From: Oscillatoria princeps RMCB-10
GTDB taxonomy: Bacteria > Cyanobacteriota > Cyanobacteriia > Cyanobacteriales > Oscillatoriaceae
Length of the DNA stretch: 64,000 bases
NCBI GenBank assembly: GCA_019359235.1
Contig: JAHHHT010000036.1
Span: 24,245 to 88,244, forward strand
Direction of reading: 5' to 3'
A program made the translations under genes and the position numbers. Positions 1-64,000 of the stretch are shown in pieces. Below the pieces are notes generated by a model. The model was not told the origin of the DNA and made no database searches. It was given only the letters and a program-made list of their open reading frames with translations. Every line of letters begins with the position of its first letter. Position 1 is the stretch's first letter.

Positions 1-797
1 AGCTCGCCAAATCGCTCAGCCGGCACCCCCCCCACAGCTTCCAGCACCCGATTATTTTCCGCAACCACATGACAAGCGCGACGCCGCAGCGGTTCGGGCA
101 ACCCTCCCACAGCTTCAACCTCTGCGATATCTCTGAGCGCCCTCACTCCCAGCAGACGCGCCGCCTCCTCACAGTCAGCGCGGCGCTCGTTGTAGCCGCT
201 CGCTGCTAGGGTGCGGGGTGCGCCGCTATCTATCACCGCAACTTCCGCGCCTCTCGGAAAAGGCACCACCCGGCATTCCAGCGTGCGGGTGTCGAGAAAT
301 AGCATGTGTTCGGTGTCGGCTAAGCTCGACGCCATCTGGTCCATAATGCCGCACTGCACGCCGGCATAGTGGATTTCTGCCTGCTGCGCTATCTGGGCGA
401 TTTGCACGTCATCGAGAGGCAGATTCAGCAGGGCTCGCAGTCCCCTGAGCGTGGCAACTTCCAGCGCCGCACTGCTAGACAAGCCCGAACCTATCGGCAC
501 CGAAGATTGGACGTAAAGATTCAGATGCGGTACAGTATAACCTTGCCGCTCTAACATCCGCACGCACCCCAATATATAACTCGCGAACCCAGACGGCTTG
601 TGCTCGCTTTCCAAAACAGTCACCTGTTCGTTTAACTGTTCCGAGTAGAAGTGGTGCAGGGCGTCGGCACTCAAACCCAGCCGCACGGTTGTGCGTTGGG
701 AAATCAGCAATCTCAGAAATCGGCTGTCTTTTGACTCTCTCGGCGAGAAACGCTCCTGCAGAGCCACTTCAAATTGCGGTATCTCCAGACCCGCAAT
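1..797 (-). CDS. galK: galactokinase-like GHMP kinase, partial (C-terminus beyond the window start); the N-terminus looks truncated
   Basis: The minus-strand translation reads ...SVPIGSGLSSSAALEVA...GVQCGIMDQ...SGYNERRADCEEA...ALRD. This contains the GHMP PxGSGLSSSAA motif plus galactokinase-type GIMDQ and G-YNxRRxxCE signatures. The reading frame is closed by an in-frame TAG at 798-800. There is no ATG before Met ~90, and the expected N-terminal GEHTDY motif is absent. Confidence 0.7.
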   Translation of the reverse strand, partial: MAGLEIPQFEVALQERFSPRESKDSRFLRLLISQRTTVRLGLSADALHHFYSEQLNEQVTVLESEHKPSGFASYILGCVRMLERQGYTVPHLNLYVQSSVPIGSGLSSSAALEVATLRGLRALLNLPLDDVQIAQIAQQAEIHYAGVQCGIMDQMASSLADTEHMLFLDTRTLECRVVPFPRGAEVAVIDSGAPRTLAASGYNERRADCEEAARLLGVRALRDIAEVEAVGGLPEPLRRRACHVVAENNRVLEAVGGVPAERFGE

Positions 798-848
798 CTA
801 GCAATGGCAAGGGGTTCAGAACACTAATAGAATTAACAGCAGGTACGC

Positions 849-1055
849 TCAGTGACTGAGAATGGGAGTTAACTGCTGGAGTTTGGTGCCAAGCCAATTA
901 TAGCCCTTCGCTACGCACTGGGGACAGAGTTCCCCGTAGCTTTCACCCCTATCGTTGCAGACAATCAGTCTCGCTTTCCTCATCTGAAACAGCTCCTGGC
1001 ACAGCAAGCATGTTTCTTGATTAAAGCTGCCGTTACACTCAATCTGTAATTGCAT
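849..1055 (-). CDS. small Cys-rich hypothetical protein (zinc-ribbon-like, C-x8-C-x2-C ... C-x10-C-x2-C)
   Basis: 68-aa ORF with six Cys arranged as CxxC-like pairs (CLLCQE, CPQC). No homology is recognised, so the call is tentative. Confidence 0.3.
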   Translation of the reverse strand: MQLQIECNGSFNQETCLLCQELFQMRKARLIVCNDRGESYGELCPQCVAKGYNWLGTKLQQLTPILSH

Positions 1056-2106
1056 ATATTCTTCTCATTTTTCCAAAAATTGCGCTATTTGTTTGGAGCG
1101 TTTAACTGCCTTAATAAAACCTTAAAAAGCCTGAATATCTCACCATTTACTGGGCGGCTGCACTGATAAGAAGGGATAGTCTTGAACTCTGGATCTGTTA
1201 ACTTGTCCGTTCGATAAAGCTTAGAAATAGTCCAGACTTTAGATCCACGAGTAACTTTCCATTTTCGCATACTGAAAAGCAGAATGGAGGGGCATTCCCA
1301 TCCCTTTCAATTCCATCCTTGACCGCCAGCTAGAACTCCGCTCCCGGTTAGAAAGCTCGTCTCCTGTCGTCTAGATGACATGTTCGGAACGTTCTTTAGC
1401 CAGCTGGTATAGTTCAGGAGGGAACTCTGCCGTTGCCGGTCGGAGGAAGTATTGGAGGTGAGAGGAGTGCGAGAGCCGGTGCGGATGTAGCGCAATCCAA
1501 AGCGCCTTAATCAGTTTAAGTCAGCCGTTCAGAATCCAAGTGGCAAATTTTTGAAATTCACCATCTTTTACAGGCTAGTTTATCACGGTTTCTTTCTCTA
1601 TCCTTCTACCTTTGGGAATGATTTAGTGTTAAGCAGGGGTGTGATAATTAATACAAAAATACCTGAGAAGCGGTCGGTGGCGGCGATGGAGTGCCGGTGG
1701 TGGAAGCTATTTGTCCCTTCACTCTTCCTGAAGACGTAAACCCGGAGGTTATTGTCTCCTACCATTGGTCTGTGCAGTGCTATCTCTGTCAGATCAGTAA
1801 CAAAAATCCCTGGCCGGCAGGTGGCTGACCGGCACATCAAAAGGATGAAACTGTAGGGGCAATCCCCCCGTGGAGCTCCCCTGCACTTCTGAGGGGGCAG
1901 GCACGGGGGCCTGCCCCTACAGACACTTTACCCTCGTTCCCAGCTCATGCTGGGAAAGAGGCTCGGTCGGCTGTGCCTCCTTTGTCCAACCAGCAGATTA
2001 AAAGCCTGACAGCTTAGCAATCAATCAACCGTAAATTTTATGAGAGGGGCGAGGGGTCTAACCCACACACCGGCTCAGGCCAGTGTCCCGCTACTCGACG
2101 AACTCT

Positions 2107-3471
2107 TCAATTATAGGAACTCAAAGCTGCCTTTCGACTTTCAAAAAGTTGCAGCACTCCTGAGACGATCGTCTCCACCACACGAGCGTCGCACTCGGAG
2201 AGAAATTCTTCCGACGAAATCGTTCCTGCAAAAAAGTCCTTGGCCGGCTTCAGCAGATTCCTCACCGAGTTAAACCCGATAGATTTGATGATAAAAGTAG
2301 TAGTAGGTGAATTTTTAATATCGTAAGTGGATTCCCGGATTCTGCCCTTTGACAGCAGCTCTAACACTTCGCTTTCCAAGGCATTTGCCAGCTGGTGTCC
2401 GTTCGCTATATCGGGCAGAAGGCGTTCCAACGCTGCGACCTTTCCGCCGGAACCCGGCAGCTCTCCCATCATCGTTGAAAGGGGGATATCCCGTCCCATC
2501 CGATACGAAAGCGCCTCCAGTATCGCGATCGCGACCAGCTTGCTCCCCAAATACAGCTTCGCCACTTCTATGTTCTTTTTCGTTCGCGCCACCAGCCTTT
2601 CGTAAGTCGCATCATCCGGCTCCCCCATGAACTGCTGGAACACCAATTCAGGTTTGAGGAAGTTCATAAACCCTTCCATCTTTTGCAGCGACCTGCGGAA
2701 GTCACGAACCGTGTAAGAATTGGTATTTAACAGCTCGTGGTTGGTTTCGGGCAGCAGATTCCAGGTATTGTCCAAAAAATCCGCCGAAATGGCGCAGGCA
2801 AAATTTTCTACGTCCCGGTTCGCTAATCGCACTGAGCGCTTCACCGCCGCACAGATTTGGGCATCTGTCCAGCCAAAGTCGAACTGCTGGTTCGCTGAGG
2901 TCAAGCGCTGGTACAGCGTGTCGCAAGCGGTCAAACCGGACGGTAGCGCGGGACGGAAGGGAATCGTGGCTTCGATACAGGCGGCTATCTGAGCGATGAT
3001 ATCAGGCTTGAGAAAAGGCTCTAGGGACTTCGCAGCAATCACAGCGCTGAGAAATTCGTTTTGCCCTGCGAATGGAGAGAGGGTAAGACCTGCAGCAAAC
3101 CCAAAGACCGCCGCCACAATCTCGAACATGAGGTCTTTTGGCAGTGCGGCGGCGTCTCGAATCACCAGCTGTCCGCGCACCTCCTTGACAAAAGGAGCGA
3201 TGTAACTGCCGATGTTGAGACTCACGCCCTGATCGACTTGCACGTACACGAGGTCGTGAAACAAAGCCGCCAAGACTTCTATGGCATCTTTTGACCCGCC
3301 GACCTCGAAAATGTGATCCGGAGTGTGAAAATAGCGCCACGGGCCAGTCATTGTTTGGATAATCAGCTCAGCCGTCGTCTCCAGTTGAGCCGGCTCGACT
3401 TGACCCTGTAGCTGCTTGATGGCCCACACCAAACTGTCCAAGCACCGTTGGCGATCGGCTTCCAAATCCAC
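2107..3471 (-). CDS. conserved hypothetical protein, possible HD-domain phosphohydrolase fold
   Basis: 454-aa ORF with coherent amino-acid composition. YFHTPDHIFEV ... AALFHDLVYV resembles an H...HD metal-binding motif. No closer assignment is possible. Confidence 0.7.
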   Translation of the reverse strand: MDLEADRQRCLDSLVWAIKQLQGQVEPAQLETTAELIIQTMTGPWRYFHTPDHIFEVGGSKDAIEVLAALFHDLVYVQVDQGVSLNIGSYIAPFVKEVRGQLVIRDAAALPKDLMFEIVAAVFGFAAGLTLSPFAGQNEFLSAVIAAKSLEPFLKPDIIAQIAACIEATIPFRPALPSGLTACDTLYQRLTSANQQFDFGWTDAQICAAVKRSVRLANRDVENFACAISADFLDNTWNLLPETNHELLNTNSYTVRDFRRSLQKMEGFMNFLKPELVFQQFMGEPDDATYERLVARTKKNIEVAKLYLGSKLVAIAILEALSYRMGRDIPLSTMMGELPGSGGKVAALERLLPDIANGHQLANALESEVLELLSKGRIRESTYDIKNSPTTTFIIKSIGFNSVRNLLKPAKDFFAGTISSEEFLSECDARVVETIVSGVLQLFESRKAALSSYN

Positions 3472-3859
3472 CGCAAGACCTCCCTTATTCCCTGATTCTT
3501 CCTTCTGTTTTGTAGCATAGTATCAAAGCAATGTCTAAAAATTCCATATCTCGCGGCCCCGCGCACCCTCCTTTCCGGCTCAAGTCCGACCATTGGCCAG
3601 CATTGCCATCTCTGAACACCCCCTCGCTCTTTGCGGTAACTCCTCAAACAGAAGCCCGAACTGTAGCCACCGCCAGCTGCTCTCCCCTGCTGTGGCTTCT
3701 TGCCGGCCCGACTGAGGATATCACTTTCGGTTAATTCCCCCTAATTAATTTCTCTCCCCGCTCCCGCAGCGTAACGCTCCAGCGCCCACCGAAATAACAA
3801 GTATTCAACCGAAATTAATATCAGCCGCACCCCCGCCGGCAGTGGCCAGCCGAACTCTA

Positions 3860-4421
3860 CTATTTCGTAACCTCCGGTGCAAACGCTGGCGTTGCTTGCA
3901 AAACCTCTGCAGCAATCTCATGTCCGGTGTCAAATTCAAGGTACTTGACCGCCACCCCCAGAGCCATTAAACTGTCCCGCGCCTGGTGAGCGGCGCTAAC
4001 GGAACAGTGTCTCGAATGCCTGTGCGGGAGCAAAACAGGTGGAACAGTTTTGCTTGCGGCGAGTTTTGGCGATCGAGTGCCAGTAGCCACTCAGACACAC
4101 CAACCCAGCCAAAGGCAATCTCAATCCCACACCCTTGCGCCATCGCCCCACCCTGAGAAAACCCCATCAAAACTGTGCGAGACAGGGGAGTGCCGGCAGC
4201 ATTCAGCTGTTTTCTAGCCTGTCTTGCTGCTCCCACCCGATATAGAAGTGGTGCAGCAAGTCAGTCGTCTCGCGCTCCGCCGGCATGACAGCCGGCTCAA
4301 CGAAATCCCGCACCAGCAGGTAAGGTTCTCGGCGCTTGATTTCTAACGCCGCAAAGCAGGCTCTGGGTTTAGCTTGCTTTTCGATGGCAGAGGATTTGCT
4401 CAGCGTCAGGGATTGCACCAC
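3860..4421 (-). pseudogene. alpha/beta-hydrolase (phospholipase/carboxylesterase family) gene split over three reading frames
   Basis: Three consecutive minus-strand ORF pieces (4421-4203, 4236-3967, 4090-3860) lie in different frames. The middle piece carries the nucleophile elbow LMGFSQGGAMA (G-F-S-Q-G-G). The last piece carries a C-terminal ...YLEFDTGHEIAAEVLQ segment typical of the catalytic His region of PF02230-type esterases. Confidence 0.5.
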
Positions 4422-4797
4422 AATACACTCTATCGAATCTGGGTAGTCGCGCTTGAGCGCGGTTTACAGACGAGACTTCCGCTCTCGAAAATGACTTCAC
4501 CCAAGCTTCTGAGATCAGGATGACAGCAGCCGGTAAAACTTGCCGCCCCCATTGCCGGTGGAACTCAGCGCCAACATTGATTAATATCTGCCGCCTGCCA
4601 GATGACCGGTTAAACTCTCTGTCGGGCGACAGAGGAAACATTTGCAATTTTTTGGTAGAATCCCAGACTTTAAAAATCGGGTGAATATTGCTGGGTTTTT
4701 CGTCCTGGCAAAAGTCTTTCAGCAGGTCGATCTCACTCCTGATTAGAGAGAGCAGCTCGGCATCGGTGACCGTCGAATTGTTAATGTTTTCTAGCAT
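4369..4797 (-). CDS. hypothetical protein (N-terminal 65 aa plausible, C-terminal part looks out of frame)
   Basis: 142-aa ORF whose 3' half overlaps the hydrolase-pseudogene region and has an Arg/Gln-rich junk-like composition. It is possibly the N-terminal part of the same decayed gene. Confidence 0.3.
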   Translation of the reverse strand: MLENINNSTVTDAELLSLIRSEIDLLKDFCQDEKPSNIHPIFKVWDSTKKLQMFPLSPDREFNRSSGRRQILINVGAEFHRQWGRQVLPAAVILISEAWVKSFSRAEVSSVNRAQARLPRFDRVYCGAIPDAEQILCHRKAS

Positions 4798-4809
4798 AAC
4801 CGGCTCCCT

Positions 4810-6363
4810 TTACTGCACCCAGTGTTTTGCTCTCTCAACCGCTTGACGCCACACGGCGAAATTCGCCTGCGCCAGGGAAGCGCCGTCTCCTGGCTGGAAA
4901 ATCCGGTCAATCTGGCGGCGGGCGATTAGGGCGGAATAGTCTTGCCAAAAACCAGCCGCTAAGCCCGCCGCAAAGGCGGCTCCCTGTGCCGAGGCATCTT
5001 TAACGACTGGACGCTCAACGGGTATTCCCAAAACATCCGCCTGAAACTGCATCAAAAAATCATTCGGGCAGGCTCCTCCGTCCACCTTCAGCAAGGCGAT
5101 ATCGGTGCCGGTATCGCGGTTAATCGCCTCTACGACTTCCTTCACCTGGTATGCGATCGCCTCCAGCACGGCTCGCACCACGTGTTCCCGCCGCACGGAG
5201 CCGGTGAGCCCGAAAAATGCCCCCCGCGCACTCATGTCCCAGTGGGGCGCACCCAAACCGCTGAAGGCGGGGACAAAATAAACGCCGCCGGTGTCAGCCA
5301 CCCGCTGCGCCATCTGTTCGGTATCAGCCGCCGCCGCAATCAGCTGAATGCCATCCCGCAACCACTGCACGCAGGCTCCTGTTGTGAAAATGCTGCCTTC
5401 TATGGCATAGCCGGCTCGCACCGCACCGCTCTCAGCCGCCTGTGTCCAGGCAATGGTGGAGAGGAGCTGGTGGCGAGAGCGCTGCAAGGTATCGCCGGTG
5501 TGAGCGACCAGAAAGCAGCCAGTTCCGTATGTACACTTCAGCAAGCCGGGGCGGTCGCAGCCGTGAGCGAACAGCGAAGCCTGCTGATCTCCCAGGATAG
5601 CAGTCACCGGCACCGGCACGCCCAGCAATTCTGGCTCAGTGCTGCCAAAGAACCCCAAACTCGGCTGAATAGAAGGCATCATAAAAGCGGGAATCCCAAA
5701 AAGCTCCAGGAGTGACGCATCCCACTCTCGCGAAGCCAGATTCATCAGCATCGTGCGGCTGGCGTTGCTGCAATCGGTGGCGTGCACAGCCCCGCCGGTC
5801 AGCTTCCAGAGAATCCAGGTGTCAATGGTGCCGGCTAGGACATTATCCAGATCCGCCGGGGAGTCTTGCTTCTGGAGATACTCCAGCAACCAAGCGAGTT
5901 TCGTGGCAGAAAAGTAGGCGTCGAGCACTAAGCCGGTGCGCTCCGAGATGTCTGGGGCGCAACCGCGCTCGGTTAATTGATGGCACAGGGGGGCGGTGCG
6001 CCGGTCTTGCCAAACGATTGCATTGTGCAGGGGTCGCCCTGTGGTTTTGTCCCACAGCAGGCAGGTTTCTCGCTGCACCGAGAGCCCAATCGCCGCCACC
6101 TCCGCTGCAGCTATCCCCGCTTTCTGCAAAGCAGTCCGCATCGCCCAACAGGTGTCGCGCCAAATTTCTTCGGGATCGTGCTCTAGCCAGCCGGGCTGGG
6201 GGTAATATTGAGTCAGTTCTCTGTAAGCAGAGCTGACCGTCCTCCCTTCCGCATTGAACAGCATCGCCCGGTTGCCGGTGGTGCCGAGGTCTAGAGCGAG
6301 AATGTAGCCTTGAGTAAATCCACTCATCGTCCGAGCAGCGTCAGTTATTAGTTGCTCTACCAT
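4810..6363 (-). CDS. glpK: glycerol kinase
   Basis: 517 aa; FGGY kinase N-terminus ALDLGTTGNRAML, PGWLEHDPEEIW and NAIVWQDRRTA are near-identical to the E. coli GlpK motifs PGWVEHDPMEIW and NAIVWQCRRTA. The likely start is Met13 (MSGFTQGYILALD). Confidence 0.95.
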   Translation of the reverse strand: MVEQLITDAARTMSGFTQGYILALDLGTTGNRAMLFNAEGRTVSSAYRELTQYYPQPGWLEHDPEEIWRDTCWAMRTALQKAGIAAAEVAAIGLSVQRETCLLWDKTTGRPLHNAIVWQDRRTAPLCHQLTERGCAPDISERTGLVLDAYFSATKLAWLLEYLQKQDSPADLDNVLAGTIDTWILWKLTGGAVHATDCSNASRTMLMNLASREWDASLLELFGIPAFMMPSIQPSLGFFGSTEPELLGVPVPVTAILGDQQASLFAHGCDRPGLLKCTYGTGCFLVAHTGDTLQRSRHQLLSTIAWTQAAESGAVRAGYAIEGSIFTTGACVQWLRDGIQLIAAAADTEQMAQRVADTGGVYFVPAFSGLGAPHWDMSARGAFFGLTGSVRREHVVRAVLEAIAYQVKEVVEAINRDTGTDIALLKVDGGACPNDFLMQFQADVLGIPVERPVVKDASAQGAAFAAGLAAGFWQDYSALIARRQIDRIFQPGDGASLAQANFAVWRQAVERAKHWVQ

Positions 6364-6424
6364 TGTGCCGGTGGGAGTGTGCTTAGAGGGTGTTTATAAA
6401 GTAATTGTTAAGCCTGAGTGGGGG

Positions 6425-6496
6425 CCAGAAACCGGGGTTCTTCTGTAGGAAAGCATAATTTTCCCGCTTCCCCACCACAAGAAACCCGGTTTCTTC
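6425..6496. repeat. two copies of the palindromic GAAACCCGGTTTC (AGAAACCSGGKTTCT) hairpin repeat
   Basis: Perfect palindromes lie between the hspA 3' end and the glpK start. The same element recurs at 14772-14866, 25658-25692, 29177-29262, 37921-37954 and 48644-48720. Confidence 0.8.
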
Positions 6497-6550
6497 TGAC
6501 TTCACCCACTCCTTCCCCGCCCCCCTGGGAACGAAAAAAACCCCCCTCTC

Positions 6551-6590
6551 CCTTGGCGCTCTTGGCCTCTTGGCGGTTCGTTCGCTCAAA
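6551..6590. repeat. CTTGGCG heptamer tandem repeat (STRR-like)
   Basis: cttggcgctcttggcctcttggcggtt. The same heptamer array occurs at 8121-8185, 29291-29330, 38240-38282, 50769-50830 (reverse complement), 52900-52945 and 54140-54170. Confidence 0.75.
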
Positions 6591-6718
6591 AAATTATCCG
6601 CGAGCGCAGTTTCACCGGCTGCGCTCGCGGTTGTGCTCTCGTCTCAGGCAGAGACGCACGCTCCGTCACGTCTCTACCGGCTTTTTTAGGAGGAATGCAC
6701 CCAAACTCACGGAATTGC

Positions 6719-7285
6719 TCAGGATGCCGGAGCGGGCTCAGAGGCAGGAGTGGGTTCAGTGTGACTCACGTCAGGAGCGTGTTGCTTGACTCCTTGGCTC
6801 TGAGCTTCTAGAGTCGGCGAAACTTCTGCCCCAGGGATTGCGCCAGAGCTTTCACCGAAATTAATCCTCACCACTCGGCGCTGCGCTTCTTGCACCTTAG
6901 GCAGCCTCAGCGTCAAGATGCCATTCTTGTAATCGGCTTCCACCCGCTCGTTCTGAACCGGCACAGGAAGAGAAATCGTCCGCTCAAATTTCCCGTAACG
7001 GAATTCCGACCGGAAATAACCTTTTTCTTCCGCCTTGTGTTCGGATCGGTGCTCGCCGGCAATATAAACGGCGTCCCGAGTGACTCGGATATCCAAATCC
7101 TTCGCTTCCATACCGGGGATTTGCGCCCGCAGGAAGAGCTGGTCATCCGTATCTTGAAGTTCAACCGCAGGGGCCCAAGTCATCTCGTACTCCCGCCTGC
7201 CGCCTGACAGTTCCTCAAACAGTTCGTCAAACTGACGGCGTAACGTTTCTATTTCACTGAATGGTTGCCAACGTATTAATGCCAT
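6719..7285 (-). CDS. hspA: Hsp20/alpha-crystallin family small heat-shock protein with C-terminal Pro/Ala/Ser-rich tail
   Basis: 188 aa; N-terminal MALIRWQPFSEIETLRRQFDELF, alpha-crystallin core WAPAVELQDTDD...GILTLRLPK. Confidence 0.9.
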   Translation of the reverse strand: MALIRWQPFSEIETLRRQFDELFEELSGGRREYEMTWAPAVELQDTDDQLFLRAQIPGMEAKDLDIRVTRDAVYIAGEHRSEHKAEEKGYFRSEFRYGKFERTISLPVPVQNERVEADYKNGILTLRLPKVQEAQRRVVRINFGESSGAIPGAEVSPTLEAQSQGVKQHAPDVSHTEPTPASEPAPAS

Positions 7286-8032
7286 ACGTTCAGTTCCCTC
7301 CGTTACAGTTTATGGGTTCTCAATCTTTCAGGATTGCAGCAGTCTATCAGCTTACAGCCTATTTGGCTGTAAGCTCAATTTCGAGAAACCAATCGACCGG
7401 ACGCAAGAAAACCAGTTCAGCTGTGAGAGTGGCTGCAGAGAACTCACGGATCAGCGTTGCTGAGATGAGCGCTACTGGTTTCCTCGCTCACAATTTCATT
7501 ATGTCTCGCTGCACAGTGCATTCAGTGGGGGAAACCCTACTGTGTCAGTGGTATTGCCCGCACCTTTTGTGAGAGACACTTCCGGCGGCGGCTTGACGCA
7601 AATCTCGGGCTATTGTTGGGTTAGGCAAAGCGGAAACTTTTGCCGGAGTCTCAGCTTATCGCACCCGTTTCGATAAGCCAGACAGCCCTTGTGCGGGGTG
7701 AGTTGCGCCGCAACGCAACCAGCAGTGCGGGGAATATTTCTTGGGAGTTTAATCTGTTCAGTCGTCTGCTGCGCGAAAATAAAGGAACAGCTTGCCGGCA
7801 GCCAGAAGCCCGGTTTTCCCCCCCGCTAGCTGCTTCATATTTTTTGCGACATCTTGCTAACTTGCTTGACCGGCCTTTTTCAGTGCCGGCCTGGGAAGCA
7901 TTTCTGAGATAAAATACAGGCAAGGAATCCAGCAGCAGCGCGTTGCCTGCCGAGCCGGTTTGGTCGATTTAGCCCTTGAACTTGATTCAAAGAAGTGCCG
8001 CCAGAGCGAACAAAAGTAGGGGCGGGCTCACT

Positions 8033-8690
8033 ATAAATCTCTCGGAAAAGCCGAGAATTTTTATAAACCCGCCCCTGCTCTAGCAGTTCTAAATGATTTG
8101 TGCGAGTCTCTCTTTTCTTTGCTTGGCGCTCTACCCAAGGGGCGAGCCGCTAGCGCGTCTATGGCGTCTTGGCGGTTTATTAAAAAAAATAATACTCACT
8201 AGCAATCTCTCGGAGAAGCCGGGGAGATTTACAAACCGGCCCCTACCACAAGGGTTCACCCCGAGGGGCGGGTTAGCTAGCAATGTGTCGGGGAAGCTGA
8301 GGAGATTTATAGCAGTGGACAGCTCAGTAATGGACAAGGCCGGAACGCTGCCCTTACAAAGCCGCTGTAAGCGCTCCGCACTTCCGTAGATTGGAACAAC
8401 CAAGATGCCTGTCCTGCGAGGTATATCCGCAGCCAGTTAGGTTAGGACGTAGGACAGGCGTCTCGCCTGTCCCTATCCCTACTAGCAAGTGAGATGCCCT
8501 GTCCTTAACTGACTGTCCCTTGCTATATATCCGCAGGGACTGCGTTTGGCCTGCCCTCAATGTCTAATGTCCTAACCAATTTGGCTAGTGCTATATAAAC
8601 CGGCCCCTGCCACAAGGGTTCGCCCGCAGGGGCCGGTTCGCGAGAAATCTCTCGGGGAAGCGGAGGAGATTGATCAACCCGCCCCTACAG
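8033..8690. repeat. cluster of three copies of a composite hairpin repeat (AAATCTCTCGGrGAAGCsGrGGAGATT + ATAAACCsGCCCCTrC)
   Basis: Copies lie at 8033-8088, 8203-8325 and 8590-8690. Each carries two perfect inverted repeats, for example aaccggcccctgccacaagggttcgcccgcaggggccggtt. Related ATAAACCCGCCCC elements lie at 56740-56830 and 58985-59140. Confidence 0.7.
8436..8520. repeat. GGACAGGCGAGACGCCTGTCC-type palindromic repeat
   Basis: ggacaggcgtctcgcctgtccctatccctactagcaagtgagatgccctgtcc. Copies lie at 32283-32330, 38100-38200, 43900-43985 and 51838-51985. A derivative lies inside a coding sequence at about 40290-40350. Confidence 0.75.
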
Positions 8691-10187
8691 CTAGTGGCTG
8701 GACTTTTCTCCTAATTTGGGCGTCCTCGGAGTCAGGAGGCCATCTTTTAGGGCAGCTTTTGCTTTGTCCTTCTGGAGTTGAGCCGGCAGAGAAACGACAG
8801 GTTGGAACTGGTCGCAACGGACTTCAGAGCGCCAGTCGCCTCGCTGTGGCGGCCCAGCTGTGATGGGGGAAGAGGGATTTATTTTATAGCTTATCTGGAA
8901 TTCAATAATTTTAGTAAATCTAAAAATTGCCAGGGGGAGAAAGCCGAACGTGGAGCGGCAGTATGAACCGCCCTGCCGAACGCAGCAGCCGGGTGGCTCG
9001 CTCTGTGCTGAGATGCGAAAAATCCCAGAGGAGTCACAAGAAACCAGGTTTGTGGGGGTGGCTCAAAGGAGTCAGCTGGGTTGTGGACAAGCAGAGAGCC
9101 GGCAGGCACGCCGGTTCTGGCAAACTTGGAGAGCCGTGCGCCTGCCGCCTGAGGGCGGTGGGGAGGGATGGGGCCTGTAGCAAGTGAATTTGCGCAAAGC
9201 CCGGGGCTTGCCTTTCTGTGATTTTTGCCAGAAAATATTGCAGCCGGCCATCCCAACCTTTTTACAGGCTGCTGGCCGGCTAGACAGTTTTAAAGAGCAA
9301 ATCCGTTAGTTGCTGTTGATTGCCGTCTCTGCTGGCAGACGACCGGCTTTCTTCAGATTGGCACGATTGCTTGACTTTTTGCACTTTTTGCCCATTGCCG
9401 CCGGCAGCATCTCATGCGGCGGCAGCCGCTTGTGGCAAGCTGGCACAATCGTATAGAGCGGTTCTCAGTTGCACAAACCGCCGGGAAAGAAACTTAACCC
9501 CCCTAGCAAAAGCAGTTGCTCCCCTCCCCTTGAAGGGGAGGGGTTGGGGGAGAGGTCAATCTGTACCGCATCACACTAAAAATCCCTGTATGCAGCAGCT
9601 GCCTTTCAGCTGATGCCCGCAATCAGCCCGAGAAAACTTCACTTCACACCGGCTGAAAGCCAGAACAGCCGAGCTTGGAAAAAGCCGGCGCTCCGCACCT
9701 GTAATGCCGCGTTCATAAAAGAGTTGTTTGCCGCACTCTGTGCGAGTGCGGCTGTGCGCGGATAGCGCCCAAGGCAATACGGGTGAGAGAAAGCATCGGG
9801 TGTGCGGTTGAACAAACCGCCAGTATAGCAGAGAGAAGAGCGGATTCGGCATCTTTCTTCATGCGAGCTTCCGCCCACAGAACTAGCGCTCCTCTCTGAC
9901 CAGAAAGGTTTGATGTCGTTTGATGCCGCCAGAGGTGTGCCCAACTTTTCGGTTGGCGACACACTCCGGCCATCCTCCGCGCTCGCCGCCTGAACTTCTA
10001 GGGAACCGGGCTGACATCTGCAAGTGAGAATTGTCGCGGTTCCCTGACAGAGAGTTGCAATGGTTTAGAGGGCCCGTCTGAAAGCGGGGTGGGGGGAATT
10101 TTTTCATCTGTCTTCCTCCCGGTCGCCCCCCCTGACAGGCCATCGCCTTAACGGGAAAGGAAAGGGAAGGCAAGGCTCGGGCGCTTC

Positions 10188-10610
10188 TCAAGCAACAGCA
10201 GCGGTTTCTTCTCCGGATTCCGACTCGTCAGGCACAGCGGATTCACCTACGTAGATGAGGTGAATGTGTTTGTACCCCAGGCGGATTTCAAACTGATCCC
10301 CTGGCTTGAGTCCCATCTCTTTAGTATAATTTGACCCAATTACCAGCTGACCATTTTTGTGGACACTGACGCGATAAGTCGCTTCTCGGCCCCGGCCATC
10401 TTTGGTTCCCGTTGGGTCTAAGGCAATGCCCTTAGCCGCCAGCACCGCGTCGTAAAAATCGGTGAGATTGACTTTGACATTGCCACTCGAGCTGGTGCTG
10501 TAGTATCCGCAGCGCTTTGCTGTTTCCCGGCGCGGCAGGTGGGAAAGCTCTTTGACTTTTTGCAGGAGCGCCTTCCCGGTAAGGGTTTGGTATTCTTGTT
10601 CTGGTGCCAT
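10188..10610 (-). CDS. AbrB-family transcriptional regulator, cyanobacterial cyAbrB (CalA-like)
   Basis: 140 aa; C-terminal AbrB/SpoVT swapped-hairpin domain YRVSVHKNGQLVIGSNYTKEMGLKPGDQFEIRLGYKHIHL and N-terminal region typical of cyAbrB proteins. Confidence 0.85.
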   Translation of the reverse strand: MAPEQEYQTLTGKALLQKVKELSHLPRRETAKRCGYYSTSSSGNVKVNLTDFYDAVLAAKGIALDPTGTKDGRGREATYRVSVHKNGQLVIGSNYTKEMGLKPGDQFEIRLGYKHIHLIYVGESAVPDESESGEETAAVA

Positions 10611-12579
10611 AGGTTCTCCGAAAATTGTTCTTGGATCTCACGACAATCTAATTTAAGCAAAAATAGGTGCTGTTTGACAATAGGGTTTTTCGGGAAAAGC
10701 CAAAAAAGCAGCCAGCCTTGAGGGGCAACGGGTCAAGTCAGACTCAGATTGCCCCCCTTTGCTTTCGCTGGCGGGGCATCCCAGGACTTATGCCGAGGAA
10801 AGTTGCGGCGGTTTTGCGTCCCCTCCCTGTTTTCAGCTCTCGCAACCAGGAGTTGCGCTTGTCCGGGGTTGCCGGAAGGAATTGTGAAGAAATTCTCGCT
10901 GTTTTAAACAAAGGCGCTCTCATGGGGAGCCCCTAAACTGTTGAAGTTGTCTGGAAGCGGTCGCCTTTTTAGGGGATGGAGAGCGCCACGCCTTTACCAG
11001 TGGCTTCAAGGGCGGGTTTACCCAATCGGGTGCGGGCCGGTGCGTGCGAAGTGGAGATGGGGTCTTGCCGCACGCCGGGCTCCTTGGAATTCCGTCGGGG
11101 GCGAGCCAACTGCTGCGCAGAGTGCCGGCGAGACTAGACTGTCCAAAAAAGGCTCCCCTTCCGCAATATCACGTCCAGTTGATTGTCCGGCGAGCGGGAT
11201 TGAGGGCGAGAGGGCGGCAGGGGGGAAGAGGATTGAGGGGCAGTGGCTGAGAGGGGGAGAGCAATTAATTGCGGTCAATTGACCGGACACTATATAAACG
11301 AGATAAACGAGCAATTCCGGGGAGACGGGGGAATGGGGGAGGAGAAATTTTCTTCCATTCCTGGCACGCTCAGACGCTTCCAACCCTGTCCTCCAGACGC
11401 GGCTATCTCAGGACAACTCCGGTTTCGGCACTCCCCACCGGCTCGCCACCTCCCCCGGAAGGCAGGTTTTTTTCCCCTTCAACAGCGCCCAAACAGCACC
11501 GATTGAGGGAGCCGAAAGGCAAGCGCCACAACGGCTGAATCCGCACAGCTTGCAGCGCACCGGCAGGGGATTGTCAGCCGGTGCTGACGCCCGCTCCCAG
11601 TCAGGTGCCGGTCAGACAATTCAAAGCAAGCAACGCGCTCACCTCGCAACGCGCAACCCCACGGGCAGCAAGCGTACTGGCTCCTGTTTAGCCGCACAGA
11701 AATGCCACATTTGAGGTGAGCTTCACCCGCCATACTGCCTCGCACACCCGGGCGGCACCGCTGGCAAAACTGGCTTTAAAAATCGCCTGCGTGGCCACGC
11801 TGTTCTATCGTCTCAGGTGAATTGACCTTAAAAAAGACCCTCACGCCCATCCCCATCCCCAAAATGGGAGAGGGGAGAAAAAATCCTGTCTTTTTCTCAC
11901 TCCCCCTCACCCCAAGTGGGAGAAGGGGGCTGGGGGTCCCCTCTGGGGATGGGGAGAGAGGGGGGTGTTGCAGTGTGAAGTGCCGGTCTGCCAGAGACAT
12001 GATATTAGATGAGTATTTTTTCTCGACGCTCCTCCCGTCAAGCGCCAAAGGAAATTGCTCTTGTGAAGCACGCAAAACTGGCAAGCGCTGTCGCCCCACA
12101 CAGGAGGCGATTTTGTCAGCCGGCAACAGACCGGGCCTTTCAAACGGTATCGAGCGCCGGCTTTGAGGATATCCTTTTTGCTAAAGTGCAGATTTAGGCT
12201 CCTCAGTCAGGCCGGCACTGTCGGGCCAGCAGCACTAATAATAGCAGCCGGTCACGCTGGCACCGGCATAAAGAAAGTCTTTATCTTAAGAAGTCACAGG
12301 CGCATATAATATTGATTGCGCCAACCGCTGCGCGCGCCCGAATGCGGCATTGCTCGCACAGGGGAATTCGCTCGCCACAGGGCGCAGATGTCCTGTTTCC
12401 ATTCAGCCGGTGTCGCAGACGGGCAGCACTTTCTGCGAGCCCCTGTTCCCGCAGGTGCGGCTTTTGCCACTGGCGAGCCCCCAAACGGGGAGAAAGCCCG
12501 TTTGGGTGGGGAGCGCTGTTGGATATCGCCCGCGCTCGCCGAAGGCTCGGGATCTCTGTGGTTTATATTTGGACTGGAG

Positions 12580-13164
12580 TCAGCCAGCCTGCGCTTTGCC
12601 CCCCTTTCCAGAGGTGGCTGCAGTCTTTTTCTCCGGTTCAGAATCGGCAAACGCCGGTTTGAGCAATTTCCAAGCCTCTTCTGCCTCTGGCAGCAACCTG
12701 TCGAAGTCTACTTTGGCCGCTGCCAAGCTACATAAGGTTTTAGCAAAAGCCTTATCTTGAGCTAGCTGGATTTGTTCAGGGGTTAAAGGAGTCATCGAAA
12801 AGACGGCTTCAATTAGCGCGATATATTCGCTCGCCTTTTTCTGCTGATCTTGCAAATCCGCTCTCTTTAAGGCGAATTCAGCTACGGTTCTGGCGGCCTT
12901 CTCTATAGGTGACAAGTCCTCGCCAGCATCGGCCTGCTGATTTGATGCGGTTTTCGGTGACTCTACGACGATCAGATCCTTGGCTCCCAGTCCGTCAGGA
13001 AAACTATTGCTGTCGATTTCAGAAGTCTCTTCGCTCATCATGCGCATCACCTCATCTAGCGCTAGCGCCCGCGTTTTTTCGCTATCTTCTTTACCCGGAA
13101 CCGTAATGGTTAGACCGGGATGGTCTTTGACTGTGTAGGTTACCGTTAATTTACGCCGGCCCAT
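12580..13164 (-). CDS. hypothetical protein (acidic, Ala/Lys-rich)
   Basis: 194-aa ORF with protein-like composition, and no competing long ORF on the other strand apart from GC-rich shadow ORFs. No domain is recognised. Confidence 0.45.
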   Translation of the reverse strand: MGRRKLTVTYTVKDHPGLTITVPGKEDSEKTRALALDEVMRMMSEETSEIDSNSFPDGLGAKDLIVVESPKTASNQQADAGEDLSPIEKAARTVAEFALKRADLQDQQKKASEYIALIEAVFSMTPLTPEQIQLAQDKAFAKTLCSLAAAKVDFDRLLPEAEEAWKLLKPAFADSEPEKKTAATSGKGGKAQAG

Positions 13165-14771
13165 AAGTTATCCTCGGGTTAGACTATTTGGTATTTTACA
13201 TTCTAACAAATTCTCTCGCAGGAAGTGCGCGTGTGAGTGGAAATCCGGGCTCGGTATCGGGTTGGTAAATGGTGGGGAACGCTTCCAGGATTCCGGAGGC
13301 CGGCCTCCTTTGTCAAGCACTTCCAGAAACTGCCGCCTATTTGATGCTAAGGCGATCGGGAGCATTCCATTTTTACATCTCCGGCACAGGCGGGACGCCT
13401 GTTGCGGGAGGCCCGGAACGCACGCGACTGCAAGCTTCTGTAAATTTTATCGCTTTTGGCCGGGCCCCTAATTTTATAATGGCTCTCTCAGAACCTGGTC
13501 TTTAGGCTTTGAGCGAGTCAAACACTGAGAGCGCCAGCGCTCCCTCCCAGCCTCTAGGCGTGCAGTCTTTTTCACCCCCCTCAAAAACCTGCCTAAAGCC
13601 ACTTTTAATGCTTGCTTCTGCAACGGGTGCCGGAAATTCCGGGATGACTCATGCTGCCGGTGCGTCGCCTGTCTTCCCGATTCCACCGGCACCAAAAACT
13701 GGCCCTTATCTACCCTCAACTGCGGATGTTTACCGCTCGACAAAGCAAGCCAGATGTGGGAATTCCTCTGTGAGTTCAAGCGGTTGAAATTGCGCCTCCT
13801 TAAAAGGCGCTTCCAGAAACACAGTGATGCCGGCGCTGCCCCGAATTCGTTGGGCGCAAGCCTTATCTTCCAGAACACTTGACCGTTCAAGGGTGGCGCG
13901 ATAGCCGCTGGTCTTCATCCAAAGCTTCGGCGAGGAAGCCAGTGAGAGCGTCAGCTAGCGCGCGCAGGTCAACGATTAAACATCAGCTGAATAACGCGGG
14001 TTTCTGTGCCTGGAAACACCGGTTTCTGGGATTGCCCCGAGCGGTTCTGTAGCGTGAGAGCCTGTCGAAAGGCGGCATGAGCTGCGCTCCTGAGAGCTGC
14101 CACCCACAAGTCACTAACCGAGCGCCAGCCTTGGGCGGGCGACTCTTCTGCGCCAGTCTTCTATGCCGGTGAGGGCACCGGCTACAGCCTCAACACTGAC
14201 CCGCCGAATTTTACCCCGATACCGGGCGGTTGCAACAGTAGCAACCCCGGTGGCAATCCAAGTCATCCTCAATCTGCGGTCAGCGATGCTCGTCTGAGGT
14301 TGAATGCCACACAGGAGAGCCCCGGTTGAAATCCTCACAGTTTGTCGCCCCACCGGCTCGGACAGTGGCACTCCGATCATTTTTGCTTGAACAATCATAA
14401 TATCTCTGAGGCGGGGCACTTGGCATTGGGCCTCGCGCATTGCCCATCCGCACCGCCCCGGCCATACTATAGATTAATCAACCGGACATAGTATCAGATA
14501 GCGCGGCGAGACATACCCCTCCCTCACCCGATGCCGGTGCATTTCCTTCCCCGCCCGGTCGCTCGGATTGCAGCACAAGCCGGTGGCTCCAGGGTTTTAT
14601 TATAAGCAATCTACAGGATTTTATATAATTTATTTAAAGAGAAAGAGTTGTGAAAGTGCCGGCTAGAGCGCCGGTCAAGTATTCTTCTGAAGCGGTGAGA
14701 AACCGGGGGCAGTCTCCGTGCCGGTAGCCGCCCTACGGCTATAAGACCCGAATTTAGGTGCTCCCATTCTA

Positions 14772-14866
14772 AGAAACCCGGTTTCTGGGAGAATAAGAAA
14801 CCGGGTTTCTTTGGGCTGAAACGCCCGAATTTACAGGCTCCCCTCCCAAGAAACCCGGTTTCTGGC
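14772..14866. repeat. three copies of the GAAACCCGGTTTC palindromic repeat
   Basis: aagaaacccggtttctgggagaataagaaaccgggtttctttgg...caagaaacccggtttctgg, immediately downstream of the recG 3' end. Confidence 0.8.
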
Positions 14867-15030
14867 ACAGCTGGGTTAAAAAGTTTAAAATTCGGTTAAT
14901 TGCTTATCATGTATCTCGGTCGGGGCGTCCTGCCGCACGGAAATTAGGGGCGCTCAACCGAACTGGATATGGCGCTGGCAGGGCCAGCGCCAAGCTGCAA
15001 AACCCCCACAAAAAACGTGGGGAGCCGCCG

Positions 15031-17565
15031 TCAAGTCCAAAGCGCCCCACCCATTAACTTTTGGTAGTGCAGCTCCAGATCCGCCTTCATCTGCGGCCAG
15101 CTGTCCAGCGTTGCGTCCACCTCCATCACCTTCTCAGCGGCATCCCTAGCCAAGATCAAAACCTCCTGATCGTCCACTAAACTGGCCAGCATAAAATCAG
15201 GCAAGCCCGACTGGCGAGTGCCCAGCACCTCACCGGGCCCGCGCAGGCGCATGTCCATCTCGGCAATAAAAAAGCCATCTTGCGACTGCGCCATTACATT
15301 TAGCCGGTGGCGGGCGTCCGCTGACGCCTTGGGACTGGCCAGCAGCAAGCAGTAGGACTTGTCAGCGCCGCGACCGACGCGCCCCCGCAGCTGGTGCAGC
15401 TGGGACAGCCCGAATCTCTCCGCATTTTCAATGAGCATGACTGTAGCATTGGGCACATCCACACCCACTTCCACCACCGTAGTTGCCACGAGAATTTGAG
15501 TCTTGCCAGAGCGGAATTTGCCAATAGCCGCCTCTTTCTCAGCTGAAGTCAGGCGTCCGTGGAGCAGCCCCACCTGGAATTCCGGGAAAACCACGTCCTG
15601 CAGCCGCTGGTACTCCTCAATGGCAGATTTCAAATCCAGCTTTTCCGATTCTTCCACCAGGGGCAGCACCACATAAACTTGACGGTTGCTGACAACTTCC
15701 CGGCGGATCAAGTCGTAGGCGTGGGTGCGCTCTTGACCCGAAAGTACCGTTGTTTGAATCGGTTTCCTTCCCGGCGGCAACTCGTCAATTTGACTGACAT
15801 CCAAATCGCCGTGCAGCGTCAGCGCCAGCGTTCGAGGGATGGGAGTGGCCGTCATCGTCAGCACGTGGGGCACCCCGTCAACGCCTTTTTGCTGCAATTT
15901 CGCCCGCTGCTCGACGCCAAACCGGTGCTGCTCGTCGATGACGATCAATCCCAGTTTGTGGAAGCTAACGGTTTCTTGAATCAGGGCGTGAGTGCCGACT
16001 AACACCGGCAGCTCTCCAGTTTGCAGCCCGGCGTGGATTTGCCGGCGCTTCGAGACTTTGGTCGAGCCGGTGAGCAGCTCCACCGGCAGGTGTAGCAAAT
16101 TTAACCAAGACACCAACTTTTTGTAGTGCTGCTCTGCCAGCACCTCAGTGGGAGCCATGAGCGCCGCCTGGTAGCCAGATTGAATCGCCGCCAGCATAGC
16201 CACCACAGCCACCACCGTCTTGCCGGCACCCACATCCCCCTGCACGAGCCGGTTCATCGGTTCCGGCTTTTGCAAGTCACTGAGGATTTCGTTAACCACC
16301 CGCTGCTGGGCATTAGTCAGCTTAAAAGGCAGCAGCTTGTAGAACTTGTCAATCAGCTTGCCTTTGGAGCGAAGCTTGCTGCTATTCTGGGCAGAGCGCT
16401 GGCCGTAGCGGCGGCTGAGCAGTCCCAGCTGCAGGTAGAAAAACTCGTCGAAGACCAGCCGGCGTCTCGCCTCTTGCAGGACTTCGCGCTCAGGTGGGAA
16501 GTGGATATTGGCGATCGCCTCGTGTAAGTTCATCAGCCCATAGCGATCGCGCACTTCCGCAGGCAGGGGGTCTTTGATGTGGCTGGCGGAGGGCAGCGCT
16601 GCGGAAATCGCCTTTCTCACCACCTCCGCCCCCACCCCTTCCGTCAGGGAGTAAACCGGCAGCAACCGCCCCACTGCCATCGATTCTATAGCGCCGTCGG
16701 CGTCGTCAAGGACTTCCAGTTGCGGGTCGTCCAGCGTTGTGCCGTATTTATTTTGTTTCACCAAGCCAGACGCCGCCACCGTAGCGCCGATTGGGTACAG
16801 GCGTTTTTGTTCCTCAAGCCAAGCGCGAGAGCTAAAGCGACCGGCGAAAAAGCGGCTTATTTTAAGTTGACCCGTGCGGTCGGTCAGAACCACCTCTAGA
16901 ATGGTTAATTTCTTATTGCGCGGGCTAGTAAAGCAGTTGCATCGCTTCACCGTTCCCACAACCGTCACCGTCTCTCCAGGCTCCAACTCGCGAATATTAA
17001 CCTGGCGGGCGTAGTCAACATGGTCGCGGGGGTAGTAGAAAAGCAGGTCGCGCACACTCAACAGCCCTAATTTGGCCAGACGCTCCGCATTCCTTGGCCC
17101 CACACCGGGCAAGCGGGTCAGGGCTTGCTCGAGGGTCACGGTCGGAGTGCAGCCTACCGGACTCAGGGGCGCAGTTCGCGGCTGTTTCCCATTGGAGGTT
17201 GGGGATTGAGGGTTGCTGCCGTTCTCCTCCGCTTTTGTGCTCTGCGGCTCCTTCTGTGCCTCAGAGCGGTCGCAAACCCGCTGCATCTGGAGGAGGAACA
17301 TGCGAGCGTCTGCTATCAAGCTCTCTCGCTCATCGAGATTCAGCTCGGGATAATTGGCAAATTGCGCCGCCATTTGTTGCCACCTGCGCCGGTAATGCGG
17401 CGACAGCCCGGAGGGCGGTCGGCTAAAGCTTTCGCCAAGAAACTCACTAAAGCGCTTTTCTTTGCCTACCAAATCCTTAAAGCCGCGTTCGGCTTCAATG
17501 GACAGCGCTTTTTGCAATCGCACCCAATCTGGTAATTCTGTTCCCACAGCGTTTCTCCTACACAA
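15031..17565 (-). CDS. recG: ATP-dependent DNA helicase RecG
   Basis: 844 aa; superfamily-2 helicase motifs LVQGDVGAGKT, DEQHRFGV and the TATPIPRT/QLHQLRGRVGRG C-terminal domain. The size and wedge-domain N-terminus fit cyanobacterial RecG rather than Mfd. Confidence 0.92.
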   Translation of the reverse strand: MCRRNAVGTELPDWVRLQKALSIEAERGFKDLVGKEKRFSEFLGESFSRPPSGLSPHYRRRWQQMAAQFANYPELNLDERESLIADARMFLLQMQRVCDRSEAQKEPQSTKAEENGSNPQSPTSNGKQPRTAPLSPVGCTPTVTLEQALTRLPGVGPRNAERLAKLGLLSVRDLLFYYPRDHVDYARQVNIRELEPGETVTVVGTVKRCNCFTSPRNKKLTILEVVLTDRTGQLKISRFFAGRFSSRAWLEEQKRLYPIGATVAASGLVKQNKYGTTLDDPQLEVLDDADGAIESMAVGRLLPVYSLTEGVGAEVVRKAISAALPSASHIKDPLPAEVRDRYGLMNLHEAIANIHFPPEREVLQEARRRLVFDEFFYLQLGLLSRRYGQRSAQNSSKLRSKGKLIDKFYKLLPFKLTNAQQRVVNEILSDLQKPEPMNRLVQGDVGAGKTVVAVVAMLAAIQSGYQAALMAPTEVLAEQHYKKLVSWLNLLHLPVELLTGSTKVSKRRQIHAGLQTGELPVLVGTHALIQETVSFHKLGLIVIDEQHRFGVEQRAKLQQKGVDGVPHVLTMTATPIPRTLALTLHGDLDVSQIDELPPGRKPIQTTVLSGQERTHAYDLIRREVVSNRQVYVVLPLVEESEKLDLKSAIEEYQRLQDVVFPEFQVGLLHGRLTSAEKEAAIGKFRSGKTQILVATTVVEVGVDVPNATVMLIENAERFGLSQLHQLRGRVGRGADKSYCLLLASPKASADARHRLNVMAQSQDGFFIAEMDMRLRGPGEVLGTRQSGLPDFMLASLVDDQEVLILARDAAEKVMEVDATLDSWPQMKADLELHYQKLMGGALWT

Positions 17566-17580
17566 CTTTAAAATCCACCA

Positions 17581-17624
17581 TTAAAAATTAAAAATGCGCC
17601 GCTTATAACATTTTTAATTTTTAA
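17581..17624 (-). terminator. AT-rich perfect inverted repeat (TTAAAAATTAAAAATG-loop-CATTTTTAATTTTTAA), likely intrinsic terminator
   Basis: 16-bp perfect stem with a 12-nt loop, located between the 3' end of the hypothetical gene (17639) and the recG start. Confidence 0.5.
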
Positions 17625-17638
17625 TCTTTACTTGTTAA

Positions 17639-18463
17639 TTATTCATCCGCCCAGCTAGATCGCCACGCCGACTCAGCTTCAGCAACTGCCCGCTCCCGCT
17701 GCTTTTTCTGATACTCGCGCACAAGCTTGCTAACCCGGACTGAAAGCTTGCGAATCTGCGAGCGCCACGAGCCCAGCTGCGAGTCGGAAAATTCAATCTC
17801 AGACAAGCGCAGATGTATGGCGAGCAACTGAGTTACGGTCGAGCCTGAGGAATCCTCAGAACCCTCGGTTTCGATCAATAAGTTTAATAGGTTGGGCGGT
17901 CCTGGCACAGTCTCTGCGGCGGCTTCTGCTTTTGCCGCCGCTTCCAGAACTTGTTCTGGCAATTTTTTCGGTAAAATGCCAGTTTGTTGCAATAAGCGAT
18001 TCGCTCGGCGAGAGGCTGCTTGCAGGATTTTTGCCAGCGACAAATCCAGGTTTTCCTGCCACTGCGCCAGTTGCTCTGGGTTATTCAGCTGGCTGCTTTG
18101 AGCGTCTTCCTGCCGGGTGCGCCCCAGTCGGAGCTCTGACTCCGGACTCTCCAACTGCAACTGTTGGGCTTTCGGCTCCGCATGTCCTCCGCCCGGTGAG
18201 TGCAGCATTTCCTGCAGCTGTTGCTGAGCAGAAGTTGCGAGGAGCCGCAGCTCTTGCTGCAGCTGTTTCCGCTGGCTGTAAGACAGCTTGAGAAACGACT
18301 CCGGATACCCCTGGCTGCAAATATGATAGCTGGCCAAGATTAGCTGCTGCCGCATCGCTTGCCCCAAGGCGGTCAAATAACTGGAGTAGGTGCTGTGTAA
18401 TTCTTGGGCTAGCGCTAATGTCTCCCGCTCCAGACCTGCAATTTCCTGCTCAATTTTCTTCAC
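17639..18463 (-). CDS. hypothetical coiled-coil protein (Gln/Leu-rich)
   Basis: 274-aa ORF framed by the two AT-rich inverted-repeat terminators. Heptad-like QQLQ/LAQEL repeats are present. Confidence 0.55.
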   Translation of the reverse strand: MKKIEQEIAGLERETLALAQELHSTYSSYLTALGQAMRQQLILASYHICSQGYPESFLKLSYSQRKQLQQELRLLATSAQQQLQEMLHSPGGGHAEPKAQQLQLESPESELRLGRTRQEDAQSSQLNNPEQLAQWQENLDLSLAKILQAASRRANRLLQQTGILPKKLPEQVLEAAAKAEAAAETVPGPPNLLNLLIETEGSEDSSGSTVTQLLAIHLRLSEIEFSDSQLGSWRSQIRKLSVRVSKLVREYQKKQRERAVAEAESAWRSSWADE

Positions 18464-18484
18464 GGCGATGCCCCACTTTCTATC

Positions 18485-18546
18485 GGGAAAAATTAAAAAT
18501 TAAAAATCAACAGTATTGCCTGCTAATTTTTAATTTTTAATTTCCC
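18485..18546 (-). terminator. AT-rich inverted repeat (GGGAAAAATTAAAAATTAAAAAT-loop-AATTTTTAATTTTTAATTTCCC) downstream of tsf
   Basis: About 22-bp stem lying 9 nt after the tsf stop codon. It is a sequence relative of the 17581-17624 element. Confidence 0.5.
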
Positions 18547-18554
18547 GGTTTTAA

Positions 18555-19214
18555 TTATTTGCTACCCATCTGTGCGGCTACTTCCTCGGCAAAGTTGCTC
18601 TCTTGTTTTTCAATCCCTTCGCCCAACACAAACCGCACGAAGCGACGCACCTGGATGTTTTCACCCAGCTGGGCGATGGCTTGCTTCACCAACTCCTCAA
18701 CCGTGATATTTTGATCGCGAATGTAGGGCTGATCAATCAGAGACAGCTCTTTCAAACGCTTCTCAATCCGCCCTTGCACGATCTTTTCCCGGATGTTCTG
18801 GGGCTTGCTAGCCAGGTCATCCCGCCCCATTTCAATCGCTTTTTCCTTTTCGACGATTTCAGCTGGGATGTCTGCAACCTTCACGTACTCCACATTCGGG
18901 CAAGCCGCAACTTGCATGGCAATATTCCGCACCAGAGCGTGGAACGCTTCATTGCGGGCAACAAAATCGGTTTGGCAGTTCACTTCTACCAGCACGCCAA
19001 TTCGCCCGCCGGTGTGAATGTAGCTATCCACCAACCCTTCTGCTGTCACCCGCCCCGCTTTTTTCTCCGCCGAGGTGATCCCCTTTTGCCGCAGCCATTC
19101 CGTAGCTTTGGTCATGTCACCGTCGTTTTCCGCGAGTGCCTTTTTGCAGTCCATCATCCCCGCGCCGGTTTTGTCGCGCAGCTCTTTGACAGCTTTTGCA
19201 GATATTTCCGCCAT
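18555..19214 (-). CDS. tsf: translation elongation factor Ts
   Basis: 219 aa; [27 protein letters not shown]...TEWLRQKG is the canonical EF-Ts N-terminus. The gene lies directly downstream of rpsB. Confidence 0.95.
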
Positions 19215-19349
19215 CTTGCCTTATTCCTTCCTTGAATCAGTTTACAGGTGCCTCAATCCTCGGAAAGTCTGAAGTATGAAGTCTGCTGTGCGAACTGTAA
19301 AATTAGTTTCCCCAACATGCCTTCATCCTTCATCCTTTCTGACTACTTT

Positions 19350-20150
19350 CTATTCCTCAGTTGGCTCGTCGTCGGTATACGAGTCGCTGTCATCCATCTC
19401 CTCGTAGTCGAACTCCTCTTCAGCAGCTTCGTACTCTTCGTAGTCTTCTTCAGATACGGCGTCGAGTTGACCGTGACGCCCTTCATAAATGGCATCAGCC
19501 AGTTTCCCCAATATTAGCTTAATCGAGCGGATGGCATCGTCATTCGCCGGAATCGGGATATCCACCAAATTGGGATCGCAATTGGTGTCCAGCAGCGACA
19601 CGATTGGAATATCTAGCTTCTGGCACTCTTGCACCGCGTTGTACTCCCGCCGCTGGTCTACGATGACCACTATATCGGGCACTTTCCGCATGCTTTTAAT
19701 GCCGCCTAAATATTTTTGCAGTTTGCTCATCTCGCGGCGCAGCATTGAGCCTTCTTTTTTGGGCCGCAGCTCCAGAGCGCCGGTTTCCTCCATGCGCTCC
19801 AGTTCTTTCAACCGCTCCACCCGGCTTTTGATCGTGGCCCAGTTCGTCAGCATTCCGCCCAACCAGCGCTGGTTGACGTAGTAGGCACCGCACCGCAGCG
19901 CTTCTTGCGCGATAATGCCAGCGGCTTGGCGCTTGGTGCCGACAAACAGAACCTTCTTGCCCTGCTCAGAGGCTGTCCGCATGTACTCATACGCCTCCTC
20001 CATCAGCTGGGCGGTCTGCACCAAGTCGATGATGTGAACGCCGTTGCGTTCCGTGAAGATGTACCGGGACATCTTGGGATTCCACCGGCGGGTCTGGTGA
20101 CCGAAGTGTACCCCTGACTCCAAAAGCTGAGCCAATGAAACAACTGGCAT
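19350..20150 (-). CDS. rpsB: 30S ribosomal protein S2 with acidic C-terminal extension
   Basis: 266 aa; [19 protein letters not shown]...[10 protein letters not shown] is the classical S2 sequence, followed by an Asp/Glu-rich tail. Confidence 0.95.
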
Positions 20151-20307
20151 ATTTTTCCTTCTCCTGATTCGGGTTACCCTTCCATCCAGGCGTATTTCCC
20201 TGCGGAAACACCCGAACCCCTGGATGTGTGAGTTTAGACAACTTTACTAGAGTAGCACAAGTGCGCCCCTTGCAAGCAGAAAATTTTCCCTCGCTAGGGC
20301 AAGCGTT

Positions 20308-20841
20308 TCAGGTTCCCAGGCGGCGCTCGCTCTCCGCAATCCCACCGGCTCTCAGCCATTCTATCGGTTCCTCCTCTGGTCTATCTGGGTTGACCCACAC
20401 AATATCTCGGATTTCCAGCACATGTCCGGCAGCTTGGCCAAAAAGTCTCCTCACTCTCTCATCCAGAGAGATTACGGTCTTGTCTGTTGCCAGTGCCGCC
20501 TCAATCAGGCGGAAATCCTTAAACATCGCTTCCCTCTCGCTGTCGCTAGCGGCAGTGCCTTCGATTTGCTTCCATAATTCTTCATTTGTTTCAATACCAG
20601 CTTGATATTCCAGCTTCTTCTTTGCGACCATACGGCGTCGCCATGTACGAGCAAAGTTTGATTCGTGTTCAGTCCACTCATCTCTGATATCGGGTGTCAT
20701 AACAACTCTGTGACATATATCCAGGACAGCTAGGAGAAAATCGCGGCAGCGTTTCGATGTTGGGTGCGTTGCTTCCTCTCCACCTGCTGAATGCGCAACA
20801 GAAGCATCTATCACTAAAAGTTGGGAAACTTTTGCTGCCAT
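20308..20841 (-). CDS. PIN-like domain protein (putative nuclease partner of the upstream ATPase)
   Basis: 177 aa. Its start codon lies 1 nt after the stop of the ATPase gene. It has an N-terminal hhhDxS strand (LLVIDASVA, D12), acidic E55/E58 and ALATDKTVISLDE (D120, D127), matching the four-acidic-residue layout of PIN folds. Confidence 0.55.
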   Translation of the reverse strand: MAAKVSQLLVIDASVAHSAGGEEATHPTSKRCRDFLLAVLDICHRVVMTPDIRDEWTEHESNFARTWRRRMVAKKKLEYQAGIETNEELWKQIEGTAASDSEREAMFKDFRLIEAALATDKTVISLDERVRRLFGQAAGHVLEIRDIVWVNPDRPEEEPIEWLRAGGIAESERRLGT

Positions 20842-20842
20842 A

Positions 20843-22222
20843 TCAGCCGTTTAACAGGCGAGCCTCCGCAGCGTCCAAATAGCGGCTTTCTAGTTTCAAA
20901 GACACATCCCCAAAGTCTTCAGGCCAGTCTCCAAACGCTCCCGCCTCATCCAGATCCGCGCTGCTGACTTCTGTAACACCATCCTCTCGCCGTGTGAACC
21001 AATGAAGTTTTACTTCCTCTGGCAATATCTTCCCCTCTGCGACTAGAGATTGAACCGCCAGCAGCAGCACTTCGCTGTGGGTTTCCAGAACGACTCGCAC
21101 ACCCCGAGAAGCCGCCTCGGCTAATACCTCTGCCAAAGCAGCTTGAGCGCGAGGATGCAGGTGAATTTCTGGCTGTTCTATGTAAACTAATTGCCCTGGT
21201 TCCGCTACGAGAAGGGCAACAAGCACCGGCAAAACCTGAGACACTCCGAACCCAACGTCAGCAATACTCACCATATCTATTACCCCACCGCGACGTGGCA
21301 AACGACCCACCTGCAGTTCAACTTGCGTGTCATCTACCTGTTTGGCCCCCACTTTACAAGTCAGTCCCAGCGTTTCCAGAAAACGGCCCAAGTCTTGCAG
21401 ACGGTTATCTTTATTTTTTTGCCATTGATTGACCACACTAGCAACGTAATTTTCAAACGTTCCCTGAAAGTCGCTGCCAACCGCTGTTATTTTGTAAGTT
21501 CGTTCTGGATTCCCTCGCAGTCCGGGAACGTGTATTACCTTGCGTATGTGATGTTCAAACAACTCAGATGGACTGCTATTAATGAGGCTCACTGACGGCT
21601 CGGCAAACTTTTCTTTACCTGTGCCTAATGCAAATTCCAAAAAACACCGATTTCTCCTCACACACCACTGGATTTCACTTTTTATTTCTTCGGAAACATT
21701 AGATTTTTCTATAAAGGTTAATAAGCTTGTATAAAATACTCCAAGCCTCGTCGGTTTGAGAAAATTTCTAATATCCTCCTGAGTCATATCCTCCGAAATA
21801 TTAATAGATTTACCCTCCTTATTATACGCCATCTCAACGAGTTCAATCTTTTTGGTTGGACGCTTCTTAAAAACATTGCTGATAGATTGATGCTTGTGGA
21901 TTTCAATTTTAACAGTAAAGCTATCACTACTGTTCTTCTCAGACAGCCGAGAAAATAACTGTCCCGCTAAAGTAAACCGAACATTGGGCCCGTCCAGCAG
22001 CAGCGGGCCCGGATCGTAAGTCGCTTCCAACGTTTGCTTGAGTAACAGCAGCGGCTGCATGATGCTAGATTTACCGGAACTGTTGGCACCGGCAAGAATC
22101 GTCAGCGGACGGATTTCCACACTGCACTCTTCGTACAGAGACTTGTACCCCCGTACTGAAATGCCCGTAATTCCTTGGGCAGAATCTTTCTTCTGACTTT
22201 TGGCATAGGTAGCTTTACTCAT
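20843..22222 (-). CDS. ABC/AAA_21-type ATPase with a DUF3696-like C-terminal module
   Basis: 459 aa; Walker A LTILAGANSSGKSS, Walker B/D-loop VYIEQPEIHLHP, H-loop LETHSEVLL and a C-terminal ...GDWPEDFGDV tail. A large insertion separates Walker A and Walker B, as in OLD/AAA_15/AAA_21 ATPases. The local GC is far below the genome average. Confidence 0.8.
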   Translation of the reverse strand: MSKATYAKSQKKDSAQGITGISVRGYKSLYEECSVEIRPLTILAGANSSGKSSIMQPLLLLKQTLEATYDPGPLLLDGPNVRFTLAGQLFSRLSEKNSSDSFTVKIEIHKHQSISNVFKKRPTKKIELVEMAYNKEGKSINISEDMTQEDIRNFLKPTRLGVFYTSLLTFIEKSNVSEEIKSEIQWCVRRNRCFLEFALGTGKEKFAEPSVSLINSSPSELFEHHIRKVIHVPGLRGNPERTYKITAVGSDFQGTFENYVASVVNQWQKNKDNRLQDLGRFLETLGLTCKVGAKQVDDTQVELQVGRLPRRGGVIDMVSIADVGFGVSQVLPVLVALLVAEPGQLVYIEQPEIHLHPRAQAALAEVLAEAASRGVRVVLETHSEVLLLAVQSLVAEGKILPEEVKLHWFTRREDGVTEVSSADLDEAGAFGDWPEDFGDVSLKLESRYLDAAEARLLNG

Positions 22223-22262
22223 GGTCTTGGCTCCGGCTCATCTCCTCTCAGCATATCAATTT

Positions 22263-23216
22263 TTACGCCTGCAGTTCAGCATAAGCTGAGTATACTCCCC
22301 TCACATTATACCAGTTCAGGAAAATTCGCGCAATCTCCAGAGCTAACTGAGATTTACCCCTGTCAATCAGCCACTGTAACAGAGGAGCCATTGTCCGCTC
22401 GTTCAGTCTTCCCCCCAGGGAGAGCGCCCCCCAAAGCAGCCGGTGCAGCCAAGTCATTTGAATCATCATTCGCACCTCCCAGGTGGGATGCTTTTGGTAG
22501 AACAGCACCCCCATGCGACCGCGCTGAATTTCTTTATCAATCAGCGCCGGCAGCTGCTCCAAGTCAAAGGGGGGATGCCAGTGGTAGCCGGCAGCTGCTG
22601 GGCATTTAATCAGTTTCAGCCCCAGCTGCTTTAGCCGCACGCCCAGTTCCAGGTCTTCCCAGCCGTAAAGTTGAAACCTCGTGTCAAACAGACCGGCTTT
22701 TTCTAACCATTTGCGGGGAATAGCGACATTCCCTGTAGCGAAATAAGCCGCTGAAAAATCGGTGATCTTGTAGGGCTCAGCCGTGGGGTTATCGAAGTTC
22801 GCCGTGTTGATAACGCGACCGTATGTGAACACCCGATCCCCTCCCCACTCCTGAAATCCCCGCAGCAGCGCCTCCGCGTGCGCCCCGATAAAATTCTCCG
22901 TGACAACTAGATCGCTGTCAATAAAAATAATAGTGTCACCGGCAGCCTTTTGTATTCCTAGATTCCGGGCGGCAGCTGGCCCAGTGTGGTCTTGACAGAA
23001 CCGGCGCAGGTGGGGAAACTCAGCTGAGTGTTCCTCCAACCACTCCATCGTACCATCCGTAGAGCCATCATCCACCAGCACCACCTCGTAGCCGGTGACG
23101 GCGCTCTCACCCCCCAGCTGCTGGCGTTCCAGCGCTCGGAGGCACTTTTCCAGAATCGCCCTGCGATTGTAAGTTGGAATCACGACACTGAAAAACACTT
23201 CTTCCCCCCGCAGCAA
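22263..23216 (-). CDS. family 2 glycosyltransferase
   Basis: 317 aa; VVIPTYNRRAILEKCL...VVLVDDGSTDGT and a DxD-type motif FIDSDL. Confidence 0.85.
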   Translation of the reverse strand: MLRGEEVFFSVVIPTYNRRAILEKCLRALERQQLGGESAVTGYEVVLVDDGSTDGTMEWLEEHSAEFPHLRRFCQDHTGPAAARNLGIQKAAGDTIIFIDSDLVVTENFIGAHAEALLRGFQEWGGDRVFTYGRVINTANFDNPTAEPYKITDFSAAYFATGNVAIPRKWLEKAGLFDTRFQLYGWEDLELGVRLKQLGLKLIKCPAAAGYHWHPPFDLEQLPALIDKEIQRGRMGVLFYQKHPTWEVRMMIQMTWLHRLLWGALSLGGRLNERTMAPLLQWLIDRGKSQLALEIARIFLNWYNVRGVYSAYAELQA

Positions 23217-23497
23217 ACCTTCTGAGCGGACGCACTTGACATCAAACCGCTAAATCGACTATTTAGTTGAATATTCTTGAGAGAGTTAATCTTCGCGCTT
23301 CTCACTGTGAACCCTCCAGCCAAAGTTCCCACACACGCCCTCGATCGGGCTGCCCACACCTGCGCTTCCCTTGACTGTCGGGCGGAGGGGATACTTTCCT
23401 CCGCCTCTCCGCACCGGGTGGGGGAGTTGGGGGGGGTGAGGTTTGTTCCCTTGTTAAGCTGACAGCCTCGTTTTTCCAGGCAATGGAAGTGTGCGAC

Positions 23498-24400
23498 TCA
23501 AGGCGTGCCATCTCTGCCATCCCGTACCGCCCGCACAAAGCAGTCAAGTTCTTTCTCAAGGCATAGTAACCTATTTCGGCGCTGCCCAGCAGTGGGCGGA
23601 ACCCCACCCCCAACCCCCTTCCCGCTTGCGGGGAGGGGGCTAAGAGTGGGGTGTGGTTGGAAAACGTTTGAATCGTCCCGGTGCGATGCCGGTATGTCGC
23701 TCAAGTTATGGTTAAAGTTCAGGTTATTTCGCTCCACCGGCTTGATTCCCTGTTTCCACTCCGGATTGCCACCGAAACCGCCCTTGACAGTCGAGTTAGA
23801 AAGGCAGCTCTTAATGATGTAGCGCTCAGTTTTATTCAAGCTGTCTCTCCCCGGCGCTCTGTTCCAGTTTATACCCAGCCGTTTCAAAGGCTCAGCAATT
23901 CCTTTAATTTTCGGCTTTACCTTGACTGACAGCCCTCTCCCCTTCTGGGAATTATTCCACTCTTTGAGAGCTTTTAAAAGTTTGTCATTGCGACTCAAAT
24001 ATCCCCCCTTACTTCCAGCGCCCATCCCCAAATTCTCCCGCCTTAAATCGAGTGCTAACGCCATGTTTGTGCCTGACTGCTTTGGGTGAACTGAGCGCTC
24101 ACAGACCTCTCCTCCGATTTCGGCTCTCCTGTACTTGACGTGGAAAACCCCGTTTTTTGGGCGCAGGGCACAGGTGCTAGGGGAGACAAAACACCGGCCA
24201 CCGCATGCCTTTGAGTCAATTAATAAGTTTCGCTTATCGCCAGAAGTCAGGGAGTTTTCCATTTTTAATAAATGAACCTTGTCTGTGGGGCGTTGCGGCG
24301 CGTAAGGGTTTTTTGCTATTCTTGCCATCGGCGGAGTGGGAGCCGGCGGGGATGAATCGCCCCTGGTGGGTGGAATTCTGTCAGACATTATAGAATACAA
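23498..24400 (-). CDS. orphan Lys/Gly/Asn-rich hypothetical protein
   Basis: 300-aa ORF with no competing ORF over 130 aa. The N-terminal part contains CGGRC...C...C. The composition is odd (Pro-rich N-terminus, then K/G/N-rich), and the region is dotted with small hairpins. The gene may be decayed. Confidence 0.35.
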   Translation of the reverse strand: MYSIMSDRIPPTRGDSSPPAPTPPMARIAKNPYAPQRPTDKVHLLKMENSLTSGDKRNLLIDSKACGGRCFVSPSTCALRPKNGVFHVKYRRAEIGGEVCERSVHPKQSGTNMALALDLRRENLGMGAGSKGGYLSRNDKLLKALKEWNNSQKGRGLSVKVKPKIKGIAEPLKRLGINWNRAPGRDSLNKTERYIIKSCLSNSTVKGGFGGNPEWKQGIKPVERNNLNFNHNLSDIPASHRDDSNVFQPHPTLSPLPASGKGVGGGVPPTAGQRRNRLLCLEKELDCFVRAVRDGRDGTP

Positions 24401-24978
24401 GATTGCACAGGTTTTTGCAGAGGCGACAGATTACTCTTATGCCCCCGACATTCAGAGGCGGCTAAGCCTCTCAAGCGGTTTTTGGGAGTGGGGAGCATTG
24501 AATTCTGGAATCCATTGGCGTCATTATACCACAGACTTGGGCATTCATCTCTCACCGGCAGATATTGTGAGAGTGTCCTGCCGGATGCAGGAGCTAACGA
24601 CGGCTTCCCCAGCGGCGAGCGCGAGGGAAGGGCGAGGCCGGTGCCGCCGGCGCAGAAGTTTTCCGCCTGAAAACTCTCTATTTTGCTTTTCCCCCTCTCC
24701 GTCTATCTATTAACCGCATCGCTCAGCTATCCAGACTTCTTTGAGCGGAAGTATTTTTCGGGCGTTGCAGGTTGGCGGGATGATCGTGCAGGTAGGGGCA
24801 GGCCACCCACGGAGACTGCCCTGTCCGAAGTGCGAGGGAGCCCCACGGGGGGATTGCCCGTGCAGTTTCATGCCAGCACTGTGCAACGCCATTTTTCGAG
24901 TGGGGGCGGGCTGATTGCGCTGCCCAGTGTGCTGGCCTATCCGGCTCGCCCGCCCCGGAGCGCCGGCGAGCCGGAACC

Positions 24979-25596
24979 TCACAGCTTTTTAGGGGCAGCA
25001 CGCCCCAGCAAGCGAATCAGGGCAACGCCGGTCAGAGCGGAAACGGCAAGCCAGGTCACAGCCAAACCCACTAACTCGCCGAGGAACAGGCGCGTGGACA
25101 GGCGAACAGCCCAGCCCACAGCCCAGCCCAGGGGCAGCCCCAACGCCCAGCTGGCGGCACTGGCAAAGATCCAAGTCCCATCTTTGGCGACCTGCTTTTG
25201 GATGGTCAGCCACTGCGCCAGTCCAGTCAAAGCCCCCACTAGCGCCCCGTCGAAAACCCCATGCACCAGCCTGAATGCGATATTTTCGTTTGTTGGTGCC
25301 ATCCAGCCCAGGGCACCCAGGCTGCTCGCCCCGATTAAGCCCCAGCTGAGGGCACTCGCTAATATCCACCGGCTCGCTTGGGGGAAGAGCTGTCTGAGGA
25401 CAGCCCACTGCGCCAAGCCAATCGCCGCACCGCCGGCCAACCCCTGCACCACCCCCACATAAGGTCTGACACCGATTTCAATAAACAGCAGACTCACCAA
25501 AAAGCCCACCAGCGTGAGAAACACCCACTGCAACCAGAAACTCCGTTCCTTGCTGGCGAGTTTTACAGGGGCATAGTAATAGAACGTTGCTGACAT
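24979..25596 (-). CDS. hypothetical integral membrane protein with internal duplication
   Basis: 205 aa with about 6 hydrophobic segments. It contains the repeated motifs GxAxGLAQWxxL and WxxxxALSWGLIG / WIFASAASWALGL. Confidence 0.6.
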   Translation of the reverse strand: MSATFYYYAPVKLASKERSFWLQWVFLTLVGFLVSLLFIEIGVRPYVGVVQGLAGGAAIGLAQWAVLRQLFPQASRWILASALSWGLIGASSLGALGWMAPTNENIAFRLVHGVFDGALVGALTGLAQWLTIQKQVAKDGTWIFASAASWALGLPLGWAVGWAVRLSTRLFLGELVGLAVTWLAVSALTGVALIRLLGRAAPKKL

Positions 25597-25657
25597 TGGC
25601 GTTAAAAAAGTTCCGGGTAAAAGTGACGCAATCGAATGTGAGACCTCTGTGCGGGGC

Positions 25658-25692
25658 CAGAAACCGGGTTTCTTTCAGAAACCCGGTTTCTA
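25658..25692. repeat. two copies of the GAAACCCGGTTTC palindrome
   Basis: ccagaaaccgggtttctttcagaaacccggtttcta, located at the 3' end of the GHL10-like gene. Confidence 0.8.
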
Positions 25693-25726
25693 CGCTCTCA
25701 CAACTCAAATATAAACGCTATAGATT

Positions 25727-27076
25727 CTATCCCGCAGTCGCTGACTTTTGCAAAAGCTTCGGTCGTGTGGCACGGTCAGAAAAAATTTCCTGGAATGCCG
25801 CTCGGCGCTCCGGTGGCGACTCGGGTGCGATATAGCCCCACAAGCTCTCCCAGTAAAAGAAAGAGACGCCGTTAAAGCCGCGCTCGCGAGCCACCTGCAC
25901 TTGCTTCTCGATCTGCTCGATAGCAACAGGACGCCCCCAGGTTCCGGTTGATATCCCCACGCCCACTGGAATCTTGCTGCGAGCCGCCGCCAGAGCCGGT
26001 TTTTGCAATTCAGCCAGAAAAGTTGTGATGTCATCTCGATACACCTGCACCACCAATTCCTCTACCAAACCGCGCTGCACCCACGTCTGCCAGTCTTGCA
26101 GATAGAGTCTGTAGGAAAAATCTTGCGAGTTGGGAGACAGGGATATAACGCAGTTGGGGCTGACTGTTTTGACAGCCTGGTAGACCTTTTGCATGAAATC
26201 CGTAATTTTGTCGGCTCGCCAGCGCATCCACTCGGCGTCTCTGGGATTGTCCGGAGGGCTTTTTCCAGCGTGCTCTTGCTGGTAAAGCCGGACTGTGAAG
26301 GGATCGTAACCGAATTCCACCGGCATGGCAAAGTGATCGTCGAGCTGAATGCCGGCGACTCCATATTTACTGACAACTTCCACCATCAAGTCGAGCATGA
26401 ACTTCTGCACTTCCGGGTGGAGAGGGTTGAGCCAGACTTGGTTGCTGGCAACCTGCTTGAGGATGAACTGCCTCACGTTTTGCCAGACCGGCTTGCCGGT
26501 GGAATCGCCAGAGTCGATGCCGTTCTGTTCGTCGGCAATCTCCTTGAGAATCTGGCTGTTGTTGCGGCGAAAAGTCAGCCACTCCGGGTGCCGGCGAACC
26601 AGTTCTGAAGTAGCAGGTGCCATGAAGCCATACTCAAACCACGGGATGACGTCCATCTGGTAGCGGTATCCCTGTTTGATGATCTCCGCCAGCGAATCCT
26701 GCCCCAGCCGCATCAGCCCCAGCAGTGGCGCTCGATCTCGCCCCGTCACCTGTTTCGCCACCTCGCTCGGGTAAAAGGTGTGCCCCCGGTTCCACACGAC
26801 CGGATATACGGTGTTAAAGTTTAGTTGCGACAGCTGCCGCATCGCTCGGTTCACGCCCCACGGGGCAAATAGGACTCCGCTGGCAACATTGGTCAGCCAC
26901 ACGCCCCGCACCTCCGCTCTAGCCGGCGCGGCTGGGGAACGGACTTGCACCGGGCTGCCAAACCCTGAGAGCGCGTTGGGGTTGCGAACGCTAACTTGCC
27001 ACAGCGCCGCCAGCAGCGCCAGTCCCAGGCATAGCAGGTACACCAGCCATCTCTTCTCAAATTTCTTCTTGCCCAT
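25727..27076 (-). CDS. glycoside hydrolase-like family 10 (GHL10/YddW-type) secreted protein
   Basis: 449 aa; signal/anchor MGKKKFEKRWLVYLLCLGLALLAAL, then GVWLTNV...FNTVYPVVWNRGHTFYPS and a (beta/alpha)8-like layout characteristic of the YddW/GHL10 family. Confidence 0.7.
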   Translation of the reverse strand: MGKKKFEKRWLVYLLCLGLALLAALWQVSVRNPNALSGFGSPVQVRSPAAPARAEVRGVWLTNVASGVLFAPWGVNRAMRQLSQLNFNTVYPVVWNRGHTFYPSEVAKQVTGRDRAPLLGLMRLGQDSLAEIIKQGYRYQMDVIPWFEYGFMAPATSELVRRHPEWLTFRRNNSQILKEIADEQNGIDSGDSTGKPVWQNVRQFILKQVASNQVWLNPLHPEVQKFMLDLMVEVVSKYGVAGIQLDDHFAMPVEFGYDPFTVRLYQQEHAGKSPPDNPRDAEWMRWRADKITDFMQKVYQAVKTVSPNCVISLSPNSQDFSYRLYLQDWQTWVQRGLVEELVVQVYRDDITTFLAELQKPALAAARSKIPVGVGISTGTWGRPVAIEQIEKQVQVARERGFNGVSFFYWESLWGYIAPESPPERRAAFQEIFSDRATRPKLLQKSATAG

Positions 27077-27782
27077 CGTCCCTCAATAGCTGTGTTTACT
27101 GCTGTCAGAACGTTTGAGTAACTCACCCCGCCTTTGGTTCCAAGTCTCGCTTACCTGTCCGGCAGGCACCCAGGCGGTAAAAGCGCTTTCAAACCGGGCG
27201 CTTCTGGAATTCTAGGGCGTTCGCCCTATTACCTAAATCCCCCACTTGTCCCCTCTTTTTATAAATTTTGTTAATCTCCCTGGCCGGTCGAAAACAAGCT
27301 TGTCAATCGGTGAAATTATAAAACGCGCTCTCAATCCGCTGCAACTGCGAGCGCGGCACCCTGAACCGGCACCGGCTTGAAACGCTGAAAGAATCCCCGC
27401 CAGAGCCTGACTTCCCGCCCCTCGACCGGCTGGCAGCGCCGCTTTCTTAAACAAACCTCACTTTCCCCGCTCCCCCACTCGCGTTTTTTAAACAAAATCT
27501 TAACAATCGCTCCTCGCGCCAGACTCACAGCTATTTCCACTGGCCGGTCGCGACAGTTCGTATCCCGCCCGCCAAGCCGCGCACTTCTCTAAAAACTTGC
27601 CTGCCCTCTAAAGAATGGTGCGGAAATTAGCTGCCTAACCTTTAATTTTTTTTTTCGGTTACACTGGCGCAGTTTGTCCCCGGCTTCTCTTGACGCGCAT
27701 CCGGAGCGTTTTGTACAATTAAGAGCTTTCCTCCCTCTCCCGCTCCCTCAAAAAGAAGCAAGAAAGAAGAAAAGTTGACCTT

Positions 27783-27835
27783 GGCTCCAGAAGCTCCCCT
27801 GCTCCAGAAGCTCCCCTGCTCCAGAAGCTCCCCTG
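27783..27835 (+). repeat. 3 x 17-nt perfect tandem repeat (GCTCCAGAAGCTCCCCT)
   Basis: ctccagaagctcccctgctccagaagctcccctgctccagaagctcccctgc, about 130 nt upstream of the argG start. Confidence 0.85.
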
Positions 27836-27961
27836 CCGCGCTCGGCGCTGACCTTGCAGCCCGGAGGAGCAAATCGTTAAGAATATCGGTAATTTTTGCT
27901 GTCCCTTGGGGAAAAGGGGTTAATAATACAAGCTTGGTAGTTTTAGGAAATATACATATCA

Positions 27962-29164
27962 ATGGGTCGCGCTAAAAAAGTTGTTCTGGCATATTCCGGC
28001 GGAGTCGATACCTCGGTCTGCATTCCCTACCTGAAGCAGGAGTGGGGTGTTGAGGAAGTGATTGCCCTGGCCGCCGATCTCGGGCAAGGAGAAGAACTCA
28101 AGCCGGTACAGGAAAAAGCGCTCAAATCGGGTGCTGTTGAATCCCTGGTGGTGGACGCCAAGGAAAGCTTTGTCAAAGACTACGGATTTCCAGCGATTCA
28201 GGCGAACGCCCTCTACGAAAATCGCTATCCGCTCTCGACTTCCCTCGCCCGCCCGCTGATTGCCAAGCTTTTAGTAGAAGCCGCTGAGAAATACGGCGCT
28301 GATGCGGTGGCTCACGGCTGCACCGGCAAGGGCAATGACCAAGTGCGCTTCGACGTTTCGATTGCGGCGCTCAACCCCAACCTGAAAGTCCTGGCACCGG
28401 CACGGGAGTGGGGGATGAGCCGGGAGGAAACCATCGCCTACGGGGAGAATTTTGGCATTCCCGCGCCGGTGAAGAAATCTTCTCCCTACAGTATAGACCG
28501 CAACCTTTTCGGGCGCAGCATTGAGGCTGGCCCGCTGGAAGATCCGGCGACGGAACCGCTCGAAGAAATTTATGCCATGACTAAGGCAATCGCCGACACT
28601 CCTGACGAGCCTGAATACGTGGAAATTGGCTTTGAGGGCGGCATCCCGGCCAGCCTCAATGGCCAAGTCCTGCCGGCGGTGGCGCTCGTCGAGCAGCTCA
28701 ACCAGGTGGTTGGCAACCACGGCTTCGGGCGCATCGATATGGTGGAAAACCGGCTCGTGGGCATCAAATCCCGAGAAATCTACGAAACACCGGCACTGCT
28801 GGTGCTGATCCTGGCTCACCGCGACTTGGAGAGCCTCACCCTCACCGCAGATGTCACCCACTACAAGCGCGGTCTGGAAGAAACCTATGGCCAGCTAGTT
28901 TACAATGGCCTTTGGTACAGTCCCCTCAAGGCTGCTTTGGACGCTTTCATTCAGCAAACCCAACAGCGGGTGTCGGGGACAGTGCGGGTTAAGCTGTTCA
29001 AAGGCAGCGCCACGATCGTCGGTCGCCGGTCTGACTATTCCCTGTACAGCCCCGATTTGGCCACCTACGGCGCTGAAGACCAGTTTGACCACAAAGCCGC
29101 TGAAGGCTTTATCTATGTCTGGGGGCTGCCCACTCGCGTCTGGTCGCAAAAAACTAGGGGCTAG
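27962..29164 (+). CDS. argG: argininosuccinate synthase
   Basis: 400 aa; N-type ATP-PPase motif [13 protein letters not shown], then ...[14 protein letters not shown]... and a canonical ArgG C-terminus. Confidence 0.95.
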
Positions 29165-29176
29165 AACGCCTGTGAC

Positions 29177-29262
29177 AAAAAACCGGGGTTCTTGAAAACC
29201 CGGTTTCTTAGAGGTGACAAGAAACCGGGGTTCTTGAAGAACCCCGGTTTCTGGCCCCCATT
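29177..29262. repeat. four copies of the GAAACCCGGTTTC-family palindrome directly after the argG stop
   Basis: aaaaaccggggttcttgaaaacccggtttctt...gaaaccggggttcttgaagaaccccggtttctgg, followed by a CTTGGCG heptamer array at 29291-29330. Confidence 0.8.
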
Positions 29263-29384
29263 CCATGACTTTGTTTGTGAGAGCCCTCTCTTTTTTCTTT
29301 TCTTGGCGCTCTTGGCGTCTTGGCGGTTTATTTAAGAAGTAATTTTCACAAATCAAATAGAACCGCCACAGCACCCCGCAACCG

Positions 29385-30014
29385 CTAATCCCCACTCTCC
29401 AGTTCCTTGTTGCGAGACTCCAGCCACAGGGGAACGGCAATCCACGCTGTTGCCAGAAGTAAGGCAACAGCAGCAAATCTGGCTGCTAAGCTGACTAACT
29501 GCTCCAGCGGCAAAATTCGCCCCGCAAAGAAGGACAGCGTGACCATCACTGACGCCCACGCTGCAGCCCCTGCCAAGTTGTAGGCCGTAAATTTGAGGTA
29601 GGGCATTTCCGCAACGCCGGCTAGGGGGCTAGCAAAAATCCGCAGTAAGGCAATGAACCTGCCCACAAATACGGTCTTGCCAGCGTTTTCGCTAAACCGA
29701 GTTTTGAGTTTTTGGAGCTGTTCTTCCGGAACGCGGAAAATTCGCCCCGCACTCAGCAGAAAGGGCCAGCCGCCATACCTGCCTATCCAATAGCCGAAGT
29801 TCCCGCCCAAGGCTGCGCCCAGGATGGCGCTCCCCAGGACGAACCAGTAACTCAGCTCGCCGCTACCTGCCAGAAAGCCCCCGGCTAGGGTGATGGTCTC
29901 ACCGGGTAGCGGCACTCCCAGGTTTTCTAGCAAGATTCCCAGAAACACTGCCCAGTAGCCGTATTGATGGGCAAGTTCCTGAATGGTATCCAGCGATACA
30001 AATTCCAATGACAT
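29385..30014 (-). CDS. DedA/SNARE-associated (TVP38-like) membrane protein
   Basis: 209 aa; AVFLGILLENLGVPLPGETITLAGGFLAG and GRFIALLRIFASPLAGVAEMPY are the conserved DedA motifs. Confidence 0.88.
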   Translation of the reverse strand: MSLEFVSLDTIQELAHQYGYWAVFLGILLENLGVPLPGETITLAGGFLAGSGELSYWFVLGSAILGAALGGNFGYWIGRYGGWPFLLSAGRIFRVPEEQLQKLKTRFSENAGKTVFVGRFIALLRIFASPLAGVAEMPYLKFTAYNLAGAAAWASVMVTLSFFAGRILPLEQLVSLAARFAAVALLLATAWIAVPLWLESRNKELESGD

Positions 30015-30367
30015 TTAACACTGCCTTTATAATGCCTTAGTATTTTGTAACATATTGGCGTGCCGGTGGGAGTGGCGTCAGCCGGTGCGGCTTTAGGCCA
30101 ACGGCAGCCCGTGGGGCTAAAAGCCCAGCTGCAACCGGCCCACCGGCACATCCGCTGCCGGTGCCGGTGCTCTGGCGGCGGGGAGAGCCGAAAAGCGTTT
30201 CCGGCAGAATGGCACCTTTTCCACCTGTTTTGCAGTTACATTAATAACACCGCCCCCACACCCAAACGGGGAAACTTATTTCTTCCCTGGAGCATCTGAA
30301 TAATGTTACTGTTTTGTTTCATTAAGCAGCAATCCGCACTTGCAAGTCTATTCAGTGAAAACCGATT

Positions 30368-30727
30368 ATGATGGCCAGACAAGTCAGTCAACTCATCCTG
30401 CTTCAGCCCAAACAGCGTCTGGATTCAGAAGGCGGCTGCGCCCTCCAGCAAGAGATTGCTGCCATCGCTCCTCAGTCCCACCAGGTCTGGGTCATTGATA
30501 TGAGCCACGTCGATTTCCTGGACAGCTCGGGGCTTTTTGCCCTGGTAGCCGGTCTTTCTAGCGCTCGCCAGCACGGATGTCGCCTGGTTCTGTGCAATCT
30601 CAAAGCTACGGTCAGGCTGGTCTTTGAAATCTCTCAGCTCGATACGGTCTTTGAAATTTTTGACAGGTACGATACCGTTTTAGTTTCCCTGGATCGAGAT
30701 GCCGCCTCCTTCATGAAGGCGGCTTGA
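30368..30727 (+). CDS. STAS-domain anti-sigma-factor antagonist (SpoIIAA-like)
   Basis: 119 aa; VIDMSHVDFLDSSGLFALVAG... is the typical STAS phosphorylatable-Ser region (DSSGL). Confidence 0.8.
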   Translation: MMARQVSQLILLQPKQRLDSEGGCALQQEIAAIAPQSHQVWVIDMSHVDFLDSSGLFALVAGLSSARQHGCRLVLCNLKATVRLVFEISQLDTVFEIFDRYDTVLVSLDRDAASFMKAA

Positions 30728-30821
30728 GTTTATTTATTCTTGACTGAAAGCGCCCACTGTGCTAAGGGGTGCATTTGTTGAGTTCAAAATTGAAAGTTAA
30801 AAAAAGGGCTTTCCCCTCGCT

Positions 30822-31601
30822 CTAGGAATGCAGCTGGCACTCTGCTGAGTGAGGAACTGTCAAATCCAAGATCGGTCTGCCGGTCAGGCAGTACCAGTGA
30901 CAGCTAAATAAATCCGGATCTTGCACGCCGATGCTGGCCACCGCCGGCTCGGCTGGATATGGCCACAAACGGTCAAAGCAAATCAGCTCCCCTTGAAATC
31001 CAAATTGCACCAAATAGGCCGCCGGCGGGGCGTCTAGGGAGCGCAGCAGCCGGTACGCAAACTCGTACAGCTGCTGCCGCCAACTGTCCGAGACGTGCGC
31101 CGGCTGCCTGTATTTTTTACAATCTCCGGATATAGCATTTATTCTCTCGCCTCCTGCTTGCTGGGGTTGTGGCGATATTTTTGCTGAGTAATAATCCGGA
31201 TTGCATATCACTTCGCCATACAGGGGCCCCCTGGCGGTGAGGACAGCCGGCAGCCAGTGCTCGCCGGCACCCGTGGCATATCCCAGTTGCTCGACGTGCC
31301 GGCGAAGTCCGGGGACATCGCGGCAAGTTTGGTAGGTGCGCTGAGCGGGAAATGAGACAGTATCCGGCAAATTAAGGGTTAAAGGGCAGAGGAGCGCCTC
31401 ACCGGCACGGAGGGCGCTGGCAATTCCCGGTTGCGTGAGGGAACTGGCGGAAATAGCGCGGACGGGTGCCGGTGGGGCGGGGGGTGAAGCGGAGATAGCC
31501 TGCGTGAGAGCAGAAACCATTTGAGCTGTCGCCGGCGATGCGAGGGTGAGTTCGCCAGAGTTCTCAGCTTCAGCATCGATTGCGATCAGGATTTCAGGCA
31601 T
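30822..31601 (-). CDS. hypothetical protein
   Basis: The ORF 30822-31667 is probably initiated at the internal Met (MPEILIAIDAEAEN), which limits the overlap with the upstream coiled-coil gene. No domain is recognised. Confidence 0.45.
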   Translation of the reverse strand: MPEILIAIDAEAENSGELTLASPATAQMVSALTQAISASPPAPPAPVRAISASSLTQPGIASALRAGEALLCPLTLNLPDTVSFPAQRTYQTCRDVPGLRRHVEQLGYATGAGEHWLPAVLTARGPLYGEVICNPDYYSAKISPQPQQAGGERINAISGDCKKYRQPAHVSDSWRQQLYEFAYRLLRSLDAPPAAYLVQFGFQGELICFDRLWPYPAEPAVASIGVQDPDLFSCHWYCLTGRPILDLTVPHSAECQLHS

Positions 31602-32175
31602 TGCCAAACGAGGGCAAGTTGATAGGAGAGTTAGAAGGGGAGAAGCTGGGCAGATCCAGCTGGCCATTCCCGCGACGGGTGCGGACGGCGAGCCGGTAGT
31701 TGAGACTTTGCAGTTCGGCGTGAAGCTGGCGATTTTCGCGCTGCAGCATGGCCACTTTCTCTTTCACCGGCTCCATGCGCTCAGCAAACTTCTCGCGATA
31801 GACGATCGGCAGTTCTTGCACGACTTGTTCCAGCATGCGGCTGCGGTCAGTCAATTCTTGCACGGACTGGCGCAGCTGGAAAAGCTCGGCATCGCGCTGG
31901 CCAACTTGCTCTTGGTAGAAGGCCAGCTGCTGCTCCAGACCTTCTAGCTGTTCGCGTATCGCCTTCATTTGGGCGGTGTTGCGTTCAGGCGCAGCCGGCT
32001 GCTGGGGCGGGACAAAGTTATTATTTTTGCCCTTGACCAGGCGGAACAGTTCCTGAGACAGCTGCTGGACGAGTTGGTCTTTCATCAGCAGTTCTTCCCG
32101 CAGCTGGGCGTTTTCGCTTTGCACGGATTGGAGGGATGGGAGTTCTGTTTGGCTCACGGTGGGTTGCAGCTCCAA
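31594..32175 (-). CDS. hypothetical coiled-coil protein
   Basis: 193 aa with long heptad-like LxxELxxL segments and a Pro/Ser-rich tail. Confidence 0.5.
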   Translation of the reverse strand: MELQPTVSQTELPSLQSVQSENAQLREELLMKDQLVQQLSQELFRLVKGKNNNFVPPQQPAAPERNTAQMKAIREQLEGLEQQLAFYQEQVGQRDAELFQLRQSVQELTDRSRMLEQVVQELPIVYREKFAERMEPVKEKVAMLQRENRQLHAELQSLNYRLAVRTRRGNGQLDLPSFSPSNSPINLPSFGNA

Positions 32176-32282
32176 AGATCAATAATGATTATGCCAGGAA
32201 TGGGAGGCGGCGGCTGCCGGCTCTTCTATTCCTTATATTAGTTTTTCGGCTAATTTACCACTGGTGGCGGGTTTTGACCATT

Positions 32283-32400
32283 CTGACGCCGGACAGGCGT
32301 CCCGCCTGTCCTCCCGCCTGTCCGGTGCGCAGGCGGGTGCGCAGGCGAGTGCGCAGGCGAGTGCGCAGGCGAGACGCCTGCGCTACGCCTTTTTGGGGCT
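32283..32400. repeat. GGACAGGCG-family palindrome followed by 4-5 x 12-nt tandem repeat (GCGCAGGCGRGT)
   Basis: ggacaggcgtcccgcctgtcc...gtgcgcaggcgggtgcgcaggcgagtgcgcaggcgagtgcgcaggcgagacgcctgcgc, lying right where the Uma2-like gene loses its 3' end. Confidence 0.8.
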
Positions 32401-32458
32401 TCTGAGGCTCTGTTTCAATCCCGTTGCCGGGATTCAGCTGGCCAAAAATCTTCTCCTC

Positions 32459-32917
32459 CTACCCCCTGCTGAAGTCATTGTCGCATTCTTTTGGGCTTCT
32501 TTGCACAACCGGGATGCTCTCTTCCGGTGCGCCTTCCACATACCCGTCATCGCTGAGCCGCGACTGTCCGCCGGCACTGGGTTCCAGTCGCAGGAGGGCA
32601 TCTGGTTGGGGTTCGTTGTCCACATCCAGGCGCACTGTGGCATTGTCGCCCAACCGAACGCCTGGTGTGGCAGTACGGTAGACCCACAGCCAGCCGATTA
32701 TAGTGCTGTGCGGTTCAGCGTGAGGCTCAAAACGTAACGGCGACGCCATATGCACCACTCCTTCAATCAGTTCAGCTTTCTTAATGTGCGGCATAGCTTG
32801 GTAGCGCCGCTCGAATTCATATCGAGTCAGCCGATCTCCATTCTCTAGGGGCGGCAATTTTTTTGGATCTCTCGCCGGCAATTGCTCTGGGTTGCGCACT
32901 AATTTTTCGACTGTCAT
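32459..32917 (-). pseudogene. Uma2/DUF820 family (putative restriction-endonuclease-like) protein, 3'-truncated
   Basis: The N-terminal 125 aa match the DUF820 layout (LTRYEFERRYQAMP...KAELIEGVVHMASP...NEPQPDALLRLEPSAGGQSRLSDDGYVEGAPE). No frame supplies the expected continuation of roughly 60 aa. The gene instead abuts the repeat block at 32283-32400. Confidence 0.55.
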
Positions 32918-33049
32918 AAGATATTCCCTTTGCCTACCTGCTTCCAGTTTACCGGCTGGGGGGGAAACCGGGAGATGTCACCTCCTGTAGAGACGCGACA
33001 CCGGCATTCGCACAGCAGGGGCGGTGAGCGGGGCCGCCGGCTCTAAATG

Positions 33050-33900
33050 TGCCGGTTGTGTGTGACAGAAATTTTCGCAAAAATTGCACAAATTTCTGGA
33101 TTTATGCTAACCTAAGGATAATGGAAAAGGTGCGGCAATATCAGGTCACTAATGGGCCACATTCCATCAACTTCCTTCCCCGACAATCGCCTCGCATTCC
33201 CGTGGTATTCCCCTTGTTCCCAGCATCTGTAGGGTGCGTTCCGCGTGAGTGTACTCCTTATTTGTGTGCGTAAATTGATAAGGCGGAACGCACCCCCCGG
33301 TTGCGGTGCGTTCCGCGTGCGAGCCGGCACCATTCTGCGTGCGAGAATGGATTACGCGGAACGCACCCTACTTTCTACAGCTAGTTCCCCGGCGATTAGC
33401 CAGGTTCCTGGCGATTGGAAAGATGTTGTTGGCGCTCTCCGTGAGGGGTTAGACCTACAGCTAGTTCCTCCGAGATTAGCTAGGTTCCTGGCGATTGGAA
33501 AGATGTTGTTGGCGTTCTCCCTGAGGGGTTAGACGTTCTCTCTGGGAAGTAAAGAACGGCGTTGCATTGGCGAAGCGAAATTTCGGGCGCAGTCGTAAAG
33601 ATCCGCGCCGCCAATGCTTCGCCCCTACATCGGATCTTGTGTAGGGGCGAAGCATGAGCGCGACTGTTTCTGCAATCGGTGAAAAGATTACATCCGCTCA
33701 TGCTTCGCCCTTCCCCCTAGCGCTAGCTACATATAACCTTTAAAAAACCAAGCCAAAAAGGGGGTATAGGGTGGGTAAGACCCTACATCAATTCGCCAAC
33801 AGCTTCTTTCCAATCGCCGGAGAACTAGCAAAATCGCCTGGGAACTAGCTGTAACAGCTGAATATGCAACGCCATCCTCAATGCGCTCAAATGCGCTCAT
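33050..33900. repeat. non-coding repeat island (TAGGGTGCGTTCCGC hairpins, 2 x ~75-bp tandem unit, GGGGCGAAGCATGAGCG hairpins)
   Basis: 33225-33370 carries inverted gtagggtgcgttccgc/gcggaacgcaccctac units. 33360-33540 carries two tandem copies of ctacagctagttcc..gattagc.aggttcctggcgattggaaagatgttgttggcg.tctcc.tgaggggttagac. 33590-33720 carries cgaagcatgagcg palindromes also found at 62290-62430. Confidence 0.75.
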
Positions 33901-36284
33901 GCAAACCACCGGCGAATTAACTCGACCTGGAAGCGGAAACCGTCACCGGCATGTTCAATGAGTTCGCGGCGCAAAAGCAGGTTGAGGGTGCTGTCGAGGC
34001 TGTCGGGAAACTGGCGGGAGAGAAATTGCCGGCTGGCTGTTGCGCGTTCCCCCTGTGCGGCGATGCGGCGCAATACGGCTAACCCACCGGCATCTATTTG
34101 GTTGCGTTCGATGTCGGAGAAAAAGAAACTGCCACTTTCTAAAGCACGCGGCACTGCAGCTTCTATATCGGCCAAGGTGGCAAACCGGCGCACCGAGGGA
34201 TCTTGCTCGTTTTTGAGAATCACAATCTCGTTGCAGAGGAGTTGCACCAAAAAGGGGTGATGGCGGGTTAAATCTAGAACTCGCTGAACCGCATCGGGTT
34301 CATAGCGCAGGGTAAAATCTTTGATGGGGCGCTCTATCAGCTGACGCGCTTCGGGTTCTCTCAGGTAGCTGATATGCACGACTTGCACGTTGATCAGGTA
34401 GCTCGCCCAGCGCTGAAATTCCTCTATCGTGTGGGAGCCGGCTAGCAGCACTTTGAAGCGGGGGCGGTGCTGGATTAAGTGGCGCAGCATTCCCAAAATG
34501 CGCTCTTCATCAAAGCGTCCTTTCCTGATGGCGCTGTCTAAAGCCTCGAATTCATCCAAGGCAAGCAGGGCGGTATTTTGTTCGAGTGTCTTTTCGACCT
34601 GATCTAGCCATTCGTCGAAGCCGGTGAAGGGATCTGCTGCTAGGGTTTCGCGGGGGAGGGGCGGCAGATTCAATTCGCTTTTTCGCTTGGCTGAGTTGAT
34701 CATGCCTTTAGCGAGGTTGTAGAGAAAACCTGCCGGGTCACTCGCCTGTGATGCCGGTCCTTGCAAGTCCACAAACATGGGGATGATACTGTTGGGGAGC
34801 AGGCGTCCGAGGTTGTTGAGAAGGGAGGTTTTGCCCATGCGCCGCTGACCGTAGAGTAGCAAAGGGGGGCGACGCCGGTCTAGCAGTAATTGCTCGATGC
34901 GCTTGCCGATCTCAGTGCCGCTGATATCAGCGGGTTTAACAAAGATTTGCTGCTGCTCATTCAGGGGAATGCCAGTGATGTAGGGGTTGTCAATCTCTTG
35001 GCGGAGTTCAGCTTCTTTTGCCAGTTCGGACACACGCTCGGCAAGAATTTGATGCCAGCGGAGGGCGATGGGCTGAAACCGAACCGCGTATTTGTCGCTG
35101 CTGCGGGTTAAGTCCTGCAACTTAACATATAAATGAGTTGCAACAGCGCTGAGCGCTAGACGCTGGTTATAAGCACTTTCCTGATTGAGAGCAGCGTCTG
35201 CATCCTCGCTGGTGCCACTGAAGATGCGCAGCACTGCGCGGGCTGGGCTTTGCAGTTCGCTAACAACCAGAGTGCGGTGAGCGTTACGGATGGCTTCCAC
35301 ATCCGAACAGCGTTCTAAACTCCATGCGTCCAGTTCAATTTGTGTCGGCTGTGCCGCCCAGCGCTGCCGGCTGGCGATCAGGTATTCGATGGCAGCTTTT
35401 CCCTCAGTTGGGTTGCGCTCCATCACTAAGAGGAGGTGCTTGTCCAAGTCATATAGGGGAATGCGCTGCCACTTATACCAAAAGGCAGAATGCCAGCGCA
35501 ACAGACTGGGTTGAGTGCCTGTACGTTTTTTGTCCAGTTCATACAGGAGGATATTCCATACGGCTAGGAAGGGATAGAGTACCGCTGGCAGCCACAAGTT
35601 TACAGTTACTGCCACGCCCGACGCCACGCCGAACGCCACGCCGAACGCCACGCCCCACACCACGCCCCACACCACGCCCCACACCACGCCGAACGCCACG
35701 CCGAACGCCACGCCCAACGCCACGCCCCACGCCACGCCGAACGCCACGCCGAACGCCACGCCGAACGCCACGCCCAACGCCACGCCCCACGCCACGTCCG
35801 ACGCCACGCCCCACGCCACGCCCCACGCCACGCCCGACACCACGCCCAACGCCACGCCCACCCCCACGCCCCACGCCACGCCCGACACTACGCCCAACGC
35901 CACGCCCAACTCCACGCCCAACGTCACGCCCCCCGCCACGCCCCCCGCCACGGCCCACGCCACACCCCACGCCAGGGCAGGAAAAATTTTGTCAGCTGAC
36001 TCGCCTAAGCCCCACAGTACCAATCCGAGAAGTGAGTTAACTAAGATAGGCGAGAGTAGATATCCTTGGAACAGCAGCCGCCACACAGCGGGGTTCCGCC
36101 AGCGCCCCTGTCTCATCAACAAAATCAGAGAGGAGTCAGGCTTCAAATTGGGGTGAATCCTGGTTAGGTGATTGCGGAAAGCTGTGGGGCGGAAGAAAAC
36201 CCAGAACAGCAGTTGCAGCGTGCCCAGAATTAGGTTGGGGTGCTGCTTAGGTGCGTGGGTGTAGGCGTTGCGCGGGACGTTCAT
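33897..36284 (-). CDS. three-domain protein: N-terminal glycine-zipper (GxxxG-repeat) membrane domain, conserved middle domain and C-terminal AAA-like (NPYITG...GKTSLL) ATPase
   Basis: 795 aa. Residues ~100-230 read ...GVAWGVALGVAFGVAFGVAFGVAWGV...GVVWGVVWGVVWGV... Then comes a middle domain shared with the 494-aa paralog. The C-terminal ATPase has NPYITGIPL, Walker A LLLYGQRRMGKTSLL and Walker B LALDEFEALD. Confidence 0.85.
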   Translation of the reverse strand: MNVPRNAYTHAPKQHPNLILGTLQLLFWVFFRPTAFRNHLTRIHPNLKPDSSLILLMRQGRWRNPAVWRLLFQGYLLSPILVNSLLGLVLWGLGESADKIFPALAWGVAWAVAGGVAGGVTLGVELGVALGVVSGVAWGVGVGVALGVVSGVAWGVAWGVASDVAWGVALGVAFGVAFGVAFGVAWGVALGVAFGVAFGVVWGVVWGVVWGVAFGVAFGVASGVAVTVNLWLPAVLYPFLAVWNILLYELDKKRTGTQPSLLRWHSAFWYKWQRIPLYDLDKHLLLVMERNPTEGKAAIEYLIASRQRWAAQPTQIELDAWSLERCSDVEAIRNAHRTLVVSELQSPARAVLRIFSGTSEDADAALNQESAYNQRLALSAVATHLYVKLQDLTRSSDKYAVRFQPIALRWHQILAERVSELAKEAELRQEIDNPYITGIPLNEQQQIFVKPADISGTEIGKRIEQLLLDRRRPPLLLYGQRRMGKTSLLNNLGRLLPNSIIPMFVDLQGPASQASDPAGFLYNLAKGMINSAKRKSELNLPPLPRETLAADPFTGFDEWLDQVEKTLEQNTALLALDEFEALDSAIRKGRFDEERILGMLRHLIQHRPRFKVLLAGSHTIEEFQRWASYLINVQVVHISYLREPEARQLIERPIKDFTLRYEPDAVQRVLDLTRHHPFLVQLLCNEIVILKNEQDPSVRRFATLADIEAAVPRALESGSFFFSDIERNQIDAGGLAVLRRIAAQGERATASRQFLSRQFPDSLDSTLNLLLRRELIEHAGDGFRFQVELIRRWFA
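35611..35973 (-). repeat. intragenic 12-nt minisatellite (about 30 copies of GCCACGCCSMAC) encoding the GV(A/V)(W/F) glycine-zipper units
   Basis: Near-perfect tandem 12-mers gccacgccgaac/gccacgccccac/gccacgcccaac lie on the plus strand inside the 795-aa gene. A more degenerate version lies at about 38950-39500 inside the 494-aa paralog. Confidence 0.9.
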
Positions 36285-36300
36285 GCTAATTCTTTACCTG

Positions 36301-37392
36301 TCACTCCAACAAATGTTTGAAGGGCTGTATCTGCTGTAACCCTTCTTTGCGCCAGCCGTCTCCAGTTTGCCCATGTTCAAAACTAACCCATCGCTCTTGA
36401 CAGAGGATTTGCACCAGAAGTGGCCATCGTCCGCTTTGGGTCAAAATCCACTCTACATCCTCATCTGGGAAGGTCATCGGCGAACCGGCAATCAACTCAC
36501 GCGCCTCTGCCTCTGTCAGCGGCCCCAAAGTCGCGCTATATCCGAAAATGTTGAAAAAGGGAGAACTGTGCCCGGTGTTGTGAGCCAGTTCAACCGGCGA
36601 TTCCGGCGCTGCCAGCACAAACGCCAGATTTCCACCGGCATAATTGGTTGCCCAAGATCGCAAGCACTCCCAGAACCCATCATCTAATTCTGGACAGCGT
36701 TGCAGTGCGACGCCTATCTCATCCAGCAGGATAACTGTGGGCGAGTGCAGCTTGTCGCCAACCGCATCCATGAAGCGATCCAAATCGCAGGGGTTGGGCA
36801 CCGGCACACCCAGGCACTCTAATATATAGCGCAGCAGCCCCTCCCGGCTGTGCCGGCGGGTATCTTGGAAGTCTGCGAAAATCCAGCGATAGCGTTCTGG
36901 ATGCGGCAGCCAGTCGGACTTTTGGCCAGGGCGCAACTCTGCCGGTGGGGTGGTGGTGATGTTTTTCAGGTAGTGCAGCAGGGAAGTCTTGCCGGTGCGC
37001 TTCTTGCCGATAATGGCGGCGTTTTGCAGCGGGTGGCGTTTCAGCAAGCCGAAAATGCGTTGAAGTTCGTAGTTGCGCCCAAAGAAGTGGCGAGGGTGGG
37101 TGATGGGGTTGCCGGTGATGAAGGGCGAGAGTTCCTCAATGGGTGCCGGTGGAGGTTGTGGATCTTCCTCTTCTTTACAGGCGATTTCTTGCCAGTCAAA
37201 CCCCAGTTTCTTGCTGAGTTCTACAAAATTCAGATAATCAACGGGTTGGCCATTGAGGAAGTTCTTGACGGTAGACAGAGATGGTTCTACTGCGTCAGCC
37301 AAAGCTTGCTGGCTGGGATAGCCGTTACGCTTGAGGGCCAATTTTACTTTATTGATGTACTCTGGGGCAACCCTGATCGACCGCGACATCAC
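36301..37392 (-). CDS. XRE-type HTH domain fused to AAA-like ATPase (paralog of the ATPase domain of the downstream 795-aa gene)
   Basis: 363 aa; N-terminal HTH QQALADAVEPSLSTVKNFLNGQPVDYLNFVELSKKLG, then SPFITGNPITHPRHFFGR...AIIGKKRTGKTSLLHYL (Walker A) and VILLDEIG (Walker B). The C-terminal WPLLVQILCQE parallels HPFLVQLLCNE in the 795-aa protein. The stop lies 17 nt before the next start. Confidence 0.85.
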   Translation of the reverse strand: MMSRSIRVAPEYINKVKLALKRNGYPSQQALADAVEPSLSTVKNFLNGQPVDYLNFVELSKKLGFDWQEIACKEEEDPQPPPAPIEELSPFITGNPITHPRHFFGRNYELQRIFGLLKRHPLQNAAIIGKKRTGKTSLLHYLKNITTTPPAELRPGQKSDWLPHPERYRWIFADFQDTRRHSREGLLRYILECLGVPVPNPCDLDRFMDAVGDKLHSPTVILLDEIGVALQRCPELDDGFWECLRSWATNYAGGNLAFVLAAPESPVELAHNTGHSSPFFNIFGYSATLGPLTEAEARELIAGSPMTFPDEDVEWILTQSGRWPLLVQILCQERWVSFEHGQTGDGWRKEGLQQIQPFKHLLE

Positions 37393-37545
37393 TGTTCCCA
37401 GGAAGGACTATCCGATTATAGAGCTTTTTTCCAGCCCAACCACAAGTCATCCCTAAGTCATCTCAAAGTCACCTGTTTCCCACCCCGCATCTCAACCTGC
37501 GCCAGGTTTAGATGGAATTGTAGAGTTCAAACCGACTAAAACGCC

Positions 37546-37866
37546 ATGTTGAATGAAACCCAAAACACCAACCAGACGTTACCCTCTACTTCTGAACCTG
37601 ATGGCGCTGTTCTGGACATGGAGCGAGAGTTCATGGAAGAACGCTTTCGTCAAGCTCGTCTCAGCTTCAACCTGACTCTCGGACTGACAGCAGTGAGTGC
37701 TTTCATCAGTGTTGTGGGTGTCGGACTTTTGTTTGCGGGGAAAGTTCCAGAAGGAAGCGTCACGACAGCTGGGGGGTTGAGTTCAAATCTTGTCAGCGTG
37801 CGCTTATTAAGGCTGACTAAGGAAACCAATGACCGGCTGGACAAAATGGCTCACGAGAGAATGTAG
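37546..37866 (+). CDS. small hypothetical protein with one predicted transmembrane helix
   Basis: 106-aa ORF divergent from the HTH-ATPase gene. It has a hydrophobic segment LTLGLTAVSAFISVVGVGLLFAG and is followed by GAAACCCGGTTTC palindromes. The call is tentative. Confidence 0.3.
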   Translation: MLNETQNTNQTLPSTSEPDGAVLDMEREFMEERFRQARLSFNLTLGLTAVSAFISVVGVGLLFAGKVPEGSVTTAGGLSSNLVSVRLLRLTKETNDRLDKMAHERM

Positions 37867-38290
37867 GGTGGGTTCCGCGCTATCTATTATCGCACATAAT
37901 GGGTTGGGTGAGAAACCGGGTTTCTTGAAGAAACCCGGTTTATTGGGGGCAGGGGGGTGGGTTCCGCCTTATGGATTTCCGCACACAAATCAGGGGTGCG
38001 GTCAGGCGGAACCCACCCTACTTACTATTGTAACCTGTATCGCGTGCCGGTGGCAAGAAAGCCGATTATTATAGCAATAGACAGTCAGTTTAGGACACTG
38101 GGACACGAGATACAAGGTATAGGCGTAGGGCAGGCGTCTCGCCTGCCCTTAAGGTCTCTGGGACAGGCGAGACGCCTGTCCTACGTCCTAACCTAAGTGG
38201 CTGCTGCTATATAGATTTTAGGAGGCAGAGCCTCCTTATTGGCGCTCCCAACCTTGGCGTCCTTGGCGTCTTGGCGGTTCCTCATTAATC
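37861..38290. repeat. intergenic cluster of dispersed repeats (GGGTGGGTTCCGC hairpin pair, GAAACCCGGTTTC palindromes, GGACAGGCG palindromes, CTTGGCG heptamers)
   Basis: Inverted gtagggtgggttccgc (37865) pairs with ggcggaacccaccctac (38005). The other elements are agaaaccgggtttcttgaagaaacccggttt (37921), gggcaggcgtctcgcctgccc / ggacaggcgagacgcctgtcc (38130-38190) and ccttggcgtccttggcgtcttggcggtt (38250). Confidence 0.8.
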
Positions 38291-38317
38291 CCAAATCACT
38301 CCCAAATTTCCTGCCAC

Positions 38318-39802
38318 TCATTCAGCGCCTGTGATGTGGGGGCTGCCGGCTTGTTGTTCAACTTCTGCCGCCAGTTCGCGGACACAACCGGCTACAATGT
38401 CATACCAGCGAAGGGCAATGGGGTAAAAACGAAGGGCGTCTTTATCGCCACAGGCGGTTAACTCCCGCAAGAAGTTATCCAGATTCTGCGCGACAGCGCT
38501 GAGGGCTAGCAGCCGGTTAAAGGCACTCTCCTGACTCACACCGGCATCTACTTCTTGGCTAATCTGGCCAAAGCTGATCAGCCAAATACCGGCAGGGCTT
38601 TCTAAATCACCGGCACCCAATTTTTGGTGTGCGTTACTGATATCTCGCACGCCGGCACAGTTTTCTAAACTCCTGGCGTCTATTTCAATCTGCGCCGCCA
38701 GCGCCGCCCAGCGCTGCCGGCTGGATTTCAGGTAGTTAATTGCGGCTTTGGCTTCATCGGGATTGCGCTCCAGTATCAAAATCAGGTGCTTGTCTAATTT
38801 AGGGAAAGGCAAAAACTGCCACTCATGCCAGAATGCAGAGTGCCGGTGCAACAAACTGAATTGACTCCCTGCAAATCGTTTGTCCAGTTGATAGAGGAGG
38901 ATATTCCACACTGCTAACAGAGGATAAAATACCACCGGCAGCCAATAGTTGACAGACACTCCCAGAGCGAACGCCACCCCCGACGCCACCCCCGACGACA
39001 GGCCAAATGCTAGACCCAAGGTGACAATCGACGCCAAGCGCCACCCGACGCGCCACGCGATGTCGGGCGAGACGCCGGGAACCACGCCCGACACCACGCC
39101 CAACACCACGCCCAAGGTGACGCCGGACATCACGCCCAACACCACGCCCAAGGCAAGACCGGATGCCAAACTGGACACCAGACCGGAGGCCACGTGAAAC
39201 GCGACGCCCAGCCCGACGCCAAACACCACGCCCAATCCGACGCCCCACCCCACACTCCGCTTGGCGCTAAACCCCGGACTCAAGGTGACGCCCAGGACTG
39301 CGCCCGACGCCGCGCCCAACCCGACGCCCCACCCGACGCCCCACGCGAACCCCAACGCCAAATTGAGCGCCACGCCCAGCGCCGCAGTCAGCCCGACGCC
39401 CAAGGTGACAGCTAGGGCCACGCCTGAGGCCACACCCCACTGCACGCCCGACGCCACCCACGATGTCAGCCCCCACCGCACGCCCGACGCCACGCGCCAG
39501 AAAATGATTTCTTTTGACTCGCCCAGTACCGACAGCACTAAACCCAGGATTGAAAATGCCAGGAAAGGTAAGATCAAATATTCCTGTATTAGCAGTCGCC
39601 ACAAAGCGCAGTTGCGCCACCGCAAACGGGTGCCCTGTTGCCCATTGGGGGTTAAGGCGGGGTCAATGCGGGTGAGGTGATTGCGCCATGCTGAGGGGCG
39701 GAAGAAAAGCCAGAACAGCAGTTGCAAACTGCCCAGAATAATATTGGGGTGCTGTTCGGGCGCATCTGTGTAGCTGTTGGGTGGAACAGTGGGAGAGGTC
39801 AT
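38318..39802 (-). CDS. paralog of the 795-aa gene with glycine-zipper membrane domain and middle domain but no ATPase domain
   Basis: 494 aa. The N-terminal 95 aa are highly similar (NIILGSLQLLFWLFFRPSAWRNHLTRI vs NLILGTLQLLFWVFFRPTAFRNHLTRI). The GxxxG-rich region is degenerate. The middle domain is conserved (WLPVVFYPLLAVWNILLYQLDKR...). The protein ends at ...PHITGAE, exactly where the ATPase starts in the paralog (NPYITGIPL). Confidence 0.8.
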   Translation of the reverse strand: MTSPTVPPNSYTDAPEQHPNIILGSLQLLFWLFFRPSAWRNHLTRIDPALTPNGQQGTRLRWRNCALWRLLIQEYLILPFLAFSILGLVLSVLGESKEIIFWRVASGVRWGLTSWVASGVQWGVASGVALAVTLGVGLTAALGVALNLALGFAWGVGWGVGLGAASGAVLGVTLSPGFSAKRSVGWGVGLGVVFGVGLGVAFHVASGLVSSLASGLALGVVLGVMSGVTLGVVLGVVSGVVPGVSPDIAWRVGWRLASIVTLGLAFGLSSGVASGVAFALGVSVNYWLPVVFYPLLAVWNILLYQLDKRFAGSQFSLLHRHSAFWHEWQFLPFPKLDKHLILILERNPDEAKAAINYLKSSRQRWAALAAQIEIDARSLENCAGVRDISNAHQKLGAGDLESPAGIWLISFGQISQEVDAGVSQESAFNRLLALSAVAQNLDNFLRELTACGDKDALRFYPIALRWYDIVAGCVRELAAEVEQQAGSPHITGAE

Positions 39803-39914
39803 TTCTCTTCTGGTTGATTCACCTTAATAATGAACCGCCAAGAGGGTAGGGTGCGTTCCGCTAAGCGGAACGCACCCTACTCAATTTTAAAGGAGGGAAA
39901 GGGAGAAAGGGCTG

Positions 39915-41738
39915 CTAAGCGCTGACAAAGGAAACGGCGACGCGAAATCCGAAGCGGTTATTGCGAATTTCCGGCACTACTCTGCAGCGGAAAGCGGAAC
40001 GGCAATCCCTGGGGTTGCTGAACCAAGAACCCCCGCGCAGCAACCGGCGATATTGATTTCCACCGGCATCCCAAACACCCCCATCAGCTAGCGCACCTGT
40101 GTAATTATCATGCCACGGATCGGCGCACCACTCCCAGACATTCCCGTGGGTGTCGTACAAACCAAAAGTGTTGGCTGGAAAACTCCCCACATCCGCTGTC
40201 TGTTTGCTATAGATTCCTTTGGGTTCAGAAGCGTAAATATAGTGACCGTGATAATTAGCTAATTCAGTCGTAACTGTCTCGCCAAAGTGGAAAGGTGTAG
40301 TGCAGGCGTCCTCGCCTGTACCTATTTTATAGGCGTCCTCGCCCGCACACGCGCGACAGGCGTATTCCCATTCCGCCTCGCTGGGTAAGCGGTAGTTGCG
40401 CCCGGTTGCTTGGGACAGTCGCGCACAAAATTCGGCAGCCTCGTTCCAGGATACATTCTCCACCGGCCTGTTTGCGCCTTTGAAATAAGACGGATCGGGA
40501 TTTAAATCCAGGTACACCTTGGGTAAAGCTGCGACAGCTTTCCACTGCGCCTGAGTTATGGGATATTTCCCCATAAAAAAGGGTTGCACTTTTACCAGGT
40601 GCTGCGGGCTTTCCTCATTATATCGCCCTGACTCAGTTTTTGGGGAACCCATCAGGAAAGTTCCCCCCGGAATTGACACCATTTCCAGGTTCAACCCGCC
40701 TCCCAAGTCATGGGCAAAGTATTCCGCTTGCCGGCGCGTGCGGTTGATTTCTCGCCCGTGCGCGTCTACCGTGATTGCGTCGAAGGCAAAAAACTGCAAG
40801 GGTGTTTTGCCTGAGGGGGGAGAGGTGCTAACCGAAATGGGCAATCCCGACGTGACGAATCCAATCCCGACAAAACCGGCTGCTTTAAAAAGTTGCCGGC
40901 GCGTTGGGGAATCCTCTTTCATCAGGGAGGAAACAGCTTGCAGCGCTTCCACTGCAGACGGGTAGCGCAGGCGAGAGTCACAGCGCACCATTGTGTCTAA
41001 AATCTTTGCCAGCTGGGGGCTAACTTGCACTTTGTTGCGCCAGATAATGTCACCCGTCTGGGGATTTTCTGGCAATCGCCGGGGAAAGATGCCGGTGAGC
41101 GCTTGTATTGCAGTCATTCCCAGCGCGTAAACATCGCTGCTAAACTGGGGTTTGCCCTTCGCTTGCTCACCCGGCATGTATCCGGGGGTGCCAATCCCAA
41201 CGGTCAAACTCGTCTGAGCTGGCGCATTTGCCACTTGGGTGCAGACTTGCTTAATTGCGGCAAAGTCTATCAAGACGATTTTACCATCTTGGCGGCGTCG
41301 GATTAAGTTTGCCGGTTTGATATCGCGGTGGATGACACCTTCTTTATGCGCGTGAGAAAGGACTGTCAGCACATCCAGCAAAAAGGCAATCGTCCGTTCT
41401 TCAGTCCACCGGCATCCCGGTTTGATTTCCGCAGACAGGTTCTCTCCTTCTATAAATTCTCGCACGAGATAGAACTCTTGATTCTCCTCGAAGTGAGCCA
41501 AAAATCCGGGAATTTGGTCGTGTTCGCCCAATTTCTGGAGGAGTTTAGCTTCCGTGTCGAATAGGGTTCTGGCAATCTCCAACGCGGACAGATTGTTGGA
41601 CAGGGGTTTGAGCTGTTTGACGACGCACGCAGGACTATCTGGTAACTGGGTGTCTGAGGCGAGGAAAGTTGACCCAAATCCTCCGCCTCCCAAGTGTTTG
41701 ACGATCTTATAGCGCCCCGCAAGGGTTGTTCCCAACAT
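39915..41738 (-). CDS. Ser/Thr protein kinase fused to C-terminal FGE-sulfatase (formylglycine-generating-enzyme-like) domain
   Basis: 607 aa; kinase subdomains GGGGFGSTF...VVKQL, HRDIKPANL, DFAAIK. The C-terminal FGE fold has RLPSEAEWEYACRA, HGNVWEWCADPWH and RGGSWFSNPRDCRSAFR. Confidence 0.9.
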   Translation of the reverse strand: MLGTTLAGRYKIVKHLGGGGFGSTFLASDTQLPDSPACVVKQLKPLSNNLSALEIARTLFDTEAKLLQKLGEHDQIPGFLAHFEENQEFYLVREFIEGENLSAEIKPGCRWTEERTIAFLLDVLTVLSHAHKEGVIHRDIKPANLIRRRQDGKIVLIDFAAIKQVCTQVANAPAQTSLTVGIGTPGYMPGEQAKGKPQFSSDVYALGMTAIQALTGIFPRRLPENPQTGDIIWRNKVQVSPQLAKILDTMVRCDSRLRYPSAVEALQAVSSLMKEDSPTRRQLFKAAGFVGIGFVTSGLPISVSTSPPSGKTPLQFFAFDAITVDAHGREINRTRRQAEYFAHDLGGGLNLEMVSIPGGTFLMGSPKTESGRYNEESPQHLVKVQPFFMGKYPITQAQWKAVAALPKVYLDLNPDPSYFKGANRPVENVSWNEAAEFCARLSQATGRNYRLPSEAEWEYACRACAGEDAYKIGTGEDACTTPFHFGETVTTELANYHGHYIYASEPKGIYSKQTADVGSFPANTFGLYDTHGNVWEWCADPWHDNYTGALADGGVWDAGGNQYRRLLRGGSWFSNPRDCRSAFRCRVVPEIRNNRFGFRVAVSFVSA

Positions 41739-42019
41739 GTGTTTTATGCAGTTTATGGCAAGTTTCTATCCAGGATAGAGCCTTTGGGCACAAATGTCAA
41801 TCCCCCTGGGTTTTCTAATTTTGTTTATCTCGCTACATTTAGGGTTTATTATACTGCATATCGGCGCGGATAAATGCAGCCGTTTCTGAAAATTATCGGC
41901 GTCCATCTGCGTTCATCTGCGGTTAAACTTTCTAAAAAAAAAATCGCGGTTCGCTTACGCGAGAGTGAAGAGGGAAGAGGGAAGAAGGGTAAAGGGCAAA
42001 AGGGGAAGAAGATAAAGGG

Positions 42020-43873
42020 TTAAGGAGTCCTCGCCAAAGAAAAGGCTACGCGAAAACCGCAGTTATTCTTGCGATGGTCTGGCCCAACCCCGCTACGGTA
42101 AGCCGAACGGCAACGCCAGGGTATGTTCTCCCAAGAAGCTCCAGGCGCCACAAAATGTTTTAGATCGGCTTCCCAGACACTCCCATCAGACGGCGCACCA
42201 ATATAATTACCGTGCCACGGATCGGCGCACAATTCCCAGACATTCCCGTGCATCTCGTATAGCCCAAAGGCGTTCGGCGGAAACCTGCCCACATCTGTTG
42301 TCCCTCCGTTATTGTGTAAATAGTTAGCCAAATCGGGGGTAATCGTCTCGCCGAAGTGGAATGGAGTTGTGGTTCCTGCGCGACAGGCGTATTCCCACTC
42401 CGCCTCGCTGGGGAGTCGGTAGTTGCGCCCGGTTGCTTGGAAAAGTCGGGCACAAAATTCCACCATCTCGTTCCAGGATACTTGCTCCACCGGCCTATTT
42501 GCGCCTTTGAAATAAGAAGGTTCGGGATTTAAGTCGCGGCTGACTTTGGGTAAAGAGGCGACAGCTTTCCACTGCGCCTGAGTTACAGTATATTTGCCCA
42601 TAAAAAAGGGTTTCACTGTTACCCAGTGCTGTGGTTTTTCACGGTTTTCGTCGTCTTCGCTTGGCGGGGAACCCATCAGAAAGGTTCCCCCCGGAATCGA
42701 CACCATTTCTAAAATCACTCCGTCTCCTACGTCATGGGGAAAGAATTCAGCTTGCTGGCGCGTGCGGTTGATTTCTCGCCCCCCCGCGTCTACTGTGATT
42801 ACATCGAAGGTAAAAGTTTGCAAAGGGGAAACCTCAACAATTGTGGAAGAGGGAGAAGTCGTGAAAACCTGACGGGCGAATACCGACGCCACAAATCCCC
42901 CACCGGCAAATCCCGCCAGCTTGAAAACTTGCCGGCGCGTCAGGGGGGAATTCGGTTTTGTCAAAGAAGAAACCGCTTGCAGCGCCTCAGATGCTGACGA
43001 GTAGCGCTGGCGGTAATCATAGCGCACCATTTTATCTAAAATGTTTGCCAACTTCGGACTAACTTGCGCCCTGTTGCGCCAGAGAATTTCACCCGTCTGC
43101 GGATCTTCTGGCAATTGCCTCGGGGGGATGCCGGTGAGGGCTTGAATTGCCGTGATTCCCAGGGCGTAAACATCGCTGCTCAACTGGGGTTTGCCCTGAG
43201 CTTGCTCACTCGGCATGTATCCGGGGGTGCCAATCCCAACTGTCAAACTCGTCTGACTCTGCTGCGCATTGGGCACCTGCGTGCTGACTTGCTTAATTGC
43301 CCCAAAGTCTATCAAGATGATTTTCCCATCTTGGCGGCGTCGGATTAAGTTTGCCGGTTTGATATCGCGGTGGATGACACCCTCCTGATGGGCGTAAGAA
43401 AGGGCTGTCAGCACCTCCAGCAAAAAGGCAATCACCCGTTCTTCTGCCCACTTGCATCCCGGTTTGATTTCCTCGCACAGACTGTCGCCCTCGATGAATT
43501 GCTGCACTAGATAGAATTCTTGATTTTCCTCAAAGTGAGCCAAAAGGCTGGGAATTTGGTCGTGTTCGCCCAATTTCTGGAGAACCCTAGCTTCGGTGTT
43601 GAATAACCGTCTGGCAATCTTCAGGGTAGACGGATCGTTCGACTGGGGTTTGAGCTGTTTAACGACGCACACAGGATTGTCTGGTAGCTGCGTGTCTGAG
43701 GCTAGGAAAGTTTGGCCAAATCCCCCGCCTCCCAGATATTTGACGATTTTATAGTGCCTCTTAAGGGTTCGTCCCAACATGGCTTTGATGCAGTGTCTGG
43801 CAAGTTTTTCTCCAGCATACAGCCTTTTGCCACAAATGTCAATCCCCTTTTTGGCAAAAGTTTTCACCCTCAC
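42020..43873 (-). CDS. Ser/Thr protein kinase::FGE-sulfatase fusion, tandem paralog (likely start at internal Met, coordinate 43780)
   Basis: 617-aa ORF. The sequence from MLGRTLKRHYKIVKYLGGGGFGQTF onward is collinear with the downstream paralog (about 70% identity by eye). The 31 aa before it are probably not translated. Confidence 0.9.
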   Translation of the reverse strand: MRVKTFAKKGIDICGKRLYAGEKLARHCIKAMLGRTLKRHYKIVKYLGGGGFGQTFLASDTQLPDNPVCVVKQLKPQSNDPSTLKIARRLFNTEARVLQKLGEHDQIPSLLAHFEENQEFYLVQQFIEGDSLCEEIKPGCKWAEERVIAFLLEVLTALSYAHQEGVIHRDIKPANLIRRRQDGKIILIDFGAIKQVSTQVPNAQQSQTSLTVGIGTPGYMPSEQAQGKPQLSSDVYALGITAIQALTGIPPRQLPEDPQTGEILWRNRAQVSPKLANILDKMVRYDYRQRYSSASEALQAVSSLTKPNSPLTRRQVFKLAGFAGGGFVASVFARQVFTTSPSSTIVEVSPLQTFTFDVITVDAGGREINRTRQQAEFFPHDVGDGVILEMVSIPGGTFLMGSPPSEDDENREKPQHWVTVKPFFMGKYTVTQAQWKAVASLPKVSRDLNPEPSYFKGANRPVEQVSWNEMVEFCARLFQATGRNYRLPSEAEWEYACRAGTTTPFHFGETITPDLANYLHNNGGTTDVGRFPPNAFGLYEMHGNVWELCADPWHGNYIGAPSDGSVWEADLKHFVAPGASWENIPWRCRSAYRSGVGPDHRKNNCGFRVAFSLARTP

Positions 43874-43899
43874 CCCCTACCTCTTTCTCCCTAGTTCGG

Positions 43900-43985
43900 A
43901 TAGGGTGTCCTTGGGTTAAGACGTAGGACAGGCGTCTCGCCTGTCCCTATCCTTACTAACAAGTGAGATGCCTTGTCTGGGAAGG
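43900..43985. repeat. GGACAGGCGAGACGCCTGTCC-family repeat
   Basis: gacgtaggacaggcgtctcgcctgtccctatccttactaacaagtgagatgccttgtctgg is near-identical to the copy at 8436-8520. Confidence 0.8.
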
Positions 43986-44005
43986 TGTTCCCTTCTGCAA
44001 TAAAT

Positions 44006-45649
44006 CTACAGGCTCTTAATGCTCAAATCCACATCTGCCGGGGTAAAATATAACTGGGCGCTGCCCTCGCTCAAGGCGGCAATGGCATCCTGTTTCCGCA
44101 AAGTATTAAAAATCGCCAGCTTGTCCGATTTTGACATGCCATTACCCAACCCGTCAAAGAACGCCCTGACGCGAATTGCCTCCGCCTCACCGGCAGTTAG
44201 CGCTTCGGTTTGCGCGTGCTCCCGGCGCAAGTCCAGCAGCTGTCCCTTCTGCCGCTCAACTTCAATCTCCCCCTCTATCTCCTTAAGTTTAACATCATTA
44301 TCGCCCTCCTGTTTCTGCAGCCGGTTCAGCCGGTTCGTCGTCTCCTGAATAATCTCTATCAAAATCCGCTGCGTGTCCGGATCTTTGCAAGCGACTGAGC
44401 GCACTTCCACCGCATGAAGCGCCACCCCACGATCGGCATAAAAGCTGTCCTCCACCCCCAGCACCGCTTGTCTGACTATGGCATTAAACCCCGCCAGAAA
44501 TCTTTCCAGCGATACCTGCGATACGGACTGAATAATCAGGCTGCGGACGTGGGCGCAAATCGCGCCGCTGGTATCGTCTGTCGCCTGCACCATCGCCGCC
44601 ACATCCACAATCTGCCAGAAGAAGGTCAAGCCGATAATTAATTCTACATTATCCTGCGTTCGCGTTTCAAATTCGTACCACATAAACTTGGGTCGCCCGT
44701 CAATGTGGGTGAAGATGAGATTTTTCTCGTCTTTGTGCAGCCCGCTGGCCCACCGGAATTCCACCAGCTCCTCATACGGCTGCAAAAAGAAAGACCGTTC
44801 GGCGTCAGTTCCCTGTTTTATGCTATAATCGCCAAAGCGGTCTTTGACGACGACCGTTTCGTGATTCTCCAGCAAGATGCGCCGGCGCACTTCTACGATT
44901 TTTTGATTCGCCTCCGGAGAGAAAACCTGCGGTTCTGTTATCAATTCTAGGGTGCCGGTTTGCGTGTCTCGCACCAGCACTGCCGTGTGTTCGTCAATAT
45001 TGACCCCTTCCCCGATGCTGCCTAAAATCTCTTCCGCCGGATTGAGGTAGAAACTCCTCTCGCCCCGCTCAACGCGAATCATGCCGGTGCTTTTATCAAT
45101 CACCTTGACATATTGATTTTGCTGCAGTAAAATAGGCTTGCGGAGTTCGACAATTTCCTGATTGGCAGCTGGAATGAACACTTGGGGTTGGGAAATCAGC
45201 TGCAGCTGGCCGGTGGAAATATCTCGCACCAGCACCGCTGTTTGCTCATCAATATTGACTCCCTCCCGCACCGGCTCCAAAATCTCTTCAGTGGGGTTGA
45301 GACAGACACTGCGATCGCCCCTTTCCACCCGAATCGCGCCGGTGCGCTTGTCAATCAGCCGGATGTACTGGTTGCTCTTCAGGGGAATGGCGGACCGCTG
45401 TTCCAGGATTTCCTCACTCGCCGCCGGGAAGAACAGCTTGGGGCCAAATTCGTTGCGCAACTCGCCGGTGAGGGTGTCGCGCAGGCGCAGGTAGTCCGTA
45501 GGGCCAAGGGTTTTGGCCTTGCGGCGCTGCACCCGCCACCAGGGCTGGGAGTAAAACACGGCGGGTCCATTCACTGTCCACCGGCGCGTGAAGCCCTCGA
45601 CGATCAGCTGTTCGTCTTCTTTGAGATAATAGATCCAGGGCAAAAACAT
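44006..45649 (-). CDS. major-vault-protein (MVP) repeat / SPFH (band-7)-like domain protein
   Basis: 547 aa. It has three tandem repeats of about 55 aa (QYIRLIDKRTGAIRVERGDRSVCLNPTEEILE.. / QYVKVIDKSTGMIRVERGERSFYLNPAEEILG.. / ETVVVKDRFGDYSIKQG..ERSFFLQPYEEL), as in MVP shoulder repeats. These are followed by an SPFH-like core and a coiled-coil tail. Confidence 0.65.
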   Translation of the reverse strand: MFLPWIYYLKEDEQLIVEGFTRRWTVNGPAVFYSQPWWRVQRRKAKTLGPTDYLRLRDTLTGELRNEFGPKLFFPAASEEILEQRSAIPLKSNQYIRLIDKRTGAIRVERGDRSVCLNPTEEILEPVREGVNIDEQTAVLVRDISTGQLQLISQPQVFIPAANQEIVELRKPILLQQNQYVKVIDKSTGMIRVERGERSFYLNPAEEILGSIGEGVNIDEHTAVLVRDTQTGTLELITEPQVFSPEANQKIVEVRRRILLENHETVVVKDRFGDYSIKQGTDAERSFFLQPYEELVEFRWASGLHKDEKNLIFTHIDGRPKFMWYEFETRTQDNVELIIGLTFFWQIVDVAAMVQATDDTSGAICAHVRSLIIQSVSQVSLERFLAGFNAIVRQAVLGVEDSFYADRGVALHAVEVRSVACKDPDTQRILIEIIQETTNRLNRLQKQEGDNDVKLKEIEGEIEVERQKGQLLDLRREHAQTEALTAGEAEAIRVRAFFDGLGNGMSKSDKLAIFNTLRKQDAIAALSEGSAQLYFTPADVDLSIKSL

Positions 45650-45963
45650 GGTAAAATCTGTTAAAGAACTACAGATATTCTGCCCGTTTGCTTGCCGCCA
45701 GTTTGCAGCGCCGTCACCGGCACAGGGGAAACCAGCCGGTGGGGGCGCAGAATTTTCAAGCGCTGTTGCGGCGCGATACTAAAATAGCCAAGTTCCCAGT
45801 TACAGGTCATTGCAATCCAGATCCCCCCAAACCCCCCTTAAAAAGGGGGGCTTTGACGGTGTTCCCCCCCTTTTTAAGGGGGGGCTAGGGGGGGATATCG
45901 CCTGAGTCACTTGTATCTAGCAACTTAAGTTAAAATGTAGAGGGTTTAAGGTTTTGTGAGAAT

Positions 45964-46584
45964 TTGATGATGATTTCCGGGTTGCGGTTGGTGAAAAGTT
46001 TTGTCGCGGGTGCGGGATCGGGCTGCCGGTGGCGGCGGGCTGTGTCGAGCTTCCTGCTGGCGCTCGTCGCGGCGGTGAGTTTCCTGCTGCTGGTGGGCGC
46101 ACCGCCGGCACTGGCCGGTATAAACGATGACAAATTCGACGGCAATATTTTCGTTCTCTATGCCGGCAATGGCTCTCTGGTGCCGCCGAGAGTGAAGCTG
46201 GCAGATTCCCTCAAGCAAAGCAAGCCGGCCATCCTGACATTCTATGTCGATGACAGCAGCGACTGCAAGAAATTTGCCACCGTCGTCTCCCGACTGCAAG
46301 AGTTCTACGGGCGGGCGGCTGACATTATCGCCGTGAATGTGGATGCCATTCCGCCCAAATCCAGTTATGATAAGACGGAACCGGGCTATTACTACGAAGG
46401 CGTCGTCCCCCAAACCGCGATAATTGACCAGTCGGGCAACGTGGTGTTTAACGCCAAGGGGCAAGTGCCCTATGAGGAAATAGACGACGTATTGCGGAAA
46501 GTATTTGATTTGCTGCCCCGTTCCGAATCCGCTGAGCTGAAGCGGCGGTCGTTCAACGAGTTTAACAGCGAGTTGAGTAAGTAG
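45964..46584 (+). CDS. thioredoxin-fold (TlpA/TxlA-like) membrane-anchored protein without CxxC
   Basis: 206 aa; N-terminal anchor AVSSFLLALVAAVSFLLLVGA, then ILTFYVDDSSDCKKFATVV...TAIIDQSGNVVFNAKG, a thioredoxin-like beta-alpha-beta layout. Confidence 0.55.
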   Translation: MMMISGLRLVKSFVAGAGSGCRWRRAVSSFLLALVAAVSFLLLVGAPPALAGINDDKFDGNIFVLYAGNGSLVPPRVKLADSLKQSKPAILTFYVDDSSDCKKFATVVSRLQEFYGRAADIIAVNVDAIPPKSSYDKTEPGYYYEGVVPQTAIIDQSGNVVFNAKGQVPYEEIDDVLRKVFDLLPRSESAELKRRSFNEFNSELSK

Positions 46585-46708
46585 GCAGAAAAAAAAGCCC
46601 TTCCGGGCACCCCTTCCTTCCCCGCCGGCTGTGAAAAATCAGCATTTCCTGACAGCCGGCGCTTAATTGTGCGCTCGCAGACAGAATTGAAAATCTCCCC
46701 TGCCGATA

Positions 46709-47392
46709 ATGTCCGGAACTTACATAGCAGCCACCGGCATACAGAGGTTAAACTATCCGAAACTGCGACCAGATGGTGTTCTGATGACAAAATACAGCAC
46801 GCAGGAGCTAATCAAAATCTTGGCTGACGAGCGCCGCGCCTGCCTGAAGGGACAGCGCCTTAACCTGGCTGCGGCTCCTTCTACAGGCAACCCTGTAATC
46901 GACAAGTTTCTCAAAGCGGAGGGGTTCCAAAAGTTCACAGCCTATCAAGATTTTAAAGCCACCGTCCACCGCTACCAGATCGAGCATCAGGTATCGGGGA
47001 TTGTCTGGCGTCAGCTGACGCTCAAGGGCAAGACTGTGGGCATCCCCCAAGTGGACGACCAGCTGATTGCCCTCCCCAGCGACATCCAGACGCTGAAGAA
47101 GGCTAAGCCTAAAATCCTGGCATTCTGGAATCAAGTGACAGCGGGGATGGACTTGTACCTGAGCGTTCACGGCGGCAAAGATTACCGGCAAGTCCAGCTG
47201 GCTGATGTAGACCAGATAGCCCTGGGCACGGAATGGGCCTGCTTGTGCGCGTGGGAGAACAGACATTTCCTGGAAATCGTCTTGCAGCTGGCATGGGGAA
47301 AGCCAGAGGAAGCCGCTTACCGGCGGGGGTGGCCAGATTCTGGCAGCGAGTATATCCATGCCGTAAATCCAGGCTGCCGGCCCATTTGTTAA
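46709..47392 (+). CDS. hypothetical protein (likely start at internal Met, coordinate 46784)
   Basis: 227-aa ORF with coherent composition (MTKYSTQELIKILADERRACLKGQ...). No domain is recognised. Confidence 0.5.
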   Translation: MSGTYIAATGIQRLNYPKLRPDGVLMTKYSTQELIKILADERRACLKGQRLNLAAAPSTGNPVIDKFLKAEGFQKFTAYQDFKATVHRYQIEHQVSGIVWRQLTLKGKTVGIPQVDDQLIALPSDIQTLKKAKPKILAFWNQVTAGMDLYLSVHGGKDYRQVQLADVDQIALGTEWACLCAWENRHFLEIVLQLAWGKPEEAAYRRGWPDSGSEYIHAVNPGCRPIC

Positions 47393-47491
47393 TATCAATA
47401 TTTAACTCTCTCGTTCCCAGAGGTAGGGTGCGTTCCTTGAGTCCCGCATAGAATCACGGTGCGGAAAAAGCGCGGAACGCACCCTACTCCA

Positions 47492-48535
47492 TCAGGACAA
47501 ACGCTGGCACAGCAGCACGCCAAACCACCGCTGCGGGTCAGTCCAAACTCGCACCGGCACCAACCCTCGCCCTTCCAGGTACTCCTGCATCTCATCCAAA
47601 TCGAACTTGCGCGAAATTTCTGTTAAAATCGTCTCCCCGGCACCCAACTCAACACTTAAATCCAGAGCCCGTAAATAAACCGTTTGCTCTCCCAAACTCC
47701 GCAAGTGCATCTCAATTTGGCGCTGAACTTCATTATAAAAAGCCCAGTGCTCAAATTGCGAAGTATCGAAATTTCCCTCAAAGCGCCAGTTCAGGTGGCG
47801 CAGCATATTCAGATTAAACTCAGACGTCACCCCTTGAGCGTCACTGTAAGCCGGCTCCAGCACCTCCTTTGATTTGTGCAAGTCAATCCCCAGCAGGAAA
47901 AAATCGCCCGCCTGCAGAGCGCCGGCAATTTGCGAGAAAAACACATCGCACTCCTGGCGGTTCAGATTCCCCAAAGTGCTGCCGAGAAAACAAATCATCC
48001 GCGCCGCCAGGGGCGAAGGAGTCAGTTTTGACAGCGCCAGCTCGTAAGTGCTCACCAACCCGTGAACCTCCAGCGACGGATAATCCGCCAGCAGTTCGCG
48101 TGCGCTACTTTCCAGGATGCCGGCACTGACATCAATTGGCAGATAGCGCAGCGGGCAGCCCAACTCGCTGTAAGCGTCCAAAATAATCCGAGTTTTCGTC
48201 GAACTTCCGCTGCCCAGTTCCGCGATTTCGCACTCGCCTGTCAGTTCGGCAATCTCGCCGGCACACCGGCGCAAAATCGCCGCCTCCGTGCGCGTCAAGT
48301 AATATTCCGGCAACTCGCAAATCCGCTCGAACAGCATCGAGCCCCGGTCATCGTAAAAATAGCGCGGCGGCAGAGATTTCGGACTCTCACTAAGCCCGCT
48401 GACGATATCGCTGCCCAGGGTCAATTCTGTTTCCAAAAGCGCAGTCGGACTGAGCAGATGCTCTATGCGCAAACGTTCCTCAGTGGTGCCCGGTTTGCGG
48501 ATACCGGTAGAAGTTAAATTGTTTGGCGATTGCAT
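47492..48535 (-). CDS. egtD: L-histidine N-alpha-methyltransferase (ergothioneine biosynthesis)
   Basis: 347 aa; EgtD hallmark YFYDDRGSMLFERICELPEYYLTRTE plus the SAM-binding GSGSSTKTRIIL. Confidence 0.9.
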   Translation of the reverse strand: MQSPNNLTSTGIRKPGTTEERLRIEHLLSPTALLETELTLGSDIVSGLSESPKSLPPRYFYDDRGSMLFERICELPEYYLTRTEAAILRRCAGEIAELTGECEIAELGSGSSTKTRIILDAYSELGCPLRYLPIDVSAGILESSARELLADYPSLEVHGLVSTYELALSKLTPSPLAARMICFLGSTLGNLNRQECDVFFSQIAGALQAGDFFLLGIDLHKSKEVLEPAYSDAQGVTSEFNLNMLRHLNWRFEGNFDTSQFEHWAFYNEVQRQIEMHLRSLGEQTVYLRALDLSVELGAGETILTEISRKFDLDEMQEYLEGRGLVPVRVWTDPQRWFGVLLCQRLS

Positions 48536-48643
48536 GATAATTCTGCTAGACGCACCAGCGGCTATACAACACAGCCTTTCCCGTCACCCTCACAAGCGTG
48601 ATTTTCCAGGCTGCTCTATTCTCCCACACCGTAATGGGGATTC

Positions 48644-48720
48644 TACAGAAACCCGGTTTCTTGGAGAAACCGGGTTTCTTGGCTGGTTTCTTGGCAGTTT
48701 CTTGGCAGCCCTCCTACCTA
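48644..48720. repeat. GAAACCCGGTTTC palindromes followed by GGTTTCTTGGC tandem units at the egtB 3' end
   Basis: cagaaacccggtttcttggagaaaccgggtttcttggctggtttcttggcagtttcttggcag. Confidence 0.8.
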
Positions 48721-50039
48721 GCGCAGCGAAAACCGGCAAAAAGCTGCCTCACCCAAGGCTGATACCAGTTGCGGAAGCTCCCTCGCAGCGCCCTGGGGCG
48801 AGTCGCCCAGCTCCCCCCTTTGAGAACCCGGTGCTGCCGGTCAAAATACGCCTGGGAATAACCGGCATAGGGGTAGAGCTCAAACCCCTCATACCCCTCA
48901 AACCAGCTGGATGTCCACTCCCAAACATTCCCCAAAGCGTCGCACACGCCCCAAAAGCTCGCCCCCGCAGGGAAAGCACCGGCTGGCGTCGTCTGAGCGT
49001 ACAGATTGTCGTGATTGCACCGGCTGGCGTCGGGAGGCTCTTCCCCCCAGGGGTAGGTGCGCCGGCTTCCAGCACTCGCATCCCAGCAGACGGCTTTTTC
49101 CCACTCCGCCTCCGCCGGCAGTCGCTTGCCGGCAAACCGCGCAAAGGCGTCCGCTTCGTACCAGCTCACCCCGCACACGGGATGGCTGTCGAAACGCGAG
49201 TCATCCGACCAATATAAAGGCTGCCTTATCGAATTATTTTGCCGCCACTCCCAGCCCTCGCTTGACCAAAAGCTGGAATTGTGATATCCTCCCGCCGCGA
49301 TAAACTGCCGGTACTGCCCGCAAGTGACGGGATAGCGGTCAATCCAGTAGGTGTCCAAATAGTGCCGGTGAGCCGGTCGCTCGTTGTCGAGGGCGTCGGT
49401 GGAGTCGGAACCCCGCTCAAACTCGCCTGCTGGGATTTCAATCATTTCGCTAAGGGCACCGGGCACTGGGCGTGGGGCATCGGGTGCGAGAATTCTCCCC
49501 TGTTGCGAAGAAATCCCCTGCCAGCCGGCCAGCCTGCTCAGGAAAGTAACCGTTTCGCAGTGCTGGCTTTCGTGCTGGACAATAAAGCTCCAAAGGCGTT
49601 CTTGCTCCTGAACCGGCGCGATTTCCAGATAGTCCAGCACTTTTTCGCGAACCGTGTCCTGATAGTGGCGCAGCTCAGCCAGATTTGGCAGACGCACCCG
49701 TTCCGCTTTGGGCAAGCCATCCGCTGCCAACAGCCTGTGATATTCTGGAAACACCGGCGGATAGCCGGCGCTGCGCTGCAGCAACCAAAGCGCCTCCGTA
49801 TAGGCGATGTGCCCCAAATGCCAGCCGGGGGGGCTGAAGTCGGGATGGGCTTGCTGGCGGAAGGTGGCGTCATCCATGCCTTCAAACAGTTTTAGGGTGC
49901 CCGTGCGGCACTCCTGCAAGGCGTTGCGGATGGCGTCTCTAGAGTTGATAGATTTGAATGTCAAGGTTCTCTCCCACACTGATAATACTCTGTTCTGGGC
50001 AGCGGTTCCAGCTGCCGGCGAACAAAGGTTCAGAAGCAA
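48714..50039 (-). CDS. egtB: ergothioneine sulfoxide synthase (DinB_2 + FGE-sulfatase domains)
   Basis: 441 aa; N-terminal DinB-like [13 protein letters not shown]...HESQHCE iron-binding motifs and a C-terminal FGE fold ([24 protein letters not shown]). The first ~33 codons overlap the egtC 3' end. Confidence 0.9.
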
Positions 50040-50721
50040 TTATGACGGCATTCGGGAAAGTTGGGTCATCGCGCAGCCAGTATAAAGAAGGCACCGCCGC
50101 CCGAGTGGCAAACCTGCTGGCAACCAGCTTGTGTCCGTCACTGAGGAGCAGGTTTGCTGAAACGCATGTTTGATGGTATTTTGCCAATTCTCCCAGGACT
50201 TTCAGTGTTTCTCGCAAGGCGTTTTCTAGGGTGCCGGCGGCTGTTAATTCGTCAGTCAGCAAGGCGAAAATGTGCTCCGAATCGGTAGTGCCCTCAATCC
50301 GCTGGTAGGCTGTCTCGCTGAGACGCTCGCGAATTGGCCGGTAAAGACTAAAGCGGAAGTTTTGAATGAAGCCGTTGTGAGTGCCTAATATCTTGCCGTG
50401 GCGAAAGGGCTGGCAGTTGCTCAAATCTACTGCTTGTCCGGGGGTGGCGCTGCGGACATTAGCGATCGCGCACCCTGACTCAATGTACCGGCTCAGTTGG
50501 GGAAGGTTAATATCGCTCCAGATGGGCAGGGTGTTTTTGTAGGTAAAGGGATCTGTGTCTCGCTGGGGGTGATACCAGCCTATGCCAAAGCCATCGGCGT
50601 TGAGCAAGCCGGCTGTCATTTCGCGGGGCTGGTAGCTTTGGGCGATCAGGGAGTGTTCGGGTTTGTACAGCAGATAGTCTAGCTGGATGGGCGGGCCAAG
50701 GTAGCCAAGTAAGCGGCACAT
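49939..50721 (-). CDS. egtC: class II (Ntn) glutamine amidotransferase, EgtC-like
   Basis: The mature N-terminus [11 protein letters not shown] has Cys2 as nucleophile, and the upstream in-frame 21 codons are unlikely to be translated. [10 protein letters not shown] and HNGFIQNF motifs are present. Confidence 0.8.
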
Positions 50722-50962
50722 GTTTTGGGGGTTTGTTTGTGGGTTTTGTATCCGTGTTATTTGGGATTTTATTTTAACCGCCAAGACGCCTTAGACGCGC
50801 CAGCGGCTTCCCGCTTTCTTAGAGCGCCAAGGAATAAGATGTGGCTGCTTTTGTGGTGCGGTGCTAGTTTTGCTGTCTATTTCTGGAGATAGATGCCAAG
50901 TTTATAACTGTAGCAGTTATCATAGGATTAGTCAAGTAATTTCCGGTTTAGCGGAGGAAAAA

Positions 50963-51301
50963 ATGAGAAGCTTTCTCAGCCAGATTTTCCCCAAGTTTCC
51001 TAGAAGCTCAGCACAGGCGCTGACAGGAGTTGCGCTACTGTGTGTCGCCACCTCGGCAATCCCGCCCCAGCGATCGATCAACGGCTTGTATTATCCGACA
51101 AGCGCCCAATACTTTTTTAGGGAAGGACAGCAGAAGTTTGACAGGGAAATTGAAACGCTCACCCAGCGCCGGCTTTCCTCTCCCGAGCGTCTGCTTGAGA
51201 TTAATGAGGAACTGCGGAAACATAAAGATATATTGCAACTGGAACATCCCGAGCGCCCACCGGGGGGTGCCGGGAAATCTGGCTCGCAGGAATACAGGTG
51301 A
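50963..51301 (+). CDS. small secreted hypothetical protein
   Basis: A Met inside ORF 50861-51301 begins a signal peptide MRSFLSQIFPKFPRSSAQALTGVALLCVATSA, giving about 112 aa. No domain is recognised. Confidence 0.4.
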   Translation: MRSFLSQIFPKFPRSSAQALTGVALLCVATSAIPPQRSINGLYYPTSAQYFFREGQQKFDREIETLTQRRLSSPERLLEINEELRKHKDILQLEHPERPPGGAGKSGSQEYR

Positions 51302-51393
51302 GGTGTCAGGTGGTGGGGTGTTTTTTCGTAACGCCGATTGGGTGCGTTGGGAGCATCCTGAAGTTAGGTGGGTGACGCTTCGCGTCACCCACC

Positions 51394-51775
51394 CTACTTG
51401 AAACTGAAAGCTGCAGCCGCCAGACAGCCCCAGCCAATCATAAATGCGGCTCCCCCCACCGGCGCGAGCGCACCCAGCCACTTGATGCCGGTGAGGCTGA
51501 GAGCGTACAAACTACCCGAAAAAATCGCCACACCGGCAATAAAAGCAACCCCCGCCGCTACGAGGGCCGGCGGTGCCGGCGATGAGCGTGCGAGTTAACA
51601 GCAAAGCTACGGCTAGCAGGGCTAAGGCGTGGTACATTTGATAGCGAGCGCCGGTTTCAAAAATGGACAGCTCGCTAGCAGTGAGCTTTTCCTTCAAAGC
51701 GTGAGAGGCAAAAGCACCGCCAGCCACAGACAGTCCGCCGAGAATTGCCGCAATTGCCAAAAAAATCCGCATCAT
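51394..51775 (-). pseudogene. DUF423 family membrane protein with a frameshift near 51545
   Basis: MMRIFLAIAAILGGLSVAGGAFASHAL...YQMYHALALLAVALLLTRTLIAG is DUF423-like. A shifted frame continues with ALVAAGVAFIAGVAIFSGSLYALSLTGIKWLGALAPVGGAAFMIGWGCLAAAAFSFK*, the expected C-terminus. The annotated frame instead ends in ...GTAGPRSGGGCFYCRCGDFFG. Confidence 0.55.
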
Positions 51776-51837
51776 ATTGCCAATTTCCAAAGAATTGTAG
51801 GGTGCGTTACGCTTCGCGTAACGCACCCCAGAAACTG

Positions 51838-51985
51838 TCTGAAAGGGACAGGCGGGACGCCTGTCCTACGTCTCTATGGCGTAGCACAGGCGTCTCGCCT
51901 GTGCCTGGATGTCCAGCGTCTCTATGGCGTAGCACAGGCGTCTCGCCTGGGAGGTCTGGGGACAGGCGGGACGCCTGTCCTACGC
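51838..51985. repeat. four tandemly arranged GGACAGGCG/GCACAGGCG palindromic units
   Basis: gggacaggcgggacgcctgtcctacg...ggcgtagcacaggcgtctcgcctgtgcc...ggcgtagcacaggcgtctcgcctgg...ggacaggcgggacgcctgtcctacg, between the DUF423 gene and chlM. Confidence 0.8.
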
Positions 51986-51996
51986 CTGGAAAAGCT

Positions 51997-52686
51997 CTAG
52001 CGGCGAGTTGCTTCCAGAAGGCGCGAGAAATAAAAGCGAGTGCTGGTCATCGAATGCCGGCCAATGGAAAAACCATTGCTTTCCAGAATTTTGACAATAT
52101 CGGCTTCGCGATGCTGGTAGGCGCGGGTTGCTTTGCTCGGTCCGGGGAAAAACTCCCCGACTTTCTTGAGCAAACTCAGAGCAAAAGTCTTCGGCGCAAA
52201 ACTGAGAATCACGCGCGACTCCGCCATAGAGCAGAGGTGCCCGATCATCTCAGCAGCCTTATCTTGCGGGTAGTGAATCAGCACGTCCAGGCAAATCACC
52301 GTGTGGTAGCGACCGCTTAAGGTTTCCAAATCCTGCGCCATGAACGTGACATTATTATTAGCGCCCAGAACTCCCCGCGCTCTCTGGTAGGCTTCTGCAA
52401 CCATCTTTTCCGAAATATCGCTCCCGTAGACGATTGACCCCGCTTGAGCCAGGGGAATGCTCAGACTGCCAACACCGCAACCGGCGTCACACACCGACAG
52501 CCCCCGCAAATTGCCATCAGCACTCAGCCAGCTGATGACCGTATCTACCGTCCGCTGGTGTCCGGAACGGATGTCCAGCTGGACTTTATTCACCTCGCCA
52601 TCGCCATAAATCCGCCGCCAGCGCTCAAAGCCGGTGGCGTTGAAATACTCCCTGACGATGCTTTTGTCATCAACTGCGTTCATCAA
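51997..52686 (-). CDS. chlM: magnesium-protoporphyrin IX O-methyltransferase
   Basis: 229 aa; FNATGFERWRRIYG and the SAM-binding VCDAGCGVGSLSIPLA are ChlM/BchM signatures. Confidence 0.9.
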   Translation of the reverse strand: MMNAVDDKSIVREYFNATGFERWRRIYGDGEVNKVQLDIRSGHQRTVDTVISWLSADGNLRGLSVCDAGCGVGSLSIPLAQAGSIVYGSDISEKMVAEAYQRARGVLGANNNVTFMAQDLETLSGRYHTVICLDVLIHYPQDKAAEMIGHLCSMAESRVILSFAPKTFALSLLKKVGEFFPGPSKATRAYQHREADIVKILESNGFSIGRHSMTSTRFYFSRLLEATRR

Positions 52687-52934
52687 TCTGCCTGCGGTTC
52701 AACTGTTTCCAACTTTTCAACTTACCACGTCCAGTCCCCTTTCCCCTCAGACGCCGGTGAAACCCACCCGGCTTCCCCTCTTTGTTGGCGCTCCTTCACG
52801 GGGGCGGTTAGGCTAATAATGCTGCTTGTTGAAGAAAGGAGGCTCTGCCTCCAGAGCAGCGTTCCCAGCCTGAGGCTGGGAACGAGGGGACAACCGGCTT
52901 CCCCTGTTTCTTGGCGTCCTTGGCGTCTTGGCGG

Positions 52935-54116
52935 TTATAATTTCAACCTCTGCCAGCTCAACTCTCCTGTCGCCTCATCCAAATGCCAGCGCAACAAATG
53001 AGCCGGCTGCCCTGCAGCCATTGCCGGCAAGCCAATCGCGCGTCTGGGCGCTTCCGTAGCGAGCGCAATCGCACGCTCCGCCCCACAAATGCCCCACTTT
53101 ACCAGATTTTCGACCCCAGCCAGCAGAGGTAAGGCCGTGCCGGCAAGGGTTCCGTCCTCCAGCCGGCAGGTGCCGCCCCGAACCTCCATCTGCCTGGTGT
53201 CCCAAGGATAAACCCCATCCGGCAATCCCACCGGCGCTAGGGCGTCGCTGACCAGAAACACCCCTTTCTCGTAGAAACTCGCCCGCAGCAGCAAATCCAT
53301 CACGGTCGGGCAAACGTGCTCCCCATCCGCAATCAAGCCGCACCAGACATCCGGATGGACAATTGCCGCACCCAGCAATCCGGGGTGCCGGTGGTGCAGC
53401 GCCGGCATGGCATTAAAAGCGTGAGTCACCATCGACGCCCCCCGCGCAAAGGCTTCCCCGGCTCCCTCAGCTGTGGCCATAGAGTGGCCCAGACTGACCG
53501 TAATTCCCAGAGAGCGCAAATAGGAAATCGCCTCGCCGGTGGGATCTAGTTCCGGCGCTAGGGTGACGACTTTCACAATGCCGGCGTAATCTCCCAAAAC
53601 CCTCTTGACGTTTTCAACGGTAAGCGGTAAAATGTACTCCGCCGGGTGAGCGCCGCGCTTTTCAGGATTGAGAAAAGGCCCTTCCAGGTGGACGCCGAGA
53701 ATCCTGGCTGCCGGTGCGCCGGCACGCTGCGACGCGGCAAAATCAGCCAAGACAGCGAGGGCGCGGTGAATCTTCCCCACAGAAGTGGTGACAAGAGTGG
53801 GCAAAAATCCATCCACACCCTGATTCCAGAGGAACTCGCAGATTGCCGGCAGCCGGTGGCCACTGTCGGGGCCGAGGTCGGGAAAGGCCAAACCCAGCGC
53901 CCCATTAATTTGAACATCCACCCCACCGAGAGAAATCCAGTCCCCCGCAACATCCACAGCCGCAGACGGTGCGGGCTCTTCCGATTGCCCGCCGGCATTG
54001 CCAGCCGGCGCTATCGACCGAATCACCCCAAGGGCATCAATCCGAATGCGGTGCCTGCCTTCCCAACCGGGCACCCGAGCGTTGATAATATCCATCGCAG
54101 CAGCAACTAATGGCAT
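52935..54116 (-). CDS. nagA: N-acetylglucosamine-6-phosphate deacetylase
   Basis: 393 aa; [28 protein letters not shown] and HAFNAM metal-binding motifs of NagA amidohydrolases. Confidence 0.88.
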
Positions 54117-54177
54117 AGTTAATCAAGTCAATTATTCCTTCTTGGCGCACAGGCGCGTCTTGGCGGTTCAAATCCAG

Positions 54178-54696
54178 ATGACTCAACCAGAAATCGGCAT
54201 CATCATGGGCAGCGACTCCGACTTGCCCACCATGCAGGGCGCGATCGCCATCTGCGAAGAATTCCAAATCCCTTGCGAAGTGGCGATCGTCTCCGCCCAC
54301 CGCACGCCCGAACGCATGGTGGAATACGCCCAGCAAGCCCACCTGAGGGGCATCAAAGTAATTATTGCCGGTGCTGGCGGGGCAGCCCACCTGCCCGGGA
54401 TGGTGGCTTCCCTGACGCCCCTGCCTGTGATTGGAGTGCCGGTGCCCAGCCGCCACCTCCAGGGTGTGGATTCGCTCTATTCGATTGTGCAAATGCCCGC
54501 AGGGGTGCCGGTGGCTACCGTGGCCATCGGCAGCGCCACCAATGCTGGACTTTTAGCCGTGCGGATTCTGGCGACTCATAAGCCAGACTTATTAGAGCGC
54601 GTGCGGGTGTATCAGGCTTCTTTAGCTGAATCTGTAATGCAAAAGCAAGCGCGTCTCGACAGTTTGGGGTATAAGGAATACTTATCACAGATGTGA
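54178..54696 (+). CDS. purE: N5-carboxyaminoimidazole ribonucleotide mutase
   Basis: [19 protein letters not shown]...[13 protein letters not shown]...[16 protein letters not shown] is the classical PurE sequence. The ORF-track entry starts 180 nt upstream, inside nagA, and is trimmed here to the conserved Met. Confidence 0.92.
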
Positions 54697-54777
54697 CTCG
54701 CATCCGTACCGGCAGCCGCTGCCGGTCGGGCGTGCGGACGGCAACTTTGTTAAAACAATTGGAAGGCGGCGGCTAAC

Positions 54778-54793
54778 TGTAGTCTGGTATACA
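54778..54793 (+). promoter_or_regulatory. NtcA-type binding motif TGTA-N8-TACA upstream of the first amt gene
   Basis: tgtagtctggtataca matches GTA-N8-TAC with the flanking T/A, about 215 nt upstream of the amt start. The downstream -10 spacing is not canonical. The perfect palindrome ttgttaaaacaa lies at 54748-54759. Confidence 0.4.
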
Positions 54794-55009
54794 GAAAGGT
54801 TATTTTATTCTTGCTGGAATCGTTGTGAATCCTAGCTGGTTGATCTATATGTAGTCTTTTGCGCAATTGCCGGGCATGGGGCATGGGGCATTGGGCATGG
54901 GATTTTCATGCTTTCGTTGCGCCCAATGGGGTGTGGGGGGCTGACTGGCAGTTTCTCAAATAGAACCGTTTGGTTGTGTTTGGAGCGTCGGGGGAAAATC
55001 ATCGAGGTT

Positions 55010-56674
55010 ATGTCTAATCTAACGCAAAAAAAGTTAAAAGGTAGAAACAAGCGGCTGTATCCCAGGTGGGGCGCTGCGACAAACCTGGCGTTCCGAACTG
55101 TCAAGCGGTTGAAAATTGCTATTGGCCGGCTTTCTCCGAGCTGGCAAGCTTGCGTACCCCTGGCGACGCTAATTTTGCTGGCTTGGGGTTGCGCAGCAGT
55201 TGCCCAGATGGAGAGCGCACCTGCTCCGCTACCGGCACCGATTCCGGAAGCTGTGCCGGCACCGGCAGCGGCAGCAGTACCGACGGTGGCAGAGCTAAAA
55301 GTAGCGCTGGACACGTTGTGGGTAACGATTGCCGCCTTCCTGGTGTTCTTTATGAACGCTGGGTTTTGCATGCTGGAAACGGGGTTGTGCCGGCAGAAAA
55401 ACGCCGTCAACGTGCTGTCAAAGAACTTAATTGTGTTCGCTCTCGCCACCGTCGCCTTCTGGGCGATTGGGTTTGGCTTGATGTTCGGAGATGGGAATGA
55501 TTTAATTGGGCTGAATGGGTTTTTTCTGACCGGCGCGGACAACAGCCCCGCCACAGGATCGGCTTACGATGGGGTTTTTGACGCGCTCAACTGGACGGGC
55601 GTGCCGCTGAGCGCCAAGTTTTTGTTCGAGCTGGTTTTTGCCGGCACTGCAGCCACAATTGTGTCTGGGGCGGTGGCGGAGCGAATTAAGTTTGTTAACT
55701 TCTTAATTTTCAGCCTTTTACTGGCGGGGATTTCCTACCCGATCACCGGTCACTGGATCTGGGGCGGTGGCTGGCTGCACAAAGCGGGATTCTACGATTT
55801 TGCCGGCTCAACTGCGGTACACTCAGTCGGTGGCTGGGCGGCTTTGATGGGAGCAGCTTTCCTGGGTCCCCGCTTGGGCAAGTATGAAGACGGGCAGTCT
55901 TTTGCCATGCCCGGGCACAACATGAGTATTGCCACTTTGGGCTGTTTGATTCTGTGGTTTGGCTGGTTTGGCTTCAATCCGGGCTCGGTAATGGCGGCCA
56001 ATCCGGGGGCGATCTCCCACATCGCTCTGACAACTAACATGTCGGGTGCGGTGGGCGGAATTGCTGCTACGATTGCATCTTGGCTGTATCTTGGCAAGCC
56101 GGATCTTTCGATGATTATCAACGGCATTTTGGCGGGGCTGGTTAGCGTCACAGGTTCCTGCGCTTACATTAAGATTGGCAGCGCTTTTGCGATTGGCTTG
56201 ATTGCCGGTATTCTGGTCGTTTTCGCCGTGACTTTCTTTGACCGGCTGAAGATTGATGACCCAGTGGGGGCTACTTCGGTTCACCTCGTCTGCGGCATCT
56301 GGGGCACTCTGGCTGTGGGTCTTTTCAGTGTTGGCCCGGGTGGGTTTCCTTGGATGTTTGACCTGGAGGGCAAGCCAATTGGTCCGCACGGTTTGTTTAT
56401 GGGGGGTGGTTTGGAAACCCTGCTCGCTCAGATTGTTGGCATTGTATCAGTGGGAGGCATGACTGTTCTGCTGAGCACTCTGTTTTGGCGGGGGCTGAAA
56501 GCGACTCTCGGTATCCGAGTTTCTCCACAGGAGGAATTCGCAGGTTTGGATATTGGGGAGCACGGGATGGAAGCTTACAGCGGGTTCGTTAAGGAAGCCG
56601 GTGCGGGCGGTTTTATTCCCGAACGCCCCAGTGGGATAGGGGGTAGCAGTGGGGGAATGGCTAAACGTCCTTAG
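55010..56674 (+). CDS. amt: ammonium transporter (Amt family)
   Basis: Amt signatures DTLWVTIAAFLVFFMNAGFCMLETG, VFAGTAATIVSGAVAERIKF, GGWAALMGAAFLGPRLGKY and an N-terminal signal-like segment. The start was chosen at MSNLTQ within ORF 54908-56674. Confidence 0.9.
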   Translation: MSNLTQKKLKGRNKRLYPRWGAATNLAFRTVKRLKIAIGRLSPSWQACVPLATLILLAWGCAAVAQMESAPAPLPAPIPEAVPAPAAAAVPTVAELKVALDTLWVTIAAFLVFFMNAGFCMLETGLCRQKNAVNVLSKNLIVFALATVAFWAIGFGLMFGDGNDLIGLNGFFLTGADNSPATGSAYDGVFDALNWTGVPLSAKFLFELVFAGTAATIVSGAVAERIKFVNFLIFSLLLAGISYPITGHWIWGGGWLHKAGFYDFAGSTAVHSVGGWAALMGAAFLGPRLGKYEDGQSFAMPGHNMSIATLGCLILWFGWFGFNPGSVMAANPGAISHIALTTNMSGAVGGIAATIASWLYLGKPDLSMIINGILAGLVSVTGSCAYIKIGSAFAIGLIAGILVVFAVTFFDRLKIDDPVGATSVHLVCGIWGTLAVGLFSVGPGGFPWMFDLEGKPIGPHGLFMGGGLETLLAQIVGIVSVGGMTVLLSTLFWRGLKATLGIRVSPQEEFAGLDIGEHGMEAYSGFVKEAGAGGFIPERPSGIGGSSGGMAKRP

Positions 56675-56971
56675 GCGTTGGGAAGGAAAGGGGGAGAGGG
56701 GGAGAGAAAAAATGTTGACGCGAGATTTATACCGGTCTGCTGTAGGGGCGGGTTCACCCGACATATTTGTGGCATTGCCAAGGGTATTAATAAACCCGCC
56801 CCCGCCCCACCCCTAATAAATACCACATAGGGCCGCAATTATATGAGGGGTGAGCGAAAGTTTTTCAGGTGATTTGCAAGGATTTGCAGTGAATTGTTCG
56901 AGCTGCATCTCAAGATGATAAATTGCTGTAATGGCATTCATTGATTTGTTGAAATCAGAGGGCAAAATTAA

Positions 56972-58660
56972 GTGCTGAAGAAAGTTCTGATTGCCGGGAT
57001 AGTATCGCTGTGTCTGCTGAGTGGCCTGCTGATGGGCAGGGTGGTGGCTCAAGACGAGTCCCCTTCCCCAGCTCCTTCTCCTGAACTGAGCGCACCGGCA
57101 GAGGTTGCTCCCGAGGGGGCTGCGCCGGCAGAGGGTGCTGGGCAACCGGCTGCGCCGATAGAGGTTTCTCCGCAACCGGCTGCGCCGATAGAGGTTTCTC
57201 CGCAGCCGGTTGCGCCACCGGCAGAGATGTCTCCGCAACCTGTCGCGCCGGCAACGGGTGTGTCTCCGCAACCGGTGGCTCCCGCACCGGTGTCTCCGGA
57301 ACCTTTCGTTGCACCGGCAACAGGGGAAGATACGGCTGCAGCGGCTGCGGTTTCTGCGATTGACACCGGCGATACCGCCTGGATGCTGATCTCGTCAGCG
57401 CTGGTGCTGCTGATGACTCCGGGGCTGGCATTCTTCTACGGGGGATTGGTGCGATCGCGCAACGTCCTCAACACGATGATGATGAGTTTGATTTTGATGG
57501 CGGTTGTCGGCGTCATCTGGGTGCTGTGGGGCTACAGTCTGGCTTTTGCGCCGGTTTCAGTAACGCCGCCTGCGGCTCCGGGAGAACCGGCGACCTTCGA
57601 TGCCAATCCGATTATTGGCAGCTTGAACTGGATGTTTTTGAACGGCGTCGCTTTTGACCAGCCCGATCCGGTGGGCTACGCCCCAACGATTCCCCACGAG
57701 GTGTTTATGGTTTACCAGATGATGTTCGCCATCATCACACCGGCGCTGATCTCTGGGGCGATCGTGGAGCGGATGAGCTTTAAGGCGTATTTCTGGTTCA
57801 TCCTGATTTGGGCGACGTTTATCTACGCCCCCCTGGCGCACTGGGTTTGGGGCAAGGGCTGGATTCAGACGATGGGAGCGCTGGACTTTGCCGGCGGCAC
57901 GGTTGTCCACATCAGTGCTGGGATTTCGGCTGTGGTAGCGGCTTGGATGATTGGCCCGCGCAAGACGTTCATGGTGCAGCCGGCGGCTCCCCACAATGTG
58001 CCCTATGTGTTGCTGGGGATTGGCGTGCTCTGGTTTGGCTGGATGGGCTTCAATGCCGGCAGCGCTTTGGGCGCGGGCTCTGTGGCGGCGGTGGCGTTTG
58101 TGGCCACAACGGTGTCTCCAGCGGCAGGGGGTCTGACTTGGGTGATTTTGGAGTGGGTGCTCCGGGGCAAACCAACAGCGATTGGCATTGCTAGCGGCTT
58201 CCTCGCCGGTTTGGGAAGCGTTACCGCCGCAGCGGGATTCGTGACTCCCATCGGGGCGCTCCTGATCGGATCGATCAGCTCTGTGTGCTGTTTCTTTGCG
58301 GTGAGCTGGCGAGCCAAACTGCAGTTTGACGATTCGCTGGACACCTTCCCCGTCCACGGCGTCGGCGGTACGGTGGGGATGCTTCTCACCGGCATCTTTG
58401 CCACGAAAGAGGTCAACGCGTTGGGGAATAATGGTTTGCTGTTCGGCAACTCGTCGCTATTGCGATCTCAAATCGTCGCTGTGGTTGCTACCTACATTTT
58501 TGCAGGGGCGGGCACGTTTATTATCCTGAAAGCCCTCGGAGCGATTATGGACCTGCGTGTGAAGCCGGAATCGGAAGACCAGGGTTTGGATATCAACGAG
58601 CACGGCGAAGAGGGTTACGGCGAGGAGTTCGCTTCTGGGCTGAGTTTTCCTGGGAAGTAG
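56972..58660 (+). CDS. amt: ammonium transporter with signal peptide and Pro/Ala-rich repeat linker
   Basis: 562 aa; GTG start; [62 protein letters not shown]. The linker has [10 protein letters not shown] repeats. Confidence 0.93.
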
Positions 58661-58736
58661 GGGTAGCTTGCCGGTTCGAGGGAGGGAGAGTCCCGGCACC
58701 CCAACTCCCTCCCCGCTTTTCGGCTGCCGTTTACAA

Positions 58737-58913
58737 GCAACTCTCGGCATCCGCGTTTCGCAACAGGAGGAATTTGCCGGTTTGGATATTGGCGAACACG
58801 GGATGGAAGCTTACAGCGGGTTCGCTCTGTTGCCGGTGCAGGCGGTTTTATTCCCGAGCGCCCCAGTGGGATGGGGGCGGGCAGTGGGGGAATGCCTAAA
58901 CGTCCTTAGACGT
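58737..58913 (+). pseudogene. duplicated 3'-end fragment of the first amt gene
   Basis: 58737-58825 reads ctcggcatccgcgtttcgcaacaggaggaatttgccggtttggatattggcgaacacgggatggaagcttacagcgggttcg, which encodes ...[27 protein letters not shown]. It matches 56497-56590 of amt1, then diverges with an indel. Confidence 0.6.
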
Positions 58914-59298
58914 TCGCTTCGCAGAGGGGAAGAGAAAAAATGCTCGCCCGATATCTGCCGGTGTGCTGCCTGGGTTCCCCCAACCTATTGGTGCAGCACC
59001 GGCAAGGGGATTAATAAACCCGCCCGCGTGCCGGCAGCATGGGGCCAAGGTGAGTGGGGGCCGGCTCACCGGACATATTTGTCGCATAGCGAAGGAGATT
59101 AACAAACCCGCCGCCGCCCCCGCATGAGCGCAAACCGCCTGGAAGAGTATCACCTATTGCTGCAATTTTATCAGCGTTGAGCGAAAGTTTTTAACGGGAT
59201 TGGCGAGGATTTGCAGTGAATTGTTCAAGCTTCATCTCAAGATGATAAATTTTTCTAATGGCATTCATTGATAGTTTCAAATCAGAGGGCAACAAGAC

Positions 59299-60951
59299 GT
59301 GCTGAAGAAAGTTCTGATTGCCGCGATTGTATCGCTGTGTCTGCTGAGTGGCCTGCTGATGGGCAGGGTGGTGGCTCAAGACGAGTCCCCTTCCGCAACT
59401 CCCTCTCCTGAACTGAGCGCACCGGCAGAGGTGTCTCCGCAACCGGCTGCACCGGCAGAGGTTTCTCCGCAACCGGCTGCGCCGATAGAGGTTTCTCCGC
59501 AACCGGCTGCACCGGCAGCAGTTTCTCCGCAACCCGTCGCGCCGGCGGGTGCGTCTCCTCAACCTGTTGCGCCGGCGGCGGGTGCGTCTGGGCAACCCGT
59601 GACTCCCGCACCGATGTCTCCGGAACCTTTCGTTGCACCGGCAACAGGGGAAGACACGGCGGCGGCTGCTGCAGCTTCTGCGATTAAAGACGGCGATACC
59701 GCCTGGATGCTGATCTCGTCAGCGCTGGTGCTGCTGATGACTCCGGGGCTGGCATTCTTCTACGGGGGATTGGTGCGATCGCGCAACGTCCTCAACACGA
59801 TGATGATGAGTTTGATTTTGATGGCGGTTGTCGGCGTCGTCTGGGTGCTGTGGGGCTACAGTCTGGCTTTTTCGCAGGCGTCTGATATCAATGTCAATCG
59901 GATTATTGGCAGCTTGGACTGGATATTTTTGAACGGCGTCGCTTTTGACAAGCCCGATCCGGTGGGCTACGCCCCAACGATTCCCCACCAGCTGTTTATG
60001 GTTTACCAGATGATGTTCGCCATGATCACACCGGCGCTGATCTCTGGGGCGATCGTGGAGCGCGTCAGTTTTAAGGCTTATTTTTGGTTCATCATCATTT
60101 GGGCGACGTTTATCTACGCCCCCCTGGCGCACTGGGTTTGGGGCAAGGGCTGGATTGGGGCGATGGGAGCCTTGGACTTTGCCGGTGGCACTGTTGTCCA
60201 CATCAGTTCTGGGGTTTCGGCAGTGGTAGCGGCTTGGATGATTGGCCCGCGCAAGACCTTCATGGTGCAGCCGGCGGCTCCCCACAATGTCCCCTATGTG
60301 TTGCTGGGGATTGGCATGCTCTGGTTTGGCTGGATGGGGTTCAATGCCGGCAGCGCTTTGGGCGCGGGATCTCTGGCGACTGTGGCGTTTGTGGCCACAA
60401 CGGTTTCTGCAGCAGCAGGAGGTCTAACCTGGGTGATTTTGGAGTGGGTGCTTAGAAGCAAACCAACGGCGATTGGCATTGCTAGCGGCTTCCTGGCCGG
60501 TTTGGTGGGCGTTACCCCCGCAGCGGGATTCGTGACTCCCATCGCGGCGATTCTGATTGGGTCAATTACCTCGGCGTGCTGTTTCTTTGGGGTTAGCTTG
60601 CGAGCCAAACTGCAGTTTGACGATTCGCTGGACACCTTCCCCGTCCACGGTCTCGGCGGTACGGTGGGGGCGATTCTCACCGGCATCTTTGCCACGAAAG
60701 AGGTCAACGCGGCGGGGAATAATGGCTTGCTGTTCGGCAACCCGTCGCTATTGGGAGTTCAAATCGTCGGTGTGGTTGTCACCTACATTTTTGCGGCGGT
60801 GGGCACTTTTATCATCCTGAAAGCGCTGGGAGCGATTATGGAGCTGCGGGTGAAGCCGGAATCGGAAGACCAAGGGTTGGATATCAACGAGCACGGCGAA
60901 GAGGGTTACGGCGAGGAGTTCGCTTCAGGGCTGAGTTTTCCTGGCAAGTAA
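59299..60951 (+). CDS. amt: ammonium transporter, near-identical tandem paralog of the preceding gene
   Basis: 550 aa; collinear with 56972-58660 at roughly 90% identity by eye. It has a longer PQPAAPAEVS repeat linker, and its upstream 110 nt (59190-59298) match 56860-56971. Confidence 0.93.
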   Translation: MLKKVLIAAIVSLCLLSGLLMGRVVAQDESPSATPSPELSAPAEVSPQPAAPAEVSPQPAAPIEVSPQPAAPAAVSPQPVAPAGASPQPVAPAAGASGQPVTPAPMSPEPFVAPATGEDTAAAAAASAIKDGDTAWMLISSALVLLMTPGLAFFYGGLVRSRNVLNTMMMSLILMAVVGVVWVLWGYSLAFSQASDINVNRIIGSLDWIFLNGVAFDKPDPVGYAPTIPHQLFMVYQMMFAMITPALISGAIVERVSFKAYFWFIIIWATFIYAPLAHWVWGKGWIGAMGALDFAGGTVVHISSGVSAVVAAWMIGPRKTFMVQPAAPHNVPYVLLGIGMLWFGWMGFNAGSALGAGSLATVAFVATTVSAAAGGLTWVILEWVLRSKPTAIGIASGFLAGLVGVTPAAGFVTPIAAILIGSITSACCFFGVSLRAKLQFDDSLDTFPVHGLGGTVGAILTGIFATKEVNAAGNNGLLFGNPSLLGVQIVGVVVTYIFAAVGTFIILKALGAIMELRVKPESEDQGLDINEHGEEGYGEEFASGLSFPGK

Positions 60952-61071
60952 AGGAAGCTTGCCGGTTTTAACCTCGACGGCGCAGGCACCGGCGTCGAGC
61001 CTGCGCACACCTGCCGGTTTTCAGCCGGATGCTCCGCAGCGGAGATTGCCGGCGAGCGTTCGGAATTAAGA

Positions 61072-61917
61072 TTGGATTCAAACACTGTTGAATTTGATCT
61101 CGTGCTGACTCGCTTTAAGACTGTTCCGGCTTGGGCGTTAGTTGCCCTGGCTTCCAACGTGTTACTGATGCTGGCAGTTTTCGTGGTGCTGCAGCGGGAG
61201 GAAAGGTTGCTGGGGGCTGCCCGAGCCGGTGCCACGGCGGCGCAGCCAACACCGGCACCCACCTTAGGGCCACGCCTCCAGTGGTCTTACGACCAGTGGG
61301 TGGCTCAGCTGAAGCGGGAGGCGGATGCTGCAGCCGAGAAGAAACCCCAGCGGTTGAGCGTCCTCGCTGGGGATTCCATCAGTCTGTGGTTTCCGCCGGA
61401 ACTGTTGCCCCCGGGGCGCGTTTGGCTGAACCAGGGGATTTCTGGAGAAACGTCCGAGGGGCTGCTCAAGCGGCTGACGCTGTTTGACCGCACTGATCCG
61501 GAGACGGTTTTTGTGATGATTGGGATTAATGACTTGATCCGGGGGGTGGGGGATGATACGATTCTCAATAACCAGCGGCTGATTATTCAGGATTTGCGCT
61601 CGGTTCATCCCTACACGCAGATCGTAGTCCAGTCGATTTTGCCCCACAGTGCCAGTAAGGCAACCTGGGAGGGGCGAGAGCGTTTGCTGGCAATTCCTAA
61701 CGAGCGCATTCGCCGGCTGAACAAGGAGCTGGCTGCGATTGCGGCGGAACAAGGTGTGGAGTATTTGGATTTGTATCCTTTGTTTGCCGACGCCCAAGGC
61801 AATCTGCCGATGTCATTCAGTACGGATGGCTTGCATTTGAATTCTCAAGGCTATTTGGTCTGGCGTTCGGCGCTGCTGCTTTTCAGCCAGCTGAGGCTGG
61901 AGGAGCCGGCTTTTTAG
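61072..61917 (+). CDS. SGNH/GDSL-family hydrolase, membrane anchored
   Basis: 281 aa; N-terminal anchor, block I VLAGDSISLW, block III GINDL, block V DGLHLNSQGY. Confidence 0.8.
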   Translation: MDSNTVEFDLVLTRFKTVPAWALVALASNVLLMLAVFVVLQREERLLGAARAGATAAQPTPAPTLGPRLQWSYDQWVAQLKREADAAAEKKPQRLSVLAGDSISLWFPPELLPPGRVWLNQGISGETSEGLLKRLTLFDRTDPETVFVMIGINDLIRGVGDDTILNNQRLIIQDLRSVHPYTQIVVQSILPHSASKATWEGRERLLAIPNERIRRLNKELAAIAAEQGVEYLDLYPLFADAQGNLPMSFSTDGLHLNSQGYLVWRSALLLFSQLRLEEPAF

Positions 61918-61929
61918 GGGTTGACAAAT

Positions 61930-62910
61930 TGTAATTTCTATGCTAATAAGACTAGGCAAATTAGGTTAGTTTCCAGGCGATAAGCTAGTTTCCGGGCGAT
62001 TGGAAATCGCGGCTATACAAACGAAGTCCGCCTGCGCGGACTTAAGAGCTAAAAGTAGGGTGCGTTCCGCGTGCTTCTGACTGCTACTTCTAGGGAATAC
62101 TGTGAACGCGGAACGCACCACCGGCACTCGTTGGGGCGGGTTTATTCAGATGTTGAGTTGTGTGGCTTTGAGTTCGGGCGAATCCGCCCCCACCGGCATT
62201 ATATCACGGAGGTGCCGGTGCGTGCGAGATGCCGGCTGCGCGCGGTGCCGGGCGGGTTTTTTGGAGGTTGTCTGTGGGTGGCACAGGTGTTAGGGCGAAG
62301 CATGAGCGTTAGCGAAGCGGCTGCGTCAGCAGCTATATAATCCTTCCTTGGGTGGCAAAAATAGTCGCGCTCATGCTTCGCCCCTAAGCTGGAATTCCTC
62401 TAGGGGCGAAGCATGAGAGTGAGGAGCTTTCCTGGGCATTCCTGGTGCCGGGCGGGTTTATTCAGATGTTGAGTTGTGTGGCTTTGAGTTCGGGCAAATC
62501 CGCCCCCACCGGCATTATATCACGGAGGTGCCGGTGCGTGCTTTGATGCCGGGTTTCGTGGGGTGGGGGCGGGTTTATTCAGATGTTGAGTTGTGGGGCA
62601 AATATTTCGGGCAAATCCTCCCCTACAGGCATTCTATCACAGAGGTGCCGGTGCATACAAGACACCGGCACTCGCGGGGCGCTAAAAGTAGGGTGCGTTC
62701 CGCGTGCTTCTGACTTCTACTTCTAGGGAATACTCTGAAGGCGGAACGCACCCCCGGCACTCGTAGGGGCGGGTTTATTCAGATGTTGCGTTGTGTGGCA
62801 AAGATTTCGGGCGAACCCGCCCCTACAGGCATTCGTGGGGGCGCTGGGAACACGGTGCGTTCCGCAGAAGCGCGACTTCTACTTCTGCGGAATCCTCTCA
62901 AGGCGGAACG
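61930..62910. repeat. repeat island: four copies of a ~95-bp composite MITE-like unit (GGGCGGGTTTATTCAGATGTTGAGTTGTGTGGC...GAATCCGCCCC + CACCGGCA..TGCCGGTG), TAGGGTGCGTTCCGC hairpin pairs and GGGGCGAAGCATGAGCG palindromes
   Basis: Units start at about 62136, 62451, 62567 and 62768. Inverted gtagggtgcgttccgc / gcggaacgcaccctac pairs lie at 62055-62125, 62690-62760 and 62850-62920. cgaagcatgagcg palindromes lie at 62290-62430. The interval has no credible ORF. Confidence 0.75.
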
Positions 62911-62914
62911 CACC

Positions 62915-64000
62915 CTACTCTTCGAGCAAGCGCTTCAGTTCCTCATCCGTGAAGGGATTATTCCCCGCTTTCAGGGCGTCAACCCAGCGCTGCCTTTGCG
63001 ATTTTTCCTTCTTATAAAAATCCTTACTCCCAGAAGGTAGATTGTCAATCCAAGCGATGTATGCCTGAAAGTCCTCAATCGCGCCTTTTGGGTTGCCGGT
63101 GAGCGCCCGGGCAATGCCGCGACTGTCGCGATACCTTTCATTATAAGGAGCGAGGGCTACGGCTTTCTCGCAGGCAAACATCACGTCTTTGGCGTGCCGG
63201 TGCAAACTGCCGTACCTGCAGAGAGTATTCCAAGACTCCGCATAAATCTCAAAGTTTGGGTCGAGCTTTTGGGCTTGTGCGTAAGCGGCGATGGCTTCCC
63301 TCACCTTGCCTTCCTTGACAAGCTCTTCTCCCTTTTTCACTATAACGGTTGCCGGCTCAACGTTAGGGTCGAGTTGCAATGCCTTCTGAAATTCCGCCAC
63401 CGCAGCTTCAATATTGCCCTCTTCGGCAAGCTGTTCGCCCTTCTTAATTCGTTCGGAAGCTTCTGCTAATTGCTTGGCTTTGGTTTCTGGATTGAGGGGT
63501 AAGCTGGGATTCCACTTTAAGGCGGTGCGGAAAGTAGCAACTGCTCCATCAACATTGCCTCCTCTCGCTTCCTCCTCCCCTTCCTTAACCAGAAATGGCG
63601 CGGCGTCCCGCCGATTGGATTGGGTTTGGCACACTTCTAGTTTTTCCAAGTCTTTGGGATGGGTGATAAGGTAATCGTTGAGCCAGTTGCAACCCCTCAC
63701 CAGCAGTTCGTCTAAGCTGTAAACCCGCCACACCCGGGCTGTCATATCAGAGGAGGCGGTGACGATGCGCTTTCCGTCGGGGCTGAAACTGGCGCTGTAG
63801 ACAGGACTCTGATGCCCTTTTAGCTCGTACAGCTGCTTGCCGGTGCTGTCCCACACCCGGGCTGTATTGTCAAAGGAGGCGGTGACGATGCGCTTTCCGT
63901 CGGGGCTGAAACTGGCGCTGTTGACAGCATCCTGATGCCCTTTTAGCTCGTACAGCTGCTTGCCGGTGCTGTCCCACACCCGGGCTGTTCTGTCAGAGGA
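62915..64000 (-). CDS. WD40-repeat protein with C-terminal TPR-like domain, partial (N-terminus beyond window end)
   Basis: Repeated ...DSTGKQLYELKGHQDAVNSASFSPDGKRIVTASFDNTARVW units are present. The reading frame stays open to position 64000. The C-terminal half has TPR-like AxxxFxxALxxNP repeats. Confidence 0.8.
   Translation of the reverse strand, partial: SSDRTARVWDSTGKQLYELKGHQDAVNSASFSPDGKRIVTASFDNTARVWDSTGKQLYELKGHQSPVYSASFSPDGKRIVTASSDMTARVWRVYSLDELLVRGCNWLNDYLITHPKDLEKLEVCQTQSNRRDAAPFLVKEGEEEARGGNVDGAVATFRTALKWNPSLPLNPETKAKQLAEASERIKKGEQLAEEGNIEAAVAEFQKALQLDPNVEPATVIVKKGEELVKEGKVREAIAAYAQAQKLDPNFEIYAESWNTLCRYGSLHRHAKDVMFACEKAVALAPYNERYRDSRGIARALTGNPKGAIEDFQAYIAWIDNLPSGSKDFYKKEKSQRQRWVDALKAGNNPFTDEELKRLLEE

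Follow-up and report, generated by a model that had tools for sequence, protein, structure and literature searches.

A gene-free kilobase of Oscillatoria princeps as a probable mosaic cluster of REP-type repeats

What fills a kilobase of DNA that encodes no gene and in which several families of repeats are packed together? The interval of ~1 kb considered here, island 2 (61918–62914), occupies the 3'–3' gap between a GDSL hydrolase gene on the plus strand and a 1909-aa STAND/WD40/TPR gene on the minus strand of a 64-kb window, by which we mean the whole stretch of Oscillatoria princeps DNA that was analyzed. A preliminary description called the interval free of ORFs; the source genome's own annotation indeed calls no gene in it, and the ORFs inside it are short, repeat-derived, and without conservation in the orthologous locus of Oscillatoria PCC 10802. 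That description further proposed either repeated insertion into a permissive site or one larger composite mobile unit. We consider it likely that island 2 is a mosaic REP cluster, similar to a BIME or REPIN cluster, in which small palindromic repeats without coding content have accumulated where two genes converge at a permissive 3' junction. It belongs to a known, rapidly changing type of bacterial "repeat nest" and is no new genetic system.

Repeat families of the island

Island 2 holds four 92-nt units (described earlier as ~95 bp), three inverted pairs of GGTGCGTTCCGC, three GGGCGAAGCATGAG arms, and one unit with two copies of TAGTTYCCNGGCGAT (Table 1). The counts of these families are well over chance: the window contains 18 arms of family A (GGTGCGTTCCGC; 0.6 expected), six of family B (GGGCGAAGCATGAGCG, three per island; 0.13 expected), eight matches to family D (TAGTTYCCNGGCGAT; 0.7 expected), and four matches to the 22-mer GGGCGGGTTTATTCAGATGTTG of the 92-nt unit (0 expected). 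Families A, B, and D recur at 33.2–33.9 kb (island 1), as had been proposed for 33050–33900, and a BLAST comparison of island 2 with the rest of the window finds A and B in common with 33.2–33.7 kb. K-mer censuses of the window are too noisy for ranking intergenic regions.

Three components appear to make up the island. The first would be GTAG-tagged long hairpins of REP type belonging to at least three families, with arms GTAGGGTGCGTTCCGC (A), GTAGGGGCGGGTT (C), and TAGGGGCGAAGCATGAG (B); the second, a single end of a MITE-like element (family D plus its habitual follower, family F); and the third, short hairpins (H) and linkers of CACCGGCA, the octamer that replaces HIP1 in this lineage. The GT[AG]G tag by which GTAG REPs are recognized is found in families A (GTAG-GGTGCGTTCCGC), B ((G/C)TAG-GGGCGAAGCATGAG), C (GTAG-GGGCGGGTT), and E (GTAG-GACAGGCG), and the hairpin stems are strong (z = -4 to -10).

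Table 1. Positions of the repeat features in island 2, island 1, and a third island of the window
Feature	Position	Strand	Remarks
Unique spacer right after the GDSL hydrolase stop codon	61918..61966	.	Collinear with PCC 10802 (L001), ~90–94% identity
Family D, two direct TAGTTTCCNGGCGAT sub-repeats then TGGAAA	61967..62006	+	Conserved in PCC 10802 (L001)
Family F, TCGCGGCTATACAAAC and hairpin GAAGTCCGC-CTGC-GCGGACTT	62007..62048	+	Regular follower of D
A1, GTAG-tagged hairpin, 14-nt perfect stem GGTGCGTTCCGCGT, 33-nt loop	62055..62119	+	
Linker CACCGGCACTCG, includes octamer CACCGGCA	62119..62130	+	
C1, long hairpin GGGGCGGGTTTATT ... GAATCCGCCCC(CAC), loop ~40 nt	62130..62193	+	
H1, hairpin CACCGGCA-14 nt-TGCCGGTG, an inverted octamer pair	62191..62220	+	
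200-bp block between 16-nt direct repeats GGTGCCGGGCGGGTTT	62244..62443	.	Missing from PCC 10802
C2 and H2	62446..62541	+	99% identical to C1 and H1 over 92 nt; recent local duplicate
C3 and H3	62563..62658	+	Orthologue of third PCC 10802 unit, 90%
Linker CACCGGCACTCG, octamer-containing	62663..62674	+	
A2, GTAG-tagged hairpin	62688..62752	+	A2 and C4 form a 153-nt segment, 92% identical to A1-linker-C1
C4, GTAGGGGCGGGTT ... AACCCGCCCCTAC, tag at each end	62763..62826	+	Orthologue of last PCC 10802 unit, 89%
A3, hairpin with right arm GCGGAACGCACCCTAC	62854..62918	+	Conserved in PCC 10802
Island 1, A doublet, GTAG-[hairpin]-linker-[hairpin]-CTAC	33229..33372	+	Dispersed unit of ~150 bp
Island 1, D-B-D MITE-like element	33377..33860	.	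D-type terminal inverted repeats around B palindromes (33609–33710)
Third island, seven C-type arms (GTAGGGGCGGGTT and variants)	8016..8688	.	Different loops

Family A occupies six loci in the window and, contrary to the preliminary description, is not limited to the two islands, being found at 37.9, 39.85, 47.4, and 51.8 kb as well, where it stands without B or D. The three plus/minus pairs of island 2 lie at 62059/62108, 62692/62741, and 62854/62903, the left arm of the third lacking TAG; island 1 contains two pairs, at 33233–33367, and its type of A doublet is also present in L025, L069, L110, L126, and L127. Each A locus is situated 0–45 nt past a stop codon or between convergent genes, the extragenic, gene-downstream position that characterizes GTAG REPs. 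A census of 26 A hairpins, with arms within one mismatch of the 12-nt core, reveals loops of 36–42 nt in 21 and of 3–4 nt in three, with loop sequences that vary by locus. GTAG REPs are units of 20–40 bp in high copy number; of the A hairpins, the three short ones are 35 bp long and the majority ~62 nt, and the shortest form with a tag at both ends is a perfect 35-bp palindrome. A 5' GTAG is present in 14 of the 26 and a 3' CTAC in 12, and the tags are at the outer ends in those A doublets examined. In A1, 37 nt separate the 12-nt cores and the DNA fold has an energy of -18.7 kcal/mol (z = -4.9).

Family C, too, reaches beyond island 2: its arms also occur at 8.0–8.7 kb and 56.74 kb, giving three loci in the window. 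The first of these additional loci is the third island, which sits within an ORF-poor stretch (7.3–8.9 kb) and also contains an E-type hairpin (8440–8475). The copies of the 92-nt unit lie at 62134, 62450, 62567, and 62767, the last three with 99%, 85%, and 71% identity to the first, and each unit comprises two adjacent hairpins, C and H, with no terminal inverted repeats spanning them. The earlier term "MITE-like" is apt for this unit only in part: its arms do come from a dispersed family of GTAG-tagged hairpins, whereas a scan of GTDB species representatives located the unit with its own loop at one place only, the orthologous PCC 10802 locus, and the unit has multiplied locally and shows no target-site duplication. 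The unit is embedded in a module, A-CACCGGCACTCG-C-H, that recurs in island 2 with arms alternating between plus and minus. Families A and C are also present in contigs of relatives.

Matches to D are located at 61967, 61986, 33382–33495, and, inverted, 33813–33847, so inverted partners (33382–33495 versus 33813–33847) exist at island 1 only. There, the D-B-D element has the anatomy of a MITE, with terminal inverted repeats enclosing a short non-coding interior. Its left terminal repeat is tandemly duplicated with a 99-nt period, and its interior is 78% identical to positions 9461–9791 of L102, a relative's contig. The D copy of island 2 is a solo copy of this terminal repeat; the F sequence after it occurs once in the window. 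L126 has three instances of D followed by F, and the combination is found in L087 and L110 as well. In the window and the relatives' contigs, D-type ends are confined to the islands, their orthologues, and L102, and no transposase lies beside them. No direct repeats were found flanking D-B-D, and the window and the orthologous loci compared yielded no target-site duplication or clean empty site for any element. The B sequences of island 2 lie in the 200-bp block (fold -30.4 kcal/mol, z = -3.1), which contains a truncated C-like left arm (62250–62290) and a B block with three TAGGGGCGAAGCATGAG arms (62290+, 62370-, 62401+) and has only ~60 nt of core in common with the B region of island 1. The 16-nt direct repeat that brackets this block is part of a C arm and may reflect recombination.

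The octamer CACCGGCA occurs 88 times in the window, on both strands and in genes and spacers alike, versus nine occurrences of HIP1 (GCGATCGC). Its abundance together with HIP1 depletion is also seen in L001, L126, and L127 but not in L128 or L129. The same octamer is the top 8-mer and alternate HIP (rCCGGy / CACCGGCA) of PCC 10802 (Elhai 2015, PMC4390886), and it makes up the H hairpins and the linkers in island 2. HIP-type octamers are thought to be products of methylation-biased mismatch repair rather than of mobility, and in this respect they form a layer separate from the REP-like families.

Orthologous loci and alternative explanations

Comparison with related strains reveals orthologous intergenic regions with kept edges and different interiors. 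The edges of island 2 are collinear with PCC 10802 at 90–92% identity; in between, the sequences differ, and PCC 10802 has no B block. C1, C3, and C4 have orthologues there (87–90%), and each strain has duplicates specific to its lineage, C1/C2 in the window (99% over the core) and the first two C units in PCC 10802 (96%). These sequences show that the extra 92-nt copies originated separately in each lineage, through local duplication. At island 1, the D-B-D element is present, altered, or absent in three lineages, with the same A doublet adjoined by three different contents: L126 has the same outer end as D-B-D and a different interior, and L127 lacks D-B-D and has another hairpin repeat at the same junction. 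The three lineages are about equidistant, which leaves insertion and deletion of D-B-D indistinguishable. About 14 usable contigs of relatives were among the matches listed in a metagenome scan with the 15-mer TAGGGTGCGTTCCGC, a probe too short for that collection, the 120 matches listed being mostly chance singletons.

This gain, loss, and duplication of repeats between orthologous loci supports the proposal of a permissive site. Given that edges are kept, interiors differ, and the extra 92-nt copies are of separate origin in each lineage, we favor a mosaic REP cluster over a single composite transposon. The orthologous loci show that island 2 grew by gain or loss of blocks, with the A-linker-C-H module copied locally, probably via unequal or microhomology-mediated recombination among the many near-identical arms. 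The repeats may be tolerated at island 2 since nothing there needs reading, and hairpins at the 3' ends of the flanking transcripts could serve as stabilizers or terminators.

Some of these observations would also be explained without a mobile element, if a single ancestral hairpin module had multiplied purely through slippage and local duplication, whether tandem or segmental. The A–C segment is doubled, C1 and C2 are nearly identical, copy number has shifted independently per lineage, and the three A loops of island 2 are 90% alike and unlike A loops elsewhere. However, the same arms, with unrelated loops, are found in other genomes and at numerous sites unlinked to the island, and the B block and the D and F sequences are unrelated to the module and also found elsewhere. 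Local duplication therefore accounts for copy number and not for the origin of the families, and as a complete explanation we consider it unlikely.

We judge it equally improbable that the island is kept by selection, whether as a two-way terminator or insulator, an mRNA-stabilizing 3' structure, or a source of small RNA. Such a role is suggested by the convergent 3'–3' position, by the stability of the hairpins, by A3, a hairpin that lies against the WD40 stop codon, overlaps it, and has been conserved in PCC 10802, and by REPs elsewhere that are known to act in these ways (PMC3733652). Yet the middle 700 bp lacks conservation in a comparison of strains whose flanks are ~90% identical, terminator-like sites show no excess (4 versus 2.9 in shuffles), and the 16 predicted base pairs of the C hairpin are without compensatory changes. 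Rfam 15 gives no match at the gathering score in the whole window and two sub-threshold matches in island 2; a structured RNA was rejected given the lack of an Rfam family at threshold and of covariation in the C hairpin.

A single composite mobile element that spans all of island 2 and has inserted at 33 kb as well is very improbable, even though three families are found together in both islands and B and D do form one element in island 1. The two islands differ in order, orientation, and content and have no outer ends in common; A stands by itself at four other loci; the PCC 10802 orthologue has D, A, and C without B; and the 22-mer of the 92-nt unit was found at one PCC 10802 locus only. 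The idea does survive at the level of sub-blocks, given the B palindromes inside the D-bounded MITE-like element of island 1 and the repeated A-linker-C-H module of island 2.

A degenerate CRISPR-like or integron attC-like array has a negligible probability and was excluded on anatomy: a weak CRISPR-DR28 match over F (62020–62043, E = 0.019, 27 bits versus a gathering score of 35) is judged to be chance, F is a single-copy hairpin in the window, and the conserved ends, variable centers, and post-stop-codon position are only superficially similar to attC sites, whereas regular repeat-spacer periodicity and cassette ORFs are absent, the gene tables contain no cas or integrase genes, and the outer motif is GTAGGGT...ACCCTAC instead of RYYYAAC...GTTRRRY.

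Two further candidates were rejected. A promoter or leader common to both islands was considered for the motif TTGACA-N17-TAATAA, which is uncalled by a promoter scan, and the likeness between the spacers of islands 2 and 1 falls short of significance, as 89 of 500 shuffles score equally well. A phage origin was considered as well; IMG/VR contains neither B nor C, and its four matches to A are single arms without an inverted partner.

Known repeat systems and a putative mobilizing enzyme

The mosaic REP cluster we propose has its closest counterparts in the GTAG-tagged REP superfamily, whose members form dimers and mixed clusters between convergent ORFs, in cyanobacteria too, where families GTAG-12/15/16 have been described (Di Nocera et al. 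2013, PMC3733652). Like these, the repeats described here have a GTAG tetranucleotide ending a GC-rich palindrome, several families per genome, dimers 20–100 bp apart, mixed clusters with flanking DNA included, and sites downstream of genes where the neighboring ORFs are unidirectional or convergent; some published families also have large loops. They differ in that the arms are specific to the Oscillatoria/Kamptonema lineage (set against the published families by description only), the stems are 12–16 bp, the tag is often at both ends, and most loops are 36–42 nt, conserved in length and not in sequence.

Similarly, the REPINs of Pseudomonas fluorescens SBW25 are inverted doublets that form hairpins and occur in ordered clusters (element and flanks in tandem) and in disordered clusters of unrelated elements; clusters of tandem repeats exceed 700 bp, and a "second mechanism" of duplication type was proposed for their formation (Bertels and Rainey 2011, PMC3116915). 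REPIN halves, however, are imperfect palindromes with a spacer conserved per family, while the GGTGCGTTCCGC arms are not self-complementary and their spacers differ from locus to locus. Family A thus falls outside the definition of a REPIN as two inverted imperfect-palindrome REPs with a family-specific spacer, which counts against the REP reading.

The function of BIMEs is defined by the binding of gyrase, IHF, or Pol I. The likeness of island 2 to the BIMEs of Escherichia coli is one of sequence organization, with other sequences and in another phylum: both are mosaics of REP types in alternating orientation (here, A-CACCGGCACTCG-C-H) in extragenic 3' regions, with recurring short linker motifs (see also PMC2817692). 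Cyanobacterial MITEs such as Nezha (Lin et al. 2011, cited in PMC3184786) resemble D-B-D in being non-coding (D-B-D is ~480 bp long), in terminal inverted repeats (45–60 nt in D-B-D), in presence or absence among strains, and in a related copy in another genome. They differ from D-B-D in its lack of a target-site duplication and of an autonomous parent IS in the DNA examined, and from island 2, which has one end (D) and a partial core (B) only.

We infer that a RAYT (REP-associated tyrosine transposase; Y1_Tnp, PF01797) acting on single-stranded hairpins would have spread the GTAG-tagged families genome-wide, as in other bacteria. Cyanobacterial TnpA-REP subclasses carry long GT[AG]G REPs (PMC6006769). 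GTAG-GGTG... REPs flank the RAYT genes of an Anaerolineae-like contig and of two cyanobacterial genomes, and one such REP has 17 nt in common with family A; indirect support comes from RAYT-flanking REPs elsewhere, which start with GTAGGGTG. In L128, cyanobacterial RAYT genes have the canonical REPIN form next to them. The window and ~150 kb of relatives' DNA yielded no RAYT or other transposase, using tblastn with IS200 and YafM sequences as probes and a profile of 120 RAYTs against six-frame ORFs, and the best 120 cyanobacterial matches of a protein search with a cyanobacterial RAYT seed include none from the source genome or PCC 10802.

Simple copy-and-paste of whole units is at odds with loops that vary by locus between invariant arms, a combination unexpected from such a process. 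It is conceivable, although doubtful, that family A, and perhaps C, constitutes a distinct class of GTAG element in which arms of 12–16 nt and a loop length of 36–42 nt are constant and the loop sequence is free; in A, arms and loop length are constant across loci and across genomes ~10% diverged. If so, some activity would keep restoring the arms or select for them; a candidate is a protein that recognizes a specific sequence, for instance one of the cyanobacterial TnpA-REPs of subclasses 2.4, 2.7, and 2.8. The islands would then be places where such activity drives strain-level rearrangement and even rewrites the 3' ends of genes, as suggested by tag-supplied stop codons and the altered 3' end of Uma2.

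The mosaic REP cluster reading explains three ORF-free kilobase stretches of the window as REP-type repeat nests, and the arm sequences can be used for masking and annotating such repeats in the Oscillatoria PCC 10802/Kamptonema lineage. Within loci that are otherwise collinear, these nests change fastest and could act as strain markers.

As a curiosity, two genes terminate in a stop codon provided by the GTAG tag of a repeat, the TAG of the tag being the stop codon at two A loci; the right arm of A3 gives the TAG (62915–62917, minus strand) of the STAND/WD40/TPR gene.

Arrangement of repeats at a convergent junction

The interval between the GDSL-family hydrolase gene and the WD40 gene (island 2) is a mosaic of dispersed hairpin families set at a convergent 3′ junction. 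No gene is called there in the genome annotation, and the short ORFs, which are built from the repeats, have no conserved counterpart in the orthologous locus of Oscillatoria sp. PCC 10802; the preliminary description reported no ORF. All of the repeats it listed (four 92-nt units, three A pairs, B arms, and a D unit) are present above chance, and a 22-mer of the 92-nt unit has four matches in the window vs zero expected. The sharing that it claimed with an island at 33.0–33.9 kb is borne out, families A, B, and D recurring at 33.2–33.9 kb (island 1). Further family A loci lie at 37.9, 39.85, 47.4, and 51.8 kb, and further C-type arms at 56.74 kb and in an ORF-poor third island at 7.3–8.9 kb. 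The B block of island 2 has a common core of only ~60 nt with island 1, and in island 2 a solo D end stands before F, its usual companion.

Features of the repeat islands and other repeats in the window
Feature	Position	Strand	Remarks
GDSL-family hydrolase gene	61072-61917	+	left flank of island 2
Island 2	61918-62914		between two stop codons of converging genes
STAND/WD40/TPR gene	62915 onward	-	right flank of island 2; 1909 aa in genome annotation
92-nt unit (C plus octamer hairpin H)			four copies in island 2; 99/85/71% identity to first copy
Family A (GGTGCGTTCCGC); GTAGGGTGCGTTCCGC ... GCGGAACGCACCCTAC			three inverted pairs in island 2; 18 arms in window vs 0.6 by chance
Family B (GGGCGAAGCATGAGCG); TAGGGGCGAAGCATGAGCG, inverted pairs			three arms in island 2; 6 in window vs 0.13 by chance
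Family C; (GTA)GGGGCGGGTTTATT ... ~40 nt ... CGAACCCGCCCC(TAC)
Family D (TAGTTYCCNGGCGAT)			one double unit in island 2; 8 matches in window vs 0.7 by chance
D+F of island 2	61967-62048		solo D end, then F
Octamer CACCGGCA/TGCCGGTG in island 2	62119, 62191, 62213, 62507, 62529, 62646, 62663
D-B-D element (MITE-like)	33377-33860		~480 bp; D = terminal inverted repeat, 45-60 nt
Island 1 beside A doublet, window			D-B-D
Island 1 beside A doublet, PCC 10802			outer D end as in window, three D+F units, no B
Island 1 beside A doublet, metagenomic relative			different hairpin repeat (AAAGCCCCCCTTTTTAAGGGGGG...)
Third island	7290-8890; arms 8016-8688		seven C-type arms (GTAGGGGCGGGTT and variants); loops are small hairpins
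E-type hairpin (GTAGGACAGGCGTCTCGCCTGTCC)	8440-8475		in third island
GAGAAACCGGGTTTCTT-GAAG-AAGAAACCCGGTTTCT hairpins	25654-25689, 29215-29250, 37906-37941, 48642-48677		dispersed; no GTAG tag
Tandem paralogues and coding repeats	35539-36042 and 38937-39500; 39915-43873; 54908-60951

The main families A, B, and C are long hairpins with arms that start (G)TAGG. In single-stranded form their stems are strongly folded, with z of -3 to -10, and shuffled sequence folds as well as the C+H unit (z = -1.5) or the D+F segment (z = -1.4). Among 26 family A hairpins from the window and its relatives, no arm departs from the 12-nt core by more than one mismatch and the loop measures 36–42 nt in 21 and 3–4 nt in three; the long loops vary in sequence from locus to locus. 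Family A remains an oddity, in that arms and loop length are constant and loop sequence is free. The A hairpins are commonly paired in doublets of the form GTAG-[hairpin]-linker-[hairpin]-CTAC, and family C occurs with other loops at 8.0–8.7 kb, at 56.74 kb, and on another contig (L110). One GAGAAACCGGGTTTCTT-GAAG-AAGAAACCCGGTTTCT copy sits inside the linker of an A-variant doublet at 37.9 kb.

Family A elements lie immediately 3′ of genes. An A hairpin provides the WD40 gene with its stop codon (62915-62917), the TAG coming from the GTAGGG tag, and this arrangement is conserved in PCC 10802; the CyanoTRADDas_TM gene (stop codon at 37864-37866) ends in the same way. The A hairpins at 47.49, 39.9, and 47.39 kb lie 5–45 nt past a stop codon.

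The terminal hairpin of each 92-nt unit (CACCGGCA ... TGCCGGTG) is made of an octamer that also forms the CACCGGCACTCG linkers of island 2. The 64 kb contain 88 copies of this octamer, spread over both strands and over genes and spacers alike, vs nine of HIP1 (GCGATCGC). The top 8-mer of PCC 10802 is CACCGGCA, an alternate hyper-abundant octamer (HIP) tied to an rCCGGy methyltransferase (Elhai 2015, PMC4390886), and the octamer of the window is this already published alternate HIP.

Comparison with orthologous islands

In a search of one genome per GTDB species, the 22-mer was found at exactly one locus, in PCC 10802 (Kamptonema formosum at NCBI), where the gene order amt-GDSL-island-WD40 is orthologous to that of island 2. 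Orthologues of island 1 were taken from PCC 10802 and a metagenomic relative (contig L127), and the three lineages are roughly equidistant (88–94% nucleotide identity in flanks). At its left edge (61918-62048; spacer, D, and F) island 2 aligns collinearly with PCC 10802 at 90% identity, and at its right edge (62758-62914; fourth C unit and third A pair) at 91–92%, whereas the middle differs. A 200-bp block of the window (62244-62443), in which the B block lies together with a truncated C arm and which has a 16-nt direct repeat on either side, is missing in PCC 10802, which has in place five tandem short GTAG REPs (GTAGTTGGGCTTTAGCCC) absent from the window and a ~400-bp AT-rich insert (contig L001, 4080-4480), likewise not in the window. 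The insert contains a small minus-strand ORF (MKLIATEQGLLIPKELL...) that looks like an AbrB/antitoxin-type protein. These comparisons show that island 2 changes through gain and loss of blocks and local duplication. The earlier suggestion of a permissive site for repeated insertion is largely right, given collinear edges and a differing interior.

An identity matrix of C units places the first, third, and fourth as orthologous across both genomes (87–90%), and the first two units are 99% identical over the core in the window and 96% in PCC 10802, two pairs that are separate lineage-specific duplications. The three A loops of island 2 are 90% alike and unlike A loops at other loci, and an A-C segment of 153 nt is duplicated at 92%. 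Based on these three observations, copy number in island 2 increases by local duplication. Local duplication alone accounts for copy number only, however, and leaves the dispersed arms unexplained. The conserved edge hairpins, especially the third A pair, may be a selected RNA or terminator element, but no Rfam match is found, covariation is seen in 0 of 16 pairs of the C hairpin, and the middle of the island is not conserved. That island 2 is one composite transposon, the other reading offered in the preliminary description, is contradicted for the island as a whole: islands 1 and 2 differ in order and content, family A stands alone at other loci, and B is missing from the PCC 10802 orthologue. 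A CRISPR or attC array is ruled out by anatomy.

At island 1, the A-doublet junction (...GAAAGTAGGGTGCGTTCCG) is common to all three lineages and the adjoining content differs. The interior of the D-B-D element contains B palindromes and has a 78% homologue on a relative's contig, nested in an A hairpin. Comparison of the three lineages shows neither a target-site duplication nor a clean empty site. The MITE-like label given earlier to the 92-nt unit is only partly apt. Beside island 1 (region 32290-32917), the Uma2-family gene encodes 152 aa here vs 238–241 aa in relatives; its 5′ part is 97.5% identical to the metagenomic relative and 88.6% to PCC 10802, and where L127 has 2866-3168, its 3′ part (32410-32521) consists of other sequence, with E-type hairpins just beyond (32290-32390). 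On the opposite flank of the island, the 795-aa gene has 94% identity to PCC 10802 and 92% to L127. Identity to relatives around island 1 (32522-32954 vs flanks) is patchy, which hints at a possible recombination patch with its end at island 1.

Relation to REPs and RAYT genes

Descriptions of GTAG-tagged REPs, cyanobacteria included, report genomes that carry several families, dimers, and clusters of mixed type that take in flanking DNA between convergent ORFs (PMC3733652); Pseudomonas REPIN clusters are tandemly repeated and exceed 700 bp, and a separate duplication mechanism has been proposed for them (PMC3116915); and MITEs are plentiful in cyanobacteria (PMC3184786). Island 2 matches these in form. 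It departs from a strict REPIN in that no arm is a palindrome in its own right and spacers are not specific to a family, and the D-B-D element departs from a MITE in its lack of target-site duplication. We conclude that island 2 is an ordinary but unusually dense REP/BIME-type repeat nest of lineage-specific families.

The GTAG-tagged families would be spread by a REP-associated tyrosine transposase (RAYT), although no RAYT was found in the window or in ~150 kb of DNA of this lineage. Support for such a role is indirect. Repeats of the form GTAG-GGTGGGCA(A/T)TGCCCACC, a REPIN-type doublet among them, flank two RAYT genes of cyanobacteria, and published work on cyanobacterial TnpA-REP proteins describes subclasses whose REPs are long and of GT[AG]G type (PMC6006769). 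A contig retrieved solely by a family A 15-mer carries a RAYT gene (PF01797) with flanking REPs (GTAGGGTGCGTTCCGCTTKTGAACGCACC). The contigs with this RAYT gene are Anaerolineae-like and metagenomic (WPCI01; L099 55-606, L013 5221-5458, and L117), and the first 17 nt of these REPs are common to cyanobacterial family A, which may reflect convergence or a shared recognition motif.

A short canonical REP (GTAG-TTGGGCT-TT-AGCCCAA), of which the 64-kb window has none, occurs in relatives (L001 4937-5075, L025 8700-8817, L102 1424-1470, and L127 2333-2350), often in tandem with a period of ~25–28 nt. Among coding repeats of the window, a 12-nt tandem repeat is common to the 795-aa and 494-aa proteins, two neighboring Pkinase + FGE-sulfatase genes are 78–86% identical, and three adjacent ammonium-transporter genes encode N-termini with proline-rich repeats.
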